A DNA stretch of 59,568 nt from Candidatus Buchananbacteria bacterium RIFCSPHIGHO2_01_FULL_44_11. Lineage in GTDB: Bacteria; Patescibacteriota; Patescibacteriia; Buchananbacterales; UBA6539. Below are positions 1 through 59,568 of this stretch, piece after piece. The first letter of the stretch is position 1. Each line of letters starts with the position of its first letter. Under the pieces are notes generated by a model, which saw only the letters and a program-made list of their open reading frames with translations, made no database searches and had not been told where the DNA came from. The stretch spans positions 1-59,568 of the forward strand of contig MHIE01000006.1 in the NCBI GenBank assembly GCA_001817345.1, in the 5' to 3' direction. The position numbers were made by a program, and so were the translations under genes.

Positions 1-343
<343 letters not shown>

Positions 344-390
344 CAAGAATTAGGTCACAATTTCAGATAGTTTAACCCTATTTTTATAAT

Positions 391-678
391 GGGGTTCAAC
401 ATCCTGGTGCTTTTAGCGAGAGGGCCACACCTGATCCCATCCCGCCCCGCCCTTTTATTTGGATATAGAGTTCCCGTGCTTTTAGCGAGAGGGTCACACC
501 TGATCCCATCCCGAACTCAGTAGTTAAGCCTCTCAGCGCCAATGATACTCTTTCAGGGGAAAGTAGGTCAGCGCGGGAACTTTGTATCTAAATAAAATAT
601 AAAAAGGGCGGGGAAGCCTCTCAGCGCCAATGATACTCTTTCAGGGGAAAGTAGGTCAGCGCCAGGATATTGAACCTC
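391..678 (+). rRNA. Outer 5S rRNA shell: 5' part 401-444 and 3' part 614-668, split by a 169-nt insert (445-613) that carries the inner 5S
   Basis: Both parts are near-identical to the inner 5S (one C/T difference, 425 vs 494). The shell has its own 10-bp helix I, ATCCTGGTGC/GCGCCAGGAT, extended by further pairing 391-400/669-678. It lacks 12 nt of loop C (AACTCAGTAGTT). Confidence 0.6.
471..579 (+). rRNA. rrf: 5S rRNA, intact inner copy
   Basis: Helix I TTCCCGTGC/GCGCGGGAA closes. CCGAACTCAGTAGTTAAGC (loop C region) and GCGCCAATGATACT align to bacterial 5S along the whole length (~109 nt). Confidence 0.85.
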
Positions 679-693
679 ATTTTTTATCAAAAG

Positions 694-718
694 ATCAGTC
701 GAATAGACTGATTTTTTG
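694..718 (+). terminator. Intrinsic terminator after the rRNA operon
   Basis: ATCAGTC-GAATA-GACTGAT hairpin followed by TTTTTGTG. Confidence 0.6.
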
Positions 719-837
719 TGTAATTAAGCGATTTTTTAATCTCCAAAATTTAATTGAGAAGCTTGTTGATAACTAGCTTCTTTTTTTCTTGACGTCTAAC
801 TTTGTATGATATAGTATGATGATATGACAAGTTTACT

Positions 838-914
838 TGTCATCCCGAACTGGTTTCGGGATCTGCTAGTTATTAATAAATTATTACAGACCCTGAAATA
901 AATCCAGGGTGACA
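838..914. repeat. Paired-hairpin repeat (MITE-like), copy 1
   Basis: TGTCATCCCGAACTGGTTTCGGGATC ... AGACCCTGAAATAAATCCAGGGTGACA. A homologous copy lies at 47085-47150. Confidence 0.5.
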
Positions 915-921
915 CCTAAAA

Positions 922-1758
922 ATGGATCGCCAAAGATTAACCATTACTCTAAAAAAGGAAATTTTAAAGCAACTGGATGCTTATATTGACGGCGCCCGGA
1001 TTCGTAACCGCTCGCACGCGATTGAATATGTTTTAGCCAAGTATTTTTCACCCAAGGTAAAAAAAGCCGTTATTTTGGCCGGCGGCAAGGGTTTAAAAAT
1101 GTTGCCCTTTACTTATGAAATGCCTAAAGCGATGATTCCGGTCAACAACCGTCCGGTCCTGGAATATATCATTGAAAATTTACGCCGTTACGACATTAGA
1201 GACATCGCCATTTCCATCGGTCACCAGGGCGGAAAAATTAAGCAGTATTTCGGTGACGGTTCCAAATTTGGTGTCCACCTCACTTACCTGGAACAAGGCA
1301 AAAGGGAGACTGGCACTGCCAGTCCGGTTTTGCAAGCCAAAAAATTTATCGGTGCCAATTCCTTTTTAGTTTACTACGGTGACGTTTTATCTAACATTGA
1401 TTTGGACGACATGATCGATTTTCATCTTTCCGCCAATGCCATTGCTACCATGTCTTTAACTTCCGTCACCAAATCTTCCGACTGGGGCGTGGTCCGGGTT
1501 CAGGGCAGTCAGGTTCATTCATTTTTGGAAAAACCGGATGCCCGCAAAGATTTGTCACACTTGATTAACGCCGGGGTTTATATTTTTGAACCAAAGTTTT
1601 TTGATTACATCACCCCGGACACTAAAAGGCTGGAAAAAGAAATTTTTCCCAAATTGGTTGAGCAGCATAAACTGGCTGGTTACATGTTTGCCGGTCAATG
1701 GTTTGACGTCGGTAATCCCGGCAGTTACCAAAAAGCGGTCCAGATGTGGAAAAACTAA
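922..1758 (+). CDS. Ribbon-helix-helix domain fused to a sugar-1-phosphate nucleotidylyltransferase
   Basis: 278-aa ORF. The N-terminus, MDRQRLTITLKKEILKQLDAYI..RSHAIEYVL, looks like a CopG/RHH domain. The rest carries the NTP-transferase signature AVILAGGKGLKMLPFTYEMPKAMIPV plus GDVLSNIDL and EKPD. Confidence 0.7.
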   Translation: MDRQRLTITLKKEILKQLDAYIDGARIRNRSHAIEYVLAKYFSPKVKKAVILAGGKGLKMLPFTYEMPKAMIPVNNRPVLEYIIENLRRYDIRDIAISIGHQGGKIKQYFGDGSKFGVHLTYLEQGKRETGTASPVLQAKKFIGANSFLVYYGDVLSNIDLDDMIDFHLSANAIATMSLTSVTKSSDWGVVRVQGSQVHSFLEKPDARKDLSHLINAGVYIFEPKFFDYITPDTKRLEKEIFPKLVEQHKLAGYMFAGQWFDVGNPGSYQKAVQMWKN

Positions 1759-1853
1759 GGCAGCAACTTAGCTTCTCAGTCAGGCTGGGAGTCTGGGTTG
1801 GTTCTTTAGTCTGTATATTACAATAATATCGAATAGATGAAAGGAGAGCAGCC

Positions 1854-2963
1854 ATGAACGGTCAGGGGCCGTATCTGGTGAAACGGAACGAAACGTCTGG
1901 TCCGCTGATTTCAGTGAACATGCTGTTTACCGACCTGACACGTTGGGAGGCATTTGCCTCGGCTCGATTGACGGAGCTGGTATCAAGCCAGCTGCCGATT
2001 GAGCTTTTGATTGCTCTCAATGGTGAAGTTCCGCGGGAGGTTGTGGAATCAACGGTCAATGGAACACCAATTCCAACGACTGTATTCGAGACGGGGGAGA
2101 ATAATATCCCTCGCGCTCGCAACCTGCTCGCTCGGGAAAGCCGAGGCCGCTTCCTGTTGATTTCCGACGACGATTGTGAAATCAGCCCAGGTGGCATCGC
2201 CTTTATGCTTCACGTTATTGAGCAATACCCTCTCGGCGTTATCGGCCTGCGGTCACGCAGTGAGGCCGGCAAAGGCTTCAAGCCGCGCGACTGGGAGCCG
2301 CAGATTCGGCACCCCAAATTCGGCGACTTGTCGATCACTGCCGGTGTCCACGGCATGGCGTTTTTGACCTACCGAGATTTGTCGGTCAACTGGCCGCTTT
2401 CGGAGGTGCGAACGCTACGCGGTGAGTGGGTCGACTGGTTCACTCGCTTGTGGCGAAGTGGCGTGGTCTCGGCTTACGCCCTGGACGATCCTCGGTACTA
2501 CATCATCGATCATTTTATTCCGGAAGGTTCGGCGACTCGCTATCACACTCGGCTTCAGTATGTGTTGATCTCCCTACTCTCGTTGGTGTATGAATATTCA
2601 CTAACGAGTGACCGGTACGGTTCGGCAGTGCTATATGAGCATTATTTGCTGCCGAATTTACCGGAGGAAGATCGGCCCTATGCCGAGGAAATCTGGAGCG
2701 AATGTCTCCGGTTGGCCGCCGCGTCGTTCCAAACCACGCTGTGCCTGCCGTCAGTCTCCCATTTCTGCGGGCAGTGTTTCAGACGCGCCTTCGACCATTG
2801 CGTCTGTCGCCTGCAGGAATTGGAGCATTTCCGGACCGAAGTGATTGAGCCAAACACCGACTACGGCGTTGGACCGTTTGAGATGTTTGCTCCCGAGAAT
2901 CAAGGGATGTTGGCCGATGCTCTGAGTCGGGCGAAGGTTCCTTGCCTGGTTCATGCCCACTGA
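1854..2963 (+). CDS. Putative GT-A (family-2-like) glycosyltransferase, high-GC gene
   Basis: 369-aa ORF with RBS AAAGGAGAG. It has the motif PRARNLLARESRGRFLLISDDDCEISP (DxD-type). G+C is visibly higher than the flanks. Confidence 0.45.
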   Translation: MNGQGPYLVKRNETSGPLISVNMLFTDLTRWEAFASARLTELVSSQLPIELLIALNGEVPREVVESTVNGTPIPTTVFETGENNIPRARNLLARESRGRFLLISDDDCEISPGGIAFMLHVIEQYPLGVIGLRSRSEAGKGFKPRDWEPQIRHPKFGDLSITAGVHGMAFLTYRDLSVNWPLSEVRTLRGEWVDWFTRLWRSGVVSAYALDDPRYYIIDHFIPEGSATRYHTRLQYVLISLLSLVYEYSLTSDRYGSAVLYEHYLLPNLPEEDRPYAEEIWSECLRLAAASFQTTLCLPSVSHFCGQCFRRAFDHCVCRLQELEHFRTEVIEPNTDYGVGPFEMFAPENQGMLADALSRAKVPCLVHAH

Positions 2964-3066
2964 AGTGGGTTCAAAAAAAGTGCCCACTTAGGACACAAGC
3001 CGCTCATTATGTCTGGGGATCGCGTGCAACGATCCTCTTTTTTTTTCTGCCAACTTTACTTATAAT

Positions 3067-4296
3067 ATGACTATGACCAATTCAACTTCTACTAACAAGA
3101 CGGTAATCGTCGTGCCGACGTACTGGAGCCGACCACTGCCTGAACGGTGGCGTCAGGGCGATGCGGTGTATGATCATCCAACAGCGCTTAATGAGGATGA
3201 TACCCTTGGCCGATTTCTTAATAGCATCAATATATTACGTCAGCCCGAGTGTGAAGTCGTCGTATTGGTTTGCGTTACGACTCCGGAGATTGAAGCTGAG
3301 ACGGTCAAGCGAGTCAGGCAAATTGTTGCGTCTGCCAGTTGTCCGGTGCCGGTTTACTTGTTTAGCGACAGCCATTTGCGCCAGCTCCAAAAAACACTAA
3401 CAACCGCTGGTTTTAGTAATTTAGCCTCACGGCTGTCCCTGCGAGGCTATTCGTCAATTCGCAACGCCTGTCTTTTGGCGGCTCAGTTGCGTCAGGCCGA
3501 GCTTGCCGTATTGATTGACGACGATGAAGTGTTCGAAGACCCTGAATTTTTAAACAAGGCCCGACAGGCAATTTCGGCTCAGCGGCCCGGCATCGCCGGC
3601 TACTATGTCGAGCCCGATAACCAAGGCGGCCGGACATACATCAGGGAGCGCGCCATTCCTTTCTGGATGAAATTTTGGAATAAGTTTCGGTTTCAAAATG
3701 AATCGTTTCGGCGTATTATCGGTCAGGCTGAACCTCGGCTCAAGGTCACGCCTTTTGCTTTTGGCGGAAACCTGGTGATTCATCAAACGCTTTTTAGCCG
3801 CGTCCCGTTTGATCCGCTGGTCAACCGCGGCGAAGACATGGATTACGTCATGAACGCAAAGATGTTTGACGTTGATTTCTATCTTGATAATCATCTGGCC
3901 ATTACCCATCTGCCGCCAGTCCGTTCTCATCCGCAGTATCGTCGGTTGGCTGAAGATATGAATCGTTTTTCTTATCAGCGCTCAAAACTCCATCAGCAGC
4001 GACCGTTGCCTGGTCTGCGTCAAATCAGTGCCTCTGATTTTAATCCGTATCCGGGTTATTTTTTGGGTTCAGGTTTTATCCTTAAGGTAATTATTACCAG
4101 CCTGTTACTCAGCCTTGATTATTTAAGTCAGGCTGACTGGCGGGGAGTTTTTGGCGCCTTGGCCAATATGCGATTTATTTTCAGCCGTCACCCGGCTGCC
4201 TTTAGCCGTTTTATTGACTTTCAGCGAGATTGGCGAGAACTGATGACAAAGATTAGTGCATTGTCAGAGGGGTCATTTCTTGATAGGGTAGAATAG
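3067..4296 (+). CDS. Putative glycosyltransferase-like protein (DxD motif), high-GC gene
   Basis: 409-aa ORF with TVIVVPTYWSRP, IRNACLLAAQLRQAELAVLIDDDEVFEDP and GEDMDY. The family is not recognised with certainty. Confidence 0.4.
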   Translation: MTMTNSTSTNKTVIVVPTYWSRPLPERWRQGDAVYDHPTALNEDDTLGRFLNSINILRQPECEVVVLVCVTTPEIEAETVKRVRQIVASASCPVPVYLFSDSHLRQLQKTLTTAGFSNLASRLSLRGYSSIRNACLLAAQLRQAELAVLIDDDEVFEDPEFLNKARQAISAQRPGIAGYYVEPDNQGGRTYIRERAIPFWMKFWNKFRFQNESFRRIIGQAEPRLKVTPFAFGGNLVIHQTLFSRVPFDPLVNRGEDMDYVMNAKMFDVDFYLDNHLAITHLPPVRSHPQYRRLAEDMNRFSYQRSKLHQQRPLPGLRQISASDFNPYPGYFLGSGFILKVIITSLLLSLDYLSQADWRGVFGALANMRFIFSRHPAAFSRFIDFQRDWRELMTKISALSEGSFLDRVE

Positions 4297-4413
4297 AATT
4301 GACAAAAATCGTATTTTATAATAGCTAAATTTAGCTATTTTTTTAGTTATACACAGTTTTTGTAGAATAAAAGTTGACAATATTATTGATAAGACTATAA
4401 TAAGCTTATTGTT

Positions 4414-5148
4414 ATGATTGAATCTATTCTTAAAAAAATTGGCTTAAATGATAAGGAAATCCGGGTGTATCTCACTTGTTTGAAACTGGGCCCTTCGTCA
4501 GTCAGAAAAATAGCTGATAATTCGGAGGTGAATCGCGGCACTGCTTACGACATCCTGCGTTCTTTGATTTCTTTGGGTTTAGTGACTTATTACCACCAGG
4601 ATAAGCATCAATATTTTATTGCCGAAGATCCGGCTCGGCTCAAAGACACGGTCAAGCAAAAACAGCAGCAGCTTTTGGAAACAGAGCAGGAGCTCGTGGC
4701 AGCGATTCCGCAACTGCAATCGCTGCACGATAAGGCCGGAGAAAAACCAGTGGCTAAGTATTACGAAGAATTATCCGGCATCAAGGTGATTTTGCAGGAT
4801 TTGTTAAACACCTGCGCGGCGGGTAGTAAGCATTATTATGTTTATTCTTCTTCAGCGATTAAAAAGCATCTTTATGAAGCCTTTCGTAGTTTTTCGGCGG
4901 AGAGAATTAAGCTGGGCATTAAAGTTCAGACCATTTCTATTGGCCCAGGCGGCCAAACCCTTGGTTTAGATGAACGCAAGTGGTTGACCAAGAGTGACAG
5001 TGCGCCAACCTATACTTTGATTTACGAAGACAAAGTAGCGATGATTTCTTTGGGCGTTGATTCTAAGCCGATTGGCGTTATTGTTGAAGATAAAAATATC
5101 TACCAAACCCAAAAGATGCTTTTTGATTTTATTTGGGCTAAATTGTAA
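4414..5148 (+). CDS. TrmB-family transcriptional regulator
   Basis: The N-terminal wHTH, LGLNDKEIRVYLTCLKLGPSSVRKIADNSEVNRGTAYDILRSLISLGLV, is typical of TrmB. Confidence 0.65.
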   Translation: MIESILKKIGLNDKEIRVYLTCLKLGPSSVRKIADNSEVNRGTAYDILRSLISLGLVTYYHQDKHQYFIAEDPARLKDTVKQKQQQLLETEQELVAAIPQLQSLHDKAGEKPVAKYYEELSGIKVILQDLLNTCAAGSKHYYVYSSSAIKKHLYEAFRSFSAERIKLGIKVQTISIGPGGQTLGLDERKWLTKSDSAPTYTLIYEDKVAMISLGVDSKPIGVIVEDKNIYQTQKMLFDFIWAKL

Positions 5149-5186
5149 ACTTATTACTTACTAACTTATTAACTTGCTAACTAAGC

Positions 5187-7025
5187 ATGTGCGGCATTGT
5201 CGGTTACCTTGGTAAAAATCAAGCCCAGAATATTTTGCTGGACGGTTTAAAGCGCCTGGAATATCGGGGCTATGATTCGGCTGGCTTGACGGTTTATAAC
5301 GGTTCTGAGTTTAAAACCCTCAAAGTTAAGGGTAAAGTGGCGGAATTAGCCAAATTGCTTAGTCAGCAAAAAATTTCCGGCACAATCGGCATTGCTCATA
5401 CGCGTTGGGCGACTCACGGCGAACCCAGCGAGCGCAATGCCCATCCTCACAGCGATTGCCAGGGCGAAGTTTTTGTCGTCCATAACGGCATTGTTGAAAA
5501 TTACAAGGCCTTGAAGCAAGAATTGGAAAAAGAAGGTCATAAATTCAGTTCTGAAACTGACACGGAAGTCATCGCCCACTTGGTGGAAAAGTTTATTGCC
5601 GCCGGGCTTAATTTAGAGTCAGCGGTAAAAAAATCATTACATTTAATTAAAGGCACTTACGCCCTTTTGATTATGGCCAAAATTGAACCGGATAAAATTA
5701 TTGCCGCCCGGCTTTCCAGCCCTTTGAGAATCGGTGTGGGTCCGGATCAGTTTATTATCGCTTCCGACCCCTCAGCCATTTTGAATTATACCCAGCAGCT
5801 GATTACTTTGGACGACAAAGAAGTGGCCGTGATTGATCAACAAGGTTACCACATCTCAGCCTTAGACGGCAACGGTTCGGTTGATAAAGAAATTGAAAAA
5901 ATTGAGTGGGACATGACCGCGATTGAAAAAGGCGGCTTTGACCATTTTATGCTCAAAGAAATTTTTGAGCAGCCAGAAACGGTCAGCAACTCTTTGCGCG
6001 GCCGGCTGATTGATCAGCAGGGCTTAGCCGCTTTAGGTGGCCTAAAAGAAGTAGAAACAGAATTGCGCCGGATTAAGCGGATTAATTTAGTGGCTTGCGG
6101 CACGGCTTATCATGCCTGTCTAGTTGGCGAATACATGCTGGAAGAATACGCCGGTATTCCGACGGAAGTTTGCGTCGCTTCGGAATTCCGTTACCGCAAA
6201 CCGATTTTAGATCCGCAAACCGACGTGATTATTGTCGTCAGTCAATCGGGTGAGACGGCTGACACCTTGGCGGCGGTTAAAGAAGCGAAAGAAAAAGACG
6301 TTTTGACCCTAGGCATTGTTAATGTCATCGGCAGTACCATTGCCCGGGAAACTGACGCCGGCGTTTACAACCATGCCGGACCGGAAATTGGCGTCGCTTC
6401 AACCAAGGTTTTTATTTCGCAACTAGTCGTTTTAGCGCTTTTAACTTTATTTTTAGGCCGCCAGCGGCAGATGTCGCTTGTTACCGGCGGCCGGATTGCC
6501 GAAGAACTGAGGAAAATTCCCGGTTATATTAACCAAATTTTGGAACAAAACGAAAAAATTTCCCAAATGGCCAAAGATTACGGTCAGTTCAAGGATTTTT
6601 TCTATTTGGGCCGCAAATATAATTTTCCCGTGGCCCTGGAAGGCGCTTTGAAATTGAAAGAAATTTCTTATGTTCATTCCGAGGGCATTGCCGCCGGTGA
6701 ATTAAAGCACGGGCCGCTGGCGATGATTGAAAAAGATTTACCCTCAGTTTTTATTTGTCCTCAGGACAGTGTCTATGACAAAAATTTAAGTAATATGGAA
6801 GAAATTAAGGCGCGCCAGGGTAAAATTATCGCTATCGCCACCAGCGGCGACACTGAAATTGCCAAAATCGCTGACGAAGTAATTTATATTCCTAAAACTC
6901 TGGAGATGCTGACCCCGATGCTGGCGGTGGTGCCGCTCCAGTTGTTCGCTTATCACTTTGCTAACCAACGCGGTTTAGACGTTGACAAACCTAGAAACTT
7001 AGCTAAATCAGTAACCGTCGAGTAA
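5187..7025 (+). CDS. glmS: Glutamine--fructose-6-phosphate aminotransferase
   Basis: 612 aa, starts MCGIVGY (Ntn Cys), has two SIS domains and ends AKSVTVE. Confidence 0.95.
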   Translation: MCGIVGYLGKNQAQNILLDGLKRLEYRGYDSAGLTVYNGSEFKTLKVKGKVAELAKLLSQQKISGTIGIAHTRWATHGEPSERNAHPHSDCQGEVFVVHNGIVENYKALKQELEKEGHKFSSETDTEVIAHLVEKFIAAGLNLESAVKKSLHLIKGTYALLIMAKIEPDKIIAARLSSPLRIGVGPDQFIIASDPSAILNYTQQLITLDDKEVAVIDQQGYHISALDGNGSVDKEIEKIEWDMTAIEKGGFDHFMLKEIFEQPETVSNSLRGRLIDQQGLAALGGLKEVETELRRIKRINLVACGTAYHACLVGEYMLEEYAGIPTEVCVASEFRYRKPILDPQTDVIIVVSQSGETADTLAAVKEAKEKDVLTLGIVNVIGSTIARETDAGVYNHAGPEIGVASTKVFISQLVVLALLTLFLGRQRQMSLVTGGRIAEELRKIPGYINQILEQNEKISQMAKDYGQFKDFFYLGRKYNFPVALEGALKLKEISYVHSEGIAAGELKHGPLAMIEKDLPSVFICPQDSVYDKNLSNMEEIKARQGKIIAIATSGDTEIAKIADEVIYIPKTLEMLTPMLAVVPLQLFAYHFANQRGLDVDKPRNLAKSVTVE

Positions 7026-7031
7026 AATTAT

Positions 7032-7478
7032 ATGGTGATAAAAATTCGTTTGCTTCAAGCCGCTGACTTAAAATCTAAAAGTGGTTTCTGGGAAACTTTA
7101 ATCAACCTTGCTCCAATCAGGAAAGTCAGTTATTCTCAGGCGGTCAGGGCATATCATCGAGCCCAAAAACAAAATAGTTATACCTATGTAGCGGTTGATT
7201 CTACAGATGGCCAGATTGTTGGTACAACAAGGTTACTAGTTGAACAGAAATTTATTCGCAGTTTAGGTTTAGCTGGCCATATTGAAGACGTGGTTACTCG
7301 GAAAGGATATGAAGGTAACCGCATTGCTAGTCAATTGATTAGTAGGGCTTTACAAAAAGCCAAGGCCTTAGGTTGCTATAAAGTGATTCTTGATTGTCGT
7401 CAGGAGTTAATCAGTTTTTATAAAAAATTCGGTTTTAAGCCGGCTGAGATAGAAATGAAAATTTATTTTAAAAAATAG
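7032..7478 (+). CDS. GNAT acetyltransferase, glucosamine-6-phosphate N-acetyltransferase (GNA1)-like
   Basis: 148 aa. The GHIEDVVTRKGYEGNRIASQLI motif resembles the GNA1 acetyl-CoA site. The gene lies immediately downstream of glmS. Confidence 0.6.
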   Translation: MVIKIRLLQAADLKSKSGFWETLINLAPIRKVSYSQAVRAYHRAQKQNSYTYVAVDSTDGQIVGTTRLLVEQKFIRSLGLAGHIEDVVTRKGYEGNRIASQLISRALQKAKALGCYKVILDCRQELISFYKKFGFKPAEIEMKIYFKK

Positions 7479-7516
7479 AAAAATTTATTGCTTAAAATTC
7501 TATTAACCAATTAATT

Positions 7517-8731
7517 ATGAAAGCTTTGATCAAAAAAAGACCAGATAATCCGCCGGCCTGGTATCGCGGTCTGGACTTGGTCGAAAAACCCGAGCCCCAA
7601 GTTTCCGCCGACCGACCGGTTAAAATTAAAATTTTAGCCAACGGCATTTGCGGCACTGACGTCGGCATTTATCAGGGCAAAGACGCTTTGGCTAATGTTT
7701 TAGCCCGGTTGAAAACTCCAGACGTTACATTGGGCCATGAATTTTGCGGCCGGATTACCGAGCTTCATCCTGCCAGTCAATCTTATTTGGCTAAGTTGCT
7801 CCTTAGGCGGAAAAATACCACGAGGCCGGTGTTAGATTATTTGGCCGGTAAAAGTGAAGAGACGCTGGCGTCCGCTTCCGACCTGGCTGAGTTTTTAAAC
7901 AAAAATTTTTACGTGACCGCTGAAATGCATTTTACCTGCGGCCAATGTCTGCAATGCCGGACCGGTTATGAGCATGTTTGCAAAAATACTATCGGCAAAG
8001 GTATTCTGGAAGACGGCGCTTATGCCGACTATATGGTGGCGCCGGCTAACCGCATTATTTTATTTGAAGCCGGCGAGGTGGCGCCGGAAATTATCGCTTT
8101 TATGGACGCCTTAGGCAATTCAGTCCATATGGCCCAGTCGGTTGACCTGGTCGGTAAAACCGTTTTAATCACCGGCGCCGGCGTTCAGGGCTTAATGAGT
8201 TGCGCCGTGGCCCGTCAGTTGGGCGCTAATAAAATTTTTATCACTGATGTTATTCCTCAAGACCAGAAAAGTATTGATAAACTCGGTATCGCGAAAAAAT
8301 TAGGCGCCGACGGCGTTTTTGACGTTGGTAGTCCCGCGGGTCAGCAAGCATTAAAAGAGATGGTGGCAAAAGAGACCGATCAGACCGGGGTAGACGTTGT
8401 CTTCGAGATGTCTGGCCACTACGGTGCCTATAAGCAGGTGTTTGCCAATATCAGAATGGGCGGCACGATGCTGTTGCTAGGTTTGCCGGCCGGTCAGCTG
8501 GAAGTTGATTTTTCCAAAGAGATTGTGTTTAAAGGTTTAACCATCAAAGGAATTTACGGCCGCCGGGTTTTTGACACCTGGGATTTGATGCGGTTTTTAT
8601 TGTCTAAGGGATTGGAAAAAACAATTTTAACCAGCGGCATTATCAGCCATCAGCTGCCGTTAGAGAAGTTTGAGGAAGGTTTTGAAGCTTTATGCAATGG
8701 TCAAGCGATTAAAGTAATACTTAAACCATAA
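7517..8731 (+). CDS. tdh: Zn-dependent L-threonine 3-dehydrogenase-like dehydrogenase
   Basis: MDR family motifs: GICGTDVGIY, GHEFCG, CGQCLQCRTGYEHVC and GAGVQG. It is followed by kbl. Confidence 0.7.
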   Translation: MKALIKKRPDNPPAWYRGLDLVEKPEPQVSADRPVKIKILANGICGTDVGIYQGKDALANVLARLKTPDVTLGHEFCGRITELHPASQSYLAKLLLRRKNTTRPVLDYLAGKSEETLASASDLAEFLNKNFYVTAEMHFTCGQCLQCRTGYEHVCKNTIGKGILEDGAYADYMVAPANRIILFEAGEVAPEIIAFMDALGNSVHMAQSVDLVGKTVLITGAGVQGLMSCAVARQLGANKIFITDVIPQDQKSIDKLGIAKKLGADGVFDVGSPAGQQALKEMVAKETDQTGVDVVFEMSGHYGAYKQVFANIRMGGTMLLLGLPAGQLEVDFSKEIVFKGLTIKGIYGRRVFDTWDLMRFLLSKGLEKTILTSGIISHQLPLEKFEEGFEALCNGQAIKVILKP

Positions 8732-8823
8732 ATTTTTAAATAACCAATTTTAAATTTTAATTAAATACTTCAATATTATAATATTTATTTAAAATTTGAA
8801 ATTTAAAATTGAGAATTGTTTCT

Positions 8824-10050
8824 ATGTATACTCCAGAGTTACTAAAAAGCATTCAAGATGAACTGGCCAACCTTAAAGACCAGGGCAAATACAAAATTGA
8901 ACGGGAATTGACCAGCGCCCAGGGCCCGGAAGTTAAGATCGGCGATAAAACCGTTTTGATGTTTGCTTCCAACAATTATTTAGGTTTAGGCAATCATCCG
9001 GAGTTAGTGGCCGCCGCCAAAGCCGCTTTGGATCAATACGGCTACGGCCTGTCGTCAGTCCGGTTTATTTGCGGCACCCAGGATTGGCACCGGCAGCTTG
9101 AACAAAAATTAGCCGAGTTTCTAGGCGTTGAAGATGTCATTTTATATTCCACCTGCTTTATGGCTAACCTCGGATTTTTTGCCAGTTTGGTCAATGAGCC
9201 GTTTGGTCAAAACGAATATCAGGATGTGATTTACAGCGACGAACTTAATCACGCCAGTATTATTGACGCTTTTAAGCTGGCTAAAAAAGAACGGGTGGAA
9301 AAGCGGATTTATCCTCATTCTGATTTGGCGGCGTTGGAAAAAATGTTAGCTGATGATGCGACTAGTAACTTCCGCCATAAAATTATTGTCAGTGACGGTA
9401 TTTTTAGTATGGAAGGGGATATGGCTAAACTGCCGGAGTTAGTGGCCTTGGCCAAAAAATATTCCGCCTTGCTTTTTGTTGATGACGCCCACGGCGTCGG
9501 CGTCCTGGGCCAGCACGGCGCCGGCACTCCGGAACACTTGGGCGCTCACGGCCAAATTGACGTTTTATCCGGTACCTTGGGCAAAGCCTTGGGCGGGGCG
9601 GTGGGCGGCTACCTGGCCGGGAAAAAAGTCATAATTGATTTCTTGCGCCAAAAATCCCGGACTTACATGTTTTCCAATTCTTTGCCGCCGATGGTGGTAG
9701 CTGCTTCTTTAAAAGCTTTGGAATTTTTGGCAAAGAATTCCGAGCTGACTAAAAAGTCGGCGGCAAACACCCAGTATTTCCGGACTCAAGTTAAAGCCCT
9801 GGGCTTTAAGATTCCGGACGGTTCTCACCCAATTGTGCCGGTTATGCTCGGTGAGGCGGACAAGGCTCAAGCGATGAGTAAAAGACTGCTGGCAGAGGGT
9901 TTGTACGTAGTCGGGCTCTGGTTTCCGGTGGTGCCAGAAGGGACAGCGCGGCTGCGGTTCCAGGTTTCAGCCGCTCACAGTCAAGAGCAGCTAGACGCCG
10001 CCTTGGCCATTTTGGAAAAAGTGGGTAAAGAAATGAAAGTAATTAACTAA
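8824..10050 (+). CDS. kbl: 2-amino-3-ketobutyrate CoA ligase (glycine C-acetyltransferase)
   Basis: AONS-family PLP enzyme: SNNYLGL, DELNHASIID, DDAHG, SGTLGKALG. ATG at 8824 is preferred over the TTG at 8809 used in the ORF track. Confidence 0.8.
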   Translation: MYTPELLKSIQDELANLKDQGKYKIERELTSAQGPEVKIGDKTVLMFASNNYLGLGNHPELVAAAKAALDQYGYGLSSVRFICGTQDWHRQLEQKLAEFLGVEDVILYSTCFMANLGFFASLVNEPFGQNEYQDVIYSDELNHASIIDAFKLAKKERVEKRIYPHSDLAALEKMLADDATSNFRHKIIVSDGIFSMEGDMAKLPELVALAKKYSALLFVDDAHGVGVLGQHGAGTPEHLGAHGQIDVLSGTLGKALGGAVGGYLAGKKVIIDFLRQKSRTYMFSNSLPPMVVAASLKALEFLAKNSELTKKSAANTQYFRTQVKALGFKIPDGSHPIVPVMLGEADKAQAMSKRLLAEGLYVVGLWFPVVPEGTARLRFQVSAAHSQEQLDAALAILEKVGKEMKVIN

Positions 10051-10052
10051 TT

Positions 10053-10850
10053 ATGGACCAAAAAATCATCAAGCAAACAATTTTACAAGTCGGCGCCGAA
10101 AGTGGGGAATATTTGCGCAACCATTTTTACACCTTTAAAAATGTTTTTCGCAAAGACATCGGCAGTATTGTCACTAACGTTGATTTGGAGCTGACCGAAA
10201 TTATCATTCGGCGGCTGAAGACGATTTTTCCCAATCACGGCATTATTATCCATGGCGGGGAAAGTATCAACGAATCGGCGTCTTGCCGTTGGCTAGTTGA
10301 TCCACTGGACGGTAGTTCCCATTTTTCCCGCAACATTCCGATTTACACGGTTAATATCGCTTTTCAGGAAGATGGCCAGACGATTTTTGGCGCGGTCAAC
10401 CATCCGCAAACCCACCAATTGTTTTTTGCCCAAAAGGGCGGCGGCGCTTATTTGAACGGCATTGACATCAAGGTTTCAACTCAGGCCGAACTAGCCAAGG
10501 CGTTTATTTTTGTTGAGTTGCCGGAATATAAATTCAGTCACCAAAAAGATGCCGCGGCTAATTTCAGCCAGAACATGGCCATTGCCAATCAGTTGATCCA
10601 GCAGGCCGGCCAAGTGGAAAGTTTTCGGATTGGCGCTTTCGGCCAGTGTCTGGTGGCGGCCGGTTCATTTGACGCTTATGTTGATTTGTCCGGTTCGAGC
10701 CAAGAAGTGGGTCAGGCCGCTTCCACCTTAATTGTTGAAGAAGCCGGCGGCCAGGTGGTTAATATCACTAAACCCGAGAATGGTTTTGTTCAACTCTTGG
10801 TGACTAATAGTCATCTTGACCAGGCGTTAAAAAGTTTAGTTTTGTCTTAG
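10053..10850 (+). CDS. Inositol monophosphatase family protein
   Basis: WLVDPLDGSSHF motif; 265 aa. Confidence 0.8.
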   Translation: MDQKIIKQTILQVGAESGEYLRNHFYTFKNVFRKDIGSIVTNVDLELTEIIIRRLKTIFPNHGIIIHGGESINESASCRWLVDPLDGSSHFSRNIPIYTVNIAFQEDGQTIFGAVNHPQTHQLFFAQKGGGAYLNGIDIKVSTQAELAKAFIFVELPEYKFSHQKDAAANFSQNMAIANQLIQQAGQVESFRIGAFGQCLVAAGSFDAYVDLSGSSQEVGQAASTLIVEEAGGQVVNITKPENGFVQLLVTNSHLDQALKSLVLS

Positions 10851-10854
10851 AACT

Positions 10855-11604
10855 ATGAAAGAAATTCAGATTGTAATTTTAGCCGGCGGTTTAGGCAAAA
10901 GAATGGGTCGGCAAGATTTACCTAAAGTCTTGACGCCATTTAAGGGCCAGCCGTTGATTCAACACTTGCTTTCGGCGATCAAAGAATCCGGGGTTGATCC
11001 TCAGGTGGCGATTGTCGTCGGCCAGATGTCAGAAAAAGTCAAAGCCGCTTTGGGCTCGGAGTACATTTATATTTTACAGCCTGAACAATTGGGGACCGGC
11101 CATGCGGTCGCGGTCACTAAAACTGCATTAAGGCGTAAAGCCAAAAATATCATGGTTTTAAACGGCGACCATCCTCTGGTCAGCGCCGCCACCATCAAAA
11201 AAATCGCCCAGACTCATTTGGCGGAAAATAAAGTTTTAACCATGGCCACCACCCGGGTTGATGATTTTAGCGATTGGCGTCAGGATTTTTATTCATTTGG
11301 CCGGATCGTCCGTGATCCGGAGACTAATAAAATCATCGGTATTGTGGAAAAAAAGGACGCCACGCCCGAAATTTTGCAGCTGCGTGAAGTCAACCCGGCT
11401 TATTTCTGTTTTCAAGCTGATTGGCTCTGGCCGCATTTGGCCAAACTGAAGAACGATAACGCCCAAAGTGAGTATTATCTGACTGATTTGGTTGACTTTG
11501 CCTTTAAAGAGAACCAGGAGATTGCCTCGGTGGCGATTGCGGCCAAAGAAGCGCTGGGGATTAACACGGCCGAGGAATTAAAATTACTGGAAAAGTTATT
11601 TTAA
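10855..11604 (+). CDS. Sugar-phosphate nucleotidyltransferase, GlmU N-terminal-domain-like (no acetyltransferase domain)
   Basis: ILAGGLGKRMGRQDLPKVL, QPEQLGTGHAV, NGDHPL; 249 aa. Confidence 0.7.
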   Translation: MKEIQIVILAGGLGKRMGRQDLPKVLTPFKGQPLIQHLLSAIKESGVDPQVAIVVGQMSEKVKAALGSEYIYILQPEQLGTGHAVAVTKTALRRKAKNIMVLNGDHPLVSAATIKKIAQTHLAENKVLTMATTRVDDFSDWRQDFYSFGRIVRDPETNKIIGIVEKKDATPEILQLREVNPAYFCFQADWLWPHLAKLKNDNAQSEYYLTDLVDFAFKENQEIASVAIAAKEALGINTAEELKLLEKLF

Positions 11605-11631
11605 GAGTTAACGATAAAATTTTAAGCTGGT

Positions 11632-12915
11632 ATGCGCATTATTGCCGATTTACATTTACATTCAAAGTATTCCCGCGCCTGTTCCAAAGACTTGGATTTG
11701 GAGCACAACGACCAATGGGCCAGAATCAAGGGTATTAACCTGGTCGGCACGGCTGATTTTACTCATCCTTATTGGTTTAAAGAACTGAAAGAAAAATTGG
11801 TGGAGGAAAAACCTGGCCTATTCAAATTAAAAGACACCCGCCTGCGCCAAGGTTTCGGCGGGCAGGCTGACGGTCAAGTGCTGTTTTTATTTACGACGGA
11901 AGTCAGCTGCATCTATAAGCAAGGCGATCAAGTTCGCCGGATTCATCTTTGTCTTTTTGCGCCTGGACCGGAAGCGGTGGCAAAAATTAATGAATCTTTA
12001 CTTAAGCGCCGCGTCAATTTAAGCGCTGACGGCCGGCCGATCATGGGTTTGTCGGCCAAGGAAGTGACTAAAATTGTTTTAGACGCTGATCCGAATTGTT
12101 TGGTCATTCCGGCTCATGCCTGGACGCCCTGGTTTTCCGTTTTTGGTTCCAAGTCCGGTTTTGATTCTCTGGCCGAATGCTTTGGCGAAATGACGAAATA
12201 CATTTATTCAATCGAAACTGGGTTGTCTTCTGACCCGGGAATGAACTGGTCATGGTCGGCTTTGGATAATCTAACTTTAATTTCAAACTCCGACGCCCAC
12301 TCGCCGGCTAATCTGGGGCGGGAAGCTAATGTTTTTGAAATTGCCGATGCCGACTTAAGCTACGCTGAAATTCGCCGGATCATTAAAGAGAAGGATAAGA
12401 ATAAATTTTTATACACCATTGAATTTTTTCCTGAGGAAGGTAAGTATCACTTTGACGGTCATCGGGCCTGCCAAGTCGTTTTGCCGCCGGACAAAACCAA
12501 AAAACTGAAAGGTATCTGTCCGGTCTGTAAAAAAGGTTTGACTATCGGCGTTAACCATCGCGTTTATCAGCTGGCTGACCGGCCGCTGGGTTACCAGCTT
12601 GATTCTATAACCTACAAAAGCTTAGTGCCTTTGTCGGAAATTATCGCCGAATTTTTAGGCCAGGGCAAGCATACCAAAAAGGTCTCAGAGATCTATCAGG
12701 AGCTGATTAAAAAAGCCGGTAGCGAGTTTGAGATTTTGCTTAACTTATCGTTAGCTGACTTAAGCCAGATAGCTGATCCCAGGCTGGTTTTAGCCATTAG
12801 TAATATGCGCGAGGGCAAAGTCACTCTTTCTCCTGGCTATGACGGGGTCTATGGCGTGGTCAGTCTTTTAAGTTCCGAGCAGAAGGCGGAATCAAAGCAA
12901 AGAGCTCTGTTTTAA
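11632..12915 (+). CDS. Endonuclease Q-like PHP-domain protein (TIGR00375-type)
   Basis: MRIIADLHLHSKYSRACS, a PHP histidine pattern and a CPVCKKGLTIGV zinc knuckle. It carries an in-frame GC hairpin at 11837-11862. Confidence 0.6.
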   Translation: MRIIADLHLHSKYSRACSKDLDLEHNDQWARIKGINLVGTADFTHPYWFKELKEKLVEEKPGLFKLKDTRLRQGFGGQADGQVLFLFTTEVSCIYKQGDQVRRIHLCLFAPGPEAVAKINESLLKRRVNLSADGRPIMGLSAKEVTKIVLDADPNCLVIPAHAWTPWFSVFGSKSGFDSLAECFGEMTKYIYSIETGLSSDPGMNWSWSALDNLTLISNSDAHSPANLGREANVFEIADADLSYAEIRRIIKEKDKNKFLYTIEFFPEEGKYHFDGHRACQVVLPPDKTKKLKGICPVCKKGLTIGVNHRVYQLADRPLGYQLDSITYKSLVPLSEIIAEFLGQGKHTKKVSEIYQELIKKAGSEFEILLNLSLADLSQIADPRLVLAISNMREGKVTLSPGYDGVYGVVSLLSSEQKAESKQRALF

Positions 12916-12986
12916 AATTTTATTCCCGATTAACGCCATAACAAAAAGTTTCCTCGTGTTGCAAGGAAACCTTTTGTTACTGACTT

Positions 12987-13052
12987 CTATACTCTTTTTC
13001 TTTTAGAAGCTTTCTTTTTTGTCTTTTTGGCTGCTTTTTTCTTCTTTGCCAT
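12987..13052 (-). CDS. Candidate 21-aa Lys-rich micro-protein (MAKKKKAAKKTKKKASKRKRV)
   Basis: GGAGGTG lies 5 nt upstream of the ATG. The stop is followed by the hairpin GGTTTCCTTGCAACACGAGGAAAC plus a T-run. It is too short for the ORF track. Confidence 0.3.
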   Translation of the reverse strand: MAKKKKAAKKTKKKASKRKRV

Positions 13053-13288
13053 TATGATCCACCTCCTTTCACTTGACGGAGTTTTGTATTTTTACTAGGA
13101 TTTTTAAAAATCTTGCTCCGCTTTTAAATTTTTTTCTCTAACTTCATTATAAATCTTTTTTTTCTTGTTAACAATGACTTTTTGGTTTTTTTGTGGATAA
13201 CTTTTTTTCGGCCGTTTTGTTCCCTGGAGCAAAAATTGTCAAAATAAAAAACTTTTAACCGCTTTGGCTAAAAGTTTTTTATTTTCAG

Positions 13289-14071
13289 CTATAAGTTTTT
13301 AAGAATTGTAAAAAGTTTTTTGGTTAAAGCGTTGGTGCAGCCGGCCAGAAAGAAAGTTGAAAGATCTTTTTTGTCATCAAGGTTCTGAATTTTTCCGCCC
13401 GCCTCTTCCACGATAATTCTAGCGGCCGCGACGTCATAGAGGGCGACCCTGTTGGAAACAACCCCGTGGATTTTGCCTTCGGCCAGCCAGGCCAGTTCAA
13501 TGGCCGGTGCCCAGCTGTTGAGGACCCGAAAAATTCCTTTTTGGTATAGACTTTTTTGATTTTTAGGGTTAGTCATGTCATCTTTTGCGTTGACTTCCCA
13601 GCCCTGACTGTAAGCGACGATTGAGCCGGTCAGGTCTTGTTTTTTCGCCACTTGGATCCGCCGGCCGTTTTTGTAGGCACCGTTATTTTTTTGAGCCCAA
13701 AACAGCTGCTTTAAAACGGGAGCGTAAATTGCGCCGGCAATCATTTCGCCGTTTTTGATTACGCCGATTGAAGTCGTATACAAACCAGAGCCGATGGTGA
13801 AGTTGATGGTGCCGTCCAACGGATCAATGGCGAAGGTGTATTCCGACCCATTGTCTTCTGACCCCGACTCCTCAGCGATGATGTTAAAGTCGGGAAACTG
13901 TTTTTTCAAAATGCTTAAGATTTTTTTCTCTGAGGCCAGGTCAGCGCTGGTGCAGACGTCCCCGGTTGGTTTTTGTTTTCTTTCTACTGTTTTGTCAAAA
14001 AAACGGAGAGTGGCTTTTCCGCCCTCTTGCGCTGCTTCAATAATCGCCTTGAGAATATTTTTTTCGTTCAT
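13289..14071 (-). CDS. Inositol monophosphatase family protein (second paralog)
   Basis: FAIDPLDGTINF motif; 260 aa. Confidence 0.8.
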   Translation of the reverse strand: MNEKNILKAIIEAAQEGGKATLRFFDKTVERKQKPTGDVCTSADLASEKKILSILKKQFPDFNIIAEESGSEDNGSEYTFAIDPLDGTINFTIGSGLYTTSIGVIKNGEMIAGAIYAPVLKQLFWAQKNNGAYKNGRRIQVAKKQDLTGSIVAYSQGWEVNAKDDMTNPKNQKSLYQKGIFRVLNSWAPAIELAWLAEGKIHGVVSNRVALYDVAAARIIVEEAGGKIQNLDDKKDLSTFFLAGCTNALTKKLFTILKNL

Positions 14072-14088
14072 GATTTTTTTATTGAAAT

Positions 14089-14652
14089 TTAAATTTTGTT
14101 TGATTTTTTGATTAAAGAAAAAATAGTGATCATCAAAAAAGCGGTTAACGCCATCATAGGGATCGTGATGTAACCATAGTTGATAATACCAAAATTAGAA
14201 CAGGATTCAAGACCAGCGGTTCGGCAAAAAGGGGACGGAATGGCGGTCATTTGGAGGAAATAGTGGTAGCCGGCGATAACGGCACCAATTAAAGATAAGA
14301 CTAGGCTGTAATCAACGATATTTTTATCTTTTTTCCAGAGCGCCAGGCCTAATAATATTACCTGAGGGTACATTAGTATTCTTTGAAACCAGCAAAGTTT
14401 ACAAGGGACTAGCCCGACGATTTCCGAATAAAAAAGACTGCCTAAGGTGGCGATTAAAGCAACGACAAAAGCCAGAGCGATGCTGTTTTGCGAAATATTG
14501 TTTAAAAGCGGTTTAGTCGCCGCCTGCTTTTTGTAGATTAAAAAATACACCAGTATTAATATACTGATGACTTGTCCGATAATCGTGAGTAAAGACAGTA
14601 TTTGGTTGGCGGTTGGTATTAAATTTGTCATGTTATTTTCCATCCAATTCAA
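14089..14652 (-). CDS. Disulfide bond formation protein (DsbB/BdbC family)
   Basis: 4-TM protein with CKLCWFQRILMYP and a second Cys pair. Confidence 0.7.
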   Translation of the reverse strand: MNWMENNMTNLIPTANQILSLLTIIGQVISILILVYFLIYKKQAATKPLLNNISQNSIALAFVVALIATLGSLFYSEIVGLVPCKLCWFQRILMYPQVILLGLALWKKDKNIVDYSLVLSLIGAVIAGYHYFLQMTAIPSPFCRTAGLESCSNFGIINYGYITIPMMALTAFLMITIFSLIKKSNKI

Positions 14653-15274
14653 GCCTGAGCTCTTGTAAGAAATTGGTTAAGAACTTTGTCCTTCTTTTTG
14701 CTAATTCTCTCGCTTTTTTTGTATACATCATACCCTCAACTTTTAAGAGTCTAGTGTAAAATAAGTCTAACGCGTAGTTTTTGGGTGTTGGTTTTCTATT
14801 TTCACAAAACGGGTCATCTGGATTATAGAAAGGCCTCTTCATCTGTCCTGTAGAAGAAAAAGTTCTCATAATTGATATTGCCCCTGTCGCTTCTAATCGG
14901 TCTGCATCCTGCAATATTTTTGCTTCAATCAGGTTCGGGACAATGCTTTTAGAAAAAGAGCATTGTCTAATCGCCGTTTGAACTTTATCTATTTTATGTT
15001 TTGGATATTCTTTTATACTCATTAACAACCTTTGTGTATACTTCGCGCTTTTATCAGATTCATTCCTGCCACGCGGGTCATTTTTGGGATAGATAACAAC
15101 ATCATGAAATAGTGCGGCCGGAATAATAATGTCAAAATCTGCACCTTCGTCCTTAGCAATTTTTTCTGCAAGATCCAAGACTCTTACAGAATGTTGAAAA
15201 TCATGAGAGATGTCTTTAGTTGTTATTTTTTTCTTTGCTAGACGTATAAGCTTTTTTCGTAAGCCTTTTGTCAT
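14633..15274 (-). CDS. HD-domain phosphohydrolase
   Basis: HDFQHSVRV .. ALFHDV .. DADRLE. Confidence 0.7.
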   Translation of the reverse strand: MTKGLRKKLIRLAKKKITTKDISHDFQHSVRVLDLAEKIAKDEGADFDIIIPAALFHDVVIYPKNDPRGRNESDKSAKYTQRLLMSIKEYPKHKIDKVQTAIRQCSFSKSIVPNLIEAKILQDADRLEATGAISIMRTFSSTGQMKRPFYNPDDPFCENRKPTPKNYALDLFYTRLLKVEGMMYTKKARELAKRRTKFLTNFLQELRLELDGK

Positions 15275-15308
15275 ATTCTTAAAATAGGCATGTAACTACA
15301 AATAATTT

Positions 15309-15896
15309 TGGTGGACCGTGAGAGAGTTGCTCCGATCCCGACTTTACGTCGTGGATCGAGGATCCCGCCTTCTTTAATAAAAATAATTTGGTGGCGGGAA
15401 ACTCTCGACCTCCTGTTTGTCCCGATAAACTTTTGGACCGGAGCGGGGTCCCCGCCAGAGGCGGGTGCGCCTCTGGCGCAGAACCGTGCGGCCTCCACAT
15501 TGTCCCGACAAACTTTTGGACCGGAGCGGGGTCGAACCGCTTACCTCCACATTGCAAATGTGGCGTTCTACCAGGTGAACTACCGGCCCAAAAGTTTGTC
15601 GAGGATTCTCGACTACTTTTATTTGAAAAATTTGTAAGTCGGAACAAATGTGGTGCTCTAGCCAACTGAGCTACAGGCCCATTCTGAATTTTCGAGGATT
15701 CTCAACTACTTTAATTTATAAAAAACAGTAAGTCGGAACAAATGTGATGCTCTACCAGCTGAGCTACGGGCCCACCAAAGATATCGAGGATCCCGGTTTT
15801 TTAAAGTTTACAAATTAATGAGCCGGACAAATGTGGTATTCTAGCCTACTGCCTGCCCGCCGAAGCTCGGAGAGCGTAGGCGGGAGCTAACGGCCC
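15309..15896 (-). other. Concentric tRNA-Ala locus: three extra 5' exon-like pieces (15645-15680, 15739-15773, 15828-15896) and two extra 3' pieces (15434-15502, 15309-15419) around one intact tRNA-Ala
   Basis: See findings. All 5' pieces end ..C(A/C)CACATTTG and both 3' pieces start CAA. The outermost pair has a matching acceptor stem, GGGCCGT/ACGGTCC-A-CCA. Confidence 0.6.
15517..15589 (-). tRNA. tRNA-Ala(UGC), intact core copy
   Basis: GGGCCGGTAGTTCACCTGGTAGAACGCCACATTTGCAATGTGGAGGTAAGCGGTTCGACCCCGCTCCGGTCCA. It has the G3:U70 pair and anticodon loop TTTGCAA. CCA is not encoded. Confidence 0.85.
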
Positions 15897-15930
15897 AGGC
15901 TTTACAAACGCTTAACTTTAGTGGTTACTT

Positions 15931-16182
15931 TTAAATACCTGGGATGAGGATTTTGGCGATCATGTCCAGCACTGACTGAATCAAATTAGTCATAATCAGA
16001 AAGCCGAGAATACTGGCGAGAATGCCGATCAGTTTATAAGCCAACCGCGATCCACCTTCAGTCCCCAAGTATTTATCGGCCGAGGGGATGGCACCGAAAT
16101 TTTCATAAAACCATTCAGATTTGATGGTGACTAAGGCTCCGACAGCGGCAATGATCAAACCGAGAATAATTCGACCAAGCAT
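15931..16182 (-). CDS. Small membrane protein (2 TM), unknown function
   Basis: 83-aa ORF, hydrophobic at both ends. Confidence 0.4.
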   Translation of the reverse strand: MLGRIILGLIIAAVGALVTIKSEWFYENFGAIPSADKYLGTEGGSRLAYKLIGILASILGFLIMTNLIQSVLDMIAKILIPGI

Positions 16183-16255
16183 AGTGTTATAATTTTAAAT
16201 AACCAATTTTAAATTTTAAGTACTGGATATTTATTTATAATTTAATATTAACCGA

Positions 16256-16525
16256 TGGTGGGCAGCATAGGAATCCCCGCCAAAGGCGGGTGCGCCTTTT
16301 GAGCCAGAGGCTCATCTGCCTTTGGTATGAGGCGCAGAACCTATGACCTCTTCGGTGTAAATGAAGCGCTCCCCGCCCGTTTCGCCTTACCTGATTTATC
16401 AATGGGTTTGAGAGGAGTCGAACCTCTGACCTTCTCGGTGTAAACGAGACGCTCTAACCAACTGAGCTACAAACCCATAATACGGCGAAGCAAGGCGGGC
16501 GGGTAACCAGCTGAGCTAGCTGTCC
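16256..16525 (-). tRNA. Outer tRNA-Val(UAC)-like gene interrupted in the D-loop (insert 16371-16502, contains the inner tRNA-Val) and in the T-loop (insert 16276-16336)
   Basis: With the inserts removed it reads GGACAGC TA GCTC AGCTGGTTAC GAGC G CTTCA TTTACAC CGAAG AGGTC ATAGG TTCGATT CCTAT GCTGCCC A CCA. All four stems form, with A3.C70 and A31.C39 mismatches. Confidence 0.5.
16403..16476 (-). tRNA. tRNA-Val(UAC), intact inner copy
   Basis: GGGTTTGTAGCTCAGTTGGTTAGAGCGTCTCGTTTACACCGAGAAGGTCAGAGGTTCGACTCCTCTCAAACCCA. Confidence 0.9.
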
Positions 16526-16526
16526 T

Positions 16527-16610
16527 TGGTGCGGACGGAGGGACTCGCCCCGTCGAATGACGGGGCGCCCGATTGGATAATCGGGCGAACTCCTTTCTTA
16601 GTATAATTAC
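16527..16610 (-). pseudogene. tRNA-Leu-like 3'-end copy with hairpin insert
   Basis: TGGTGCGGACG is identical to the 3' end of the adjacent tRNA-Leu. It is followed by hairpins TCGCCCCGTCGAATGACGGGGCG and CCCGATTGGATAATCGGG, then GAACTCC. Confidence 0.5.
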
Positions 16611-16698
16611 TGGTGCGGACGAGAGGATTTGAACCTCCAAGGGATTGCTCCCACTAGCACCTCAAGCTAGCGCGTATACCAAGTTCCGCCACGTCCGC
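16611..16698 (-). tRNA. tRNA-Leu(GAG)
   Basis: Long variable arm, anticodon loop TTGAGGT, CCA encoded. Confidence 0.9.
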
Positions 16699-16780
16699 TG
16701 AGTCGACATTATGGCTCAAGAAAAAACATTGATGGTTTCGCCCGAGCCTTGTCATTGAGAAAAGTGGGGGAGAGGCGCTT

Positions 16781-17173
16781 TTACTTTTCAGTTAAGACTT
16801 TCTCTTTTAATCTTTTTTTGTAATTCCGCAAGTAATATAGTTTTGATTTACTCACCTGGGCCTGTTTAACCAGCTCAATTTTAACGACGTTTGGTGAGTT
16901 GAGAGGAAATATTTTTTCCACGCCAATGCCGTCAGAAATTTTTCTCACAGTGATTGTTGCTTCTTTCTCCTTACCGCTGCGGTGAGCCAAGACAATGCCT
17001 TCAAAAATTTGGACTCTTTCCTTTTCGCCTTTTGGTCCAAGTTCAGTGATTTTTTGATGCACCTTAATAGTCATCCCCGGTTTGATTGCCGGCAACGGTT
17101 CTTTGACAATTTTTTTAATTTGTCCTGTTTTTGCCTCTTTTTCAGCGGCGTTCTGTCCTTTTTTGTCGGCCAT
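16781..17173 (-). CDS. rplS: 50S ribosomal protein L19 with a ~30-aa N-terminal extension
   Basis: [48 protein letters not shown]. Confidence 0.9.
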
Positions 17174-17255
17174 AGAATTGATTGCAGTGGGTTAAACCCA
17201 AGCCTGAGTTACTTAATTATTAAAAAATTAATACCTCAAAACTATACGCTAAAAT

Positions 17256-17846
17256 TTAAAATAAGTCAACCCCCACACTCACCTCTTTTTTAATAATTGC
17301 CGCAACCGTGGCGGCGGCTTTTTCCGGATGGTCCTGTTCGTTTTCAATATAGTAATGAAAGTTAGCGTAGTCCTGGTGCCAGCGCTTGTTTTGTTCCAGC
17401 CGCTTGGCTAAGTCTTCTTTATGTTTGTCGCCCCGGCGGATCAGCCGTTCATTGAGTATTTCAATCGACGGAGGAGTGATGACAATAACTTTAGTTTCCG
17501 GGTATTGGCTTAAAATAGTCCGGGCGCCCTGGTAATCCATTTGCAGTAGTACACCCAGGTTGCCGTTGGCGACTTCCGCCAGTTCTTTATGAGTTGTGCC
17601 TTTCCAACTGTCAAAGACGCGGGCGTATTCGGCAAATTCACCCCGTTCAATCATTCCAGAAAATTCTTTTTCCGAAATAAAATAATAGGGTTGACCCTGG
17701 GTTTCACCAGCCCGCATTGGTCGCGATGTCGTGGTCGTGACGCGCTGCAGCGGCAAATTGTAACTTTGCATGTCGCGCATCACCGTGTCTTTGCCTACCC
17801 CCGAAGGTCCGGTGATGATAAAAATTTTATTGTTCCTTGTTGGCAT
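17256..17846 (-). CDS. gmk: Guanylate kinase
   Basis: GPSGVGKDT P-loop, TTTSRPMRAGE, YYFIS. Confidence 0.9.
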   Translation of the reverse strand: MPTRNNKIFIITGPSGVGKDTVMRDMQSYNLPLQRVTTTTSRPMRAGETQGQPYYFISEKEFSGMIERGEFAEYARVFDSWKGTTHKELAEVANGNLGVLLQMDYQGARTILSQYPETKVIVITPPSIEILNERLIRRGDKHKEDLAKRLEQNKRWHQDYANFHYYIENEQDHPEKAAATVAAIIKKEVSVGVDLF

Positions 17847-18801
17847 TGATAAAATCAGTCATTGATTTAGGCCAGGCAGAAACAAATTCCTGCCATTGGT
17901 TTTTTAGGTCATAAAATCCAATTTTGGTTGAGTGGAGCATAATCCGGTCGGCGGCAACTACTTTAATCCTTCGCCGCAAAAAATGAAAAATCTTTTTTTT
18001 CGGCTCGTAAATTTGGTCGCCGATGACCGGATGGCCCAGAGCCGAAAGGTGGACCCGGATTTGGTGGGTCCGGCCGGTCAGAATGTTAACTTTCAGCAGG
18101 CTGTAATTCTTTAGGTATTCTATCAGTTCGTATTTGGTTTTGGCAATTTTATCGCTGGCTTGGAATTTTTCATCTCCCTTTTTAGGGTGAGCCACGAACT
18201 GACCGTCTTTGTTGCGGCCAATTGGCAGATCAATTTCACCTTTCGGCTGAGAAACCCGGCCGTAGACAACGGCGGTGTATTCTTTTTTGACTACTCGTTT
18301 TTTGAATTGCTCTTTAAGGTGATTAAAAGCCGTCTGGGTTTTAGCTACCACCATTACCCCGGACACGTCTTTATCCAGCCGATGAATAATGCCGGCCCGG
18401 TACTGATTTTCGCCGACCGATTTTATCGCCGGGTATTTTTTGGCCAGCCAGGCGACCAAAGTTTCTTTTTCGCCCCGGGCCGTCGGGTGGACTAATAAGC
18501 CGCTGGGTTTTTCTATGACCAAAAAGTCTTGGTCTTGAAAAATGATATTCGGCGTCAGGTTTTGGCCCGTCATTTGTCCAGTTATTTCCGGTCTAGCGAC
18601 AACCGACTTTTTAATAACCTGGATCTGATCGCCGGTTTTAAGAAAGTAGTGCGGGCTGACGATTTTATCATTAACTAAAACCAAACCGGCCTTGATTATT
18701 TTTTTAATTTGCGAACGCGACAAACTCTTGATTTTTTCGTTAAGAAATTTATCAAGTCTTTGGCCTTGCGCTGCCGGTTTAATTTTTAGAATTTGAGCCA
18801 T
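17827..18801 (-). CDS. RluA-family 23S rRNA pseudouridine synthase (RluD-like) with S4 domain
   Basis: HRLDKDVSGVMVVAK, GRTHQIRVH. Confidence 0.85.
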   Translation of the reverse strand: MAQILKIKPAAQGQRLDKFLNEKIKSLSRSQIKKIIKAGLVLVNDKIVSPHYFLKTGDQIQVIKKSVVARPEITGQMTGQNLTPNIIFQDQDFLVIEKPSGLLVHPTARGEKETLVAWLAKKYPAIKSVGENQYRAGIIHRLDKDVSGVMVVAKTQTAFNHLKEQFKKRVVKKEYTAVVYGRVSQPKGEIDLPIGRNKDGQFVAHPKKGDEKFQASDKIAKTKYELIEYLKNYSLLKVNILTGRTHQIRVHLSALGHPVIGDQIYEPKKKIFHFLRRRIKVVAADRIMLHSTKIGFYDLKNQWQEFVSAWPKSMTDFINANKEQ

Positions 18802-18810
18802 AATTTTTAC

Positions 18811-20313
18811 CTAGTTATCGCCCGAGTTAGTTTTTTTCAAGATTTTTTTGACTAAATTTAGCCCCTGCGGCTTGGTTTTGATTTTGTCAGTCAATTGGGC
18901 TTCGCGTAATATTGACAGGAGCCGGCCGATTAAGGGGCTGGATTTGAGCTTAAATGCTTTGATTAAGTCGTGGCCGTCAAGAATCGGTTGGGGCAGAATC
19001 TTTTTATTTTTGCTTTTACCTTTTAATTTGTTGATTCGGGTCTGAAGGTTTTTATAACTGCCAAAGTCCGGTTTGCCCGAAGGCGGAATAGTCGCGGCAA
19101 TATCGGCAAAAATTAGCATCATCAATTCCCGGCCGGGGAAATTGTCGTTGAAAAAATATCTTTCAATGGTTGTTTCTTTCATCATATTGGCCCGTTCATG
19201 GGTCGGCAGCATGTGTTTGGCAATGATTTTTTCTATAACCTCAATGTCTAAACCGGTTGAGGCCAGCCTTAGCCGTTCCGCCACTTTTTTGAATAATTTG
19301 GCTGAAGCGATGTCGTGGCCGTTAAAACGCAGCCGGTCGGCTTTGACCAAAGTTTCTGGTTTGCCCGAGTCATGAAAAATCAAACCCCAAATCACTTCAT
19401 CAGTCAACGGGACGAGGCTAAATTCTTTTTTAAACTCTTTTGATTCAAGTTTTTCTAAAGCGAGCAGGGTATGGGTCCAAACATCGCCCTCAGTGTGCCA
19501 TTTTTTGGGTTGAGGGCAAGTTTTTGTCGGCAACAGCTCAGGCATCAGAATTTTCAAAGCCCCGCTTTGGTCAAGCAGGGTCAAAGCTTTTTTGGGATTG
19601 GGCCGCACCATCTTAACCAGTTCTTTAGCCATGACTTCATAAGGCACAATTTGTTCAGCCTGATTTTTTTTTGTCAAATTTTTAATGCTTTTCTTTATCT
19701 CCCGCCAAGTTTTTGCGTCAAGCGAAAAATCAAGCTGGCAACTGAATCGGATTGCCCGCAGCATCCGGGAATAATCTTCGGCAAAACGTTTTTTTGGTTC
19801 GCCAACGCAACGGATAATCTTTTTTTTGAGATCGGCCTGACCGGCAAACGGATCGAGCAACCGGGAATTTTTTACGTCCCAGGCCATGGCGTTAATGGTA
19901 AAATCACGCCGGCTCAAGTCGTCTTCAATTTTTATTTTTGGACTGCTGTTGATTTTAAAATCGCGGTAAGCGCCGGATAAATGCAGTGAGTGCTCGGTCC
20001 GGGGCAAGGCAATGTCAATTTCTTCAGCCGTTTGGGTTTTTCTATTTCCATTTGCCGGTTTTGGCTTGAATTTAAAAACGCCAAATTTTTTGCCGACCAA
20101 ATTTACTTTGCCCTGACGGGCCAGGAATTTTTCCAACTCCGCTTTGCCCACGCCGCGGATGACAAAGTCAAAATCATTAGTCTCACGGTTAAGGAGAATA
20201 TCGCGGACCGCCCCGCCGACTAAAAAGATTTCCGCCTTGGGAAACCGTTTTACCAACTGCTTAATAAAGGGCTTGGCCTGCCAGCCGTTTAGTTTTTTTT
20301 GCTCATTAATCAT
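18811..20313 (-). CDS. cca: CCA-adding tRNA nucleotidyltransferase / poly(A) polymerase family with HD domain
   Basis: LVGGAVRDILLNRETNDFDF, RRDFTINAMA, C-terminal HD region. Confidence 0.8.
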   Translation of the reverse strand: MINEQKKLNGWQAKPFIKQLVKRFPKAEIFLVGGAVRDILLNRETNDFDFVIRGVGKAELEKFLARQGKVNLVGKKFGVFKFKPKPANGNRKTQTAEEIDIALPRTEHSLHLSGAYRDFKINSSPKIKIEDDLSRRDFTINAMAWDVKNSRLLDPFAGQADLKKKIIRCVGEPKKRFAEDYSRMLRAIRFSCQLDFSLDAKTWREIKKSIKNLTKKNQAEQIVPYEVMAKELVKMVRPNPKKALTLLDQSGALKILMPELLPTKTCPQPKKWHTEGDVWTHTLLALEKLESKEFKKEFSLVPLTDEVIWGLIFHDSGKPETLVKADRLRFNGHDIASAKLFKKVAERLRLASTGLDIEVIEKIIAKHMLPTHERANMMKETTIERYFFNDNFPGRELMMLIFADIAATIPPSGKPDFGSYKNLQTRINKLKGKSKNKKILPQPILDGHDLIKAFKLKSSPLIGRLLSILREAQLTDKIKTKPQGLNLVKKILKKTNSGDN

Positions 20314-20340
20314 ATCCTAATTGTAACATAAAAGAGTAAA

Positions 20341-20369
20341 TTGACTAAATTAAGTTTAATTAGTAAGAT
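20341..20369 (+). promoter_or_regulatory. Sigma70-like promoter of the purD-like island gene
   Basis: TTGACT-N17-TAAGAT. It shares the 12-mer AATTAGTAAGAT with the promoter at 21897-21925. Confidence 0.45.
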
Positions 20370-20449
20370 GCAATCGCTCATTTGTATTATAGAGTACGGG
20401 GCAAGAACGCCCTTTACAATCCATTATTTTTAGGTCAGAGAAGGAGGAC

Positions 20450-21826
20450 ATGTCAATGGCGCGACGACGAGGTGATCCTAAAAGGGTGCTACTGATAGGC
20501 GGTGGTGGACGAGAGTTCATGCTCGCGTGGAAACTCAGCCAAGAAGGCTACACCATTCATTGGTACACCGGTAATCCGCTTCATTGTGGGTATCTGGATA
20601 TTCCCCACTGCCTTCTGGCCGATCCCGAATCCGATTCGGTCGAGGACTTAATCGCTTACGCCAAGCGAAATAGCATCGGCTGGGTCCTGATTGGTCCGGA
20701 AAAGTACTTGGCTGCCGGTTACGTCGATGGGTTCAAGTATGCCGGCATCGCGGTTTTTGGTCCCACCAAGGCGGCGGCCATTCTTGAAACCAGCAAGTAC
20801 GAATGCAAACGCCTGCTTGACTTGGCCGGTATCTTGACCGCCGACTGGGCTTTCTTTGACGTCACCAATCCAAGCCGGGCCCTGGATTTCATTCGCGACA
20901 ATTTCCGGAAAGGTTTTCGGGTCATTAAGGCCGTCGGTCTTTGCGACGGTAAGGGTGTGACGGTCGGCAAAACCTTAAAGGAAGCTGAAGAAGCGATTCG
21001 CGACTGCCTGAAGCGAGACAAATTCGGTGCCGCCGGTCGGCAGATCCTGATCGAGAAGAAGCTCAAACCACGCCGGGGTTTGGTTCGGGGTGAATTCTCC
21101 ATGACCGTTGTCACCGACGGTGTTGATTACCAGATTTTACTGGCGGCCATGGATCACAAGCAGGTGTTCGACGGCGACAAGGGACTCAACGGCGGCGGTT
21201 CGGGCGCGATTTCTCATCCCGACTTTGTCACCGCCAAGGTCAAACGGCAGTTTGAAAATGATGTCCTCAAACCCCTTTTGGCCACACTCAATAATCTTAA
21301 AATCAAGTTCAAGGGCGTCTTGTACTTTGGCTTGATGCTGACCGATAGGGGTCCCGAAGTGTTGGAGATCAACGTTCGTTTCGGCGATCCCGAGTGTCAG
21401 GTGATTATGGGTATGTGTCAACAGGGGATGGGCGAACTGCTCTACCGCGTTGCCACCGGCCAGAGCATCAAGGACATCAAGGTCAAGTTCCACCAAGGTC
21501 GGGCCGTGTACTTAATTCAGATGGCCGAGGGCTATCCGGGCACGGTGCGGCGCAAGGGATTTCAGGATGGCGACATCATCAGCGGCCTGGAGCAGGTCAG
21601 GCCACTCAAAGACATCATCTTCGTTCACGCCGGCACTACTTTTTCAGAAAAGGGCAGGGCCATCCGGACTAATGGTGGCCGGGTTACTGGCATTTTTTGC
21701 CGCCGAACCGGTCGGCGCGCCCGAGAGCTGGCTCGGCAGCGTACACTGGCAGTGGTCAGAATGGTCAATTGGCCCGGTCAGTTTCACCGCACCGATATCG
21801 GCGAAATCGGCTGTGAAGCCGCCTGA
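20450..21826 (+). CDS. purD: Phosphoribosylamine--glycine ligase-like ATP-grasp enzyme (high-GC gene)
   Basis: VLLIGGGGREFMLAWKL, GDPECQ, GGRVTG; RBS AAGGAGG. Confidence 0.65.
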   Translation: MSMARRRGDPKRVLLIGGGGREFMLAWKLSQEGYTIHWYTGNPLHCGYLDIPHCLLADPESDSVEDLIAYAKRNSIGWVLIGPEKYLAAGYVDGFKYAGIAVFGPTKAAAILETSKYECKRLLDLAGILTADWAFFDVTNPSRALDFIRDNFRKGFRVIKAVGLCDGKGVTVGKTLKEAEEAIRDCLKRDKFGAAGRQILIEKKLKPRRGLVRGEFSMTVVTDGVDYQILLAAMDHKQVFDGDKGLNGGGSGAISHPDFVTAKVKRQFENDVLKPLLATLNNLKIKFKGVLYFGLMLTDRGPEVLEINVRFGDPECQVIMGMCQQGMGELLYRVATGQSIKDIKVKFHQGRAVYLIQMAEGYPGTVRRKGFQDGDIISGLEQVRPLKDIIFVHAGTTFSEKGRAIRTNGGRVTGIFCRRTGRRARELARQRTLAVVRMVNWPGQFHRTDIGEIGCEAA

Positions 21827-21990
21827 ATCAAAATGCAACCAATTATTGTTCGTTCCCGCCTCGGGTCATTCTGGGGCGGATTTTTTATTATCCAGGTTGA
21901 CGAGAATTAACTAAATTAGTAAGATTCAGCCAGGTTGTAGGAGGGCGAATTATCCGTCGCTCTTTTCATCAATATTCAGGAGTAATTACC

Positions 21991-22254
21991 ATGAACAATG
22001 GCCTGAGTCGGAACCGTATCCGGCAGATGTTGTCTGGCTCTCATTCCTCGTCATTACCGAGGTCCGAGCGGCGAGAGATGAAACGGTCGTCTTATAAGTT
22101 TAATCGGTCCAGGAAGCCTGGTTGGGCCATGGCTCACCGCCACGGCCATGGAAAGCGCCGCAGCGGGCCAATGGCTGCCCCGATTGCCGATTCGACCTGG
22201 AGCCGGCTAAATAGGTTTGATTCTAGACCGACGATTCAGCCTCGTTTTTGGTAG
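21991..22254 (+). CDS. Hypothetical Arg-rich 87-aa ORF (may be spurious)
   Basis: AGGAG lies 8 nt upstream, but the composition is atypical and the context is high-GC. Confidence 0.25.
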   Translation: MNNGLSRNRIRQMLSGSHSSSLPRSERREMKRSSYKFNRSRKPGWAMAHRHGHGKRRSGPMAAPIADSTWSRLNRFDSRPTIQPRFW

Positions 22255-22313
22255 AGGTAATCGAACCGCAAGTTTATTCCTTTATTGGCGGTAATCGCAG
22301 AAAGGTGGCAGCC

Positions 22314-23009
22314 ATGAGTAGCCTTAATCCTCGTTTGCTGATTCTCGCCTCCGGTACCAAAGATGGCGGTGGCTCCGGGCTAGAGAAAATCATCGAGCAT
22401 GCCTTGGTGGACAATTTGTCGGTTGATATCGTCGGCATTGTGTCTAACCATGAATCGGGCGGCGTTCGCCAGATTGCCGATAAGTACCAGCTACCGTTTT
22501 ATCATATGGTCGGACCATTTGACGGTCAGGCCTACACAGCGGTACTTAATAGCTTTAAACCCGATTTCATCGTTTTGTCCGGCTGGCTGAAAAAGACTAT
22601 CGGCCTACCGCCGAACGTCACCATCAACATCCATCCGGCGCTATTGCCGAAGTTCGGCGGGCCTGGTCTGTATGGTCATTACGCCCATGAAGCGGTAATT
22701 GCTGCGTTCGAGTGCGGTGAAGTCACTCAGTCGGGCGTCACCATGCATTTTGTCACCGAGGTTTATGACGCCGGTCCTAGGTTCTTCGAATTTCGAGTGC
22801 CGCTGGTCAAAGGTGACACGGCCGAAACGCTTTACGAAAAGAAAATCAAGCCGGCTGAGCATGGTTGGCAATGGTTCATTATCAGATTAGTGATCACTCA
22901 TGACATTTATTGGAGCGGCGTGCCGGGTGAACCGGTAATTGTACCGGCCTGGTACTACGATCTGCCAATTTGTCCTGAGAGCACTGATGACAACTGCATT
23001 ATCACCTGA
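22314..23009 (+). CDS. purN: Phosphoribosylglycinamide formyltransferase-like protein (high-GC gene)
   Basis: LILASGTKDGGGSG, IVSNHESGG, FIVLSGWLK, NIHPALLPKFGG. ATG 22314 has RBS AAAGGTGG. Confidence 0.6.
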   Translation: MSSLNPRLLILASGTKDGGGSGLEKIIEHALVDNLSVDIVGIVSNHESGGVRQIADKYQLPFYHMVGPFDGQAYTAVLNSFKPDFIVLSGWLKKTIGLPPNVTINIHPALLPKFGGPGLYGHYAHEAVIAAFECGEVTQSGVTMHFVTEVYDAGPRFFEFRVPLVKGDTAETLYEKKIKPAEHGWQWFIIRLVITHDIYWSGVPGEPVIVPAWYYDLPICPESTDDNCIIT

Positions 23010-23152
23010 GGTGATCTTAAGTAAGAGGAATCCTAACCCCGCGTTTCTTGGTCAGAGCCGCGGATTTTTTTTAGTTTCAAATTTTTTGGTCTTAGCCGGC
23101 TTGACTTTTTGAAAATTTTTTTCTATGCTAACTCCATCGTTTTTGATTTTAC

Positions 23153-23359
23153 TTGGAGGAGGGTACCAAGTTGGGTAGTAACGGCAAGAACAAAAAAGGC
23201 CCAAGCCATCGCTTGAGTCGAAAAGAGAAGGAGGAACTTCGTTTGGCCAAAAAGCACAAGCGGCCAGTCCAGGTTCCTCACCGTGACGGTTTAGGTAGGC
23301 CGTCGGATCGTTATGTCCCCGGGCTTAGCCGGGGTCACAAAAATCACGGTCCAAAATGA
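23153..23359 (+). CDS. Small basic hypothetical protein
   Basis: GGAGGAGG precedes a possible TTG start. The sequence is Lys/Arg-rich. The start codon is uncertain. Confidence 0.3.
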   Translation: MEEGTKLGSNGKNKKGPSHRLSRKEKEELRLAKKHKRPVQVPHRDGLGRPSDRYVPGLSRGHKNHGPK

Positions 23360-23496
23360 AAGCCGCCAATCGGCAATCATAACTCCCCTGGGGTCACCGA
23401 TCAATTCGGCTGAACCCCTTTTTTTAACAAAAAGTAATTTTTAAGCCCTAAATACCAATTACTAACTACTAAAATTTTTGCTGGCGCAAAAATTTA

Positions 23497-23593
23497 TGGT
23501 GGGCGCACGTGGATTTGTCCCGATCCCGACTTTACGTCGTGGATCGAGGATCCCGCCTTCTTTTTAAAAATAGTAGTGGCGGGAAACCATTGG
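23497..23593 (-). pseudogene. tRNA 3'-end copy (..AAATCCACGTGCGCCCACCA) with a 67-nt T-loop insert (23518-23584)
   Basis: The insert is nearly identical to 15330-15399. No matching 5' half was found. Confidence 0.5.
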
Positions 23594-23611
23594 CCTTGTA
23601 TATGATAATTA

Positions 23612-23688
23612 TGGTGGGCTCGTGCAGATTTGAACTGCAGACCTCGTCGATGTCAACGACGCGCTCTAACCAACTGAGCTACGAGCCC
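23612..23688 (-). tRNA. tRNA-Val(GAC)
   Basis: GGGCTCGTAGCTCAGTTGGTTAGAGCGCGTCGTTGACATCGACGAGGTCTGCAGTTCAAATCTGCACGAGCCCACCA. Confidence 0.9.
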
Positions 23689-23798
23689 TCTTGCTAGATG
23701 TTATTTTTGTTTTTTGTTAGTTACCAATATAGCCTAAAAAAAATTCTTTGGCAAGATTAACGTTTTCAGACAATGGGCCACGTCTTTCGCGAAAGACG

Positions 23799-23968
23799 TG
23801 GTGGGCATGCCCGGATTCGTCCCGATTTTGTCCAAATCTTTGATTTGGTCACAAAATCGAGGATCTCACCGCCGTCGGCGGGACCCCGCCCATGGCGGTG
23901 GCCGCCTTTATTGAAAATAATTAATGTGGCGGGAAACTAGGAGCCACCGCCTTGTCTCAAGCATTTAA
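23799..23968 (-). pseudogene. tRNA 3'-end copy (..GAATCCGGGCATGCCCACCA) with a 115-nt T-loop insert (23820-23934), leading into the helix that carries tRNA-Ile
   Basis: Same module order as 15330-15399 and 23518-23584: GTCCCGA..TCGAGGA, then CCCGCC..GGCGGG. Confidence 0.45.
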
Positions 23969-24040
23969 TGCGCGCACCTGGATTCGAACCAAGAACCACC
24001 GCCTTATAAGGGCGGTGCTCTACCATTGAGCTATGCGCGC
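23969..24040 (-). tRNA. tRNA-Ile(UAU)
   Basis: GCGCGCATAGCTCAATGGTAGAGCACCGCCCTTATAAGGCGGTGGTTCTTGGTTCGAATCCAGGTGCGCGCA. Anticodon loop is CTTATAA. It is flanked by a perfect 14-bp inverted repeat. Confidence 0.75.
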
Positions 24041-24185
24041 ATTAAATGCTTGAGGAACTAATGGTTGCCTTTATATTATATGGATTAATTGGAGCTAAGT
24101 AAATCTATCCATGGAATCGCGTCGCTCGGCTCAAATGGACATTTACGCCCATTTGACTCCTCGCTAGCAATTATAACCACCTAAG

Positions 24186-25322
24186 TTATTTTTTACCAAT
24201 GTTGTATTTGATTTCTTCAATCACGGTTTTTTCCGCGGCCAGAAGCGTGGTGCCGGTCAGGGAGAAAGTGGCGACATTTTTTGTTCCTTCTGGCCGGAAA
24301 GTTTTTGCCAGATACAGGGCATTGTGATTTTTCAAGGCGTTAATCAGCACCTTAACTTGGCCGTTGAGCTGATAGATCAAGATCACCACTTCGACGCCGG
24401 GGATGAAAGATATCAATTCCTCCACCACGTCGGGCAAATCTTTTTGATCGGCCTGGGAATCAAGAAAATCGTGGTCGGTTAAAAGCGACCAGATCAATTT
24501 ATTGCTGTCGTCGCTTTTTAGGCGGGCTAGCGTCCGGCCCCATAAATTTAAAGTCGCCAGGGTCCGGCTGCGGTATAAGTTTTTAACGATGGTTTGTTGG
24601 TCGGCTTCCAGTATCAAAAGTTGGCTGGCCGCTTCTAAAGTTTTAGGTCTCACGTTGGCCGTTTTGAAGCTTCTGGTTTTAGCCACTAGACCGGTCAAAA
24701 GGCAAGTGGCAATCGGCTGGTCCAGTAAGTTTTCTCCCAGACCGTTGATTAATTCAAAAACCATTTCGGCGGTCGCTACCGCGTTGGGGTCGGTCAGGTT
24801 GATTTGGCCGAATTGCTCATTTTCCGACTTGTGGTCGATATTAATAATCGTTGTATTATAAAAAAATTCAGTTGACTTCTGGTAGATAGTGCCCAAAGAG
24901 TCCAGGTCGGCAGTATCTAAAACAAAAATTAAATCATATTTATATTCTGAACTTTCGGTTTTAATATCCTCGACATTAATGGTTCCGTCTTTTGGCGTCA
25001 AGTAAATTTTTAATCCGTCACCTTCAATGTTGTAATTAAACTGATCAATATTTTCTTTGCCGCCGGCAATTTTAATAATCAGTTTTTGGAGATTAGCCAG
25101 CCGCGGGCTGATTTTTTCCGCCTGAGGCAAGAATCTGAGGTTTTTGGGCAGGTCAAAGCCGTCACAGACAATATCAACCAATTTACCTTTTTTTTGCAAA
25201 ATTAAATAAAGCGCTAAAGCGCTGGCGACGGCATCAACCGAGTAATCTTTATCAAAAGTAATTAAAGCGTGACGACTCTGGTTGATTTCTTTTTCAATTT
25301 GTTGAACTTCGTTTAAGGCCAT
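24186..25322 (-). CDS. DHH-family phosphoesterase (NrnA-like)
   Basis: 378 aa with DHH/DHHA1-like layout (SVDAVASALAL, NIDHKSE). Confidence 0.6.
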   Translation of the reverse strand: MALNEVQQIEKEINQSRHALITFDKDYSVDAVASALALYLILQKKGKLVDIVCDGFDLPKNLRFLPQAEKISPRLANLQKLIIKIAGGKENIDQFNYNIEGDGLKIYLTPKDGTINVEDIKTESSEYKYDLIFVLDTADLDSLGTIYQKSTEFFYNTTIINIDHKSENEQFGQINLTDPNAVATAEMVFELINGLGENLLDQPIATCLLTGLVAKTRSFKTANVRPKTLEAASQLLILEADQQTIVKNLYRSRTLATLNLWGRTLARLKSDDSNKLIWSLLTDHDFLDSQADQKDLPDVVEELISFIPGVEVVILIYQLNGQVKVLINALKNHNALYLAKTFRPEGTKNVATFSLTGTTLLAAEKTVIEEIKYNIGKK

Positions 25323-25715
25323 AGTTTCAGTAAATTCGAAGCACCAAATCCTAAATTCGAAACAATATCAAAATTCAAATGCCCAATGTTTTAAACGCTT
25401 TGAATTTGTCCCGACTTCGTCGAGGATCCTCGATTACATCGGGATTTAGGATTTAGACTCGCCTCGCCGGAGCTACGGCGAAGCCGGGGTTGGGATTTCG
25501 GATTTAGAAATTATTTAATTATACCTTTTTTTGGGGAATCTGTCATTGTAATCATTTGCCCAGAATGTGTCAAGGGTAGGCCAGTTTGACCCTAAAAATT
25601 TGCAAAAAACCTGGAAATTAGCTAAAATAAAAGTATCAAAGCGGATTTATCCAGTTTTGGCTGGGGTTTAAAATCGCCTATTTTAAATGTATAATCAAAG
25701 GGTTAATCAGTAAAC

Positions 25716-28427
25716 ATGAGTAATCAGGAAATTCCCAAAGTCTACGAACCAAAAAACGTTGAAGACTCTATCTACAAAAAGTGGGAAGAGTCTGGTTTTT
25801 TTAATCCCGATAATCTACCCGGCCATCGGCCGAAAGCTTTTAGCATTGCCATGCCGCCGCCCAACGCCACCGGCGTGCTGCACATCGGCCATGCCGAGTT
25901 TATTACGATTCAAGACTTGGTGATTCGTTATCAAAGAATGCTGGGCAAGAAAACTTTGTGGCTGCCGGGCACTGACCACGCCGCCATTGCGACCCAGACT
26001 AAAGTGGAAAAATTAATCAAGGCCAAAGACGGCAAGTCTCGGCATGACTTGGGCCGGGAAGAGTTTTTAAAGCGAGTCAAAACCTTTGTGGTGGAGTCCC
26101 AAAATACCATCCGCAATCAAATCCGAAAAATGGGGTCGAGCTGCGACTGGTCGCGAGAACGCTACACGCTTGACAGCGGTTTGACCAAAGCCGTTAATGA
26201 AGCTTTTGTCCGGATGCATAAAGACGGGTTGATTTATCGGGGCAACCGGATTGTTAACTGGTGTCCGCGGTGCCAATCAACTTTAGCGGATGACGAAGTG
26301 GAATATCGGGAACAAAAAGCGCCGTTCTACTATTTTAAATATGGACCGGTGGTAATCGGCACCGCCCGGCCGGAAACCAAATTTGGCGATAAGGTGATTA
26401 TTGTCCATCCCGATGACAAACGCTATAAAGATTTGGTTGGCCAAGAGCTGCCGGTGGAGTGGATTTTAGGACCGATTACCGCCAAAGTGATTGCCGATCC
26501 AGTAGCGGAGATGGATTTAGGTAGTGGCGCCATGACAATTACCCCTGGCCACAGCTTTGTTGATTTTGAACTGGCTCAAAAATATCATTTACCGATCGAA
26601 AAAATCATTAACGAAAAAGGAGAGCTGACTCAAGTCGCCGGCTCGTTTGCCGGTCTGGACGTTGCCACCGCCCGGCATAAAGTTTTTGAATTGCTGAAAA
26701 GTAAAGGACTAGTTGATCACGTTGACGAAAATTACGTTCACAATCTTTCTGTTTGCTATCGGTGTGATACGCCGGTAGAGCCGCTGGTTTCAGAGCAGTG
26801 GTTTATCGCTGTTAATAAACCGATCAAAAAATTTGGCGGCAAATCTTTAAAGGAGCGGGCTTTGGCCGTAGTCAAAGACAGCCAAGTGGAAATTGTTCCG
26901 GAACGGTTTAAAAAAGTCTATTATCACTGGCTGGAGAATTTACGGGACTGGTGTATCAGCCGGCAAATTTGGTTTGGCCACCGCATACCCGTTTACTACC
27001 GTAAACGGGAAAATCCGAAATCCTCCGCCAAAGGCGGATCCGCCTCCGGCGGGAAAACTCAAAACTCAAAACTGGATAAAAGTCTAACGGAAGATGAAGT
27101 TTACGTCGGCTCTACGCCTCCGGCGGGCGAAGGCTGGCAACAAGACCCCGATACTCTCGACACCTGGTTTTCGTCGGGCCTCTGGACTTTTTCGACGCTC
27201 GGCTGGCCGGAGAAGACTAAGGATCTGAAGACGTTTCATCCAACATCGCTGATGGAAACCGGTTATGACATTTTATTTTTTTGGGTGGCGCGGATGATCA
27301 TTATGTCCACCTATTTGATGGATCAGGTGCCGTTTCAGCAGGTTTATCTTCACGGTTTGGTTCGCGACGAACAAGGCCGGAAAATGTCAAAATCTTTAGA
27401 TAACATTATTGATCCCCTGGAGGTGATCAAAAAGTTTGGCGCTGACGCCGTTCGTTTGAGTTTATTGATTGGCGTCACACCGGGTAATGACCTGAATTTG
27501 GCGGAAAGTAAAATTGCCGGCGCCCGGAATTTTATCAATAAACTTTGGAACATTTCGCGCTATATTTTAATGACTACTAAAAAGCCCGAACTGATTGAGA
27601 CGCGGCCAAAACCAAAAACTTTGGCTGATCAGTGGATTTTGGATGAATTAACCGTTTTGCAAAGTACGGTCACCACCCACCTTGATGCTTATCAATTTTC
27701 TATGGCCGGGGAGGCGATTTATGAATTCAGTTGGTCAAAATTCGCCGACTGGTATTTGGAGATCGCTAAAATTGAAGGCGGCAAAGACGACATTTTGCTT
27801 TATGTTCTGCAGAACTTATTAAAACTTTGGCATCCTTTTACGCCTTTTGTCACTGAGCGGATTTGGGCGATGATTGATCCCAACGGTAAGCCCAAAGCGC
27901 TTTTGATGGTGGAGTCCTGGCCTCAGGTTAGCCGCCAGGTCAGTAGTCGCGAAACCAAAGTGGTTAAGGATTTCAATTTGGTTCAGCAGGTTGTCTCCAC
28001 TATTCGCAATCTGCGGGCCGAGAGTAATATTGCGCCGGGCAAACTTTTGACCGCCATTATCGTGGCTGGCCCTAAGGTTAAAATAATCAAAGACCAGTCA
28101 GAGGTAATTAAGTCCCTGGCCCGTCTTGGCGAGCTTGAGGTTTTAGTCAAAGGCAAAAAGCCGGCCGGCTCTCTTTCCGCTTTGGCGGCCGGCCTGGAGA
28201 TTTATTTGCCGGTTTCTGATATGATAGACATAGGTAAAGAAGTTTCTCGGTTAAACTTGGAAGTCAAGCGTGTCAAAGATTTTATCATTCATCTGGAAAA
28301 TAAACTCCAGAATCAAAAGTTTTTGGAACGGGCGCCGAAAAATATTATTGCCAATGAGCAAAAAAAGCTGGAGGAAAATAAAGAGAATCTGGGAAAAATC
28401 CAGCAGCAGTTAAAAAGTTTAAAATGA
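25716..28427 (+). CDS. valS: Valyl-tRNA synthetase
   Basis: PPPNATGVLHIGHA, KMSKSLDN, C-terminal coiled coil. It carries an in-frame hairpin insert at 27024-27054. Confidence 0.95.
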   Translation: MSNQEIPKVYEPKNVEDSIYKKWEESGFFNPDNLPGHRPKAFSIAMPPPNATGVLHIGHAEFITIQDLVIRYQRMLGKKTLWLPGTDHAAIATQTKVEKLIKAKDGKSRHDLGREEFLKRVKTFVVESQNTIRNQIRKMGSSCDWSRERYTLDSGLTKAVNEAFVRMHKDGLIYRGNRIVNWCPRCQSTLADDEVEYREQKAPFYYFKYGPVVIGTARPETKFGDKVIIVHPDDKRYKDLVGQELPVEWILGPITAKVIADPVAEMDLGSGAMTITPGHSFVDFELAQKYHLPIEKIINEKGELTQVAGSFAGLDVATARHKVFELLKSKGLVDHVDENYVHNLSVCYRCDTPVEPLVSEQWFIAVNKPIKKFGGKSLKERALAVVKDSQVEIVPERFKKVYYHWLENLRDWCISRQIWFGHRIPVYYRKRENPKSSAKGGSASGGKTQNSKLDKSLTEDEVYVGSTPPAGEGWQQDPDTLDTWFSSGLWTFSTLGWPEKTKDLKTFHPTSLMETGYDILFFWVARMIIMSTYLMDQVPFQQVYLHGLVRDEQGRKMSKSLDNIIDPLEVIKKFGADAVRLSLLIGVTPGNDLNLAESKIAGARNFINKLWNISRYILMTTKKPELIETRPKPKTLADQWILDELTVLQSTVTTHLDAYQFSMAGEAIYEFSWSKFADWYLEIAKIEGGKDDILLYVLQNLLKLWHPFTPFVTERIWAMIDPNGKPKALLMVESWPQVSRQVSSRETKVVKDFNLVQQVVSTIRNLRAESNIAPGKLLTAIIVAGPKVKIIKDQSEVIKSLARLGELEVLVKGKKPAGSLSALAAGLEIYLPVSDMIDIGKEVSRLNLEVKRVKDFIIHLENKLQNQKFLERAPKNIIANEQKKLEENKENLGKIQQQLKSLK

Positions 28428-29059
28428 CACCCCTCTCCCCAACCCTCTCCCGCCAGGGGAGAAGGCAGTCTAAAACCACAGCCGCAGTCAAAATTTTAGT
28501 CCGGGGTTACGCTTGGGTTAAAAACGGCGTTTGGTTTGCTTCGCCGAACACGACACTGATTAAAGACCAGGGTTATCTGGTCATCGTTGACCCGGGCGCC
28601 AACGCGCCACGGCTGCTCTCGGCCCTGAAAAAAGAAGGTTTGAAGCCAAAAGACATTGATATTGTTTTTTTAACCCATTATCACTTAGACCATATTTTAA
28701 ACATCCGTCTGTTCCCCGACCATGATATTCATGATGGTAACACTATCAACCGGGGTGATAAAATTATTGAGTACAAAAAAGTCATTCCCGCTACTGGCAT
28801 TCAAGTAATTTCTACTCCCGGCCATGCTTTTGAGCACTGCTCTTTGTTAGTCCAGACAAAAAAAGGTAAAATAGCAATTGCTGGCGATGTGTTTTGGTGG
28901 GCAGATAAAGACAAACAAAAGCTGGATTACCAGAGTTTAGTTAACCGCCGCGATCCTTACGCCAAGGACTGGCAGCAATTGAAAGCCAGCCGGAAACGCC
29001 TGTTAGCTTTGGCCGATTATATCATTCCCGGCCACGGCAAAATGTTTAGAGTACAATAG
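28424..29059 (+). CDS. MBL-fold metallo-hydrolase
   Basis: THYHLDH motif. The ATGA overlaps the valS stop. The N-terminus, PLSPTLSRQGRR, is encoded by a GC hairpin repeat. Confidence 0.7.
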   Translation: MTPLSPTLSRQGRRQSKTTAAVKILVRGYAWVKNGVWFASPNTTLIKDQGYLVIVDPGANAPRLLSALKKEGLKPKDIDIVFLTHYHLDHILNIRLFPDHDIHDGNTINRGDKIIEYKKVIPATGIQVISTPGHAFEHCSLLVQTKKGKIAIAGDVFWWADKDKQKLDYQSLVNRRDPYAKDWQQLKASRKRLLALADYIIPGHGKMFRVQ

Positions 29060-29149
29060 TTATTAGGGGCTAGGTGATAGGTAGTAGATTGTCTAAAACC
29101 TATCATCTAATAACCTAAAACCTGCAAGCTACAAGCTAAAACTTAAATT

Positions 29150-30343
29150 ATGGCCAAACCAGACGAAAAGAAAATTAATGAGCTTTTAACCCGCGGGGTT
29201 GAGGCTATCTATCCTTCACGTCCAGAGCTGGAAAAGGTTTTACGTTCCGGCAAAAAGTTGCGACTTTACCACGGCATTGATCCGACCGGCCCGACCCTGC
29301 ATTTGGGTCACCTGGTTCAACTTTTAAAGTTAAGACAGTTTCAAGATTTAAACCATGAGGTGATTATTTTAATTGGGGATTTTACCGCCACGATCGGTGA
29401 TCCGAGTGATCAAAATTCAGCAAGAAAAATTTTAACTCGTCAGCAAGTTTTAAAAAATTCAAAGGATTATAAAAGTCAGATTTATAAAATTTTAGATCAG
29501 AAAAAAGTAATCTTTAGATATAATTCGGAATGGTTGGATAAATTAAAATTCGAGGACTTGATTAAATTATCTTCTCAATTTACAGCTCAGCAGACCTTAG
29601 CTCGCAGTATGTTTAAGAAAAGGATGGCGGAAGGTAAGGACTTATATATTAATGAATTTTTATATCCCGTTTTCCAAGCCTATGATTCGGTGGTTTTGGA
29701 TGTTGATTTAGAAATTGGCGGCAACGATCAGATGTTTAACATGTTGGCTGGTCGGACATTGATGAAAAAAACGAAAAACAAGGAAAAATTTGTTTTGACA
29801 ACAAAGTTATTAGAAGACCCAACCGGCAAAAAGATGGGTAAAACGACGGGCAATATGGTTAGCTTGGCGGATCAGCCGACTGAAGTTTACGGCAAAATAA
29901 TGAGCTGGCCGGATTCTTTAATTTTGACCGGGTTTGAGCTGATTACTCAGGTGCCGCTGGCCGAGATTAATCAACTCAAAGCCGATTTAGCCGGCGGGAG
30001 AAATCCCAAGTTACTGAAGATGCTTTTAGCTTATGAATTAATTCAGCTTTATTGGGGCAAGTCGGCGGCGATTAAAGCCGAAGAAAGTTTTAAACAAGTT
30101 TTTGAGGAAAAATTAAACCCCGATGAGATTAAAATTGTTCACGCCAAATCAAAAAATATTATCGATGTTTTGGAAGAAACAAAATTAGCCAGCTCCAAAT
30201 CCGAAGCTCGGCGGCTGATTAGCCAGGGTGGCATTCGAGTTGACGGCAAAGTGGTCAAAGACCAGAATTTTGAGATCGGCAAAATTGATCAAGACGGCGT
30301 GGTAATTCAAAAAGGCAAGAGACACTTTGTCAAAATCAAATAA
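29150..30343 (+). CDS. tyrS: Tyrosyl-tRNA synthetase
   Basis: LHLGHLV (HIGH), KMGKT (KMSKS), C-terminal S4 domain. Confidence 0.95.
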   Translation: MAKPDEKKINELLTRGVEAIYPSRPELEKVLRSGKKLRLYHGIDPTGPTLHLGHLVQLLKLRQFQDLNHEVIILIGDFTATIGDPSDQNSARKILTRQQVLKNSKDYKSQIYKILDQKKVIFRYNSEWLDKLKFEDLIKLSSQFTAQQTLARSMFKKRMAEGKDLYINEFLYPVFQAYDSVVLDVDLEIGGNDQMFNMLAGRTLMKKTKNKEKFVLTTKLLEDPTGKKMGKTTGNMVSLADQPTEVYGKIMSWPDSLILTGFELITQVPLAEINQLKADLAGGRNPKLLKMLLAYELIQLYWGKSAAIKAEESFKQVFEEKLNPDEIKIVHAKSKNIIDVLEETKLASSKSEARRLISQGGIRVDGKVVKDQNFEIGKIDQDGVVIQKGKRHFVKIK

Positions 30344-30344
30344 A

Positions 30345-30416
30345 ATGGCTAAAGATAAAAAAACAATTTTAATCATTGAAGACGACCCCGCACCAAACCC
30401 GAACAATTTCAATTGA
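30345..30416 (+). pseudogene. Relic of a response-regulator 5' end
   Basis: ATG lies 1 nt after the tyrS stop. ACAATTTTAATCATTGAAGACGAC encodes TILIIEDD but is out of frame with that ATG. The 17-nt repeat recurs at 30560-30576. Confidence 0.4.
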
Positions 30417-30534
30417 TAATTAAATTTTTTCCCTCGGAACCGCCTGCGGCTTAGTCGAATAAATATCCAATCTTTCGGTCTAACGGTTTAGTGCGGGGCG
30501 AGACGAGGTGACTTATTAACTCTTTATTAATTTT

Positions 30535-30918
30535 ATGTCTGGTGCCCGCAAAACAGTCCTAATCATTGAAGACGACGAAGCCTTGGTCCGTAGTTTGAGT
30601 TTAGGCTTGCAAGATAAATTTCAGGTGCTGACTGCCTTGAATGCCCACGACGGATTAGCTAAGGCCAAGTCAGAGGCAACAAAAAATAAACCGGACCTGA
30701 TTCTACTTGATATAAATTTGCCCGACATAAACGGTATTGAGGTTCTCGAAATTTTGAAAAAAACGGAACAGACTGCCGATATCCCAGTGATCGTCCTGAC
30801 TAATTTAAGTGATCAAGAAACCGTTAGCCAGATTTTACAAGCTGGCGGTAAAGAATATTTGATTAAATCCGATTGGACTATTGCTGATATCGGCAAAAAG
30901 ATTGAAGAGACGATTTAA
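30535..30918 (+). CDS. Single-domain response regulator (CheY-like receiver)
   Basis: KTVLIIEDDEAL, DLILLDINLPDINGIEV, LTNL, KEYLIKS. Confidence 0.85.
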   Translation: MSGARKTVLIIEDDEALVRSLSLGLQDKFQVLTALNAHDGLAKAKSEATKNKPDLILLDINLPDINGIEVLEILKKTEQTADIPVIVLTNLSDQETVSQILQAGGKEYLIKSDWTIADIGKKIEETI

Positions 30919-30932
30919 ATTTAAAGCAATGC

Positions 30933-30960
30933 AAAAACGCCCCAGTGGGGCGTTTTTGCT
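30933..30960 (+). terminator. Intrinsic terminator
   Basis: AAAAACGCCCC-AGT-GGGGCGTTTTT. Confidence 0.7.
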
Positions 30961-31578
30961 GTTTAGCGGCGCAGGGAGTATTCCATCTCTGGATAACCAA
31001 CTAACCAGCAAGACTGCTTTTTTTAACAATCTTTTTGGCGGTTTCGGCAAGATGGTGGCTGATTACCTAGGCCTCATTAACACTGTTTTGTGGTTATTAG
31101 GCCGGTTTTCAGGGCTGAAATATCTACTCCCTGCACTAAAGGAGACGGTAAAAGTGGTCTTTTATTACGTTAGATTCATCAAATTTTCATCAATACAAAA
31201 ACAGACCTCTTGGTCTGGTTTTGGTGTCAGCTTTAGCCAACGTAATTATATTTTTTGCTTCTCAAGTCCTTGGTGTGTTTAGCCAGTCGTTTGCCAATTT
31301 TAGTGTTCTTTTTGGCGTGTTTGATCCTGGCTTTTAAAGCGCTGTTTTGTCCCATAAATTTTGATTTTCAATTTAGATAATCATCTTAGCATCAAAATTA
31401 AATTTAATCAAGGCCACTTTTAATAGGCCAATCTCGCGTTCGGTTTTACCGAGTGCTATTTTTTATTCCAAATTCACAACAGATGTTAATCTTGACAGTA
31501 AAAATCGGTTTTGTTAAGGTGCCAAGTGTCCGGTCATATTTCCTCAAATTTTGGAAAAGGGAAAGGAGAAGGAAGACA

Positions 31579-33135
31579 ATGGCGAAGACCTACGTTGTAG
31601 CAATTGATGACGGAACGCAAACGCTGACGGCGGTTTTGCTTGATCTTGATGGTCAGCTTATCGTCCAAGGCGATTGCGATGTCCCCCTATTTAAAGGAGA
31701 TCGGGGGGAGAGAACTCAACGGCCGACGGACTGGCGAATAGCGCTCCAGACCGCCATGGCCAAGGTCCTGAAAGCGGCCGGAGACGCCGGCATCGAGCTG
31801 GGTCAGTGCCTCGGCATTTGCCCTTCAGCCCAGATGCATGGCCTAGGTATGCTGCTCGCGGATGGCCACTGGGTCGAGGACGTGATGCTGTGGTGTGATG
31901 AGAGAAACGATCCGGAGGCCCGGGAGCTCACCGAAGCCTTTGGTTGCTGGATTCCGCGTCGCCTAACCATCGCCCGCTGGCTTTGGGCGATTCGCAATCA
32001 GCCCAAGTTGGCTCGGCAGTGTTCGCTGATCATGCCACCGTCGGGGGTGATCGCGTCTTTCCTTGACCCGACGATCAGACAGCTCGGCCTGGGCGAAGCC
32101 CGAGGACTTTTCCCGATTGACCCGGCCACCGGCCAGTACGACTCTCGCCTGGCCGCCATTTTTGACCAGATGGTCAGCGGTCATGGTGTTCGGCCGATTC
32201 TCGAACTGCTGCCCGAGCCGGTGATGGTCGGAACAGTCGTCGGCGGGCTCAGCAAAGCCGGAGCCGAGCTGACCGGTTTGCCCGCTGGCACGCCGATTAT
32301 TTCACCGGAAGGCGATCAGCCCGCGGTCTTGGCCGGTACCTTCGTGGCCAAGCCAGGCATCGCCTCATTCTCGGTGGGTACCTCAATCTGCGCCAATCTT
32401 CTCAGCCAGGAGCAATTCCGCGGCCTGCATCCCGGCGTCGAGCCGTTCATGACCGCCGACGGTCTGCCGTTTCTCATGGTTCACGTGGAGAACGGCACCT
32501 CATATGCGAATACCTTTATCAAGAAGTTGTTCGGCGACCTGCTCGGCCGCTGCGTCAATCCTTTTACCGTTTTGCTGTCTGAAGCGGCCAGGGCTCCGAT
32601 CAACTGCGGCGGGGTAGTGATTCTACCCTTTGCCAATGCCGAACATGGCGTGGGTCTTGCCAGCGGTGCTTGTCCGGCCATGTTCAACCTCACGGATGAG
32701 AATGCCACGCCGGGTAACGTGGTCCGGGCGGCGCTCATGGCACCGATGCTTACGGTTCGGCACAGTATGGATGCCATCAGAGCTCAGGGCATTCCCCTGA
32801 ATGAAATCGTGCTGAGCGGCGGCATCGTCAAAAACAATGCGGACTGGTTTGCCCAAATGACCGCCGACATTTTCCAGGTGCCCGTGCGCATGACGGGCGT
32901 GGCCGAAGAAGCATCGGCCATGGGTGCTGGCCTCATGGCGCTGTATGGCTATCGTCGCGCCCAGGATGCCGCCCTGACCTGGCCTCGGTTCCTTAATGAA
33001 ATGCGTCCCAACGACGATCGCGTCTTTAAACCTCAGCCCGAGAATGCTCCGGTGTACGATCGGATGTTTGCCGCTTACGAACGGCTCGTGGAGAGAGTCG
33101 AGCCCGAGCTGCTCAATGTCGATTGGGAGAAATAG
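31579..33135 (+). CDS. FGGY-family carbohydrate kinase (xylulokinase-like), high-GC gene
   Basis: YVVAIDDGTQ, SAQMHG and a GG(I)VKN-type C-terminal motif. ATG 31579 has RBS GGAAAGGAGAAGGAAG. Confidence 0.7.
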   Translation: MAKTYVVAIDDGTQTLTAVLLDLDGQLIVQGDCDVPLFKGDRGERTQRPTDWRIALQTAMAKVLKAAGDAGIELGQCLGICPSAQMHGLGMLLADGHWVEDVMLWCDERNDPEARELTEAFGCWIPRRLTIARWLWAIRNQPKLARQCSLIMPPSGVIASFLDPTIRQLGLGEARGLFPIDPATGQYDSRLAAIFDQMVSGHGVRPILELLPEPVMVGTVVGGLSKAGAELTGLPAGTPIISPEGDQPAVLAGTFVAKPGIASFSVGTSICANLLSQEQFRGLHPGVEPFMTADGLPFLMVHVENGTSYANTFIKKLFGDLLGRCVNPFTVLLSEAARAPINCGGVVILPFANAEHGVGLASGACPAMFNLTDENATPGNVVRAALMAPMLTVRHSMDAIRAQGIPLNEIVLSGGIVKNNADWFAQMTADIFQVPVRMTGVAEEASAMGAGLMALYGYRRAQDAALTWPRFLNEMRPNDDRVFKPQPENAPVYDRMFAAYERLVERVEPELLNVDWEK

Positions 33136-33213
33136 TCGGTTTTCGGCAAACCAAGCAAGCCAACAGCACTGGCGTAGGAGGATTTGTAATTATCTGGATC
33201 TTTTGTCTGACAG

Positions 33214-33262
33214 TAAGCCGCGCACTCCTTTTTGGGGTAGCGCGGTATTTTTTTTGTAAAAA
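33214..33262 (+). terminator. Terminator-type repeat, copy 1
   Basis: TAAGCCGCGCACTCCTTTTTGGGGTAGCGCGGTATTTTTTTTGTAAAAA. Confidence 0.6.
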
Positions 33263-33368
33263 TATCACCAAATATTTATTTTTCCAACCGTTGACATTTT
33301 AAAAAAATCTGTTATCATAATTTTATTACTTTTTCAATTAACTAATAAAATTTAATTTCTAAACCAGC

Positions 33369-34757
33369 ATGAAGAAATCTTTTTTATTTTTCGTCGTTTT
33401 GGTGGGGTTATTTTTCGTCCAGGTGGCGCCGGTTTTGGCCAACAGTGAAGCAGCCGGTTCAGCCCATTCATTCGCCGAGACTTTTCTTTGGTTAGCTTTA
33501 ATCTTGCTGGCGGGCCGATTGGCCTCTTTGGTTGAACGAATTGGCCAGCCGGCGGTTTTAGGCGAGCTGATTATCGGCGTGGTTTTAGGCAATCTGATTC
33601 TGGTTGGCTTGGGTATTTTTGAAAATATCAAACAGGATCAATTTATCGCTTTTTTGGCCGAATTGGGCGTGGTCATTTTGCTTTTTCAAATCGGTTTGGA
33701 ATCCAACATTGAGCGGATGAAGCAGGTCGGCGTCAAAGCTTTTTTAGTCGCCTGTGTCGGCGTGATAGTGCCTTTTATCAGCGGCACTTATTTAATTGGT
33801 CCCTGGCTTTTGCCCGGGTTAAGCTTTACCACTTATCTATTTTTGGGCGCCACTTTAACCGCCACTTCGGTTGGCATCACCGCTCGGGTTTTTCAAGATT
33901 TAGGCAAACTCCAGACCAAGGAAGCTCAGATCGTTTTAGGCGCGGCCGTGATTGATGATGTTTTAGGTTTGATTATTCTGGCGATTGTTTCGGCCATCGC
34001 CACCACGGGCGGCGCCAGTTTGCTGACGATCGGCTTTATTACCTTAGAGGCTCTGCTTTTTTTGATCGGCGCCATATTTTTCGGTCGACTTTTGGCTCCC
34101 TTATTCGGCAAATATTTATCAAAGATTCATTCCGGCAGTGGCATGAAGTTTACCATGGCTTTAATTTTTTGTTTGTCTTTTGCCTACTTGGCCCAAAAAA
34201 TAGGTTTAGCGCCGATCGTTGGCGCTTTCGCCGCCGGTTTGGTTTTGGACCCGGTTCATTTCAAGGATTTCGAAAAACCGGAGATAGTGCGAGACGTTAA
34301 AACTGTCATGGCCAACGGTTCGGCCAGCGGCTTGGCCGAAATACACGAGGTTTTAGAACAGCATGAGGAAAAGCACGTGGAAGATTTAATCAAGCCGGTC
34401 GGCTACCTTTTGGTACCTCTATTTTTTGTAATGACGGGCATGAGTGTCAAGCTGGAAACTTTATTTAATTTGCCGATTTTGCTTTTGGCTTTAGGCATCA
34501 CGGTGGTGGCATTTTTAGGCAAACTGGTGGCCGGAACAGTCGCTGGCAAAGTTGATAAATGGATTGTTGGCGTCGGCATGATTCCCCGGGGCGAAGTCGG
34601 TTTGATTTTTGTCACGCTAGGCAGAACTTTGGGCGTGATTTCTGATTCGGTTTTTTCGGCCCTGGTCATCGTGGTTATTTTAACCACCCTTTTGACGCCG
34701 CCGATTTTAACCTGGCTTTTAAAAAAACAGGATAAAAAAACGCTTCAACCGGCCTGA
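33369..34757 (+). CDS. Cation:proton antiporter (CPA2/Kef-type membrane domain)
   Basis: 462 aa, multi-TM, GELIIGVVLG, LLFQIGLE. Confidence 0.8.
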   Translation: MKKSFLFFVVLVGLFFVQVAPVLANSEAAGSAHSFAETFLWLALILLAGRLASLVERIGQPAVLGELIIGVVLGNLILVGLGIFENIKQDQFIAFLAELGVVILLFQIGLESNIERMKQVGVKAFLVACVGVIVPFISGTYLIGPWLLPGLSFTTYLFLGATLTATSVGITARVFQDLGKLQTKEAQIVLGAAVIDDVLGLIILAIVSAIATTGGASLLTIGFITLEALLFLIGAIFFGRLLAPLFGKYLSKIHSGSGMKFTMALIFCLSFAYLAQKIGLAPIVGAFAAGLVLDPVHFKDFEKPEIVRDVKTVMANGSASGLAEIHEVLEQHEEKHVEDLIKPVGYLLVPLFFVMTGMSVKLETLFNLPILLLALGITVVAFLGKLVAGTVAGKVDKWIVGVGMIPRGEVGLIFVTLGRTLGVISDSVFSALVIVVILTTLLTPPILTWLLKKQDKKTLQPA

Positions 34758-34804
34758 ATCAATTTTTAGTTGTTTTTACCAGTTGATTTTTTGCCTTATT
34801 AAGA

Positions 34805-34863
34805 TAAGCCGCGCTCTCCTTTTTTGGAGCAGCGCGGTATTTTTTTGTAAAAAAATTGTCCAG
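34805..34863 (+). terminator. Terminator-type repeat, copy 2
   Basis: TAAGCCGCGCTCTCCTTTTTTGGAGCAGCGCGGTATTTTTTTGTAAAAAAA. Confidence 0.6.
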
Positions 34864-35290
34864 CCGTAAAGCGCTGGGCATAGAGACAGATTCAGTTTAT
34901 CATTGCTTGGCACTTTTATCTCTTCTGGCTTTCAAATTTTTGATTCTGCTTTTTGATAATGCCGTCCAACTCAAAACGCCGATAGCGGTTTTAACCGCTT
35001 CTTTTTCTTCGGCACCAAGCGAATCTTTATTCAGTAGATTGATTAATATTTTTGCCGCAATTTTGTCATCCATTGTATCCATAGTTTAATAATATCAAAT
35101 AAGCGTCTATTCGTCCCGTTGTTCGTAAACGACGGGATTCGGCGCATTTAGGACTGAGGATTGATCCAATTAAAATTGCCATTGGTAAGGTGCACCCTTG
35201 GTTGATCTAAAAAAAGTCCCATGCCAGCTTGATAACCGGCATGGGCTAACCTTGAAGTATCCAAGGGCAATTTACTGACTAATGGGTAAA

Positions 35291-35671
35291 TCAATCTGCA
35301 GTAGATTCGGGTGCACTTTCCAGGTACGCAAGCGCGGCGCGGAAGAATTCTGCTGCATCGGTGAATTCACATAGCACCCATCCGCGGGCCTCAGTTGGCC
35401 AATGGAGACAAACTTTCAGTGGGCGGGGTGCCATGGTCATGTGGCCTTGCTCTAGCTTCTTGGTTTCATCGAAGCCAATCCCCTGAATGATCCAGCAATC
35501 GTCGCCCAGTCTGGCCGACACCTTCGTCAGAAGTTGGATGGCACGCCCTCCCTTTCCCTTTAAAAACCACGCAACGATTGGTCGGTCAATCACCAGGTTC
35601 AGCAACTGTCTTTCGTTGCTTGCCGCTTCAACAGCATCACTCCACTGACGGCTGGTTGTCGGGATTGTCAT
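35291..35671 (-). CDS. Hypothetical protein (126 aa), high-GC gene
   Basis: RBS AGGAGGA is present and a terminator hairpin lies at ~35218-35252. No recognisable motif. Confidence 0.4.
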   Translation of the reverse strand: MTIPTTSRQWSDAVEAASNERQLLNLVIDRPIVAWFLKGKGGRAIQLLTKVSARLGDDCWIIQGIGFDETKKLEQGHMTMAPRPLKVCLHWPTEARGWVLCEFTDAAEFFRAALAYLESAPESTAD

Positions 35672-35876
35672 ACATAATCCTCCTAAACGTTGACGTTGTA
35701 AAAATGAGCTAACAACTTATACTATCACGCCCTCGTTATAATGTCAATCATATACGGATTATTTAGGGGAGCGGTTAGCATTGCTTGACAGTATAAACAA
35801 AAAATTGTAATTTTCTACTGCCATTAGGCAATCCCGGTTACTCGGGAAAACTCCAAACTATAGTGAGGGAAGAAAG

Positions 35877-37343
35877 ATGGACCTTGCAATTCAAAGTCAG
35901 GTGTTCGTACCGGAATTAGTCGATCTTGGCGGCAGCCAAGAATGGATTATTCGCGGCGGACGAGACAAGTTTCCGCTGCTCCCTGCGGCCTTCAAGGACA
36001 TCAGGCAAATCGGGGTTATTGGTTGGGGCTCACAAGCGCCCGCCCAGGCCCAGAATTTGCGCGATTCGCTCAAAGGTACCGGCATTCGGGTGAAAGTTGG
36101 ACTGCAGGCCGAAAGTCAATCAATCCCGAAAGCGATCGCCGCCGGGTTCACTTTCGAGGATGGGACACTCGGTGAGATGTTTAAAGTCATCCGCGAGTCG
36201 GACCTGGTGTTGCTCCTGATCTCCGATGCGGCTCAGGTTGAATTGTGCATCCATGTTTTCAGTGCAATAAGGCCGGGAGCCACACTCGGCTTTTCCCACG
36301 GATTCTTGGTTGGGCACATGAAAAGCGTGGGCGCCAGATGGCCCCGCGACATCAATGTCATTGGTGTTTGCCCAAAAGGCATGGGGCCTTCGGTCAGGCG
36401 TCTCTATCTCCAGGGGCAAGAAGTCAACGGTGCGGGCATTAACTCAAGCTTTGCCGTGGATCAGGATATCGATGGTCGGGCGACAGACATCGCGCTCGGC
36501 TGGGCACTTGCCATTGGCTCACCGTTCGTCTTCCAGACAACCCTGGAGAAAGAATACCTGAGCGATCTGGTTGGCGAACGCAGCATCCTGCTCGGTGCGG
36601 TTTATGGCATCGTCGAGGCATTGTTCCGCCGGTCTGTTCTGGCGAACAGTGGGCCCGAGACGGCCTTTATTAATTCGGTGGTTGCCATCACCGATCAAAT
36701 CAGTCCGCTCATTTCGCGTCAGGGAATTCTCGCAGTCTTTGAAAGCCTTGGTGATCAGCGTCCAACGTTTCTGAAAATCTACGCGAACGTTTACCCCCTC
36801 GCCCAGGCGTTGCTTGCGGAAATCTACGAGGAGGTGGCAAGCGGGAATGAAATCAGCAGCGTCATCATGGCAGGTGAACGACTCAAACGAATTCCGATGA
36901 CCAAAATCGGCAACACGCCGATGTGGCTCATTGGCCAGGGAATGCGTGACAGGGGGATTACCTGTCCGCAGGACATCCCGGTCGTTACCGCGGCAGTCTA
37001 TATTGCCGTTATGATGGCGCAGATTGACCTTTTGATGGTTAAAGGTCATTGTGTATCCGAAATCTGCAACGAAAGCGTCATCGAAGCCGTTGATTCGCTC
37101 AACCCATTTATGCGGGCTCGGGGAGTTTCGTGGATGGTTGATAATTGCTCGAGGACGGCACGGCTCGGAACACGCAAATGGGGACCGCGATGGCAGTATG
37201 CCGTCGAAGAAGCACTGGCCGCCTACGATGCGGGCGAAGTCGGCGACGTCCAGGCCGCTCGGCAATTCGGGATTCACTTGATCCATGGAGCGTTGGCGAC
37301 CTGTGCGCAGTTTCGACCCCCAGTCGACATCGCAGTTTCGTAG
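35877..37343 (+). CDS. Ketol-acid reductoisomerase-like, long (class II-length) form, high-GC gene
   Basis: IGVIGWGSQAPAQAQNLRDS Rossmann motif; 488 aa. Confidence 0.6.
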   Translation: MDLAIQSQVFVPELVDLGGSQEWIIRGGRDKFPLLPAAFKDIRQIGVIGWGSQAPAQAQNLRDSLKGTGIRVKVGLQAESQSIPKAIAAGFTFEDGTLGEMFKVIRESDLVLLLISDAAQVELCIHVFSAIRPGATLGFSHGFLVGHMKSVGARWPRDINVIGVCPKGMGPSVRRLYLQGQEVNGAGINSSFAVDQDIDGRATDIALGWALAIGSPFVFQTTLEKEYLSDLVGERSILLGAVYGIVEALFRRSVLANSGPETAFINSVVAITDQISPLISRQGILAVFESLGDQRPTFLKIYANVYPLAQALLAEIYEEVASGNEISSVIMAGERLKRIPMTKIGNTPMWLIGQGMRDRGITCPQDIPVVTAAVYIAVMMAQIDLLMVKGHCVSEICNESVIEAVDSLNPFMRARGVSWMVDNCSRTARLGTRKWGPRWQYAVEEALAAYDAGEVGDVQAARQFGIHLIHGALATCAQFRPPVDIAVS

Positions 37344-37557
37344 TGCTATCAGCACCTTAAAGCAATCAGAAAAGTTCACAAAGAGCCTAGCCAGCTCTTT
37401 TTTTATACAAAAATTCAGCTTTTTAACATTGACATTTTCAAGCTTGACAAAATTTGACAAGCCTTTAATTAAATGATATATTATCCACAGTTAATCTCAC
37501 TGCCTTCTCGAAATGTCGGGACGGCAGTTTTTTTGTATGATTAAGCCATAATACAAT

Positions 37558-38118
37558 ATGAAATGTTCAATTTTTATTGATGGCAATAACTTTTATAAAG
37601 GTGCCAAGAAGTTAATTAATGACAATACGATTAGTTTGCTTCATTTTGATTATACAAAATTTTGCCATTTTCTATGTCGAAGCAACAATTATGTTAGAGC
37701 AAGATATTATATCGGTGCTCTGAGTAGGGGTGGTGATGTTAAGTCAGAAGAAATGTATGCCAATCAGCAAAGATTAATAGGCCTACTCCAAACACATAAT
37801 ATCCCTACGGTTTTAGGAACTATTATTAAACATCCAGATGGTTCCTTTCATGAAAAGGGTGTTGATGTGCGAATTGGAATTGAGATGATTAAATTTGCTC
37901 GTTTAGATGAATATGACCAAGCGATATTAATTAGCTCAGATACAGATTTAGTTCCAGCTGTTGAAGAAGTAAAAACCTTTGGTAAAGAAGTTCTGTATGT
38001 TGGTTTCCCTTCAAATCAATCATTTGGTCTTACAAAAACTTCTGATAGTCTATTGTTGCTCAGAAAGGATGATTTAATGAATTTTTTTCCTCCAACAACT
38101 CAGAAGCTTGGTATATAG
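37558..38118 (+). CDS. NYN-domain (LabA/DUF88-like) predicted ribonuclease
   Basis: CSIFIDGNNFY, GVDVRI, ILISSDTDLVPAVEEV. Confidence 0.75.
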   Translation: MKCSIFIDGNNFYKGAKKLINDNTISLLHFDYTKFCHFLCRSNNYVRARYYIGALSRGGDVKSEEMYANQQRLIGLLQTHNIPTVLGTIIKHPDGSFHEKGVDVRIGIEMIKFARLDEYDQAILISSDTDLVPAVEEVKTFGKEVLYVGFPSNQSFGLTKTSDSLLLLRKDDLMNFFPPTTQKLGI

Positions 38119-38278
38119 ATATTATTTATTTTTATAATAAAAACCTCCCATTGCTGGGAGATTTTTTATCCTCGGATTTCGAGCAATATAACTCAGAGGC
38201 CAAGGTGGCAGATGGGGCAGGCGAGCCCACGACCGCCCCGACATTTTTAGCTTTTCGCTGAGTCTAAAACAACAAAGG

Positions 38279-38350
38279 GGTGACCAGAGGGAATTGAACC
38301 CTCGTCAAGGGTGCCACAAACCCTTGTGTTACCACTACACCATGGTCACC
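38279..38350 (-). tRNA. tRNA-His(GUG) with encoded G-1
   Basis: G-GTGACCA..anticodon loop TTGTGGC..TGGTCAC-C. It is flanked by the 12-bp inverted repeat ACAACAAAGGGG/CCCCTTTGTTGT. Confidence 0.85.
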
Positions 38351-38469
38351 CCTTTGTTGTCTAGATGAAAAAAGCCGATACGTTTTATTTTAAATTATAA
38401 ATTTTAAATAAAATCTCAATATTATAATATTTAATTAAAATTTAAAATTAATTATTGAAAATTGTTTTC

Positions 38470-38554
38470 TGGTGCACCCGACAGGATTTCCCGCCCGAGA
38501 CGGGTCCGCCTTCTTGTTTTCTTATTAAGGTGGGCGGAGAACCTTAGCCGGTAG
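38470..38554 (-). pseudogene. Copy of the tRNA-Arg(CCG) T-loop-to-CCA end with a 49-nt T-loop insert (38490-38538)
   Basis: TGGTGCACCCGACAGGATTT is identical to 38555-38574. The insert holds TCCGCC..GGCGGA and CCCG..CGGG hairpins and ends before GAACC. Confidence 0.6.
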
Positions 38555-38631
38555 TGGTGCACCCGACAGGATTTGAACCTGTAACCCTCAGCTCCGGAAG
38601 CTGATGCTCTATCCAGTTGAGCTACGGGTGC
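38555..38631 (-). tRNA. tRNA-Arg(CCG)
   Basis: GCACCCGTAGCTCAACTGGATAGAGCATCAGCTTCCGGAGCTGAGGGTTACAGGTTCAAATCCTGTCGGGTGCACCA. Confidence 0.9.
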
Positions 38632-38668
38632 TAACGCTTTGGCGGGTAAAAATTTCACCCCGTCTCAC

Positions 38669-38737
38669 TTGCTCCCAGCAGGAATCTCCGCCAGAGGCGG
38701 ATCCGCCCCTTTAGAATTTATAGGATGGCGGAGAACC
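38669..38737 (-). pseudogene. Orphan tRNA 3'-end fragment (..GATTCCTGCTGGGAGCA) with a 46-nt T-loop insert
   Basis: Hairpins TCCGCCAGAGGCGGA and TCCGCCCC..GGCGGA lie between GAATC and GAACC. There is no 5' half. Confidence 0.45.
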
Positions 38738-38802
38738 GTGATAGGCGAGTAGTGTGTCCAATTCCGCCAAAAAGTGGAATAATCTTTTTCTGTTATAACC
38801 AT

Positions 38803-38874
38803 TGCCCCCGGGAGGAATCGAACCTCCATCTAGAGCTTAGAAGGCTCCCATTCTATCCGTTGAACTACAGGGGC
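38803..38874 (-). tRNA. tRNA-Arg(UCU)
   Basis: GCCCCTGTAGTTCAACGGATAGAATGGGAGCCTTCTAAGCTCTAGATGGAGGTTCGATTCCTCCCGGGGGCA. Confidence 0.85.
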
Positions 38875-39207
38875 GTAAAACAAAATGATACTACTATAAA
38901 ATTAAGCTTTAGTCAACCAGCCAGCCGCTGCTGATGCAGCGGAAATATCAAATTACAAATTTTAATCCCCAAACAATTTTCAAAATCCAAAATTTAGTCA
39001 TGGCAGTTTTTGATGGTTGGGATTTATTGGCGACGTAGGGCGAGTGTCCGCCTGAGGCGGACCGAATTTAGCTAGCCAAAAAGGGTGTAATACCCCGTCC
39101 CGTATATAGTAAACTTAAAGCCTCTACGGGACTGCGTAAGAAGTGGACAGAGCAAGCTCTGCGGTCAATACCCTTTATTTGAGATTTGGTGCTTGAAAAT
39201 TCGTTTT

Positions 39208-40068
39208 TTACCTATATTTCCTGGTAGTTAAAATCGAAGAATGACCGAGTAAATTTTTGACCTGCTGCAAATCCGTGCCTTCTTTAATTAAATAGCTGGC
39301 AATGGTGTGACGGATAATCCTTGGGTTGACCGGATTTTTTATGCCCACCGCCCGGGCGTATGCCTGAATCAGACGCTGAATGCTTCTGGCTGTGATTGCT
39401 TTAATTTTACCCGGCCGAGTGGCCCGGTCGTGGCGGATGAATAAAAACGGCGACTGATCTTTTCTTTCAGCTAAATATTTTTTTAGCCAAAATTTAGCCT
39501 GGTTTGATATAAATACCTTTCTGGGTTTTTGCTTTTTGCCTAAAACCACAAAATCGTCGCGTTCTAATCTAACCTCCTGGGTGCGTAAATTGGCCAATTC
39601 AGATACGCGCAGGCCAGAGGCGAAAAGCAGCTCCAGCATCGCCTTATCGCGCCACTGAATGATTTTTGGCTGTTTGATTCTTAAAGGGGACTCTAACAAT
39701 CTTTCCAATTCCGAATTTTCCAGCCGACTAATTTTTCTATTGGGCAGCCTGGCTAATTTGATTTGTTCGGCCTTCAAGCTTGTTTGGTTTTGCCAATATT
39801 TTAAAAATGATCTTAAAGCGATCAGATGGTAGTTTTTGGTTGAGCCGGCCAAAGTTCGGCCAAAGCGGTTAGCTTGTTTATCTAGCCAGAGCCGGTATTG
39901 GTTGATTAATTTATCGTCCAGCTGACTGAGGTTAGTAATTTTTGAGGCTAATAAAAACCGCTTTAAATAAAAATCATAATTTTTTATTGTCGCCAAGCTT
40001 AGGTGGTCTTGATTTTTAAGATGGCTTAAAAATTTTTCTATTAATGGCGTAATGGCAAGTAACTTCAT
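39208..40068 (-). CDS. Tyrosine recombinase, XerC/XerD-like
   Basis: ASGLRVSELANL, HTIASYL, LLGHSSILTTRKY (catalytic Tyr near the C-terminus). Confidence 0.8.
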   Translation of the reverse strand: MKLLAITPLIEKFLSHLKNQDHLSLATIKNYDFYLKRFLLASKITNLSQLDDKLINQYRLWLDKQANRFGRTLAGSTKNYHLIALRSFLKYWQNQTSLKAEQIKLARLPNRKISRLENSELERLLESPLRIKQPKIIQWRDKAMLELLFASGLRVSELANLRTQEVRLERDDFVVLGKKQKPRKVFISNQAKFWLKKYLAERKDQSPFLFIRHDRATRPGKIKAITARSIQRLIQAYARAVGIKNPVNPRIIRHTIASYLIKEGTDLQQVKNLLGHSSILTTRKYR

Positions 40069-40171
40069 GTTTATATTTTACCCCCACACCTAAAATTAAG
40101 CTAATTTTAGGTGTGGGGGTGGTAAACTCCAGCGGGAATCTAGCAATTGTACCGCCGAATCCTGGTTCCGC

Positions 40172-40239
40172 ATCTCCGCCAGAGGCTTGCTCCAGAGGCC
40201 AGCCAAAGGCTGGCAGGCGCATCGGCCTCTGGCGGAGAT
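40172..40239. repeat. Long GC hairpin (15-bp perfect stem)
   Basis: ATCTCCGCCAGAGGC ... GCCTCTGGCGGAGAT encloses GCCAGCC-AAA-GGCTGGC. Confidence 0.7.
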
Positions 40240-40420
40240 CAGCCTTTAACTGAAAGTCTGGAATGACAGGCGGAGAAAAGGTGCGGGGTTGACAGTTATT
40301 CCTGCCTATGTTATGGTAGTTAAGCTAATTGTTAAAAGACGACTGCTCGGCTGCGCCTTAAACCGGCTGACCCCGGCTAACGACCAGACTTGGCAACCGT
40401 CAGCGAAAGGGCCAAGCATT

Positions 40421-40789
40421 GTGTTGAACAAAAAGAAGAAGGAAAAAATCATCGCTAAATACAAAACCCACTCCAGCGACACTGGTTCTTCTCCGGTTCA
40501 GATCGCGATTTTAACTGAAGAGATCAAAGAACTGACTAAGCACCTGAAGTCTCACAAAAAAGACTTCTCTTCCCGCCGGGGTTTATTAAAAAAAGTGGCT
40601 GAAAGACGGCGACTTTTAAATTATTTACGGCGCGAAGACGAAAAAACCTACCACTCTTTAATTCAGGATCTGAAATTGAAAGTTTTGGAACCGAAAATTG
40701 AAGGCGAAAAAGAAAAAAAATTGGCTGATGCGATTGAAGAGGTGGAAGCCGAAACCGAGCCGGAAGCAGAACCCGAGGTTGAGGAATAA
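40421..40789 (+). CDS. rpsO: 30S ribosomal protein S15 with a ~35-aa acidic C-terminal tail
   Basis: DTGSSPVQIAILTEEIKELTKHLKSHKKDFSSRRGLLKKVAERRRLLNYL. A GTG/TTG start near 40421 is preferred to the track's 40289. Confidence 0.85.
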   Translation: MLNKKKKEKIIAKYKTHSSDTGSSPVQIAILTEEIKELTKHLKSHKKDFSSRRGLLKKVAERRRLLNYLRREDEKTYHSLIQDLKLKVLEPKIEGEKEKKLADAIEEVEAETEPEAEPEVEE

Positions 40790-40807
40790 TTTTTTAAACT
40801 GTAACTT

Positions 40808-41380
40808 ATGATTAAGTATAAAGATCAACGAGTCGGCATCTTTGTTGACGTGGCCAATATGTATCATTCGGCCAAGAATCTTTATGGTGCCCGGGTGAAT
40901 TTTAAGGAAGTTTTGCGGACGGCGGTTGATGGCCGAAAATTGATCCGCGCCATCGCTTACGTCATTCGTTCGGAGTCCGACGAAGAGCGGGCTTTTTTTG
41001 AGGCTTTGGATAAACAAGGGTTTGAAGTTAAAGCCAAGGATCTGCAGATTTTCACCGGCGGAGCCAAAAAAGCCGACTGGGACGTCGGTATTGCCATGGA
41101 TGCGATTAAATTGGCTGATCGGCTTGATAGCGTTGTTCTAGTTTCCGGCGACGGCGATTACGTTCCCCTCGTCACTTATTTGCAGGAAAATAAAGGCTGT
41201 CAGGTGGAAATCATCGCCTTCGGCAAAACCACTTCTTCCCGGCTGATTACCGCTTCCGATGATTACATTGATTTAGGCCAAGACACCAAGCGTTATTTAA
41301 TTAACGTCAATAACAATCAGGTCTCGATTAAAAAATTATTGCCGGAGCGGATTAGACGTTTAACAAAAATTAATCATTAA
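40808..41380 (+). CDS. NYN-domain (LabA-like) predicted ribonuclease
   Basis: VGIFVDVANMYHS, DVGIAMD, LVSGDGDYVPLV. Confidence 0.75.
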   Translation: MIKYKDQRVGIFVDVANMYHSAKNLYGARVNFKEVLRTAVDGRKLIRAIAYVIRSESDEERAFFEALDKQGFEVKAKDLQIFTGGAKKADWDVGIAMDAIKLADRLDSVVLVSGDGDYVPLVTYLQENKGCQVEIIAFGKTTSSRLITASDDYIDLGQDTKRYLINVNNNQVSIKKLLPERIRRLTKINH

Positions 41381-41505
41381 TTAGTTGATTTGCCAGAAGT
41401 TAATTGGCGATGCAAATCTACGAATGCTGTCTAGGCGAGTGTTAACATTCGTGGGTATTCGCAGATTAGTATCGCGTTTCCGGCAAATCGAGAAAGGCAA
41501 TTACT

Positions 41506-43719
41506 ATGTCAGTAAAAACTTTTGAGTTAGATTTTGCCGGAAAAAAGCTGGTGATCGAAACCGGTCATTTTGCTCAGCAGGCCAATGGTTCCTGCACCGT
41601 CAGCTACGGTAGCACCGTAGTTTTAGCCACCGCCGTCTTGGGCGGTATCAGAGAGGGAGTTGATTATTTTCCTCTTTCGGTTGATTACGAGGAAAAACTT
41701 TATGCCGCCGGCAAAATTAAAGGCAGTCGCTGGATTAAGCGCGAAGGCCGGCCGAGCGACGAAGCGGTTTTAACCTCGCGGTTGGTTGATCGCTGCATCC
41801 GGCCGCTTTTCCCCAAAGAAATTAAAAATGAAGTCCAGGTTATTTTAACCGTGCTTTCGTTTGATCAAGAAAACGACTCGGACATTGTCGGTTTAGTCGC
41901 CGCCAGTGCGGCCTTGGCTATCTCCGACATTCCTTGGGGCGGGCCTTTGGCCGGCATCAGAATCGGCCGGGTTGAAGGAGAATGGGTGATTAATCCGTCA
42001 TTTGAAGCCAGAGAAAAAAGCGATCTGGATTTAGTCGTTGCCGCCAAAGAAAATAAAGTTTTGATGATTGAAGCCGAAGGCAAAGAAGTCGCCGAAGACG
42101 TGGTTTATTCTGCCGTTGAATTTTCCTTGAAACACACCAACCCGATTATTGATTTGATTAACCAGGTGGTCGCCGCTATCGGCCGGCCTAAAGCCGATTT
42201 ACTGTCCGCGACAACGCCAAGCAGCGAAGAAGATTCACAAGCCACTGACGCGGAAAAAGAAGCGATCCAAAAAACCCAGCAATGGCTCAAAGAAAATATT
42301 CCTCAGCTTTTATTCGCCCAAAAATTGGTGACTAAAGCTGACCGGCAGGCGGTTTCGACCAAAGCCGAGGCAGCCTTATTGAATTATTTAATCAGTGAAA
42401 ATATCGGTAAAGACCGCCGGAAAAAAGCTTTAGCCTTATTAGATGAGGCGATCGAAAAAGAAGTTTCGGCCGCTATCCTGGAGCGCCAGCAGCGGGTTGA
42501 CGGCCGGAAGTTGACTGAGATCAGACCTTTAGGCGTGGAAGTCGGGCTTTTGCCCCGGACTCACGGCTCGGCTTTGTTTAACCGCGGTGAAACTCAGGTT
42601 TTATCGGTGGTGACTTTGGGCGCGCCGGGCGATGAACAATTTTTGGAAGGTTTGGAAGTTTCCGGTAAAAAACGCTACATGCATCATTACAATTTTCCGC
42701 CTTATTCAGTCGGTGAAACCGGCCGGTTGGGTTCACCTGGCCGCCGGGAAATTGGTCACGGCGCTTTGGCGGAAAAAGCCATCAAACCGCTTTTGCCGGA
42801 CAAAGAAAGTTTTCCTTACACTATCCGGGTCGTGTCTGAAGTTTTTGGTTCCAATGGTTCCTCTTCCATGGCTTCCACTTGCGGCTCCGCTTTGGCTTTA
42901 ATGGATGCCGGTGTGCCTCTGGCTAAACCAGTGGCCGGTATTGCCATGGGTTTAGCGTCTGACAACGCCGGTAATTACAAAATTTTAACTGACTTGCAGG
43001 ACTTGGAAGACGGTCAGGGCGGCATGGATTTCAAGATTGCCGGCACTAAAGACGGCATCACGGCGATTCAGTTAGACACTAAAACCGCTGGGTTAAGTTT
43101 AAACATTATTAAAGAAACCTTAAATCAGGGTTTAACCGCTCGGCTAGAAATTCTTGGTGCGATGGATAAAGTTATTGCCCAGCCGCGAGCCGAACTCTCA
43201 CCCTTTGCCCCACGGATTATTTCCTTCATGATCAATCCGGATAAGATTCGGGAAGTGATTGGTCCGGGTGGCAAAATTATTAATGAAATTATTGACGCGA
43301 CCGGCGTCCAAATTGATATTGAACCTGAAGGCTTGGTGTTGGTGACTTCCATTGATCAGGAATCGGCGGCCAAAGCCGTTGATTGGATTAAAAATATCGT
43401 TCGGGAAATCACGGTCGGTGAAATTTTTGAAGGTAAAGTGATTCAGATCTTGGATTTTGGCGCTATTGTCCAAATTTTGCCCAGTAAAGACGGCATGGTT
43501 CATATTTCGGAATTAGCGCCGCATCGGGTGGAAAAAGTCTCCGACGTGGTTAAAATCGGCGATACGGTCAAGGTCAAAGTGATTAATGTGGAAAACGGCC
43601 GGACCAGCCTTTCAATCAAGGCTTTATTGCCCGGCGCCGTAGAATCCAGTTATCGTCCCGGCGGCCACGGCGGCCATGATCACAAGAATAAGTTTTTCCA
43701 GAAGCGTAATCGTTATTAA
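41506..43719 (+). CDS. pnp: Polynucleotide phosphorylase
   Basis: Two RNase PH domains plus KH and S1 domains; 737 aa. Confidence 0.95.
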   Translation: MSVKTFELDFAGKKLVIETGHFAQQANGSCTVSYGSTVVLATAVLGGIREGVDYFPLSVDYEEKLYAAGKIKGSRWIKREGRPSDEAVLTSRLVDRCIRPLFPKEIKNEVQVILTVLSFDQENDSDIVGLVAASAALAISDIPWGGPLAGIRIGRVEGEWVINPSFEAREKSDLDLVVAAKENKVLMIEAEGKEVAEDVVYSAVEFSLKHTNPIIDLINQVVAAIGRPKADLLSATTPSSEEDSQATDAEKEAIQKTQQWLKENIPQLLFAQKLVTKADRQAVSTKAEAALLNYLISENIGKDRRKKALALLDEAIEKEVSAAILERQQRVDGRKLTEIRPLGVEVGLLPRTHGSALFNRGETQVLSVVTLGAPGDEQFLEGLEVSGKKRYMHHYNFPPYSVGETGRLGSPGRREIGHGALAEKAIKPLLPDKESFPYTIRVVSEVFGSNGSSSMASTCGSALALMDAGVPLAKPVAGIAMGLASDNAGNYKILTDLQDLEDGQGGMDFKIAGTKDGITAIQLDTKTAGLSLNIIKETLNQGLTARLEILGAMDKVIAQPRAELSPFAPRIISFMINPDKIREVIGPGGKIINEIIDATGVQIDIEPEGLVLVTSIDQESAAKAVDWIKNIVREITVGEIFEGKVIQILDFGAIVQILPSKDGMVHISELAPHRVEKVSDVVKIGDTVKVKVINVENGRTSLSIKALLPGAVESSYRPGGHGGHDHKNKFFQKRNRY

Positions 43720-43766
43720 CAGTCGCGCCGCATCAAGCCCAAGCGTTTAGCTTAACTACTCTTAGC

Positions 43767-45245
43767 ATGGAAGATCCCTTCCAACATCAAAATTCCCAGG
43801 CTAATTTGTCCCGTTCCCAACACTCAACTTTGAGGGCAAAGAAATTCTGGTGGCTGTTGGCGGGGATTTTTGTTATTATTTTATCCGCCGCCTTAATTTA
43901 TCGCTCGACGGCCGATCAGTCTGAAATTCTATCCTTAGTGCCAATTGATTCAGTTTTTTATTTGCAAGCCAATGGTCCGGCTTGGCCCTGGTCTAAAGTT
44001 GAGATTGCCGATTTACCTTTTGCTAATTTTTACGGTCAGCTGGAAACTATTTTTAGTTGGCCAGCCGGCAGTTTTCAAAAAAATATTTTAGCCTTTAGCT
44101 CGCAAGTGACTTTGGCGGCGGTGCCGAATCAAAACAGCGGTCAGTTGGATTTTGTTTTAATCATTAAATCTAAAAATGATTCAGTAGTTTCTGTTTTGAA
44201 TCAATCGCCGCATCATTTGTTGCTGAAAAAAAACCTAACCGCCGTGACCACCTCCGAAGAGGCGATTAAAAAATTGCTTGAAGTTCAGCAAGGCCAAACT
44301 TTTTCTTTAGCCGGCAATGTCAATTCTAAAAAGTTTGGCCGCCAGCTTCTGATCGGTTATTTTAATCTTAGTAATGTCAAAAGTTATCTGGCGCCAGAAA
44401 ATTTAGCGGAAGAAATTTTTACTCAGTTTTTGACCGGGGAGTTATACCTAAACTTTAATCAGTCTGCCGGCGGTTGGCAATTCAGCTTGGTGAGGGAGAA
44501 GACTTTTATTTCCAGCAGCGCCAAAAGTAAAACTTCAATTAAATATTTGCCGGCTGATTTTTTTGAATTCAGTTCCGGCCTTAATCTTTCCGAACTTTTT
44601 TCAATCTGGTCTCAAGTTGATCCGGAATTAAATAAAACCTTCAGCCAAACCGCCGCCGCTGTCACCGCTTTATACAATTTTAATTTGGCCGATGAATTTT
44701 CTGATTTATTAAGTCAGCCGGTTGACTTAATTCTTTTGCCGGCTCAGACGCCGAATGTTTTTGGCCTGGATTTCATTTTGTCTTTGCCTTCTGACAATAA
44801 AACCCTCAACCAGCTGGAAAGGTTGATCAATATAATTTTAGCTCAGAAAAAACCAACGGCGGTTGATCGCCTTTTGCCTGACGGTAGTCAAGTCACTGAA
44901 CTAATTGCCGAGCCGGACTCATTTGTTTGGCAGACTAAAGATTTAGCTGGCCAAGTAGTCCGCTATCTTAGCGAACCCAGCCTTAATTTTGCCGCGGCTT
45001 ATGTTGTTTCTAATAATCGCGTTGTTTTAGCTACTTCAATTGAGCGGCTGGAGCAGTTTTTATCTACCAGCGAGATTGTCGTATCAGATTTAGTTGATCG
45101 TTGCGGCTTTGACTTGGCTGGCAATTTGATTTTTTTAAACCCACAGAACTTTACCTGGCCGGTCAGAGACTATCTGCCTCCAGGCGTAATTTTAATCAAA
45201 CCCCTAGAGTCTTCTGGTTTGTCTGGCTGCGTTATTGAAAATTAA
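43767..45245 (+). CDS. Hypothetical membrane-anchored protein
   Basis: 492-aa ORF with one N-terminal TM segment. No recognised motif. Confidence 0.5.
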   Translation: MEDPFQHQNSQANLSRSQHSTLRAKKFWWLLAGIFVIILSAALIYRSTADQSEILSLVPIDSVFYLQANGPAWPWSKVEIADLPFANFYGQLETIFSWPAGSFQKNILAFSSQVTLAAVPNQNSGQLDFVLIIKSKNDSVVSVLNQSPHHLLLKKNLTAVTTSEEAIKKLLEVQQGQTFSLAGNVNSKKFGRQLLIGYFNLSNVKSYLAPENLAEEIFTQFLTGELYLNFNQSAGGWQFSLVREKTFISSSAKSKTSIKYLPADFFEFSSGLNLSELFSIWSQVDPELNKTFSQTAAAVTALYNFNLADEFSDLLSQPVDLILLPAQTPNVFGLDFILSLPSDNKTLNQLERLINIILAQKKPTAVDRLLPDGSQVTELIAEPDSFVWQTKDLAGQVVRYLSEPSLNFAAAYVVSNNRVVLATSIERLEQFLSTSEIVVSDLVDRCGFDLAGNLIFLNPQNFTWPVRDYLPPGVILIKPLESSGLSGCVIEN

Positions 45246-45422
45246 GTCCGTTGGAAAGTTCATCATATTTTTCTTTTGTTTTTAGGCTTATCCACCTATG
45301 TTTATAGTAAATGTGGATAAGTTGTTAACACTTTGTAATATAGTAAAAAATCTTTCTTGGTTTTTGTAAAGTCATAAATTTTGCTAAAATAAAGCAATTT
45401 TTTTTGTTAATCACAATGGGGA

Positions 45423-45451
45423 TTGACACGTATAGTTTTGTGTGATATATT
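45423..45451 (+). promoter_or_regulatory. Consensus sigma70-type promoter
   Basis: TTGACA-N17-TATATT with TG at the extended -10 position. Confidence 0.6.
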
Positions 45452-45457
45452 AAATCT

Positions 45458-45812
45458 AGATATTGTTACTTTACATCAGAAAAGTTTCCCTAAAAGTGTT
45501 TGGAGAAACTTTTTTCTTCTCTACTACTCTTATTGAGCCGGGTCATAAAACTGACTATGGCCTACAAAAATAAAAACAAATTTTTAGGTTGAAGGACGCC
45601 AAAAAGAGAGTCCTAACCACAGAGAGGTAGAGGAGTGTTCCAGTCAGCGGGAACAAAAATATAGCAGTCTGTAAAGAATTTTCTGTTTTAGTGGGAAGAG
45701 AGTGAGTCAAAATTTGGCTTTCTGCCTTCTCACTAGAACAGTATAGACAGACTCCCAGGGCGCGTAGCCATCCATTATTATAAATTGGGCCATAATCGCG
45801 CCCTTTTGCTTT
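45458..45812 (+). ncRNA. Candidate ~350-nt structured non-coding transcript (family not recognised)
   Basis: It starts at the promoter at 45423-45451 and has no ORF >=60 aa. It contains a 10-bp hairpin at 45479-45514 and a 16-bp hairpin 45683-45698/45726-45741 whose two G.U pairs form only in the plus sense. It ends at terminator GGGCGCG..CGCGCCC-TTTT (45758-45812). Confidence 0.4.
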
Positions 45813-45874
45813 GGCTAAATTTTTGCTATGATGGTATTCCCTCCCAAATCAATTTACGTTATAATTATAATGAT

Positions 45875-46246
45875 ATGAATAAAGCGTCTTTGGCCAAAAT
45901 TCAAACCAATTTGGAAGAAGAAAAGGCTAGGATTGAGCGTGAGCTGGCCACTTTTACCAATAAGGACAGTAATAATAAAGACAACTATAATTCTCAGTTT
46001 CCTGAGTTTGGTAATGATGAAGATGAAAACGCCGCCGAGGTGGCTGATTACAGCGATCGGCTTTCTTTGGAGCACACCCTGGAAGTTCAGTTGCGTGACG
46101 TCAATAAAGCTTTGGCTAATATTAAAAACGGTAAGTACGGTATTTGTCAGTATTGTCATAATGAGATTGAAGAAGGTCGACTTTTAGCCCGGCCGGTTTC
46201 CAGTTCTTGTGTTAACTGCAAAAAGAAATTAAAAGGCGAAAATTAA
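45875..46246 (+). CDS. DksA/TraR-family C4 zinc-finger protein
   Basis: CQYCHNEIEEGRLLARPVSSSCVNC. ATG 45875 is preferred to the track's 45785. Confidence 0.75.
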   Translation: MNKASLAKIQTNLEEEKARIERELATFTNKDSNNKDNYNSQFPEFGNDEDENAAEVADYSDRLSLEHTLEVQLRDVNKALANIKNGKYGICQYCHNEIEEGRLLARPVSSSCVNCKKKLKGEN

Positions 46247-46249
46247 TTT

Positions 46250-46708
46250 ATGTTTAAAAAGTACCTAAGCATTAACTTGCCGGTGCTTTTTTTGTTTGTC
46301 TTAGATCGGCTGGCCAAACTTTGGTTTGTTAAAAATCCTGATTTTTTTAAAGAAGCCGTGGCTGGATTTTTGAGTTTTCAGCTGGAAAAAAATTTCGGCG
46401 TCGCTTTTGGCTTGCCCTTAAATAAAACCTTGACGGTGATTTTGACTGTTATCATCATCATCATTCTAATTTCCATATTGCTGAAGTTGTATTATAAAAA
46501 AAACGTTTGGCTCGTATTTTCTCTTAGTTTGATTATTCTGGGTGCCGGCTCTAATTTAATTGATCGGCTCAAGTATGGTTTTGTTGTTGATTACATCAAT
46601 GTGCCATTTTTCACGGTTTTTAATTTAGCTGACGCCATGATTAGCCTGGGCGTAGTTTTAGTCATCAGCCAGCAATTATTTTCTCAAACCAGGCATCAGC
46701 AGTCTTAG
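46250..46708 (+). CDS. lspA: Lipoprotein signal peptidase (SPase II)
   Basis: NFGVAFG, GSNLIDR, VVDYI, FNLADAMIS. Confidence 0.85.
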   Translation: MFKKYLSINLPVLFLFVLDRLAKLWFVKNPDFFKEAVAGFLSFQLEKNFGVAFGLPLNKTLTVILTVIIIIILISILLKLYYKKNVWLVFSLSLIILGAGSNLIDRLKYGFVVDYINVPFFTVFNLADAMISLGVVLVISQQLFSQTRHQQS

Positions 46709-46800
46709 ATTCTTTACTCTGGACAAAATATTAGAATTAAGATAAGCTGAGGTTACAATTGATAAATCAATATAGCGCACCATTTTGGCGCGTTTTTTGT

Positions 46801-47082
46801 ATGAAAAATTATTATATCTATATTATTACTAATCAAAGAAACAACGTTTTATATACCGGTGTTACCAATGACCTAAATAGGAGGATATATGAACATAAAA
46901 ATAAATTAATACCGGGTTTCAGCCATAAGTACAATTTAAACAAATTGGTTTATTATGAGGAATCTAATGGTATCTACAATGCAATCATTAGAGAAAAGCA
47001 GATTAAGAATTGGCACAGGGAATGGAAGGTTAATCTGATTACGAGCGTTAACCCTCGCTGGGAGGATTTATACATCTTATAG
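46801..47082 (+). CDS. GIY-YIG nuclease superfamily protein (UPF0213-like)
   Basis: YYIYIITNQRNNVLYTGVTNDLNRRIYEHK. Confidence 0.8.
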   Translation: MKNYYIYIITNQRNNVLYTGVTNDLNRRIYEHKNKLIPGFSHKYNLNKLVYYEESNGIYNAIIREKQIKNWHREWKVNLITSVNPRWEDLYIL

Positions 47083-47084
47083 TT

Positions 47085-47150
47085 GTGTCATTCTAAACTT
47101 GTTTCAGAATCTGAATCAAGAAGAGATCCTGAAATAAATTCAGGATGACA
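47085..47150. repeat. Paired-hairpin repeat (MITE-like), copy 2
   Basis: GTGTCATTCTAAACTTGTTTCAGAATC ... GATCCTGAAATAAATTCAGGATGACA. Confidence 0.5.
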
Positions 47151-47187
47151 AGAATAATCATTAATATTTTAACCCTAAATATATTCT

Positions 47188-48714
47188 ATGTCTGCTAAAG
47201 TTTTATCCGCCGCGGTTTTGGGGCTGGACTGTGAACTGGTAGAAGTGGAAGCTGATACCTCCCTGGCTTTGCCCGGTATTTATATTGTTGGTCTGCCTGA
47301 CAAAGCCGTGGATGAATCAAGGGAGCGGGTCAGGTCGGCGATTAAAAATTCCGGCCTGGAAATGCCACGGACTAAAGTAACTATTAATTTAGCGCCGGCT
47401 GATCTAAAAAAGATGGGCCCGGTTTATGATTTACCCATTGCCGTCAGTATTTTACTGACCACTAAGCAGTTAAAACTTGCAGCGGCTTGGTCGCGGCAGA
47501 TTTTTATCGGCGAGCTGTCTTTAGACGGTGGACTCAGACCAGTTAACGGCGTTTTATCTATTTGTTTAGCCGCCAAAGCCGGCGGCGTAACTACAATTTA
47601 TTTACCCCAAGATAATGCGGCGGAAGCCAGTTTAATTTCCGGCCTAACTATTATTCCTTGCCAAAATTTAAGACAGTTGGCGCGGCATCTATTAGGTCAA
47701 GAGCTGATCAGTCCCAGTCGGCCGGATTTCGCCAGCTACCTGGCGGACAATGCCGTGCCATTGCCTCATGATATGGCTTATATCAAAGGCCAGAATCAAG
47801 CTAAGCGGGCGCTGGAGATTGCCGCCGCCGGCGGCCATAACATCTTGATGTCCGGTCCACCCGGTTCGGGCAAAACTATGCTGGCCAAAGCGATGACAAC
47901 TATTTTGCCGCCAATGACCTTAGCTGAGTCTTTGGAAGTGACAAAAATTTACAGCGTGGCCGGAGTTTTATCAAACCACCAGCCTCTAATTACACGCCGA
48001 CCGTTTCGGCTGCCTCATCATACTGCTTCGGGCGTGGCACTCGTCGGCGGCGGCGCCTGGCCCCGGCCCGGGGAAATTTCTTTGTCGCACCGCGGGGTTT
48101 TGTTTCTGGATGAATTTCCCGAATTCCCCCGTTCAGTTTTGGAAAATTTGCGCCAGCCGTTGGAAGACGGCGTGATTTCTGTCTCGCGCGCCGCCGGCAC
48201 TTTGCAGTTTCCGGCTAATTTTATTTTGGTTGCGGCAATGAATCCCTGTCCTTGCGGTTATTTAACCGACCCGGATCGGCGTTGTACTTGCGGGCCGGCT
48301 CAAGTGATTAAGTATCAAAAAAAGATTTCCGGGCCTTTATTGGACCGGATTGATTTGCACGTGGCGGTGCCGAAAGTTAAAATTGACCGACTGATTGACG
48401 ATAATATTGCCGAACCGTCTGAATCTATTCGTCAGCGGGTGACTTTAGCTCGTCAAATTCAGCAACAGCGGTTTAAAGACTTAAACATTTTAACTAACGC
48501 CGAAATGTCCTCGCGCCAAACCCAGGCGTTTTGCCCGGTTGATCAAAAAACTGTTACCCTTTTGTCGCAAGCGGTTAACCGGCTGGGACTGTCCGCCCGC
48601 TCTTATTTCCGGATTCTAAAGTTAGCCCGGACCATTGCCGACCTGAACGGTGAAGAAAACATTAAGTTAGCGGACGTGGCCGAAGCATTGCAGTACCGGC
48701 CTAAAATTGAATAA
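47188..48714 (+). CDS. comM: Mg-chelatase-like AAA+ protein (YifB/ComM family)
   Basis: GPPGSGKTMLA, LFLDEFPEF, MNPCPCG. Confidence 0.85.
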   Translation: MSAKVLSAAVLGLDCELVEVEADTSLALPGIYIVGLPDKAVDESRERVRSAIKNSGLEMPRTKVTINLAPADLKKMGPVYDLPIAVSILLTTKQLKLAAAWSRQIFIGELSLDGGLRPVNGVLSICLAAKAGGVTTIYLPQDNAAEASLISGLTIIPCQNLRQLARHLLGQELISPSRPDFASYLADNAVPLPHDMAYIKGQNQAKRALEIAAAGGHNILMSGPPGSGKTMLAKAMTTILPPMTLAESLEVTKIYSVAGVLSNHQPLITRRPFRLPHHTASGVALVGGGAWPRPGEISLSHRGVLFLDEFPEFPRSVLENLRQPLEDGVISVSRAAGTLQFPANFILVAAMNPCPCGYLTDPDRRCTCGPAQVIKYQKKISGPLLDRIDLHVAVPKVKIDRLIDDNIAEPSESIRQRVTLARQIQQQRFKDLNILTNAEMSSRQTQAFCPVDQKTVTLLSQAVNRLGLSARSYFRILKLARTIADLNGEENIKLADVAEALQYRPKIE

Positions 48715-48725
48715 TTTTATTAGTC

Positions 48726-49334
48726 TTAATCTAGTTTTTTATTTTCAACGGGTACAAGTTCCATTCCGCACTTAGGACACAGGCCAGCCTGGTCTTGCTT
48801 TATTTCCGGATGCATCGGGCAGGTGTAAACAGCCCTTAACGATGTCTTTGGACTTGTAAAGTGACCATTTACTCCTTTAAGCATTTGGTTAACGCACCAC
48901 TTCGCATAAACTCCGCCAAATAATCGTCCCAGCCAGGCGTTATTTTTTGGCCAGTCATAATCAATAAAAACACGCAATAAAGAACCGGCCGGCTGCGGCT
49001 TTAACTCAATACCCATACGATAATGGCCGATGACCAAAAGTTTTAGGTCCCCGATTGTTTCCCAGACTTTCAGATGAGGCTGGTCGTAGTGGGTGACAAC
49101 TTCATCTAAGAACAATTTAATCCCAAGCACTTTCCCGCTTAGCCTAATGTGAGAACCAATTTTTTGACCTTGACTTTCGTCAACCGCTACTATCATCCGC
49201 CCGCCGCCCATTAGCCAAGACGACTGGCTCATGTGCGAGGAAAAACGAGCGTGATCGTCCACGTAAGAAAAAACCTCCGTCTGAGAAGCAGTAACAAAAA
49301 TACTATTTTCGTAATGTTTTAATGTTTTATTCAT
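48726..49334 (-). CDS. SRPBCC-like protein with a C-terminal heavy-metal-binding Cys motif
   Basis: The C-terminus, YTCPMHPEIKQDQAGLCPKCGMELV, is the motif seen on CopA/CusB-type proteins. Confidence 0.6.
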   Translation of the reverse strand: MNKTLKHYENSIFVTASQTEVFSYVDDHARFSSHMSQSSWLMGGGRMIVAVDESQGQKIGSHIRLSGKVLGIKLFLDEVVTHYDQPHLKVWETIGDLKLLVIGHYRMGIELKPQPAGSLLRVFIDYDWPKNNAWLGRLFGGVYAKWCVNQMLKGVNGHFTSPKTSLRAVYTCPMHPEIKQDQAGLCPKCGMELVPVENKKLD

Positions 49335-49379
49335 GCGCCTTACGTATTGCTGTCTAAGACTTTTTTAAAAATTTTTAAT

Positions 49380-50567
49380 TCATTTATCTACCCGAGCGGT
49401 GCCAAAACGAAAAAAATAGTATGCCGCCAAATAAGTGGTGATCGGTACGGCAATCACCAAGGCGCTGCTGCCAATTAGAGTCCGGACTATTTCTTCAGTA
49501 ATCCGTTCCGAATTTAAAGTCACCCACAGCGGCATGTATGATTGCGTTTTAAAAAGCAAAAGTAAAGGGAAGGAAGCGCCGACATAGGCCAGGGCTAACG
49601 TATTAACTAATGACACAATATGTTCATGGCCGACAGATAAACCACGCTTGGTTAATTCGCGAAAACTGAGTTTATTATTGGCTTTGTATATTTCTTCCAC
49701 CGTTGCCGCTTGGGCGGTGGTCACATCATCTAAAACACCCAAAATGCCGATGATAATTCCACCCAGCAGGAGCCCGCGTAAATTAATGGTGGCTAGATCG
49801 CCAACCTGAACGTAAAATGCTTCTTCCGTGCCCAGCCCGAACATTTTTGCCCACTTAATGGCAAATATAGCAACGCCAATTGAAATAATCAAGGTAATTA
49901 ACGTGCTCAAAACCGCCAGGGTGGTCCGCCGATTAAAGCCATGCCCCAGATAAATTGAAATCAAAGCAATAATGAGTCCGCCGATTAAAAAGGTGATAAA
50001 AGGACTGCCACCCTCAATAATCCGGGGCAAAATGTAAAAAACAATTACGGCAATAGTAAAGCCCAAACCAATAATTGAACGTATGCCTTTCCAGCCGGTG
50101 AAAGCCGCTACCAAGATAAAAAAGAAGATTGCCAAATAAACCACCGATTTAATGCGGTAACGATCAATAATATAATGCACCTCTTCTCCGAGCTGTTCGG
50201 TTTGGACCACCAGGATTTTTTCTCCTACTTTCAAATCCTGATCGCCATTGCCAGTTGAGCCAGGAGCATAAGACAGTTCCATGGTTTGACCGCTTTTTGG
50301 CCCTTGAAGTAATTTTACCTCAACGAGCTGAGAAAATCTTTCAATAGCCGGAATCAAAAGGTCGTCGTCGTAAATTTCGTCAATGATTTTGGTCACCACT
50401 GCCTGGTAGTAGCGATCGTCCGCCGGATCGTATTCCTGGACATTGAATTCGTCGGTGGTTTCTTGATTTACCTCAGCTAAAGAGTCTGGCGGCTCAGCGG
50501 CAGAAACATTGCCGGGTATCGCCAGTAATAAAAGAAAAATAATGAGTAAAAATTTGTTGATTAACAT
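49380..50567 (-). CDS. YibE/F-family membrane protein
   Basis: 395 aa: signal anchor, extracytoplasmic domain, then multiple TM segments. Confidence 0.65.
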   Translation of the reverse strand: MLINKFLLIIFLLLLAIPGNVSAAEPPDSLAEVNQETTDEFNVQEYDPADDRYYQAVVTKIIDEIYDDDLLIPAIERFSQLVEVKLLQGPKSGQTMELSYAPGSTGNGDQDLKVGEKILVVQTEQLGEEVHYIIDRYRIKSVVYLAIFFFILVAAFTGWKGIRSIIGLGFTIAVIVFYILPRIIEGGSPFITFLIGGLIIALISIYLGHGFNRRTTLAVLSTLITLIISIGVAIFAIKWAKMFGLGTEEAFYVQVGDLATINLRGLLLGGIIIGILGVLDDVTTAQAATVEEIYKANNKLSFRELTKRGLSVGHEHIVSLVNTLALAYVGASFPLLLLFKTQSYMPLWVTLNSERITEEIVRTLIGSSALVIAVPITTYLAAYYFFRFGTARVDK

Positions 50568-50618
50568 TATTGATTTGTTTGGGGCTAGTTGTCTAATTTA
50601 GATCAAAAAAGCATACAT

Positions 50619-50852
50619 TTAAAGATGCCGGTGACTATTGTGGTCATCTTGACTGCCGTCACTATCATGACCGCCGTGATTTTTGTGCATAAATAAATGC
50701 ATCAATGGGCATGCCAAAATCAATAGATATGGCAGAATGCCAAACACATGAGCCCAATGGTCAACTATTAGCAAAATAGCGGCAACGACCAAAATACAAA
50801 TTATAGTCCAATGTAAAGCCGACAATTTTTTTTTGAAATTTACACTAATCAT
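50619..50852 (-). CDS. Small membrane protein with a His-rich tail (DUF2933-like)
   Basis: ACPLMHLFMHKNHGGHDSDGSQDDHNSHRHL. The internal Met start was chosen to avoid overlap. Confidence 0.5.
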   Translation of the reverse strand: MISVNFKKKLSALHWTIICILVVAAILLIVDHWAHVFGILPYLLILACPLMHLFMHKNHGGHDSDGSQDDHNSHRHL

Positions 50853-50859
50853 ACGACTA

Positions 50860-51072
50860 TTAGTTATCACGTTCCAGCTGTCGGCGATATAAAGCACAAA
50901 CGCCGGCTGAGATCGCAATCAGTTGAAGCGCAATGGCATCGTTAAAAAGATGTGATTGGCTAAATCCCCAAAATGTCCCGCCTTGGCCGGCCAACCAGGC
51001 GCCGAGCAATGCCAAAGCACCCCAAATGCCCGTAACAATTGACGTTCCATGGATAAGTGACGATTTTTTCAT
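50860..51072 (-). CDS. Small 2-TM membrane protein
   Basis: MKKSSLIHGTSIVTGIWGALALLGAW.. Confidence 0.45.
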   Translation of the reverse strand: MKKSSLIHGTSIVTGIWGALALLGAWLAGQGGTFWGFSQSHLFNDAIALQLIAISAGVCALYRRQLERDN

Positions 51073-51180
51073 ATCAATAATAATAATCAATGATTAACGA
51101 TGGGCAGTTTACCCCGCACCTTTTATGTCTATAAAAGGTGCGGGGTTTAGGGTCATGTCCAGGATGACTCTTCAGCGTCC

Positions 51181-51225
51181 CTAGCAGCAGGGACCGGTTC
51201 TCGATATCATGAATCTTTTAATCAT
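51181..51225 (-). CDS. Micro-ORF MIKRFMISRTGPCC (14 aa)
   Basis: AAAGGAGGTG lies 5 nt upstream of the ATG. It is a paralog of the micro-ORF at 52943-53011. Confidence 0.4.
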   Translation of the reverse strand: MIKRFMISRTGPCC

Positions 51226-51313
51226 ATAGTCACCTCCTTTTAATTATTTTAGACATTAATTATTTATTTTTTGTGATTCTGTAATCAGTATAGCACACAT
51301 CTTTTGGTAGAGA

Positions 51314-52831
51314 TTATAGAATTTTTCCCAACTCATTAACTAAACCATTGTTATGAATTGCCATATTCGGGTCATCGTAGACATGCCTGACGATTCCTGC
51401 CTTATCAATAACGATATAAGTGTGCCCGGGGAGAGAACCATAATGCATAGAAGAAGGGGTGGTCAGCGCACCAAAGGCATTTGACATCTCTCGATTAGTG
51501 TCAAAAACTACGGTCGCCTCGGCCAGCTTAGGCATTTTGCTGATTGCTCTTTGCCAGTCTTGAGCTGAATCAACCACTACCGATAAGACGACCGTATCTT
51601 CTAAGCGACTATCATCAGCCAAAGCCACGATTTGATTCCAGCAGGCAGGATAGCACATCAAGCCCTCGTTAAAAAAAAGAACGACATTTTTTCCCTTAAG
51701 ACTTTCCAGAGAATAATTGTTGCCGTCAAAGTCAGATAAGGAAAAGTTAGGTGACACCTTACCAACTAACCCCTCTAATTTGGCGGTTGAAGCCGAATTT
51801 TTTACTCCTCCAGTATGATGACCGGCCATACTATCAACCGCTGGATTGGCCGCACCGGCCAAATCGGTTGATTGACCTCTATTACTAGCGTTGCCCAATG
51901 CCCAGACTAGGATTATTATTACACCAATCAGGACCCAAGTGGTAACGTTGTTATTTTTATTTAGATGGCTCATAGTATTTTGACTTTTAAATAAATTAAT
52001 AGCTTTAATGGTTATAATTACGAAGAGCATAAGGAAAAATATAGCCCAGACCCACTCGGGAAAAAACTTTATTGATCCTTTTAAGGAATCCAAGAGTTGC
52101 GTCAGATAAATATTAATATTTATCTGATAACTAGAATGAACCGCCAGGCGGTTGGTAGCGGCTAGAAAGAGAGTCAGAGCTCCCATCGCCAGAAATGTTA
52201 CGCCGGAGACCGCTTCAGTCCAAGTCAGCCTGATCCGCTTTTTCCCCAATAAGAATTCCAATGGTTTTCTGGCGGCCATGAATTTTTTAGTGATTTCCGT
52301 TTTATCAAGAAACAAAGCGATGAAAAATAGCGGTGAAACCATGCCCAAAACATAGCTTAAGGTGTAGATGCTGCCCCAAAAAAGAGAGCCCGGTAAAACC
52401 GAGAGCGCAAAAACTCCGGCTAAAACCGGCGCACAGCACGTCGTCGCTATGCCGGAAAAGATTCCCAGGGTGAAAACGGAAAAAACATTATTAGCCTTAA
52501 GAACAGGATGGACTCGGAATGGCAGGGATATGTGAACACCGAAAATCAAACTTAGTCCCAGCAGTAGCAAGAAGGCGCCGCCAAAAGCGAATATGATGTT
52601 GTGATAGCGGCTTAAGACTTGGCCAAAGGCCGCCAAACCAAGACCGAGAGGCAGAAAAACAAGCAGGATTCCCAAAAAGAAAACAAAAGTCATCAAGAAG
52701 ACTTTTCTCTTCTCGTGGAAAATCGAACCCAGGTATGAAGGCAAAAGCACGGTAATACAACAAGGAGCAAAGAGGGCGGCGACTCCAGCAATGAAAGCTG
52801 AGACGATTGAAGCACTAACTAGTAAATCCAT
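51314..52831 (-). CDS. CcdA/DsbD-like membrane thiol-disulfide transporter fused to a thioredoxin-fold (redoxin) domain
   Basis: N-terminal multi-TM region with conserved Cys residues. The C-terminal domain has VVLFFNEGLMCYPAC (CxxC). Confidence 0.7.
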   Translation of the reverse strand: MDLLVSASIVSAFIAGVAALFAPCCITVLLPSYLGSIFHEKRKVFLMTFVFFLGILLVFLPLGLGLAAFGQVLSRYHNIIFAFGGAFLLLLGLSLIFGVHISLPFRVHPVLKANNVFSVFTLGIFSGIATTCCAPVLAGVFALSVLPGSLFWGSIYTLSYVLGMVSPLFFIALFLDKTEITKKFMAARKPLEFLLGKKRIRLTWTEAVSGVTFLAMGALTLFLAATNRLAVHSSYQININIYLTQLLDSLKGSIKFFPEWVWAIFFLMLFVIITIKAINLFKSQNTMSHLNKNNNVTTWVLIGVIIILVWALGNASNRGQSTDLAGAANPAVDSMAGHHTGGVKNSASTAKLEGLVGKVSPNFSLSDFDGNNYSLESLKGKNVVLFFNEGLMCYPACWNQIVALADDSRLEDTVVLSVVVDSAQDWQRAISKMPKLAEATVVFDTNREMSNAFGALTTPSSMHYGSLPGHTYIVIDKAGIVRHVYDDPNMAIHNNGLVNELGKIL

Positions 52832-52942
52832 AATGATTGCTTGTGATAATTTATTATAATTGCTTAAGTGCCGCGTCCCGCTACCCAACCCTTTCCGTGC
52901 TTATCATATTAGACAGAAAAGGCTGGGTTGGTTTATCAATCT

Positions 52943-53011
52943 TTAATATCTTATTATCCAGTGACCGTCATCACAGTGAGCGGTTCGCGGTATCATGAAT
53001 TTTTTAATCAT
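52943..53011 (-). CDS. Micro-ORF MIKKFMIPRTAHCDDGHWIIRY (22 aa)
   Basis: Its ATG overlaps the TGA of the upstream gene (GTATGA). AAGGAGATGG serves as RBS. Confidence 0.4.
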   Translation of the reverse strand: MIKKFMIPRTAHCDDGHWIIRY

Positions 53012-53478
53012 ACAACCATCTCCTTTTTAATCAGTTTAGACATTATTTTTTTATTTTTCTGTGACAGGCATAGCATATAGGCAATTCCCAGCAGGTTGAT
53101 AGATACACCAAGAATCAGGAATGACTTCTGATATTGGGCCAGGAATATAGTTGCCCCCGAAACTCCTAGAATCGGTAGAACATCGGCCAGATGATGAGCA
53201 CAACAAGCTACCATGGCCGTACCCGACATTGTCCCGCTGGCTCCCGGTACGGCCCCATTAGTATGATTCATGCCGCAGTTTTTAAGGTAAACCCAAAGAC
53301 CGATTTGGACGCCAAAGCCAATGATGATTGCTAAGATTAAGTACCAGACTGCCAGAAAATTAAGCCAGACGGCTGATGGCGGCATAGTTAGGAGCATAAT
53401 CGTCAGATAAAATCCGGCCATTGCCGCACCGGCGATAATACCCCAGAACAACGATTTCATTTTTGGGTCTTTAGGCAT
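53008..53478 (-). CDS. Membrane protein with a CCAHH motif
   Basis: 156 aa, 4 TM, ACCAHHLADVLPILG. Confidence 0.5.
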   Translation of the reverse strand: MPKDPKMKSLFWGIIAGAAMAGFYLTIMLLTMPPSAVWLNFLAVWYLILAIIIGFGVQIGLWVYLKNCGMNHTNGAVPGASGTMSGTAMVACCAHHLADVLPILGVSGATIFLAQYQKSFLILGVSINLLGIAYMLCLSQKNKKIMSKLIKKEMVV

Positions 53479-53498
53479 AATTATTTAGTTTTAAGCTA

Positions 53499-53771
53499 TT
53501 ATCTTGCCTGGGCCAAACATTCTTGGTATTGGTCGGGGTGATGTGACATATGATCGAGCCAATCGGTTTCAGTATAGTCTGGAGGCGTTTGACACTTATC
53601 CGGCAACTCGGCTGCTTTAAAAGCCGCGAAATTTTCCGGCGTGTTTTCAATTCTAGAGACTGGAATTTTACTCGTCGTCAGAAAGCTAGTTACTGACCAA
53701 GCAAAACCAATAATTGCCAATAAGATAAGAGCGGTGATCGATATTTTTTCGATTCCTAGATATCTTTCCAT
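53499..53771 (-). CDS. Membrane-anchored hypothetical protein
   Basis: MERYLGIEKISITALILLAIIGFAW..; C-terminal HMSHHPDQYQEC. Confidence 0.4.
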   Translation of the reverse strand: MERYLGIEKISITALILLAIIGFAWSVTSFLTTSKIPVSRIENTPENFAAFKAAELPDKCQTPPDYTETDWLDHMSHHPDQYQECLAQAR

Positions 53772-53790
53772 ATATTTTCTAGCCTTAATA

Positions 53791-54048
53791 TTAGCAGCCG
53801 CCAACCTGAGAGGGTAGACCACTAGCGGCTGGCCTAGTTGGTAGTGGCGTTGCCGTCTGAGTCGTTATGGCTGAGGCTTTTACCGATTGAACCGTCAGTA
53901 GTCCTTTAGTATAGCCTTGCAATTTAGACAATTGAAAGGACTGAAACAGACTGACGACAATCATAATGCCCACTATTCCAGATAGCACTAAATTTTTTGG
54001 CACTGATTTGACTGATTGATTGGTTTGAGCAATATGTTCGTTATCCAT
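53791..54048 (-). CDS. Membrane-anchored protein ending ..GLPSQVGGC
   Basis: Met34 of the track ORF; one TM segment. It shares a C-terminal motif with the next gene. Confidence 0.45.
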   Translation of the reverse strand: MDNEHIAQTNQSVKSVPKNLVLSGIVGIMIVVSLFQSFQLSKLQGYTKGLLTVQSVKASAITTQTATPLPTRPAASGLPSQVGGC

Positions 54049-54103
54049 ATATTTGATTATTAATTGATTGTTTAATTTTAAGATGAATGTTTTTTTAAGC
54101 TGA

Positions 54104-54748
54104 TTAACAGCCGCCAACTTGCTGCTGTAAACCTTGGGCTGAAGCATTGGCTGGGCTAATTAAGCCATTGGCCACGGCGAATTTTTGGGTCATTGGGCCG
54201 GGGAAAAATACCGCTTTCCACTTATTAGCTTCACCTAGAATTTGTTGGTCGGTCATGTTGGTATTTTCAAGCAGATAAGCGACCACGCCGCGCATGGCGG
54301 CCGAATGAGCGCAACCGCAGGCCTTACTGCCGTCCGGGAAAACCATAGTGGTGGCGCCGCAGCAAAATTCACAGGCAGTCGACTGGCCAATTTTGATGTA
54401 GCGTTCAAGCTTTTCGCCGGTCAGTTTGTTCGGCCTGGTGTCCTGCTCATATTGAGCCAGGACATTAATGGCGGCTACCGGGTCGTCAAAGCTGACTTTT
54501 AGTTCAGCACCGTAGACTGGCGGGATGCCAAACGGCAGAAAATTTTTAGCTAGGGCGACCAAGTCAATACCCGGCTGACTGTTTGAGTTGCCTGAGACGT
54601 TGCCGTTTCCAGCTACCGGTCCAGTTTCAATTCCCTCAGTCGTATTTTCAACTATTATTTGACGCAATATTCCCAGCTGCGATTGGTTGAAGATTAGTAC
54701 TAGTGCCAGCGTGCTCATCAAAACAATTGGTAATGTTGATTTTTGCAT
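54104..54748 (-). CDS. Secreted/anchored Cys-rich protein (PCYCGC-like motif) ending ..GLQQQVGGC
   Basis: STACEFCCGATTMVFPDGSKACGCAHSAAMRG; N-terminal signal anchor. Confidence 0.55.
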   Translation of the reverse strand: MQKSTLPIVLMSTLALVLIFNQSQLGILRQIIVENTTEGIETGPVAGNGNVSGNSNSQPGIDLVALAKNFLPFGIPPVYGAELKVSFDDPVAAINVLAQYEQDTRPNKLTGEKLERYIKIGQSTACEFCCGATTMVFPDGSKACGCAHSAAMRGVVAYLLENTNMTDQQILGEANKWKAVFFPGPMTQKFAVANGLISPANASAQGLQQQVGGC

Positions 54749-54775
54749 AAGATTAGTTAGTTAATTATTTTTTAA

Positions 54776-54955
54776 TTATTGTTTTGTTTCTGATTTCTCA
54801 CCTCCTTTAGCTTTTAGTTGGTTAATTACCTCGTCAGACGCATGACAGAACGGGCAACTATCAGCATTTTTTCCCTCACGTTCACTCTTTGAATCGTTTT
54901 TTGATTCTTTAAGTGCCGGAAGTGCCGGGGGTCTTTTTAGCTTGAATAATCCCAT
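54776..54955 (-). CDS. 59-aa protein with a CPFC motif
   Basis: MGLFKLKRPPALPALKE..ADSCPFCHASDEV... It is just under the ORF-track cutoff. Confidence 0.35.
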   Translation of the reverse strand: MGLFKLKRPPALPALKESKNDSKSEREGKNADSCPFCHASDEVINQLKAKGGEKSETKQ

Positions 54956-55013
54956 ATTTTGTCATTAATAATTAGTGAAGTGAACTAGAGTACAACAAAC
55001 ATGACATTGTAGA

Positions 55014-55160
55014 TTAGGATATATCCAAATCCATGCCAAAAAATTTTTTGAGAGGCCAACCGGCCGACAGTTGGGCGGAAGCAATAAACGCGCCAGAGCC
55101 AATCACCACAACCGTAACTATACCGGCCGATGCCCATGATTCTAGGTTTTTTTGAGACAT
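55014..55160 (-). CDS. 48-aa single-TM peptide
   Basis: MSQKNLESWASAGIVTVVVIGSGAFIASAQ..; GGGAGA RBS. Confidence 0.35.
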   Translation of the reverse strand: MSQKNLESWASAGIVTVVVIGSGAFIASAQLSAGWPLKKFFGMDLDIS

Positions 55161-55238
55161 AAAAATTCTCCCTTGTTAGTTAGTCTTTCCATCTATCTTG
55201 TATAACAAGATAGATGGAAAATTACTCAAGAAACTAAA

Positions 55239-55535
55239 CTAAACAAGAGAGAATTTCGGCGGGGGAGAGTCTGGAGTTAAAATGACATCGTAGGGTAGCT
55301 CTTTGACGAAAGAATCAATTTTTTTGTTAATGGCGGGATCGGCCAATGATAATTCATTGGTGATGATGTAGGAATGAAGCATGTGTTGGACCGGACCGCA
55401 TTCAGTACCAAAACAACCATCATGGACAATATTATGGGACTGAGGTAATAAAGTGATAAGTAAAACCGAGCCGAAAATAAAAAATACGGTTATGGTTAGA
55501 AGAAAAATGGAAGTTATTTTAACAAAATAATTCAT
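55239..55535 (-). CDS. Membrane-anchored hypothetical protein
   Basis: 98 aa with an N-terminal TM segment and HDGCFGTECGPVQHMLH. Confidence 0.45.
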   Translation of the reverse strand: MNYFVKITSIFLLTITVFFIFGSVLLITLLPQSHNIVHDGCFGTECGPVQHMLHSYIITNELSLADPAINKKIDSFVKELPYDVILTPDSPPPKFSLV

Positions 55536-55813
55536 CGTCTATTAAGTTTATAGATTCTCAGTAATTCCTCAACTGCTTTTTGAATCTCTTTACCCCTGAA
55601 TGAATTCGCTACATGGGTGTGGAGATGGTTTTCCAGCATCAAGGCATCAAAACTTTTTAAGGATTCTTGGACCGCGCTTGATTGGGCTAAGATGTCCAGG
55701 CAGTAGTCTTGATCTTCTACCGCTTTCTCTAGCCCTCTCAATTGCCCGGCCAGTATTTTTAGTCTGTGGATAAGTCGTTTTTTATATTCCGGTTGAATAT
55801 GACCATGATCCAT
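55532..55813 (-). CDS. csoR: CsoR/RcnR-family metal-sensing repressor
   Basis: RLKILAGQLRGLEKAVEDQDYCLDILAQSSAVQESL (DUF156 fold; conserved Cys/His positions). Confidence 0.8.
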   Translation of the reverse strand: MDHGHIQPEYKKRLIHRLKILAGQLRGLEKAVEDQDYCLDILAQSSAVQESLKSFDALMLENHLHTHVANSFRGKEIQKAVEELLRIYKLNRR

Positions 55814-55831
55814 AAAATTTTATATACCTAA

Positions 55832-55846
55832 TACCCCCACTGGGTA
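55832..55846. promoter_or_regulatory. Candidate CsoR operator
   Basis: TACCC-CCACT-GGGTA palindrome lies 19 nt upstream of the csoR start. Confidence 0.45.
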
Positions 55847-55908
55847 CTATCACTGTCATCATATATCCCCAAGTCAAAGCTGTCAATAGAAGATTGGGAG
55901 GGGGGGGG

Positions 55909-55959
55909 TTGACAACTTTCTAAGTTTTGCTATTATACACCTATACCTATGGTATAGGT
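55909..55959 (+). promoter_or_regulatory. Promoter (TTGACA-N16-TATTAT) with an overlapping 9-bp inverted repeat, ACCTATACC-TAT-GGTATAGGT
   Basis: Read directly from the sequence. It is preceded by a G9 tract (55900-55908). Confidence 0.5.
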
Positions 55960-56001
55960 ACCTAGCTAAATTATTAGTTTTTAAAATTAACTACTAAAAC
56001 C

Positions 56002-57333
56002 ATGTTAAAACTTATCCTTCCGATTCGAGGCATGCATTGTAAGTCCTGTGAATTACTGATTGAGGAACACCTTAAAAGCATTCCTAACATTAAAAAGGTT
56101 CATGTTAGGCATCAAACTGGTAGAGCTGAAGTTTATTATCAGGGTGACGAGCCGTCGCCAGAGTCCTTAAACCAGGCGGTGACCGCCGCGGGCTATGCCA
56201 TTGGTGATAAAGACAAATTGCCCTGGGTTTCCCGTAACGCGCAGGATTATCAATATTTGGTTATAGCTGCCCTGATTTTGTTTGGCCTGTATCTACTGGC
56301 CAGCCGTTTAGGACTTTTAAATTTAAGCATCAATGCCAATAACAATTTTGGCTTGTTAGTGGCCCTGGTAGTGGGCTTGGTGGCAGGTATTTCTACCTGT
56401 ATGGCCTTGATTGGCGGTTTGGTCTTGGGGATTGCCGCTCGGCATGCCGATTTACACCCGGAAGCCTCTGCCGCCGAAAAGTTCCGGCCTCATCTTTTTT
56501 TCAATTTGGGCCGAATTCTAGGTTTTGCCGTTCTCGGGGGCTTGATTGGTTTAGTTGGGTCAGCCTTACAACCCTCAAATAATTTTTTAGGCATCATGAC
56601 AATGTTTGTCGGTGCCGTAATGATCTTTTTAGGTTTGAAATTGATAGAAATTTTTCCCATCCTGAAAGATAAATCAATTACTTTGCCCAAGTCTATTTCT
56701 AAATTGCTGGGCATTCACCGAGACGATCGCGAGTATAGCCATAAGGGAGCGTTTTGGGCCGGGGCTTTAACCTTCTTTTTGCCTTGCGGCTTTACCCAGG
56801 CGATGCAGCTTTACGCGGTTAGCACCGGCAGTTTTTTAAGCGGGGCTTTAATCATGTCTTTATTCGCTTTAGGCACCGCTCCAGGACTTTTGGGTATTGC
56901 CGGCTTAACCTCGGTTTTAAATGGCAAGAAAGCCAAATTATTTTTTATGACGGCGGGCTTGGCGGTTATATTTTTAGGCTGGTTTAACGTTTCTAACGCC
57001 AGTAATATTATTCATTTTCATCTTCAAACGCCCGGTAATGCAGCGGGGAACGCCGTCACTAATAATCAGGCGCAGGAGGTGCGGATGAATCAGGATGCCA
57101 GTGGCTATAAACCAAATTATTTTACCGTTAAAAAAGGCCAGCTGGTTAGATGGATTATTAATTCCACCAACCCTTACACTTGTGCCAGCTCGTTAGTCGT
57201 GCCCAGCTATGGTATCAGCCGCTCTTTAACCAAAGGAGAGAATGTTATTGAATTTACGCCGACTCAAGCCGGCGAAATTCCTTTTTCTTGTTCCATGGGC
57301 ATGTATCGGGGCAAATTTGTGGTGGTGGATTAA
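56002..57333 (+). CDS. HMA domain - polytopic membrane (TauE/DsbD_2-like) - cupredoxin-like fusion protein
   Basis: GMHCKSCELLIE at the N-terminus, ~6 TM segments in the middle, and FSCSMGMYRGKFVV at the C-terminus. Confidence 0.65.
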   Translation: MLKLILPIRGMHCKSCELLIEEHLKSIPNIKKVHVRHQTGRAEVYYQGDEPSPESLNQAVTAAGYAIGDKDKLPWVSRNAQDYQYLVIAALILFGLYLLASRLGLLNLSINANNNFGLLVALVVGLVAGISTCMALIGGLVLGIAARHADLHPEASAAEKFRPHLFFNLGRILGFAVLGGLIGLVGSALQPSNNFLGIMTMFVGAVMIFLGLKLIEIFPILKDKSITLPKSISKLLGIHRDDREYSHKGAFWAGALTFFLPCGFTQAMQLYAVSTGSFLSGALIMSLFALGTAPGLLGIAGLTSVLNGKKAKLFFMTAGLAVIFLGWFNVSNASNIIHFHLQTPGNAAGNAVTNNQAQEVRMNQDASGYKPNYFTVKKGQLVRWIINSTNPYTCASSLVVPSYGISRSLTKGENVIEFTPTQAGEIPFSCSMGMYRGKFVVVD

Positions 57334-57364
57334 TCAAGAGTTAATTTATTAAATAATTAATTTT

Positions 57365-59568
57365 ATGGCTGAGGTAAATCAAAAAATTAATTTATCATTG
57401 TCGGGCATGCATTGCGCTTCCTGCGCCCGGCTGATTGAAATGTCTTTAAAAAAAGTGGCCGGCGTCAGCCAGTCAAATGTTAACTTTGCGGCCGAGAAAG
57501 CCATGGTGATTTTTGATCCCCGGGTGACTAATCCGCCGGCTTTGATTGAGGCGGTTAAAAAAGCCGGTTACAAAGCAGAAGAAATAGACAGTAAAGATAC
57601 TGAGTTTGAAGCCCGGAAACGGCAGAAAGAGATTAAAAGTTATTTCAACAAGTTTATCCTCAGCGCTATTTTCAGCCTGCCTATGGCTTACTTCATGTTT
57701 TTGGATTTTTTTTCTTGGTGGCCGGGCGGCAGTAGTCTTTTGCCCTTTGTCGGCATTGTTTCTCTATTTTTAGCGACGCCGGTTCAATTTGTCGTCGGGG
57801 CGGGATTTTACAAGGGCATGTGGTCAAGCTTAAAGATGAAAACCTTTAACATGGATAGCTTGATTGCCATTGGCACTTCGACCGCCTACTTTTACAGTCT
57901 GGTTAATTTTATTTTATATTCTATTCAAAACCAGTCTTGGCTGGGTTTAGCCGGCCAAAAAATTCCCGAACTATATTTTGAGACCGCCGCGTTTTTAATC
58001 ACCTTTGTCATTTTGGGCAAATGGCTTGAAGCTCGGACTAAAGGCAAGACCTCGGAATCAATTAAAAAACTTATGGGTCTGCAGCCCAAAACCGCCCGCC
58101 GAATTCAGGGCGATAAGACCGAAGATGTCGCTATTGAATCAATTGTCGCCGGGGACTGGATTTTAGTTCGGCCGGGAGAAAAGGTGCCGCTGGACGGCAA
58201 AGTCGTTAAGGGTTTAACCGCGGTTGATGAATCAATGGTGACCGGCGAAAGTTTGCCGGTGGAAAAAAAAGAAGGCGACAAGGTCGTCGGCGGGACAATC
58301 AACAAAACCGGCAGTTTTGAATTTATCGTCACTCATACCGGCAGTGAGACGGTTTTGGCTCAGATCATCCGTCTAGTCGAAGAGGCTCAAGGCTCAAAGG
58401 CGCCGATTCAGGCTTTTGCCGACCGGATTTCCGCCTGGTTTGTGCCTGCCGTGATTGGCTTGGCGGTTTTAACTTTCGTCATTTGGTATTTTGTTTTTGA
58501 CGCTTCTTTAGCTTTCGCTTTAATGTCTTTTACCGCCGTGATTGTCATTGCCTGTCCTTGTGCCTTAGGTTTAGCCACGCCCACGGCGATTATGGTCGGC
58601 ACGGGTCGCGGCGCCGAACACGGCATTTTAGTTAAGGGCGGCGAGCCGCTGGAGATGGCCTGCAAAATTGATACGGTGATTTTTGACAAAACCGGTACTA
58701 TCACCAAGGGTCAGCCGGCCGTGACCGACATTCTGAATTTTGGTCAATTTGATCAAGCGGCGGTTTTACAGTTTGCCGCTAGTCTGGAAAAAATGTCCGA
58801 GCATCCTTTAGCCGAAGCCATTTACACTTACGCTCAGGCTCAAAGTGTTAAGCTGGTTGAAGTAAAAGACTTTAAAGCCGTGCCCGGTCATGGCGTTCAG
58901 GGAGAAATTAACGGTTCGTTGTTTTATTTTGGCAATCGGAAAATGATGACTGACATTGCCAAAACTGCTATTGATTCGTCAGCTGGGGAGTTAAAGCGCT
59001 TTGAGGCTGAAGGTAAAACGGCGATGATTTTGAGCGTCAATCATTCTTTAGTCGGAGTGATTGCCGTGGCCGATCAAGTCAAAGCCACTTCTTTAGCCGC
59101 GATTAAACGGCTAAAAGATCTTGGTTTGAATATTTTTATGATTAGCGGTGACAACGCCTTAACCGCTCAGGCCATTGCCGATCAGGTCGGTATCAGTCAG
59201 GTTTTAGCCGAAGTCTTGCCGGAAGACAAAGCTGAAGAAGTCAAAAAATTGCAGGCTCAAGGCCGCAAAGTCGCCATGGTTGGCGACGGCATTAATGACG
59301 CGCCGGCCTTAGCTCAGGCTGACCTGGGTATTGTCATGGGTTCGGGCACTGACGTAGCCATGGAAACCGGCGGCATTGTGGTGATGAAAAATGATCTCAA
59401 TGATGTGGCCAGCGCGATTGAACTTTCTCAGCAGACATTAAGTAAAATCAAACAAAACATGTTTTTTGCCCTTTTTTATAATGTGGTCGGCATCCCCATT
59501 GCCGCCCGGGTTTTTTCTTTTCTGGGTTTGATTTTAAAACCGGAATTGGCGGGTTTAGCCATGGCCTT
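57365..59568 (+). CDS. copA: Copper-translocating P1B-type ATPase (3' end beyond the window)
   Basis: [12 protein letters not shown] (HMA), [32 protein letters not shown]. The frame is open to the window end. Confidence 0.9.

What the first reader, a model, noticed from the sequence alone, without database searches (positions are those of the whole stretch)
15309..15896. Russian-doll tRNA-Ala locus: concentric half-genes around one intact tRNA-Ala, with junctions that rebuild the UGC anticodon loop
On the minus strand, three tRNA-Ala-like 5' pieces (15828-15896, 15739-15773, 15645-15680) each run from G1 (GGGCC.., G3 present) through the D arm to ..CACA-TTTG. An intact tRNA-Ala(UGC) follows at 15517-15589. 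Two 3' pieces then follow (15434-15502 and 15309-15419), each beginning CAA.

Joining any 5' piece to the 15434-15502 3' piece gives CCACA-TTTG|CAA-TGTGG, which is exactly the tRNA-Ala anticodon arm. The break therefore lies between anticodon positions 35 and 36.

The intervening sequence starts TTCCGAC (or TCCGGCT) and ends GTCGGGA. These can pair with a U.G wobble and close the insert directly at the junctions. The core tRNA sits on an 11-bp helix, CGACAAACTTT/AAAGTTTGTCG.

The outermost 5' and 3' pieces have perfectly matching acceptor arms (GGGCCGT/ACGGTCC-A-CCA) and a 5-bp T stem. However, their anticodon stem is mismatched (CCACA vs ACAGG). There is also one more 5' piece than 3' pieces, so at least some shells are decayed or one 3' piece was deleted.

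My working hypothesis is a cassette that carries a tRNA-Ala and inserts into the anticodon of tRNA-Ala genes. It would replace what it destroys and recreate its own target. This is inference only.
Basis: partly seen in the sequence, partly recalled or inferred. Interest (0 to 1): 0.9.

Follow-up and report, generated by a model that had tools for sequence, protein, structure and literature searches.

The report
Self-replacing tRNA-Ala mobile cassette, nested
A small hairpin-ended mobile DNA element that carries its own alanine tRNA gene has repeatedly inserted into the anticodon loop of the alanine tRNA gene of a candidate-phyla-radiation bacterium. Each round left dead half-genes around one live copy, and relatives show that complete copies of the element also encode a tiny GIY-YIG nuclease.

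Summary
On the minus strand lie three tRNA-Ala 5' halves, one intact tRNA-Ala(UGC) and two 3' halves. All are broken between anticodon positions 35 and 36.

The inserts are two tandem hairpins. The first runs T(T)CCGA…TCGAGRA and the second TCCTCGA…TCGGGA. The live tRNA sits in the loop of the second hairpin.

The same element occurs in at least 105 non-redundant copies in Patescibacteria genomes:
- 13 copies carry an 80–91 aa Slx1/UPF0213-like GIY-YIG nuclease gene in hairpin 1.
- 13 copies carry a tRNA in hairpin 2.
- The rest are 48–123 nt and carry nothing.

The insertion site consensus is the palindrome TTG|CAA, with no target duplication. tRNA-Ala(UGC) cannot avoid this site, because U33-U34-G35-C36-A37 reads TTGCA.

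Wherever the joined flanks rebuild a tRNA (8 of 8 cases), the cargo is a tRNA-Ala, -Thr or -Cys in the same orientation, of the matching kind in seven. No cargo-less copy interrupts an intact tRNA (0 of about 92).

Outer shells are decayed, and shell number differs between close relatives.

The insertion chemistry is unresolved, and no RNA data exist.

The parts
15828..15896 (-). Outermost tRNA-Ala 5' half 'A' (G1 to G35). It carries a 40-nt GC-rich hairpin insert in the D loop at 15844-15883.
   Evidence: Sequence read. Direct-repeat family D1. Its acceptor strand GGGCCGT pairs 7/7 with p2.
15774..15827 (-). Element copy E1, 5' part only. Hairpin 1 is 15791-15827 (TCCGGCT..ACCGGGA). The hairpin-2 5' arm is 15774-15790 (TCCTCGATATCTTTGGT). 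It has no clear 3' arm.
   Evidence: The GGATCCTCGA motif was found. It shares 39 of 60 aligned columns with E3.
15739..15773 (-). tRNA-Ala 5' half 'B' (G1 to G35). The D arm is intact. No 3' piece matches it.
   Evidence: D1 copy at 83%.
15681..15738 (-). Element copy E2, 5' part only. Hairpin 1 is 15699-15738. The hairpin-2 5' arm is 15681-15698 (TCCTCGAAAATTCAGAAT). The 3' arm is missing.
   Evidence: 46 of 60 aligned columns identical to E3. It does not fold on its own (z +1.2).
15645..15680 (-). tRNA-Ala 5' half 'C' (G1 to G35). The D arm is intact.
   Evidence: Families D2 and D4.
15590..15644 (-). Innermost element E3, 5' part. Hairpin 1 is 15606-15644 (TTCCGACTTAC..GTAGTCGAGAA). The hairpin-2 5' arm is 15590-15605 (TCCTCGACAAACTTTT).
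   Evidence: As single-stranded DNA, 15503-15644 folds into hairpin 1 plus a hairpin 2 that encloses a cloverleaf (-37.1 kcal/mol, z -7.3).
15517..15589 (-). Intact cargo tRNA-Ala(UGC). It has G3:U70 and no encoded CCA. It is the only complete tRNA-Ala gene found at this locus.
   Evidence: ARAGORN. Rfam RF00005, 62.3 bits.
15503..15516 (-). Hairpin-2 3' arm of E3 (AAAGTTTGTCGGGA). It ends flush at the G35|C36 junction.
   Evidence: Inverted repeat I1, 19 nt, 95% complementary. Fold.
15434..15502 (-). 3' half 'p1' (C36 to A73). It carries a 30-nt GC-rich hairpin insert in the T loop at 15451-15480, placed at TTC|GACC. Its acceptor strand matches the core 5' half.
   Evidence: D3 direct repeat with the core's 3' end. 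Fold of the insert gives z -5.2.
15420..15433 (-). Orphan hairpin-2 3' arm (AAAGTTTATCGGGA), one mismatch from E3's arm.
   Evidence: I2, D3.
15309..15419 (-). Outermost 3' half 'p2' (C36 to CCA). Its anticodon-stem strand is decayed (ACAGG). It carries a 70-nt cargo-less element copy in the T loop at 15330-15399 (GAGAGTT|..|CAACTCTCTC).
   Evidence: The fold of the insert gives two hairpins, z -5.4. Orthologous pieces without the insert are present in L360 and L361.
23518..23584 (-). Sister copy of the p2 T-loop element. It lies in the T loop of a Val-like tRNA 3' fragment that ends at 23497. The two copies align without mismatch from the 3' side of the first hairpin's loop to within 2 nt of the 3' end.
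   Evidence: Fold z -5.4.
25409..25444 (-). Minimal 36-nt solo element (TCCCGATGTAATCGAGGA TCCTCGACGAAGTCGGGA), followed by CAA, in an intergenic region.
   Evidence: Fold.

Best explanation
The locus is the layered scar of repeated insertions of a non-autonomous, tRNA-Ala-carrying member of a Patescibacteria-wide family of mobile DNA elements.

The element (shown):
- It is two tandem hairpin units whose four feet are the same half-site in alternating orientation: TCCCGAT…ATCGAGGA | TCCTCGAT…ATCGGGA.
- In autonomous copies, the loop of hairpin 1 holds an 80-91 aa Slx1/UPF0213-type GIY-YIG nuclease gene.
- The loop of hairpin 2 is empty or holds a complete tRNA gene.
- Insertion occurs at the centre of a TTG|CAA-like palindrome and leaves no target duplication.

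Why tRNA-Ala is hit (shown for the sequence match, inferred for the consequence):
- The anticodon loop of tRNA-Ala(UGC) is necessarily U33-U34-G35-C36-A37 = TTGCA, so it is a target that cannot mutate away.
- An insertion there is survivable only because the element brings a replacement tRNA-Ala.
- The replacement contains the same target. It can be hit again, and each hit adds a shell.

State of this window:
- The interrupted halves are dead and decay. They collect further hairpin inserts in their D and T loops (shown).
- All three nested copies in the window lack the nuclease gene. They must have been moved in trans or by recombination (inferred).
- The unequal number of 5' and 3' pieces, and the duplicated core 3' end, fit one-sided break repair that copies from a neighbouring shell (inferred).

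Not resolved: whether movement is homing by break repair, with co-conversion of flanks, or a hairpin-directed cut or copy and paste by the structure-specific nuclease. The spread of cargo-less copies to many sites that share only the TTG|CAA-like consensus favours a transposition-like step.
For: Anatomy in the window.

Full-length elements with the same 35/36 junction in independent genomes: L090, L164, L165, L167, L168, L169, L171 and L296.

The nuclease:
- The ORF is a GIY-YIG domain (Pfam PF01541, E = 5.5e-20).
- Catalytic residues Y5, Y16, R26, H30 and E62 are invariant in 15 sequences.
- The closest solved structures are UPF0213 proteins (1zg2, 7e-11) and SLX1 (7cq2, 2.4e-8). I-TevI scores only 3.4e-4.

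Family survey:
- The central palindrome gives at least 120 hits in genome contigs, most of them in MAGs named as Patescibacteria or labelled Saccharibacteria. Several genomes have multiple copies.
- 105 non-redundant elements were delimited. 13 carry the ORF, always in hairpin 1. 13 carry a tRNA, always in hairpin 2.
- The target logo at positions -3 to +3 is T59 T48 G75 | C70 A72 A59 of about 104 sites.
- In 8 of 8 cases where the flanks rebuild a tRNA, the cargo is a tRNA in the same orientation. In seven ARAGORN gives both the same isoacceptor. In L164 the decayed joined flanks are typed tRNA-Cys(GCA) around a tRNA-Ala(UGC) cargo.
- None of about 92 cargo-less copies does so.
- Arm sequences differ between copies but stay complementary: 6.4 of 8 pairs against 4.4 when arms are re-dealt among elements.

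Decay of outer shells:
- Window A+p2 anticodon stem pairs 2/5, and ARAGORN rejects every join with p2 as tRNA-Ala.
- L164, L168, L169 and L081 have broken or deleted stems.

Presence and absence at the syntenic locus (L19 - tRNA-Leu - tRNA-Val - small ORF - tRNA-Ala), given as 5' pieces / 3' pieces:
- L084: no shells. L156, where only tRNA-Val - small ORF - tRNA-Ala were seen: no shells.
- L081: 1/1.
- L090: 2/1.
- L360: 0/1 and L361: 2/1.
- Window: 3/2.

Filled versus empty T-loop site: window p2 against L361 and L360.
Against: - No nuclease gene lies inside the window's copies. The only GIY-YIG ORF in the window (46807-47070) is 35% identical to the first element-borne sequence of the alignment, has no hairpin arms and is not next to a tRNA.
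- The shells do not pair up cleanly. B and C have no matching 3' half. p1 matches the core rather than C. E1 and E2 have no 3' arms. A simple history of three nested insertions is therefore not literally preserved.
- The T-loop copies sit at GTT|CAA, not TTG|CAA.
- An 80-91 aa nuclease domain with no DNA-binding domain is not known to mediate either homing or transposition.
- Nuclease activity, target cleavage and mobility are all untested.
- Nothing is known about the RNA products.
- The two compensatory T-stem differences between the window's p2 and L361's 3' piece are unexpected for an old shared relic. They require independent invasions or transfer of flanking sequence.
Confidence: 0.75

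Rival explanations
1. The inserts are true RNA introns of a new bacterial type. The two-hairpin module is cut out of the precursor, the nested tRNA is released by RNase P and RNase Z, and the outer halves are ligated. One transcript would then yield several tRNA-Ala molecules.
For: The inserts sit exactly in tRNA loops: anticodon 35/36, D loop, and T loop 55/56 or 56/57. Removing them restores canonical loop sequences such as TTCAACT and TTCGACC. All pieces are on one strand. The arms covary, as expected for a structured RNA. L171's outer halves are still almost intact.
Against: - Outer halves are broken in most loci. Window A+p2 has an anticodon stem of 2/5. L169 lacks 5 nt of that stem. L168 and L081 have unrecognisable 3' halves. 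In L090 the T arm is replaced by a plain hairpin.
- B and C have no partner.
- None of about 92 cargo-less copies interrupts an otherwise intact tRNA, and copies examined by eye (L175, L163) lie between genes.
- There is no bulge-helix-bulge motif (read).
- No Rfam intron or ribozyme family matches the region.
Confidence: 0.07
2. The relics come from local duplication, slippage and recombination between tRNA-Ala copies in a hairpin-rich region. No dedicated mobile element is involved. The hairpins are processing stems of the tRNA.
For: The D3 direct repeat (core 3' end plus arm, 89%) looks like a local duplication. Other intact tRNAs in the window also sit in flanking helices: Ile at 23956-24054 and His. 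Shell pairing is inconsistent.
Against: - The same breakpoint (G35|C36) and the same terminal motifs recur in many independent lineages, together with a nuclease ORF.
- The same module is dispersed across many genomic sites that share only a TTG|CAA-like target.
- Three identical breakpoints in one locus are not expected by chance (0.04 expected).
Confidence: 0.08
3. Serial site-specific integration and decay of integrase-type genomic islands. Such islands use tRNA-Ala as their attachment site and carry a partial tRNA to restore it.
For: tRNA genes are classic attachment sites, and integrated elements leave displaced tRNA fragments (established knowledge). Several intact tRNAs in the window are followed by 3' fragments.
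Against: - The pieces are concentric (5',5',5',full,3',3'), not direct repeats of an attachment core.
- The inserts are 54-58 nt, with no integrase gene in or near them.
- Whole tRNAs are carried, not 3' ends.
- The associated protein in relatives is a GIY-YIG nuclease.
Confidence: 0.03
4. Assembly artefact: a misassembled repeat of a single tRNA-Ala gene.
For: The window appears to be from a metagenome-assembled genome, and repeats are error-prone in such assemblies.
Against: The copies differ at 11-36% of positions, so they cannot be collapsed or expanded reads of one gene. Independent assemblies from other samples show the same nested design with different sequences (L361, L090, L171).
Confidence: 0.02

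Closest known systems
Mobile group I introns with GIY-YIG homing endonucleases (e.g. phage T4 td / I-TevI; bacterial tRNA anticodon-loop group I introns)
   Same: A nuclease gene sits inside an insertion at a conserved, functionally constrained site of an essential gene. The insertion is in the tRNA anticodon loop. Flanking exon sequence appears to travel with the element in some loci (L167, L164 and L162 share the 3' flank CAATGAGGAGG).
   Different: There is no ribozyme core (no Rfam hit). The 5' exon ends in G and the insert ends in A. There is no evidence of splicing. The nuclease is a bare 80-91 aa Slx1-like domain without the DNA-binding module of I-TevI. Function is rescued by a carried gene copy, not by splicing.
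Endonuclease-borne gene-segment replacement in fungal mitochondria (e.g. the GIY-YIG ORF in Allomyces macrogynus atp6, which brings a foreign atp6 3' end and leaves the native end as a downstream pseudogene; own knowledge, not checked in the library)
   Same: A GIY-YIG element inserts into an essential gene, supplies its own working copy of what it displaces and leaves the native fragment as a relic. L089 (tRNA-Val, then GIY-YIG, then the hairpins, then the 3' two-thirds of tRNA-Val) has exactly this layout.
   Different: Here a whole tRNA gene is carried inside a hairpin loop, so the target is recreated and nesting can recur. The element has conserved hairpin ends and miniature derivatives. 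The host is a bacterium.
Archaeal disrupted tRNA genes (bulge-helix-bulge introns at non-canonical positions, split and tri-split tRNAs; Fujishima et al., as summarised in PMC10714607)
   Same: tRNA genes are interrupted in the D, anticodon and T loops. The inserts look transposable between tRNAs. Complementary leader sequences flank the pieces.
   Different: There is no bulge-helix-bulge motif. The host is a bacterium. The outer halves are decayed and unpaired. The same element is also found outside tRNA genes.
Hairpin-ended bacterial elements without target duplication (IS200/IS605 and their miniature PATE derivatives; REPIN/RAYT systems; own knowledge)
   Same: The ends are hairpin-forming. 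There is no target-site duplication. Insertion is next to a short specific sequence. There are many miniature non-autonomous copies and a few protein-coding ones.
   Different: The encoded protein is a GIY-YIG nuclease, not an HUH Y1 transposase. The hairpin feet are flush with the junctions. The target is a palindrome cut at its centre. The element carries tRNA cargo.
Dada DNA transposons of eukaryotes, which insert specifically into multicopy tRNA and snRNA genes (PMC8869645, abstract)
   Same: Transposable elements specialised on small RNA genes.
   Different: According to that abstract, Dada escapes harm by hitting multicopy genes. This element instead carries a replacement tRNA gene. The enzymes and the host domain of life are unrelated.
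Synthetic 'cleave and rescue' / home-and-rescue gene drives (own knowledge)
   Same: The logic is the same: destroy an essential gene and supply a linked rescue copy.
   Different: Engineered rescue copies are recoded to be immune. Here the rescue copy cannot be immune, which produces the nesting.

Membership tests
tRNA (Rfam RF00005), core gene 15517-15589 | Cloverleaf covariance-model score above the gathering threshold; for alanine identity, G3:U70. | tested here: met
   62.3 bits against a threshold of 29. ARAGORN calls tRNA-Ala(UGC). G3 and T70 read directly.
tRNA (functional), outer shells | The joined halves give a tRNA with paired acceptor, anticodon and T stems. | tested here: not met
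   A+p2 has acceptor 7/7 but anticodon stem 2/5. ARAGORN rejects every join with p2 as tRNA-Ala, even with the T-loop insert removed. B and C pair 6/7 with p1 and 5/7 with p2. p1's T stem is 3/5 (and hand count).
Archaeal-type bulge-helix-bulge tRNA intron | Two 3-nt bulges separated by a 4-bp helix at the splice sites. | tested here: not met
   The 5' exon positions -6 to -3 (CATT) against the insert positions -6 to -3 (TCGG) give 1 of 4 pairs. Both junctions are flush with hairpin feet instead (read; fold).
Archaeal-type bulge-helix-bulge tRNA intron | The host encodes an EndA-type splicing endonuclease and a ligase. | not tested
   Only 59.6 kb of the genome is available, and the ORFs were not all scanned.
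Group I intron | Conserved ribozyme core; U at the end of the 5' exon; G at the intron's 3' end. | tested here: not met
   No Rfam intron family matches at E up to 5 in 15200-16000. The exon ends in G35 and the insert ends in A. The window's inserts are 54-58 nt.
Homing-endonuclease element (I-TevI type) | A nuclease with a separate sequence-specific DNA-binding domain that cleaves the uninterrupted allele. | tested here: not met
   The element ORFs are 80-91 aa and consist of the catalytic domain only. The profile matches UPF0213 and SLX1 better than I-TevI. Cleavage could not be tested.
GIY-YIG nuclease superfamily, Slx1/UPF0213 branch (element ORFs in relatives) | GIY and YIG motifs with a conserved Arg and Glu; sequence similarity to UPF0213 and SLX1. 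| tested here: met
   Pfam PF01541, E = 5.5e-20. Y5, Y16, R26, H30 and E62 are invariant. 1zg2 at 7e-11, 1ywl at 3.2e-9, SLX1 7cq2 at 2.4e-8.
IS200/IS605 (and PATE) | An HUH Y1 transposase (TnpA) gene in autonomous copies. | tested here: not met
   The only ORF in 13 autonomous copies is GIY-YIG.
IS200/IS605 (and PATE) | No target duplication, hairpin ends, and insertion beside a short specific sequence. | tested here: met
   The tRNA sequence is continuous across the joined flanks, with no duplicated bases. The target logo is TTG|CAA.
Classical MITE / TIR transposon | Terminal inverted repeats plus a target-site duplication made by a DDE transposase. | tested here: not met
   Inverted termini TCCCGAT/ATCGGGA are present, but there is no duplication and no DDE gene.
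Integrase-type tRNA-targeting island | A tyrosine or serine recombinase gene and direct repeats of an attachment core. | tested here: not met
   The neighbouring ORFs are HD, DsbB, L19, guanylate kinase, RluA-type synthase and CCA-adding enzyme. The pieces are concentric, not direct att repeats.

The most novel reading that the evidence does not exclude
This would be a previously undescribed class of prokaryotic transposable element. Its only protein is a minimal Slx1-like, structure-specific GIY-YIG nuclease. The nuclease would recognise the element's own hairpin or cruciform ends and a TTG|CAA palindrome exposed in tRNA-gene loops. The element would survive insertion into essential single-copy tRNA genes by carrying a replacement tRNA. 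That makes it a natural cleave-and-rescue drive, and its unavoidable self-targeting would write a layered fossil record of successive invasions.
Probability: 0.35. Interest if true: 0.9.

Novelty: new variant of a known kind. Interest (0 to 1): 0.8.

Why it matters
- It explains why tRNA loci of Patescibacteria are littered with half-genes and hairpin-filled tRNA look-alikes. These could otherwise be misread as bacterial tRNA introns or split tRNAs, and they confuse tRNA annotation.
- It points to a mobile role for the bacterial Slx1/UPF0213 mini-nucleases. The 2006 GIY-YIG phylogenomic survey treated them as vertically inherited, with a predicted role in DNA repair (PMC1564403). Here they appear as the sole protein of a very compact element.
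- It is a natural example of a selfish element that destroys an essential gene and carries the rescue copy. It shows what happens when the rescue copy cannot be made immune.
- The nested shells give a relative time series of invasions that can be compared across lineages.

Tried and rejected
- ARAGORN in intron mode on the locus found only the core and spurious low-score calls.
- Synteny search with the downstream HD-domain protein gave relatives in which no tRNA-Ala(UGC) gene was found next to it, so it was not informative. The L19 search worked.
- A bulge-helix-bulge reading of the junctions fails. This was checked by hand.
- A group I or other known RNA family is excluded: there are no Rfam hits.
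- Promoter and terminator scans of 15200-16250 were at background level.
- The window's own GIY-YIG ORF (46807-47070) was checked for flanking arms. None were found, so it cannot be assigned to the element.
- A viral-contig scan for the central palindrome gave 3 hits, roughly what my rough estimate gives for chance, and was not pursued.
- Eight literature searches found no description of this element. That covers only the open-access library held here.
- I tried to assign each 3' piece to a 5' piece by acceptor and arm complementarity. Only A with p2 and core with p1 fit. The A>B arm also partly matches the sequence after p2 (I4), so the exact order of events cannot be reconstructed.
Full report
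**Where the window comes from.** It carries the 3' end of a bacterial 23S rRNA gene, a 5S rRNA gene and eight detectable tRNAs. The closest relatives of its L19 and HD-domain proteins are metagenome-assembled Patescibacteria (Falkowbacteria, Parcubacteria and similar). None is closer than 76% (L19) or 62% (HD protein) identity. A CCA-adding enzyme gene lies at 18811-20313.

**The observation.** Read on the minus strand, the locus is:
- A5, 15896-15828
- E1 5' part, 15827-15774
- B5, 15773-15739
- E2 5' part, 15738-15681
- C5, 15680-15645
- E3 5' part, 15644-15590
- intact tRNA-Ala(UGC), 15589-15517
- arm AAAGTTTGTCGGGA, 15516-15503
- p1, 15502-15434
- arm AAAGTTTATCGGGA, 15433-15420
- p2, 15419-15309

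Every 5' piece ends ..CACATTTG (G35) and every 3' piece starts CAA (C36). The repeat finder recovers the families and the 19-nt inverted arms around the core. The junction strings are far above chance: 3 against 0.04 expected, and 5 against 0.42 expected. Only the core scores as a tRNA in Rfam, and no intron or ribozyme family matches the region.

A and p2 have fully complementary acceptor strands but an anticodon stem of only 2/5. p1's acceptor strand fits the core rather than C. B and C have no partner (hand count).

- a 40-nt hairpin in A's D loop
- a 30-nt GC-rich hairpin in p1's T loop
- a 70-nt two-hairpin element in p2's T loop

**Anatomy of the insert.** Each insert is two hairpin units in tandem.
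- Hairpin 1 runs T(T)CCGAC…GTCGAGAA and has a short AT-rich loop.
- Hairpin 2 runs TCCTCGAC-AAACTTT-[tRNA]-AAAGTTT-GTCGGGA, so the live tRNA sits in its loop and its stem continues the acceptor stem.
- As single-stranded DNA the complete innermost unit folds exactly this way (-37.1 kcal/mol, z = -7.3).
- The four feet are one half-site in alternating orientation. The middle of the element is therefore a palindrome (TCGAGRA|TCCTCGA), and the two ends are inverted repeats.

The window holds more copies of this module:
- the T loop of p2
- the T loop of a Val-like 3' fragment at 23518-23584, which matches the p2 copy without mismatch from the 3' side of the first hairpin's loop to within 2 nt of the 3' end
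- the 3' half that follows tRNA-Ile(UAU)
- a 36-nt solo copy at 25409-25444

**Relatives.** The gene order L19 - tRNA-Leu - tRNA-Val - small ORF - tRNA-Ala is conserved, and the tRNA-Ala site varies.
- L084 has a plain tRNA-Ala with no shell. So does L156, where only tRNA-Val, the small ORF and tRNA-Ala were seen.
- L081 has one decayed shell with the same helix and the same GTCGGGA|CAA junction.
- L082 keeps only the junction relic.
- L360 (about 80-90% nucleotide identity to the window over the aligned segments) has no 5' piece and one 3' piece.
- L361 has a truncated 5' piece, a full 5' piece and one 3' piece.
- L090 has two 5' pieces and one 3' piece.

Shell number therefore differs between lineages. 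In L090, hairpin 1 is 286 nt long and encodes an intact 84-aa GIY-YIG protein.

A search with that protein returned 79 loci. In most of them this small protein lies directly beside a same-strand tRNA gene, usually just upstream of it. In Patescibacteria the neighbour is tRNA-Ala, Glu, Gln, Thr or Arg. In Bacteroidota it sits inside tRNA-Pro or tRNA-Val arrays.

Six further Patescibacteria loci show the full design at the same 35/36 position: outer 5' half ..TTTG | TCCCGAT-ATG…ORF…stop-ATCGAGGA TCCTCGAT-[tRNA-Ala(UGC)]-ATCGGGA | CAA.. outer 3' half. In L171 the outer halves are still nearly intact. In L164, L168 and L169 they are broken or partly deleted. In L168 and L169 the outer 5' half also carries a cargo-less copy in its D loop.

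**Family survey.** Most were in MAGs named as Patescibacteria or labelled Saccharibacteria, often with several hits per genome. A script delimited 105 non-redundant elements with ends TCCCGAT…ATCGGGA.
- 13 have an ORF of 60 aa or more. All but one truncated 65-aa copy are 80-91 aa GIY-YIG ORFs. The ORF is always in hairpin 1.
- 13 carry a tRNA, always in hairpin 2: Ala-UGC, Ala-CGC, Thr-CGU, Thr-GGU, Ser-GGA or Cys-GCA.
- The rest are 48-123 nt with no cargo. Copies examined by eye lie between genes (L175, L163) or in the D and T loops of dead tRNA pieces.
- The flanks give a clear target: T T G | C A A (59, 48, 75 | 70, 72, 59 of about 104), a palindrome cut at its centre with no duplicated bases.
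- In all 8 cases where the joined flanks rebuild a tRNA, the element carries a tRNA in the same orientation. In seven ARAGORN gives both the same isoacceptor. In L164 the decayed joined flanks are typed tRNA-Cys(GCA) around a tRNA-Ala(UGC) cargo.
- None of about 92 cargo-less copies interrupts an otherwise intact tRNA.
- Arm sequences differ from copy to copy but remain complementary within a copy.

**The protein.** Y5, Y16, R26, H30 and E62 are invariant. Its nearest solved relatives are the bacterial UPF0213 proteins and the structure-specific endonuclease SLX1. I-TevI is much more distant. It has no DNA-binding domain. The 2006 phylogenomic survey of GIY-YIG nucleases describes these minimal prokaryotic Slx1-like proteins as largely vertically inherited, with a predicted role in DNA repair (PMC1564403).

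**Interpretation.** tRNA-Ala(UGC) must read U33-U34-G35-C36-A37, that is TTGCA. Its anticodon loop is therefore a built-in match to the element's target.

An insertion there kills the gene, so only copies that bring a tRNA-Ala are seen there. The new tRNA-Ala has the same target, so it can be hit again. Repeated hits give the concentric half-genes.

The interrupted halves are free to decay and to accept more hairpin inserts. That is what the window's A, p1 and p2 show. The orthologous 3' pieces in L360 and L361 still have uninterrupted T loops: GAGAGTTCGAATCTCTC and GTGGGTTCAACTCCCAC, against the window's GAGAGTT|70 nt|CAACTCTCTC.

The window's three nested copies lack the ORF, and E2 and E3 share the same short hairpin-1 loop (46 of 60 columns identical). 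An ORF-less, tRNA-carrying derivative therefore spread here.

The unequal piece count and the duplicated core 3' end (D3) can be explained by repair of a break in the live tRNA that copies from a neighbouring shell on one side only. This step is inference.

In L162, L164 and L167 the outer 3' half begins with the same CAATGAGGAGG, whatever the outer 5' half needs for pairing. That suggests flanking sequence travels with the element, as in homing. The dispersal of cargo-less copies to many sites that share only the TTG|CAA-like consensus instead points to a transposition-like step. I could not decide between these two.

**Rivals.**
- Spliced introns are unlikely. The reasons are the decayed and unpaired outer halves, the absence of cargo-less copies in live tRNAs, the absence of a bulge-helix-bulge motif and the absence of any known ribozyme.
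- Integrase-type islands do not fit the concentric order or the gene content.
- Plain local duplication does not explain the same breakpoint and termini in many lineages.
- An assembly artefact is excluded by the divergence of the copies and by independent assemblies.

**What remains unknown.**
- Which RNAs are made.
- Whether the nuclease cuts TTGCAA or a DNA structure.
- How the tRNA cargo was first captured.
- What moved the ORF-less copies in this genome. The only GIY-YIG ORF in the window, at 46807-47070, is a distant relative without hairpin arms.

**Novelty.** The ingredients are known: a selfish nuclease element in an essential gene, and replacement of the displaced gene part. This combination I did not find in the searchable literature:
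- hairpin-bounded ends
- a minimal Slx1-like nuclease
- a palindromic target without duplication
- a whole-tRNA rescue cargo
- the resulting nesting

Noticed in passing
window 16256-16525 (-): A second nested locus. The intact tRNA-Val(UAC) at 16402-16477 has no encoded CCA. It sits in the D loop of an outer tRNA-Val(UAC) that does have CCA. The intact gene is flanked by a long imperfect helix (CCCGCCCG../..CGGGCGGGG). The outer gene has an A3·C70 mismatch and an A31·C39 mismatch, plus a 61-nt GC-rich double hairpin in its T loop at TTC|GATT.
   Followed up: partly
window 16527-16596 (-), 38470-38545 (-), 38670-38740 (-): The intact tRNA-Leu(GAG) and tRNA-Arg(CCG) are each followed within about 10-15 nt by a 3' fragment of the same tRNA. 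The T loop of each fragment is split at TTC|GA by a GC-rich two-hairpin insert, for example TCCGCC..GGCGGA TCCGCCTCTGGCGGA. A third such fragment, of unknown identity, lies upstream of tRNA-Arg(CCG). This looks like a sister family of hairpin elements that targets the T-loop palindrome TTCGAA.
   Followed up: partly
window 23799-24054 (-): tRNA-Ile(UAU) has no encoded CCA and sits between 14-nt complementary arms (CTCAAGCATTTAAT / ATTAAATGCTTGAG). It is followed by a tRNA 3' half that starts CAAGGCGG and ends CATGCCCACCA. That half has a 115-nt element copy in its T loop. No matching 5' half was found upstream.
   Followed up: partly
window 38264-38365 (-): tRNA-His has no encoded CCA and is also flanked by a helix of 9 nt or more (GACAACAAAG / CTTTGTTGT). 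In this window the CCA-less tRNAs tend to sit in flanking helices, and the CCA-encoding tRNAs tend not to.
   Followed up: no
window 46807-47070 (+): A free-standing 88-aa GIY-YIG ORF, 35% identical to the first element-borne sequence of the alignment. It has no hairpin arms and no adjacent tRNA. It is a possible trans-acting nuclease for the ORF-less copies, but there is no evidence for that.
   Followed up: partly
L089 1195-1650: tRNA-Val(GAC), then a GIY-YIG ORF, then two hairpins (TCCCGA..ATCGGGA TTCCGAT..ATCGGAA), then the 3' two-thirds of tRNA-Val(GAC) with two substitutions. This variant replaces only part of the target gene.
   Followed up: partly
L177 1400-1815; L083 4420-4600; L104 4020-4340: Other layouts of tRNA relics in Patescibacteria. 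L177 has a 5' fragment of tRNA-Glu, then a GIY-YIG ORF, then an intact tRNA-Glu. L083 has a tRNA-Ala 5' fragment plus a duplicated 16-nt upstream flank before the live gene. L104 has an outer tRNA-Ala interrupted before the anticodon loop, not at 35/36.
   Followed up: no
L179-L235 (e.g. L230 1387-1900): In Bacteroidota (Chitinophagaceae, Pedobacter, Ferruginibacter) homologous 77-83 aa GIY-YIG ORFs sit inside tandem arrays of identical tRNA-Pro or tRNA-Val genes. The ORF typically ends at or overlaps the start of the next tRNA. L230 also shows a TCCCGAT..ATCGGGA hairpin inside a tRNA fragment. The link between this nuclease and tRNA genes extends beyond Patescibacteria.
   Followed up: partly
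window 15302-15317 vs 15769-15784: The hairpin-2 5' arm of the outermost insert (..ATATCTTTGGTGGGCC) is 81% complementary to the end of p2 plus its trailer (GGTCCACCAAAATTAT). The trailer ACCAAAATTAT is shared with L360 and resembles the hairpin-2 3' arm of L164. The 'outermost' gene may itself once have been a cargo.
   Followed up: no

Follow-up and report, generated by a model that had tools for sequence, protein, structure and literature searches.

Integrative elements that encode tyrosine recombinases classically target the anticodon or T loop of tRNA genes and carry a replacement for the tRNA 3' end. In mitochondria of Allomyces, endonuclease ORFs such as those of atp6 are reported, in work attributed to Paquin and Lang, to insert at gene ends, to bring a replacement end with them and to adjoin double-hairpin elements (DHEs). 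Phage T4, for its part, harbours the free-standing GIY-YIG homing endonuclease gene SegB within a cluster of tRNA genes (PMC2330249). Here we describe a composite hairpin insert in a stretch of 59,568 nucleotides from Candidatus Buchananbacteria, hereafter called the window, which on sequence evidence is probably a miniature derivative, non-autonomous and devoid of both ORF and cargo, of a GIY-YIG homing cassette supplying the replacement for the gene that it interrupts. The cassette is widespread in CPR/Patescibacteria and apparently undescribed; the open-access literature yielded no description of nested or interrupted tRNA genes in CPR bacteria, or of an association of GIY-YIG proteins with tRNA loops.

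The CPR element shares with Allomyces atp6 a GIY-YIG ORF accompanied by a duplicated piece of the target, the old piece being left as a pseudogene, and with the DHEs flanking double-hairpin repeats that are also found alone as miniatures, including in rRNA genes. The two loci at which it sits at the end of a protein gene (L223 and L228, see below) show a gene-end duplication as in Allomyces. It differs in being bacterial, in occupying mainly tRNA loops, in placing a complete replacement gene inside the old one and in its recursive nesting, the likeness being one of layout. As in tyrosine-integrase islands and prophages, the target is the anticodon or T loop, the element's own 3' part restores the gene and the displaced 3' end lies downstream, whereas the CPR element has no integrase, measures about 0.4 kb, duplicates 5' halves as well as whole genes and carries hairpins at its junctions. 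With SegB it has in common a GIY-YIG gene that adjoins tRNA genes, spreads with neighbouring sequence into genomes without it and is not part of a self-splicing intron (PMC2330249); however, its predicted cleavage enzyme has only 80-84 aa, corresponding to the catalytic domain alone, and lies in a hairpin-bounded slot inside the target tRNA gene, while the element carries a whole spare tRNA and its host is a CPR bacterium instead of a phage. The disrupted tRNA genes of archaea, comprising those with bulge-helix-bulge introns and the split and tri-split forms (PMC4033280, PMC4090602), likewise have inserts in the D, anticodon and T loops, several per gene, with stems that join the halves and related inserts at differing tRNA sites. 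Here, in contrast, the inserts are bacterial, lack the bulge-helix-bulge, occupy decaying genes that are always accompanied by an intact copy and carry a nuclease gene and a tRNA; they offer a bacterial counterpart to the long-debated link of mobile elements with split and intron-containing tRNAs of archaea. Rickettsia palindromic elements and the hairpin repeats of sponge mitochondria (PMC2800124) are similarly short, and similarly found in intergenic positions, in RNA genes and in frame in a protein gene, which in the window is that of valyl-tRNA synthetase (ValRS), but the CPR miniatures share their ends with an ORF-bearing parent and take nucleotide-exact positions in tRNA loops.

The composite consists of a T, hairpin A, a linking A and then hairpin B bounded by TCCTCGA and TCGGGA, and has three copies in the window, all on the minus strand, in the sense of the tRNAs. 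As the original prediction had it, these copies form one family placed precisely at T55|C56 of three tRNA 3' ends, and the coordinates proposed for them and for the other inserts all hold on that strand. The first copy (15330..15399, minus strand) comprises T, hairpin A (CCCGCC, 23 AT-rich nucleotides, GGCGGG), A and hairpin B (TCCTCGATCCACGAC-GTAAA-GTCGGGATCGGAG); it occupies T55|C56 of the outermost tRNA-Ala remnant and has a covariance-model score of 73 bits. The second (23518..23584, minus strand) lies at the same bond of a 3' remnant (..CAAATCCACGTGCGCCCACCA) downstream of an intact tRNA-Val(GAC), with no 5' half present, and the third (23820..23934, minus strand) again at T55|C56, in a 3' half remnant that follows an intact tRNA-Ile(TAT). 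This third copy is a long version: its ends are those of the other two, its hairpin B is longer and it has one GC-rich hairpin more. The left junctions follow T54 and T55 of the T arm (GAGAG-TT|T.., AATGG-TT|T.. and CCTAG-TT|T..), and on the right TCGGGA directly precedes C56 (|CAAATCC and |CGAATCC), the T loop around the first copy being partly decayed (|CAA-CTCTC). The first and second copies are 90% identical over 59 nt and have unrelated flanks (family D12); when folded, the composites form two hairpins (z-scores of -3.3 to -4.3). Their hosts are indeed derived from tRNA, but they are remnants of disrupted genes and not, as first thought, 3' ends of the intact tRNAs called by ARAGORN: each interrupted tRNA end has been displaced and now flanks or surrounds an intact tRNA of matching identity.

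The same backbone recurs elsewhere in the window, where seven copies can be counted. A covariance model trained on the three composites and two copies from other metagenomes (training copies being recovered by construction) matched the window at 15503-15644 (E=1.7e-4), 25409-25444 (E=0.008) and 15682-15738 (E=0.12), the last match being not significant alone and recognised as a backbone copy by reading the sequence; in other genomes it matched L131 at 619-777 and L172 at 1145-1217. Such modelling, suggested along with the original prediction, retrieves copies beyond its training set in the window, L131 and L172. Hairpin A, the linking A, TCCTCGA and TCGGGA are shared by the T55|C56 copies and by those at G35|C36, which split three tRNA-Ala 5' halves and enclose the next tRNA-Ala in hairpin B; tRNA-Ala is nested three deep. 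The innermost of these copies (15503..15644, minus strand), at G35|C36 of 5' half #3, reads hairpin A (TCCGACTTAC..GTAGTCGAGA), A, TCCTCGA-CAAACTTTT-tRNA-Ala-AAAAGTTTG-TCGGGA, and the tRNA-Ala inside its hairpin B (15517-15589, minus strand) is intact. An older copy retains its left part, hairpin A and TCCTCGA (15692..15738, minus strand), after 5' half #2 (15739-15773) and has lost its right arm, whereas the oldest is represented by a left part (T CCGG..CCGG GA TCCTCGA; 15784..15827, minus strand) after 5' half #1 (15828-15896) and by a right arm, TCGGGA, at 15420-15425, its acceptor halves GGGCCGT and ACGGTCC pairing perfectly. The D loop of 5' half #1 contains, in addition, a GC-rich hairpin at 13|14 (15851..15883, minus strand). 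On the other side, 3' half #1 (15434..15502, minus strand) is interrupted at C56|G57 by a double hairpin (15451-15480), past which its sequence does not differ from that of the intact tRNA-Ala 3' end (D1). The outermost remnant, 3' half #2 (15309..15419, minus strand), which hosts the first composite, has kept G3:U70 and CCA, while its anticodon stem pairs with no 5' half any more and removal of its inserts in silico does not make it recognisable as a normal tRNA. A minimal copy of 36 nt (25409..25444, minus strand; TCCCGA-TGTAA-TCGAGGA TCCTCGAC-GAA-GTCGGGA, then CAAATTC) lies between genes and has no recognisable tRNA in its surroundings.

In related Patescibacteria the backbone is occupied. 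GIY-YIG homologues were looked up from a homologue list at nine loci (L010, L222, L223, L225, L227, L228, L229, L230 and L231/L232), and all nine have an intact nuclease ORF of 80-84 aa in the loop of hairpin A and read T(C)CCGA-(ATG..GIY-YIG..stop)-TCGAGGA|TCCTCGA-(..)-TCGGGA. The encoded proteins match Pfam PF01541 with E=1e-13 to 5e-20 and consist of the catalytic domain only, without a DNA-binding domain. Hairpin B encloses a complete tRNA-Ala in seven of the nine, flanked by the halves of another tRNA-Ala split at 35|36, and the same layout is found for tRNA-Thr in L172 and L131, in copies that are ORF-less. Full elements measure about 0.4 kb in the relatives (inserts overall range from 30 to 440 nt), and the architecture is present in more than 15 unrelated contigs. 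What had been regarded as a small non-coding element encloses protein-coding sequence in these relatives: as the shell of a mobile element, it has a GIY-YIG ORF inside hairpin A and a tRNA inside hairpin B.

The sites of the backbone are G35|C36 of tRNA-Ala (three in the window and eight related loci) and, in tRNA-Thr, 35|36 of two genes and 39|40 of another; outside tRNA, it occupies one end of each of two protein genes and a single intergenic spacer (25409-25444). The protein genes show a duplicated end, namely the 3' end of ligA (L223) and the 5' end of an ORF (L228), as is known of free-standing homing endonuclease genes. Insertion with a preference for certain sites, as opposed to random spread, agrees with the original prediction, but the T loop is not the main site, which is G35|C36 of tRNA-Ala, and the occurrence of copies outside tRNA, which had been expected to speak against positional preference, does so only in part (two protein-gene ends and one spacer), tRNA loops clearly dominating. 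T55|C56 is used again in L131 and L229, and probably in L230 with its complex nesting, always in an outer copy that was already interrupted.

The miniatures of the window have the same two-hairpin layout as the ORF-bearing parent, and the same sequences at the junction (TCGAGGA|TCCTCGA) and at the end (TCGGGA). The exact match of the three composites to this parent is confined to the junction and hairpin B, since the stem of their hairpin A is CCCGCC/GGCGGG as against TCCCGA/TCGAGGA in the ORF-bearing form. No window copy contains the ORF; the window copies would therefore be non-autonomous, and the link with GIY-YIG nucleases rests on architecture and termini shared with elements of other genomes. 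A scan of metagenomes and viruses with the pattern CCCGCCN{12,40}GGCGGGATCCTCGA returned 120+ matches, nearly all of them due to chance in GC-rich contigs; the real ones were L125, L131 and L172 only, and no match in the viral scan looked real.

Besides the 90% identity of the first and second composites in unrelated flanks, evidence for mobility comes from the orthologous L19-Leu-Val-Ala locus, which is occupied in the window, L001, L002, L010 and L227 and empty in L003, L004 and L016. Moreover, an identical protein of 84 aa (P0058) is found in L231, L232 and L233, in which the outer tRNA-Ala and the cargo differ and the neighbours differ in part, L231 carrying one layer more than L232. Insertion is precise and without target-site duplication. 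The family thus unites features of homing elements, namely a nuclease ORF within the unit, a precise site with occupied and empty alleles and differing backgrounds, while the window copies have those of miniature derivatives, several in number, with the termini and layout of an ORF-bearing parent and no ORF. At the strain level, comparison of the window with ten contigs that have an identical L19 protein revealed no indels, only Ns in one record, and neither an empty site nor presence-absence variation was found at the population level for the window's own copies in the source population.

In the full element, slot A (T(C)CCGA ... TCGAGGA) carries the gene for the nuclease of 80-84 aa, with its catalytic domain only, and slot B (TCCTCGA ... 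TCGGGA) a complete tRNA gene; the element lies within a loop of a tRNA gene whose isoacceptor matches this cargo, mainly at G35|C36 of tRNA-Ala. The host gene is thereby split, and the working copy would be supplied by the element itself. We propose that an uninterrupted target gene would be broken by the nuclease and repair would then copy the cassette over, the split outer halves serving as homology arms; the cargo, being uninterrupted, would in turn offer a target, and further rounds inside it would produce Russian-doll nests. The three T-loop copies probably arose when ORF-less derivatives inserted ectopically at T55|C56. This site, TT|CRA within a loop of 7 nt, resembles the home site, TTTG|CAA, and the copies would persist only in outer tRNA copies already dead, at no cost there. 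In this scheme we infer cleavage, homing by repair and the mobilisation of miniatures in trans. On a further, less likely reading, a GIY-YIG protein reduced to 80 aa of catalytic domain would find its targets by DNA shape (cruciforms or cloverleaf loops) and not by sequence, which would explain why all breakpoints fall in loops of stable-RNA genes. The homing scheme offers a role for small GIY-YIG proteins with nothing but the catalytic domain, which are very common. The cargo tRNA is always of the host's isoacceptor; in L172 and L222 its sequence around the insertion site is the same as that of the split host, which counts against the homing model, as does the lack of a DNA-binding domain in the nuclease. 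By bringing its own replacement, the element can invade essential single-copy RNA genes, and repeated invasion nests genes within older genes; this suggests a route for the horizontal replacement of tRNA and 5S genes in CPR bacteria and points to a widespread class of selfish elements in these ultra-small organisms. Tandem-duplication models were rejected, as they cannot yield a gene enclosed between a 5' half and a 3' half with complementary flanks. Recombination at GGTTC, advanced in the original prediction, is not needed for the composite, and homology-facilitated illegitimate recombination at that motif would leave hairpins and nesting unexplained.

Nesting in the window extends to tRNA-Val and 5S rRNA. 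The outer tRNA-Val(TAC) (16256..16525, minus strand) is divided into a 5' piece (16504-16525) and a 3' piece (16256-16371), which has a double hairpin at C56|G57 (16276-16336), by a D-loop insert (16372-16503, minus strand) that is closed by CCCGCCCG/CGGGCGGG and encloses an intact tRNA-Val(TAC) at 16402-16477; spliced in silico, the outer gene yields a tRNA-Val with two A.C mismatches. The nested 5S rRNA (402..667, plus strand) consists of an outer 5' part (402-444), CCCCGCCC (445-452), the inner 5S (472-579), GGGCGGGG (606-613) and an outer 3' part (614-667). The inner gene is intact (D10), whereas the outer one lacks 12 nt of loop C/helix III, and its helix I covaries with helix I of the inner copy. 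Other interrupted genes survive as 3' remnants on the minus strand. That of tRNA-Leu (16527..16594), downstream of an intact tRNA-Leu(GAG), has a double hairpin of 20+20 nt at C56|G57 (16547-16586); that of tRNA-Arg(CCG) (38470..38543) reads GGTTC, double hairpin (38490-38538) and 20 nt of 3' end that match the intact gene (38555-38631) exactly; a tRNA-Arg-like remnant (38670..38740), downstream of an intact tRNA-Arg(TCT), reads GGTTC, double hairpin (38687-38732) and GATTCCTGCTGGGAGCA.

Five double hairpins of families other than the composite (15451-15480, 16276-16336, 38490-38538, 38687-38732 and 16547-16586) are thus placed precisely at C56|R57. The first four of them had been listed in the original prediction, as related two-hairpin inserts at the same position as the composite, whereas the fifth (16547-16586) had not; all do lie in the T loop, but at this neighbouring bond and not at T55|C56. 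That five of five fall at one bond of a molecule of ~75 nt is far beyond chance. They follow ..TTC without target duplication and look like a parallel, second type of element. At a single locus, L131, the GTTC preceding hairpins of the C56|R57 type belongs to an inverted repeat (GCGCAGAAC/GTTCTGCGC) with a second GIY-YIG ORF between its arms. A further double hairpin lies in frame within the ValRS gene (27024-27053).

The coexistence in the window of several unrelated hairpin families (YCCGCC, TGCGCC, GCCCGA and TCCYCGA), together with the ValRS hairpin, the intergenic minimal copy and the missing ORF, would also be compatible with miniature repeats of a generic sort, palindromic and rich in GC (like REP, RPE or mitochondrial GC clusters), that survive in dispensable sequence and are only incidentally linked with GIY-YIG genes. 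We consider this improbable, given that nine of nine GIY-YIG homologues from distant genomes occupy the same backbone slot with conserved termini, that positions 35|36, 55|56 and 56|57 are exact to the nucleotide, that the cargo always matches the host isoacceptor and that arms of the other double-hairpin type bracket a second GIY-YIG ORF in L131. No HUH transposase gene (TnpA/RAYT), such as accompanies hairpin-ended IS200/IS605-type transposons or REP/RAYT repeats, was seen in the elements examined.

Alternatively, the inserts could be true RNA introns or intervening sequences, a new class for bacterial tRNA, and the genes functional, RNase P/Z freeing the inner tRNA, the hairpins being excised and the outer exons ligated or held by base pairing. 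This appears quite unlikely, as does its specific version of a protein-dependent bacterial tRNA intron, in which the intron would carry a nuclease gene as well as another tRNA, and RNase P and RNase Z would be joined by a nuclease trimming the stems and a ligase such as RtcB rejoining the outer halves; recently invaded, structurally perfect outer tRNAs (L172, L222 and L232) would then still work. Precise insertion in RNA loops without target duplication fits such introns, as do the closed stem by which every insert joins the exon ends, the G.U pairs of one stem (L002), meaningful only in RNA, and the recognition by ARAGORN of the outer tRNA-Val and a tRNA-Ala once inserts are removed in silico. 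In L172 (4:69), L058 (acceptor and T stems) and L222, structurally perfect outer copies differ from the inner ones by compensatory pair changes; since these are also expected of a functional spliced gene, those in L172 and L058 count against a reading of the outer copies as relics. Decay is nevertheless evident. It is graded in the window from inner to outer copies, with A.C mismatches, a T stem down to 3 bp and an outermost tRNA-Ala that is unrecognisable; the outer 3' half is destroyed or truncated in L225 and L227 despite an intact ORF, and the outer halves of L001 are barely recognisable. The 5' half is wholly missing from the remnants of the second composite, tRNA-Arg and tRNA-Leu, and the 12 nucleotides absent from the outer 5S are essential ones. 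At the loci examined, an intact copy of the same isoacceptor is always inside or beside the interrupted one, and the presence of the element at protein-gene ends, which are duplicated, is again at odds with introns.

Furthermore, Rfam searches returned only tRNA, 5S and 23S, with no intron, ribozyme or known sRNA; Rfam introns and ribozymes, including group I and group II cores, had no match at E<=10 in 15200-16900, nor at E<=1 in four full elements. By inspection, the junctions have no bulge-helix-bulge (3-nt bulge, 4-bp helix, 3-nt bulge), permitting only self-closing hairpins with 1-nt bulges on one strand and no paired 3-nt bulges 4 bp apart. The ORFs scanned in the 59.6-kb window include no splicing endonuclease or RNA ligase, and the neighbouring NYN, HD and DHH genes were dismissed as processing enzymes, as nothing links them to the elements. 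The tRNA halves and hairpins of this element family could pass for introns and will confuse tRNA counts and pseudogene calls.

Duplicated tRNA ends might also be attL/attR scars of tyrosine-recombinase elements whose interiors were later deleted. In favour of such scars, repeats of tRNA 3' ends directly follow intact genes, two of them identical over 17-20 nt, the breakpoints fall in the two loops preferred by integrases and a Xer-like recombinase gene (39208-40068) adjoins one cluster; yet this recombinase scores as a XerC/D/A-like housekeeping type, the hairpins interrupt the would-be repeated core, and the full relatives, only ~0.4 kb long, encode a GIY-YIG nuclease and no integrase. Duplications of 5' halves, whole nested genes and 5S rRNA are, besides, not produced by integrase sites, and we regard this explanation as highly improbable.

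Chance resemblance or an assembly artefact has a negligible probability, even though assemblies often break here and Ns are present, because ten independent assemblies (ENA, NCBI, Logan) are base-for-base identical over 14000-18000 save for one assembly with a run of Ns, the covariance model recovers copies outside its training set and the architecture is shared by the unrelated contigs mentioned above. The tRNA halves and hairpins appear to break metagenome assemblies, many contigs ending there, within 100-450 nt of the L19 gene, and the Ns of the NCBI record fall inside one double hairpin.

The T-loop observation of the original prediction is confirmed, since reading the sequence in tRNA sense bears out three composite inserts with the order and sites that it had claimed. 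These copies, c1 (15399-15330, minus strand), c2 (23584-23518, minus) and c3 (23934-23820, minus), consist of T, hairpin A (CCCGCC, an AT-rich loop and GGCGGG), A and the bulged hairpin B running from TCCTCGA to TCGGGA. All three start immediately 3' of T54 T55 and are followed by C56, with 5' and 3' junctions GAGAG-TT and CAA-CTCTC (decayed) for c1, AATGG-TT and CAAATCC for c2, and CCTAG-TT and CGAATCC for c3. Copies c1 and c2 share 90% identity over 59 nt while their flanks are unrelated, and folding of c1-c3 yields a pair of hairpins (z-scores -3.3 to -4.3). The exact C56/R57 bond is the site of the two-hairpin inserts at 15451-15480, 16276-16336, 38490-38538 and 38687-38732, and of a further one at 16547-16586.

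The window is bacterial, from a CPR/Patescibacteria MAG; it includes the 3' end of a 23S gene along with a 5S gene, and all its nearest relatives are Patescibacteria. All eight tRNAs detected by ARAGORN are on the minus strand and, in tRNA sense, each intact one comes with fragments of another tRNA of the same kind. The hosts of the inserts are such remnants, not genes. The tRNA-Ala cluster (15309-15896, minus) contains, in order, 5' halves 1, 2 and 3, the intact tRNA-Ala, and 3' halves 1 and 2, thus three 5' but only two 3' halves; 5' half 1 has a hairpin within the D loop, 3' half 1 a double hairpin within the T loop, and the T loop of 3' half 2 hosts c1. Since the 5' halves all end in ..CCACATTTG and the 3' halves all begin with CAA.., the breaks lie between G35 and C36; the acceptor strands of the outermost halves are perfectly complementary (GGGCCGT / ACGGTCC). 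An outer tRNA-Val(TAC), whose T loop bears a double hairpin, likewise encloses an intact tRNA-Val(TAC), which sits in its D loop within an insert that CCCGCCCG/CGGGCGGG close. After removal of the inserts in silico the outer tRNA-Val is recognisable with two A.C mismatches, one outer tRNA-Ala has a T stem of 3 bp and a mismatch in the acceptor, and the outermost Ala no longer passes as a normal tRNA; decay therefore rises from inside outward. The host of c2, the Arg remnants and the Leu remnant lack the 5' half entirely. The 5S region (402-667, plus) has a complete inner gene (472-579) within an older 5S whose loop C is split, CCCCGCCC/GGGCGGGG closing the insert; the older copy differs from the inner in helix I by compensating changes and, with 12 nt missing from loop C/helix III, cannot be functional.

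Directly 3' of every Ala 5' half lies the same backbone of T, a hairpin (TCCGACTTAC..GTAGTCGAGA), A and TCCTCGA, which after half 3 continues as CAAACTTTT, the intact tRNA-Ala, AAAAGTTTG and TCGGGA, followed by C36. A covariance model trained on the T-loop copies recovers a minimal 36-nt copy (25409-25444) and, although it was not in the training set, the region around the intact tRNA-Ala (15503-15644, E=1.7e-4). The composite is thus the empty form of the insert that carries the working tRNA-Ala.

The flanking stem ..TCGGGACAA of tRNA-Ala is common to the window and the related loci L001, L002 and L010, and hairpin A of L010 has a loop (slot A) of about 300 nt, which encodes an intact GIY-YIG protein of 84 aa. 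Searching with this protein returned 336 matches at E<=1e-8, and every match with a named source derives from Patescibacteria. We compared nine loci, L010 and eight further homologues examined in their contigs, and all nine show the layout T(C)CCGA-ORF-TCGAGGA followed by TCCTCGA-slot B-TCGGGA. Slot B holds a complete tRNA-Ala, flanked by the halves of another tRNA-Ala cut at 35/36, in seven of them (L010, L222, L225, L227, L229, L230 and L231/L232). In the remaining two the element lies at the end of a protein gene, and a slightly different duplicate of that end is found on the far side: in L223 (1170-1500) this is the ligA 3' end, in L228 (975-1290) an unknown ORF's 5' end. Copies without the ORF accompany nested tRNA-Thr in L172 and L131, and T55/C56 copies recur in L131 and L229, each within an already interrupted outer tRNA; L230, with its complex nested layers, probably has one too. 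Among the small GIY-YIG ORFs found with phmmer, five of the six in sampled loci outside the window sit in such tRNA nests or duplications, while the seventh, the window's own (46804-47082, plus, 92 aa), is free-standing and outside any tRNA. In one locus, L131, GCGCAGAAC/GTTCTGCGC flank a GIY-YIG ORF that has an intact tRNA-Tyr on one side and GGTTC, a double hairpin and an old 3' end on the other, which suggests that the C56/R57 double hairpins belong to a second type of element, similar in kind. The idea of site-specific insertion in the original prediction was right in spirit, but what inserts is best read as a nuclease-and-tRNA cassette reduced to its empty shell, and its targets are dead gene copies.

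Mobility is favoured by the orthologous locus, where the element is present in some relatives and the site is empty in others, and by the identical 84-aa GIY-YIG protein P0058, which is combined with outer tRNA-Ala and cargo that differ between loci. L231 has one layer more than L232, with the remnant of L232's outer gene as its outermost, which is direct evidence of serial invasion, the newest copy being innermost. The inserts might instead be introns of outer tRNA genes that still function, as the perfect outer copies of L172, L058 and L222, differing from the inner ones by compensatory changes, would allow; recent insertion of a foreign allele explains these copies as well, so the intron reading retains a low probability, though not zero. 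Against it, the outer genes of L225 and L227 are not maintained despite an intact ORF, the outer halves of L001 are nearly gone, an intact isoacceptor is present in every case and the same element also invades protein-gene ends; the insert junctions have no bulge-helix-bulge geometry, and an Rfam search for introns or ribozymes gave no match. Assembly artefact is ruled out, because ten independent assemblies agree over 14000-18000.

The architecture, ORF, cargo, outer-copy decay and presence or absence among relatives are direct observations, and so is precise insertion without target duplication; mobility of the cassette could proceed as follows. The GIY-YIG nuclease would break an uninterrupted target, and repair would copy the cassette from a donor, with the split halves as homology arms. 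The cargo tRNA would keep the cell alive and also make loss of the element costly. Cargo and target have the same local sequence at the insertion site; because the cargo is itself a target, invasion could recur inside it, and layers may be lost by recombination between repeated halves (cf. the unequal 5' and 3' halves of the Ala cluster). The T-loop site resembles the home site (GGTT/CRA vs TTTG/CAA, both with a 5-bp stem and a 7-nt loop), and insertion there would kill a live tRNA and is therefore seen only in copies already dead. That the 80-aa nuclease, which has no DNA-binding domain, might recognise the shape of hairpin or cloverleaf DNA is only a conjecture.

Some mitochondrial endonuclease ORFs of Allomyces are comparable in entering gene ends and bringing a replacement end, beside double-hairpin elements. 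SegB of phage T4 is similarly a free-standing GIY-YIG homing gene located in a tRNA cluster (PMC2330249). Genomic islands targeting tRNAs share the replacement-part logic but employ integrases, whereas the sole recombinase here is Xer-like. Archaeal disrupted tRNAs look similar, but membership tests place the CPR inserts outside them. No open-access paper that we found describes the present element, or a nesting of tRNA or 5S genes, in CPR; in a survey of 645 CPR 5S genes (PMC11270868) no insertion of at least 100 bp was reported, which may be due to the model search picking the inner copy.

Several minor features accompany these clusters. Numerous short contigs with the same L19 gene stop 100-450 nt downstream of it, and 16 Ns in the NCBI record of the window's contig (L082) fall exactly within one double hairpin (16286-16301); such nests appear to interrupt the assembly of short reads. 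The nested inner tRNAs Ala, Ile and Val-TAC (clusters 15309-16700, 23497-24041 and 38277-38874) do not encode CCA, which is present at the ends of the c1, c2 and c3 host remnants and of the outer tRNA-Val(TAC), a difference hinting that incoming copies and resident genes differ in the lineage or element pool from which they come. Genes for NYN-domain (37558-38118, plus), HD phosphohydrolase (14633-15274, minus) and DHH (NrnA-like; 24186-25322, minus) proteins adjoin the three tRNA clusters, with no tie to the elements, and a 128-aa ORF (15279-15665, minus) crossing the entire tRNA-Ala nest is almost certainly spurious. The leader and trailer of tRNA-His (38266-38360, minus) form an 8-nt inverted repeat (ACAACAAA / TTTGTTGT) abutting the acceptor stem, which resembles the stems around nested tRNAs, with no outer halves visible there. 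The interval between tRNA-Arg(TCT) and the Xer-like recombinase gene, upstream of the tRNA, has further small GC hairpins at 39047-39061 (minus, TCCGCC TGA GGCGGA) and 38925-38942 (CCGCTGCTGATGCAGCGG). Behind the window's GIY-YIG ORF comes another kind of double hairpin (GTCATTCTAAAC..GATCCTGAAATAAATTCAGGATGAC, 47085-47150), and a similar one without ORF (837-905) lies downstream of the 5S nest. The ValRS ORF (25716-28427) includes an in-frame 30-nt double hairpin of the T-loop family (27024-27053, plus; TCCGCC AAA GGCGGA TCCGCC TCC GGCGGG), which encodes ..SSAKGGSASGG.. in a segment that exceeds its counterpart in the Thermus enzyme by about 16 aa. Finally, the genome of L045 has a free-standing LAGLIDADG-type ORF (L045 390-1046) between the L19 gene and tRNA-Leu, and its tRNA-Val(TAC) lies within the anticodon loop of a second tRNA-Val(TAC), where CCCCGTCACTT/AAGTGACGGGG form the closing stem.

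Follow-up and report, generated by a model that had tools for sequence, protein, structure and literature searches.

A tRNA-Val(UAC) gene nested within a decaying one, and its probable origin from a hairpin-bounded mobile cassette

Introduction

Among all parts of a genome, the genes for tRNAs and 5S rRNA usually count as those with the greatest stability and as inherited vertically. In the window, i.e., the whole 59,568-nt stretch of DNA analysed here, the minus strand at 16256-16525 presents an intact tRNA-Val(UAC) gene inside the D loop of another tRNA-Val(UAC) gene, which carries a further insert in its T loop. Such a locus raises the question of whether the outer gene still gives rise to a tRNA by removal of the inserts from its transcript, or whether it is the remains of a gene replaced by the inner one and, if so, by what kind of DNA the replacement was brought. 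Searches of the literature on CPR/Patescibacteria retrieved nothing relevant on tRNA genes that are nested or interrupted.

Anatomy of the nested tRNA-Val(UAC) locus

Joining of the minus-strand segments 16525-16504, 16371-16337, and 16275-16256 resulted in a canonical tRNA-Val(UAC), recognised as a cloverleaf by ARAGORN after in-silico removal of the inserts. The first piece (16504..16525) comprises the 5' strands of the acceptor and the D stem and the D loop up to A21, the second (16337..16371) the 3' strand of the D stem, the anticodon arm with an A31.C39 mismatch, the variable loop, the 5' strand of the T stem, and T54-C56, and the third (16256..16275) G57-T60, the 3' strands of the T stem and the acceptor (C70 opposite A3), the discriminator A, and an encoded CCA. 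With corrected boundaries, the outer D arm reads GCTC-AGCTGGTTA-GAGC and has a fully canonical 4-bp stem. When both inserts were removed, ARAGORN called a 77-nt tRNA-Val(tac); removal of the D-loop insert alone gave no tRNA, and removal of the T-loop insert alone left the inner gene as the only one seen. In the native locus, ARAGORN and Rfam detected only the inner tRNA-Val(UAC) (16403-16476, minus strand, 75.3 bits). The native 270 nt were predicted to fold with -108 kcal/mol (z = -3.7), whereby the insert-closing stem and the hairpins form.

The D-loop insert (16372..16503, minus strand) is a hairpin-bounded cassette of 132 nt with the inner tRNA gene as its cargo, as delimited from the sequence and from the closing stem in the MFE fold. 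It begins with CCCGCCCG, ends with CGGGCGGG, and is inserted between nt 21 and 22, its arms being CCCGCCCG-CC-TTGC-TTCGCC and GGCGAA-AC-GGGCGGG plus AT-rich linkers. Inverted repeats of the CCCGCCC/GGGCGGG type bound both this cassette and a nested 5S rRNA cassette of the window; the heptamer CCCGCCC by itself is not over-represented (13 occurrences vs 9.9 expected), so that it is notable solely as paired cassette termini. L017 and L101 likewise have GC hairpins at position 21/22 of their Val shells, and comparison of the window with L001 revealed cassette flanks conserved at 12/12 and 16/16 positions vs 60/74 for the cargo tRNA. The inner gene is an intact, working gene with 0 stem mismatches, whose CCA is not encoded. 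Its acceptor, GGGTTTG/CAAACCC, is of a foreign allele type; the CAAACCC type is present in L010 as a displaced relic, which indicates that replacement has run in both directions. An empty site for the D-loop insertion was not found in any strain; all assemblies of the organism are identical here, and the nearest relatives reach only ~76% L19 identity.

A 1541-nt region including the locus is 100% identical among three separately assembled contigs (different assembler or sample), and GCA_001817575.1 is identical over the same region, save 16 N within the T-loop insert. Polymorphism of the inserts among strains was therefore rejected, the "16 mismatches" in the NCBI record being this run of N, and the divergent contig tails L168 and L169 were discarded as variants on account of low quality or chimerism.

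Much of this had been proposed in a first-pass annotation made from the letters of the sequence. It had described the cloverleaf that appears upon excision of two inserts, the intact gene at 16403-16476, a T-loop insert of GC hairpins at 16276-16336, and the mismatches A3.C70 and A31.C39, all of which were borne out, the T-loop insert with a length of 61 nt. The comparison of the native with the spliced sequence that it had suggested gave the inner gene in the former and a tRNA-Val in the latter. Only its limits for the D-loop insert, 16371-16502, had to be shifted by one base, its existence and length being correct.

Ancestry and decay of the outer gene

After splicing in silico, the outer gene shares 88% identity with the sole tRNA-Val(UAC) gene of the relative L002, which occupies the same L19-Leu-Val position, and its T arm is identical; such agreement with the positionally equivalent gene of a relative is more than chance. 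To the inner gene, it is only 71% identical, and the differences are compensatory. The earlier statement that the outer gene is not a decayed copy of the inner one, but an independent allele, is thus confirmed, and the comparison of orthologous loci that had been suggested along with it yielded the single gene of L002. One base upstream of the outer gene, we identified the relic of an ancestral tRNA-Leu 3' end (16527..16593, minus strand), which consists of GGAGTTC, two 20-nt GC hairpins, and GAGTCCCTCCGTCCGCACCA. The 20-nt 3' end of this relic, an "A", and the start of the outer tRNA-Val together correspond to the intact Leu-A-Val junction of L002. Based on the identity to the tRNA-Val of L002 and on this preserved junction, the outer gene is the ancestral resident at the rplS - tRNA-Leu - tRNA-Val position.

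An intact tRNA-Leu(GAG) gene (16611..16698, minus strand), the T arm of which is unlike that of the relic, forms the first gene of a probable rplS-Leu-Val transcript. The sole strong promoter-like site is located upstream of rplS (17269-17241), and no terminator-like site was seen on the minus strand. The outer gene is decaying: it has two A.C stem mismatches, in comparison to none in 106 and one in 1 of 107 intact orthologues.

The T-loop double hairpin

The T-loop insert (16276..16336, minus strand, between C56 and G57) belongs to a family of double hairpins found at GGTTC^RA. Its first hairpin, TGCGCC..GGCGCA (16336-16291, minus strand), harbors a small hairpin GAGCCTCTGGCTC nested at 16313-16301, and the second is CCCGCCTTTGGCGGG (16290-16276, minus strand). 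A strict scan for GC stems revealed 20 two-hairpin GGTTC^RA modules (17 distinct) in real sequence and 0 in reversed-sequence controls; a permissive scan for T loops with tiled hairpins was discarded, since the controls matched as often as the real sequence (2197 vs 3262). The motif CCGCCNNNGGCGG occurs 9 times vs 0.1 expected. Units measure 15+15 or 20+20 nt, and the hairpin elements have a GC content of 0.58-0.67 vs ~0.35-0.45 in their surroundings. The 42-nt T-loop inserts of L026 and L124 are reverse complements of each other (40/42), one copy in L133 resides in a GGTTC repeat outside any tRNA, and a 30-nt double hairpin lies apparently in-frame in valS of the window (27024-27053). Since the double hairpin is found in both orientations and in non-tRNA DNA, it is a DNA insertion element and not a strand-specific intron. 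A hairpin mechanism of the IS200/IS605 or REP/RAYT type was considered as a possibility for which no support emerged: the hairpins abut their target directly and lack the subterminal spacers typical of such elements, and no Y1 transposase was detected among the ORFs scanned.

T loops are empty in intact genes and filled in relics. That essentially every relic T loop of the window is occupied by hairpins and that many 3' relics start exactly at (G)GTTC was counted against an origin from cassettes; hairpin insertion and gene replacement may be coupled in some way that our account does not capture.

Similar structures in the window and in relatives

In the window, the Ala, Leu, Ile, Val(GAC), and both Arg tRNA genes as well as the 5S rRNA gene also have a shell or relic adjoining an intact copy. 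The relics of Leu, Arg(CCG), Arg(UCU), Ile, and Val(GAC) each neighbor their intact gene, and the Ala genes are nested in two to three layers, with 5' halves at 15896, 15773, and 15680 and 3' halves at 15501-15434 and 15418-15310. A 5S rRNA gene is nested in an outer 5S gene inside a CCCCGCCC...GGGCGGGG cassette; the outer copy lacks 12 nt, and differences between the two are almost confined to helix I. Spacers between intact tRNA and relic measure 16-50 nt. The neighboring Arg(CCG), Ala, and Leu modules contain direct repeats of the tRNA 3' part with 18/18 to 20/20 identity, whereas the Val locus has no such repeat, both halves of the old gene flanking a complete new one.

Many relatives among the Patescibacteria likewise show shells or relics next to intact copies. 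A copy of the gene's own 3' end was found downstream of 15 of 287 distinct tRNAs and upstream of none, L147 harbors a tandem array of identical 3' modules, and hairpin loops take up further insertions. In L058, L045, and L089, a Val(UAC) cassette sits in the anticodon loop of a resident gene that is uninterrupted in L124, so that empty and occupied sites are available for the anticodon cassettes. At one and the same site of this resident gene, and with the same termini, the cassettes of L058 and L045 contain different inner tRNAs. The "exons" of the L078 and L101 shells, like those of the outer 5S gene, are nearly identical to the adjoining intact gene, for which local duplication or gene conversion is a better explanation than an origin elsewhere. 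None of the relatives was found to have, near the L19-Leu locus, a tRNA-Val(UAC) gene with inserts as its sole copy. Scans of genomes and metagenomes with L19 for closer relatives peaked at ~77% identity.

Association with GIY-YIG nucleases

Seven of 14 ORFs with a GIY-YIG domain (PF01541) lie <=30 nt from a tRNA gene, although just 8% of the sequence is located <=150 nt from one. In L010, such an ORF lies inside an Ala anticodon cassette, and in L009, L003, and L156 between the new tRNA and its relic, so that an endonuclease ORF separates new and native gene parts in L009, L003, L156, and L010/L085 (Pfam GIY-YIG, E = 5.5e-20). The ORFs lie within perfect inverted repeats of 14-17 bp that match the termini of the tRNA-Val cassettes. 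Their products of 84-107 aa comprise nothing but the catalytic domain; the DNA-binding domain known from characterised homing endonucleases is missing, which speaks against the classical architecture of this enzyme type. Within the window, neither the Val locus and its immediate neighborhood nor the other cassettes contain a nuclease ORF, and the only GIY-YIG gene (46759-47082) is located 30 kb away from the Val locus. A scan of viral contigs with a single protein for phage carriers of the GIY-YIG cassette resulted in no match. Target-site duplication was dropped as a feature: 4-nt repeats (TGGA and TGAA) flank the inverted-repeat-bounded GIY-YIG elements of L052 and L058 and are absent from L049 and the tRNA cassettes.

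Origin of the nested locus

Taken together, we consider it probable (roughly 70%) that mobile cassettes bounded by hairpins enter structural-RNA genes and bring a replacement copy with them, the outer tRNA-Val being a dead shell and the inner one foreign cargo. DNA insertions would have destroyed the lineage's original tRNA-Val(UAC) at the rplS - tRNA-Leu - tRNA-Val position. The foreign-type inner allele would have come as cargo of a GC-rich inverted-repeat cassette that landed in the D loop at nt 21/22, and a second, separate double-hairpin mini-element would have entered the T loop at GGTTC^GA. Most likely, the shell is still transcribed from the rplS/Leu promoter; RNase P, 3' processing, and the CCA-adding enzyme (18811-20313) would then release the inner tRNA, and the shell pieces would never be rejoined. 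The Val locus would be one case of a clade-wide system of mobile DNA in Patescibacteria, with a loop that holds a small GIY-YIG ORF, a replacement tRNA or 5S rRNA gene, an AT-rich remnant, or nothing, and with fixed insertion positions in RNA genes (T loop 56/57, D loop 21/22, anticodon 35/36). An element could become fixed in an essential single-copy gene if it supplies a replacement copy or the part that it replaces, the old gene turning into a relic, while cargo-less hairpins would persist in relics alone. The data show the ancestry and decay of the outer gene, the DNA-level nature of the inserts, their recurrence, the common termini, and the link to GIY-YIG ORFs; we infer homing driven by the nuclease as the mechanism of transfer, and likewise the order of these events.

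Excision of both inserts from the transcript and ligation of the three exons, which would leave the outer gene functional and the cell with two tRNA-Val(UAC) species, appears highly improbable to us. While the spliced shell forms a full cloverleaf in which every conserved loop nucleotide is kept, bears its inserts in loops instead of stems and as compact closed folds, and is probably transcribed, its two stem mismatches set it apart from functional orthologues, 106 of 107 of which have none. In every case, an intact gene for the same anticodon accompanies the interrupted one, and no interrupted sole copy was found near the L19-Leu locus. Most homologous structures, moreover, amount to 5' or 3' fragments, too truncated to be spliced into a tRNA. 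The occurrence of the T-loop element on either strand and outside tRNA genes speaks against splicing as well, as does the 5S rRNA locus, which has the same architecture and has lost part of its outer gene. Inspection of MFE and centroid folds revealed neither a bulge-helix-bulge-like exon-intron helix nor 3-nt bulges, the inserts closing on themselves. Group I/II introns were not matched in Rfam at the gathering threshold, nor at E<=1 over 15250-16760. The 27 ORFs scanned against Pfam/NCBIfam, which cover the 59.6-kb window of the genome, include neither EndA nor RtcB. Removal of the inserts from the RNA, the first of two options in the first-pass annotation, is thus not supported; the relic fragments, the element in both orientations, the stem mismatches, and the intact inner gene speak against it. 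As for its other option, a very recent inactivation of the shell, the inactivation stands; the event is not datable, and several nested insertions have taken place since.

Tyrosine integrases offer another, quite improbable, source of such loci, in which shells and relics would be attL/attR scars of prophages or islands that had integrated in tRNA genes, bringing the tRNA 3' part along, and were later nearly deleted. The T loop and the anticodon loop are reportedly classic sublocations for integrases in tRNA genes, a frequent module is an intact tRNA with a copy of nt 57-76 behind it, whose left identity of ~5-6 nt resembles a core site, and a tyrosine recombinase gene (39208-40068) adjoins the Arg cluster. 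However, this recombinase, the only one in the window, scores best as a Xer-type housekeeping protein and below every family cut-off, none of the pairs of copies encloses an integrase, any ORF that survives between copies encodes a GIY-YIG nuclease, and in over a dozen independent genomes the "elements" measure just 16-330 nt; moreover, a whole tRNA in a D loop or a whole 5S gene in a 5S gene is not a product of att recombination. Unlikely, too, is a history without any mobile cassette, in which local duplication or gene conversion and decay of one copy would have been followed by colonisation with an unrelated, very active family of GC-palindromic mini-elements, nesting arising as a side effect when these insert into hairpin loops. 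The shell exons of L078 and L101, identical or nearly so to the neighboring intact gene, the two 5S genes differing almost solely in helix I, the tandem 3' modules of L147, as unequal recombination would give, and the further insertions in hairpin loops would agree with it. Against it stand the low identity of inner and outer tRNA-Val in comparison to that between the outer gene and the resident of another genome (71% vs 88%), the inner-type acceptor surviving as a displaced relic in L010, the different cargo tRNAs with shared site and termini in L058 and L045, and termini that are better conserved than their cargo across genomes and are common to the inverted-repeat-flanked GIY-YIG ORFs. An assembly artefact, with strain variants joined into a chimera where tRNA sequence is repeated, is hardly worth considering: several short contigs with the same L19 gene do break or become chimeric inside the relic region, and the NCBI record has its 16 N in the T-loop insert, but three independent assemblies agree over all 1541 nt, and comparable structures were seen in dozens of MAGs and metagenome contigs that are unrelated.

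Returning to the hairpin-bounded cassettes, we tentatively extend their interpretation, as a possibility to which we give less than even odds, to undescribed selfish gene-replacement elements of Patescibacteria that may be mobilised by a minimal single-domain GIY-YIG nuclease encoded in the hairpin loop of autonomous copies and may target fixed positions in essential, single-copy structural-RNA genes (D, anticodon, and T loops of tRNA; 5S rRNA). Such a cassette would use the promoter of the resident and supply an allelic replacement, its flanking stems would serve as a portable processing unit, and, with the resident copy killed, the host would depend on the invader. Repeated rounds would lead to Russian-doll genes, and cargo-less hairpins filling dead T and D loops might link damage to replacement by serving as landing pads or as sites of breakage.

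If true, tRNA and 5S rRNA genes of a large bacterial radiation would be routinely overwritten by cassettes with foreign alleles, affecting the reading of tRNA gene sets, tRNA-based phylogeny, and the tRNA counts used for the "completeness" of MAGs in Patescibacteria. Nested loci would also explain the assembly breaks at these positions. Standard tRNA finders detect the inner gene and overlook the shells, and elsewhere they could report fragments as genes. Our analysis draws attention to a minimal GIY-YIG protein and to a palindromic element of 30-40 nt with GGTTC^RA as its precise target, and it removes the tempting, yet unsupported, claim of non-canonical tRNA splicing in bacteria.

Comparison with known systems

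Ectopic or multiple introns and split genes of tRNAs in archaea and the red alga Cyanidioschyzon merolae concern functional copies, and the introns involve bulge-helix-bulge structures and a dedicated endonuclease and ligase. Here, in contrast, an intact gene accompanies the interrupted one, and the folds inspected show no bulge-helix-bulge. Small palindromic repeats are said to occur in Rickettsia, in-frame in protein genes and also in RNA genes, and the 30-nt double hairpin in valS (27024-27053) is reminiscent of them. The Rickettsia elements are nevertheless unrelated, longer (~100-150 nt), and without a T-loop target or gene-replacement cargo. In integrative elements, partial tRNA 3' ends beside an intact tRNA are the signature of insertion with restoration of the gene (PMC9897764). 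In contrast, the structures described here lack an integrase, span tens to hundreds of nt, include 5' halves and whole-gene nesting, and display GC hairpins at their junctions. Phage T4 encodes the free-standing GIY-YIG nuclease SegB among its tRNA genes, which cleaves the tRNA region of a relative and favors its own by co-conversion (PMC2330249). A GIY-YIG gene amid tRNA genes is common to both situations; SegB, however, is full-length with a DNA-binding part, leaves no nested or relic tRNA genes, and has no hairpin termini.

Nearest to our cassettes among known systems are the gene hybrids generated by mobile endonuclease ORFs (mORFs) in fungal mitochondria and the double-hairpin elements (DHEs). 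[quoted passage not shown] In form, with no relationship of sequence expected, our elements share with them the G+C-rich paired stem-loops, the multiple copies, and signs of mobility; they differ by the sharp target GGTTC^RA in the tRNA T loop, the location in bacterial chromosomes, and the tight association with displaced tRNA ends. In the case of mORFs (Allomyces atp6; Glomus atp6, atp9, cox2, and nad3), a free-standing LAGLIDADG or GIY-YIG ORF enters an essential gene and brings along a foreign copy of the gene part that it displaces, and the native part, which resembles that of close relatives while the inserted one does not, remains as an unexpressed downstream relic (PMC3630166). The order of new tRNA, GIY-YIG ORF, and relic in L009, L003, and L156 shows the same layout, and the loci of the window follow the same logic. 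The comparison of alleles also agrees, with a native part like that of relatives, a foreign inserted part, and L124 as the empty site for the cassettes of L058 and L045. Unlike mORFs, the cassettes presented here are found in bacteria, target tRNA and 5S rRNA genes, place, in their nested form, a complete replacement gene inside a loop of the old one, and have GC-rich or perfect inverted-repeat termini, a nuclease of just 84-107 aa, and, in the window, no ORF at all. If our reading holds, the strategy of an endonuclease ORF plus replacement gene part would be extended from protein genes of fungal mitochondria to RNA genes of bacteria.

Structure and genomic setting of the nested tRNA-Val(UAC) locus

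The window opens on a bacterial 23S rRNA gene, of which the 3' end is included, and a 5S rRNA gene. The flanking genes encode ribosomal protein L19 (rplS), guanylate kinase, a pseudouridine synthase, and a CCA-adding enzyme. All L19 relatives were MAGs of the Patescibacteria/Parcubacteria group (top identity c. 76%), and most of them kept the order L19–tRNA-Leu(GAG)–tRNA-Val(UAC)–(small membrane ORF)–tRNA-Ala(UGC). On the strand of rplS and the tRNAs, a promoter-like site was predicted upstream of rplS (17269–17241), while neither a second such site nor a terminator was found up to the tRNAs. The Val region (1541 nt) was 100% identical among three independently assembled contigs and identical in GCA_001817575.1 save for 16 N within the T-loop insert (16286–16301), so that an assembly artefact could be ruled out. 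Among contigs of the same organism (L161–L170), many short ones with the same L19 gene stop or become chimeric 90–450 nt 3' of L19, which makes the relic region an assembly breakpoint.

At 16525–16256 (minus strand), the sequence is as described in the first-pass annotation, i.e., an outer tRNA-Val(UAC) gene interrupted in its D and T loops, with an intact tRNA-Val(UAC) inside the D-loop insert. This inner gene (16476–16403), which lacks an encoded CCA, was the sole match at the locus for ARAGORN and Rfam (75.3 bits). After in silico deletion of both inserts, the outer cloverleaf was recovered as claimed (77 nt, ARAGORN tRNA-Val(tac)); deletion of the D-loop insert alone left no detectable tRNA, and deletion of the T-loop insert alone only the inner gene. 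The D-loop insert was likewise present, with its boundary better placed one base leftward, at 16503–16372 (132 nt, start CCCGCCCG, end CGGGCGGG), which renders the outer D arm canonical. The T-loop insert (16336–16276, 61 nt) sits between C56 and G57 of the outer gene, in agreement with the earlier placement, and is composed of a hairpin TGCGCC..GGCGCA, whose loop harbors a third, small hairpin, and of CCCGCCTTTGGCGGG after it. The predicted fold of the native 270 nt contained the insert stems (−108 kcal/mol, z = −3.7).

The outer gene as a decaying resident

Without its inserts, the outer gene revealed 88% identity, including an identical T arm, to the single tRNA-Val(UAC) of L002, a locus of a relative, and only 71% to the inner gene. 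Directly upstream, we identified a 3' fragment of a tRNA-Leu gene (GGAGTTC and a pair of hairpins ahead of GAGTCCCTCCGTCCGCACCA). The 20 nt at the end of this fragment, together with one spacer A and the beginning of the outer gene, equal the intact Leu-A-Val junction of L002, so that the old operon persists as a chain of relics. Both working genes, Leu (with a T arm unlike that of the Leu relic) and Val, arrived later. Stem pairs that are neither Watson-Crick nor GU were absent from 106 of the 107 intact tRNA-Val(UAC) genes of relatives, the remaining one having a single such pair. The outer gene has two non-pairing stem positions, both A.C as noted before; since the orthologues in the alignment used for the identity comparison carry G at both, these are G-to-A changes. 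Thus, the relic chain and the two mismatches, against none in 106 of 107 orthologues, support the proposal that the shell was inactivated, and identify the outer gene as the ancestral gene in decay.

Empty and occupied sites in relatives

Locus L124 harbored an uninterrupted tRNA-Val(UAC) (GGACAGT...), while the same gene was split at an identical anticodon position in L058/L150 and L045 by cassettes with termini TTCACCCCGT...ACGGGGCAAG and differing inner tRNA-Val genes. L089 revealed the same cassette type in another resident gene. In L017 and L101, GC hairpins interrupt the Val shells at 21/22, exactly the D-loop insertion position of the window. In L010, the working gene is of the window's outer-type Val allele, and a T-loop relic downstream displays the acceptor strand CAAACCC of the window's inner allele; the two allele types have therefore replaced each other in different lineages, i.e., in both directions. 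An interrupted gene as the sole tRNA-Val(UAC) was found in none of the relatives' loci near L19-Leu. Among 287 distinct intact tRNAs from 160 loci, at least 15 (diverged relics being uncounted) had their own 16-nt 3' end repeated almost identically in the 500 nt that follow; no such repeat preceded any of the 287.

Further nested RNA genes in the window

The tRNA-Ala locus (15310–15896, minus strand) resembles a "Russian doll" with one intact gene, three 5' halves, and two 3' halves. The intact, innermost gene (15589–15517; leader/trailer helix of 12–16 nt, termini TTCCGAC...GTCGGGA) interrupts the anticodon of the nearest outer 5' half (15680–15645) between nt 35 and 36. This half is enclosed by a second one (15773–15739) and the latter by a third one with a D-loop hairpin (15896–15828), both ending in the anticodon, and the matching 3' halves (15501–15434 and 15418–15310) carry T-loop inserts. 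In the tRNA-Arg cluster (38470–38546, 38665–38736, and about 39040–39140, minus strand), the downstream side of tRNA-Arg(CCG) shows GGTTC, a pair of hairpins, and a repeat of the gene's own 3' end (20/20 identical). tRNA-Arg(UCU) has a similar module behind it, which stems from another allele, and, on its upstream side, one more degenerate tRNA-like relic (hairpin GTCCGCCTCAGGCGGAC). Directly upstream of the cluster, a Xer-like tyrosine recombinase gene (39208–40068, minus strand) was detected, which remained under all NCBIfam cut-offs (top matches XerA, XerC, and XerD). tRNA-His (38277–38349, minus strand) displayed an extended leader/trailer inverted repeat (TAGACAACAAA / TTTGTTGTTTTAGA), as in cassette-type tRNAs, and is followed by a GC-rich stretch; no clear shell was identified in its flanks.

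Relics also follow tRNA-Val(GAC) and tRNA-Ile (23497–23588 and 23797–23952, minus strand), the latter tRNA having a 12-bp leader/trailer inverted repeat. tRNA-Val(GAC) (23612–23688, minus strand) was called by ARAGORN and looks canonical; its absence from the whole-window Rfam list at gathering threshold is presumably a filter miss. Two relics of different clusters share a 59-nt insert (15324–15382 and 23512–23570, 90% identity) after GTTTC of the T loop, composed of CCGCC-AT-rich-GGCGG, GATCCTCGA, TCCACGAC, GTAAA, and GTCGGGATCGG. AT-rich intergenic repeats beside gene starts or tRNA clusters (8729–8763/16188–16222, 91%; 8746–8821/38392–38467, 78%) may be shared promoter or leader sequences.

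On the plus strand, an outer 5S rRNA gene (5' part about 402–444, 3' part 614–670, 12 nt missing) is split by a cassette (445–613, bounds CCCCGCCC...GGGCGGGG) with an intact inner 5S gene (472–579, 87.9 bits). Compensatory changes in helix I distinguish both genes, and the Val D-loop insert is bounded by an inverted repeat of this cassette's type. Since a 5S gene is nested as well, the phenomenon is neither tRNA-specific nor related to tRNA splicing.

The double-hairpin element

A strict scan for GTTC or GTT(C/T)C, followed by abutting GC-rich perfect-stem hairpins and RA, resulted in 20 two-hairpin modules (17 distinct), compared to 0 in reversed-sequence controls. They fall into two size classes (15+15 and 20+20 nt), a typical one consisting of an intact tRNA, a 16–50-nt spacer, (G)GTTC, hairpins 1 and 2, and a copy of nt 57–76, often 18/18 identical. 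The L026 insert matches the reverse complement of the L124 insert (both 42 nt) at 40/42 positions, against 32/42 when both are read in one direction, and one module in L133 lies within a non-tRNA AAGGTTC repeat. In the window, motif CCGCCNNNGGCGG occurred nine times (0.1 expected), one copy being an in-frame 30-nt double hairpin (TCCGCCAAAGGCGGA TCCGCCTCCGGCGGG; 27024–27053, plus strand) in valS (25716–28427), which encodes SAKGGSASGG in a variable linker unaligned with the T. thermophilus ValRS structure. Both orientations and unrelated contexts argue for a sequence-targeted DNA insertion element rather than an intron; overall, the inserts are DNA-level elements of recurrent families at fixed target positions. 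Essentially all relic T loops in the window are occupied by hairpins, and (G)GTTC is the precise starting point of many relics, a hint that hairpin insertion, breakage, and replacement may be mechanistically coupled. The rpsO leader (S15, 40289–40789) contains a 64-nt compound GC palindrome (40174–40237, plus strand; CTCCGCCAGAGGC...GCCTCTGGCGGAG, inner GCCAGCCAAAGGCTGGC hairpin), a member of this hairpin family outside tRNA genes.

Association with GIY-YIG nucleases

Upstream of the inner tRNA in the tRNA-Ala anticodon cassette of L010, an 84-aa ORF revealed a GIY-YIG catalytic domain (Pfam, E = 5.5e-20), and in L009, L003, and L156 such an ORF separates a working tRNA from the displaced rest of the old gene. 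Seven of the 14 GIY-YIG matches in all sequence examined, some from the same organism sampled twice, were located within 30 nt of an intact tRNA, though the zones up to 150 nt from such genes make up just 8% of the sequence. Perfect inverted repeats of 14–17 bp surround these ORFs; those of L049, L052, and L058 (ACCC(C/T)GTTA.A...) equal the termini of tRNA-Val anticodon cassettes. Hairpin arms TCCCGA/TCGGGA enclose ORF plus tRNA in L010 and form an empty hairpin adjoining the relic in L009. Between a window cassette and that of L001, the flanks (12/12 and 16/16 identical) are better conserved than the cargo tRNA-Ala (60/74). Window cassettes hold only AT-rich stretches where relatives hold an ORF. 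Taken together, these comparisons show that cassettes with conserved inverted-repeat termini carry a GIY-YIG ORF, an RNA gene, both, or nothing. The sole GIY-YIG ORF of the window (46759–47082, plus strand, 107 aa) is free-standing between lspA and a Mg-chelatase-like gene; a two-hairpin motif 3' of it (about 47085–47160, GTCATTCTAAACTTGTTTCAGAATC ... CCTGAAATAAATTCAGGATGAC) recurs at about 835–915 and in L002 (about 10455–10540).

Proposed mechanism and comparison with known systems

We infer that the elements would owe their mobility to the nuclease, through break repair of the homing type or a route akin to transposition, that cassettes bringing a replacement could become fixed in an essential single-copy gene, and that cargo-less hairpins would survive in relics only. 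Ahead of the tRNAs on this strand, 17269–17241 is the only promoter-like site and there is no terminator; the shell would be co-transcribed from this site. RNase P and 3' processing would then release the inner tRNA, to be completed by the CCA-adding enzyme. The first-pass annotation had also considered removal of the inserts from the RNA. This was not borne out, since spliced-intron families fail on their defining features, namely BHB pairing (inspected in the predicted fold), sole-copy status, and a ribozyme core, no group I or II core being detected by Rfam scans. Integrative elements are well known to leave tRNA fragments (PMC9897764). Integrase scars are an unlikely reading here in view of element size and the absence of an integrase.

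The Val locus is one visible layer of a pervasive overwriting of structural-RNA genes by mobile DNA, a process which appears to be undescribed for bacteria; the literature searched did not yield any account of tRNA genes in Patescibacteria that are nested or interrupted by hairpins. The closest functional parallel is provided by mobile endonuclease ORFs of fungal mitochondria, which enter atp6, atp9, cox2, or nad3 and import a foreign 3' gene part, leaving the native part as a relic (PMC3630166). These genomes also contain mobile GC-rich double-hairpin elements, reported to be retained in transcripts (PMC2800124, PMC10085805). With T4 SegB, a GIY-YIG enzyme is known whose target is a region of tRNA genes (PMC2330249). 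By analogy, known kinds would be combined here, namely endonuclease-associated gene replacement and palindromic mini-elements. In contrast to those systems, the host is a bacterium, the targets are RNA genes, 5S included, D or anticodon loops can enclose whole genes, inverted repeats form the termini, the nuclease consists of a bare domain, and the mini-element is specific for GGTTC^RA, with insertion (^) between nt 56 and 57.
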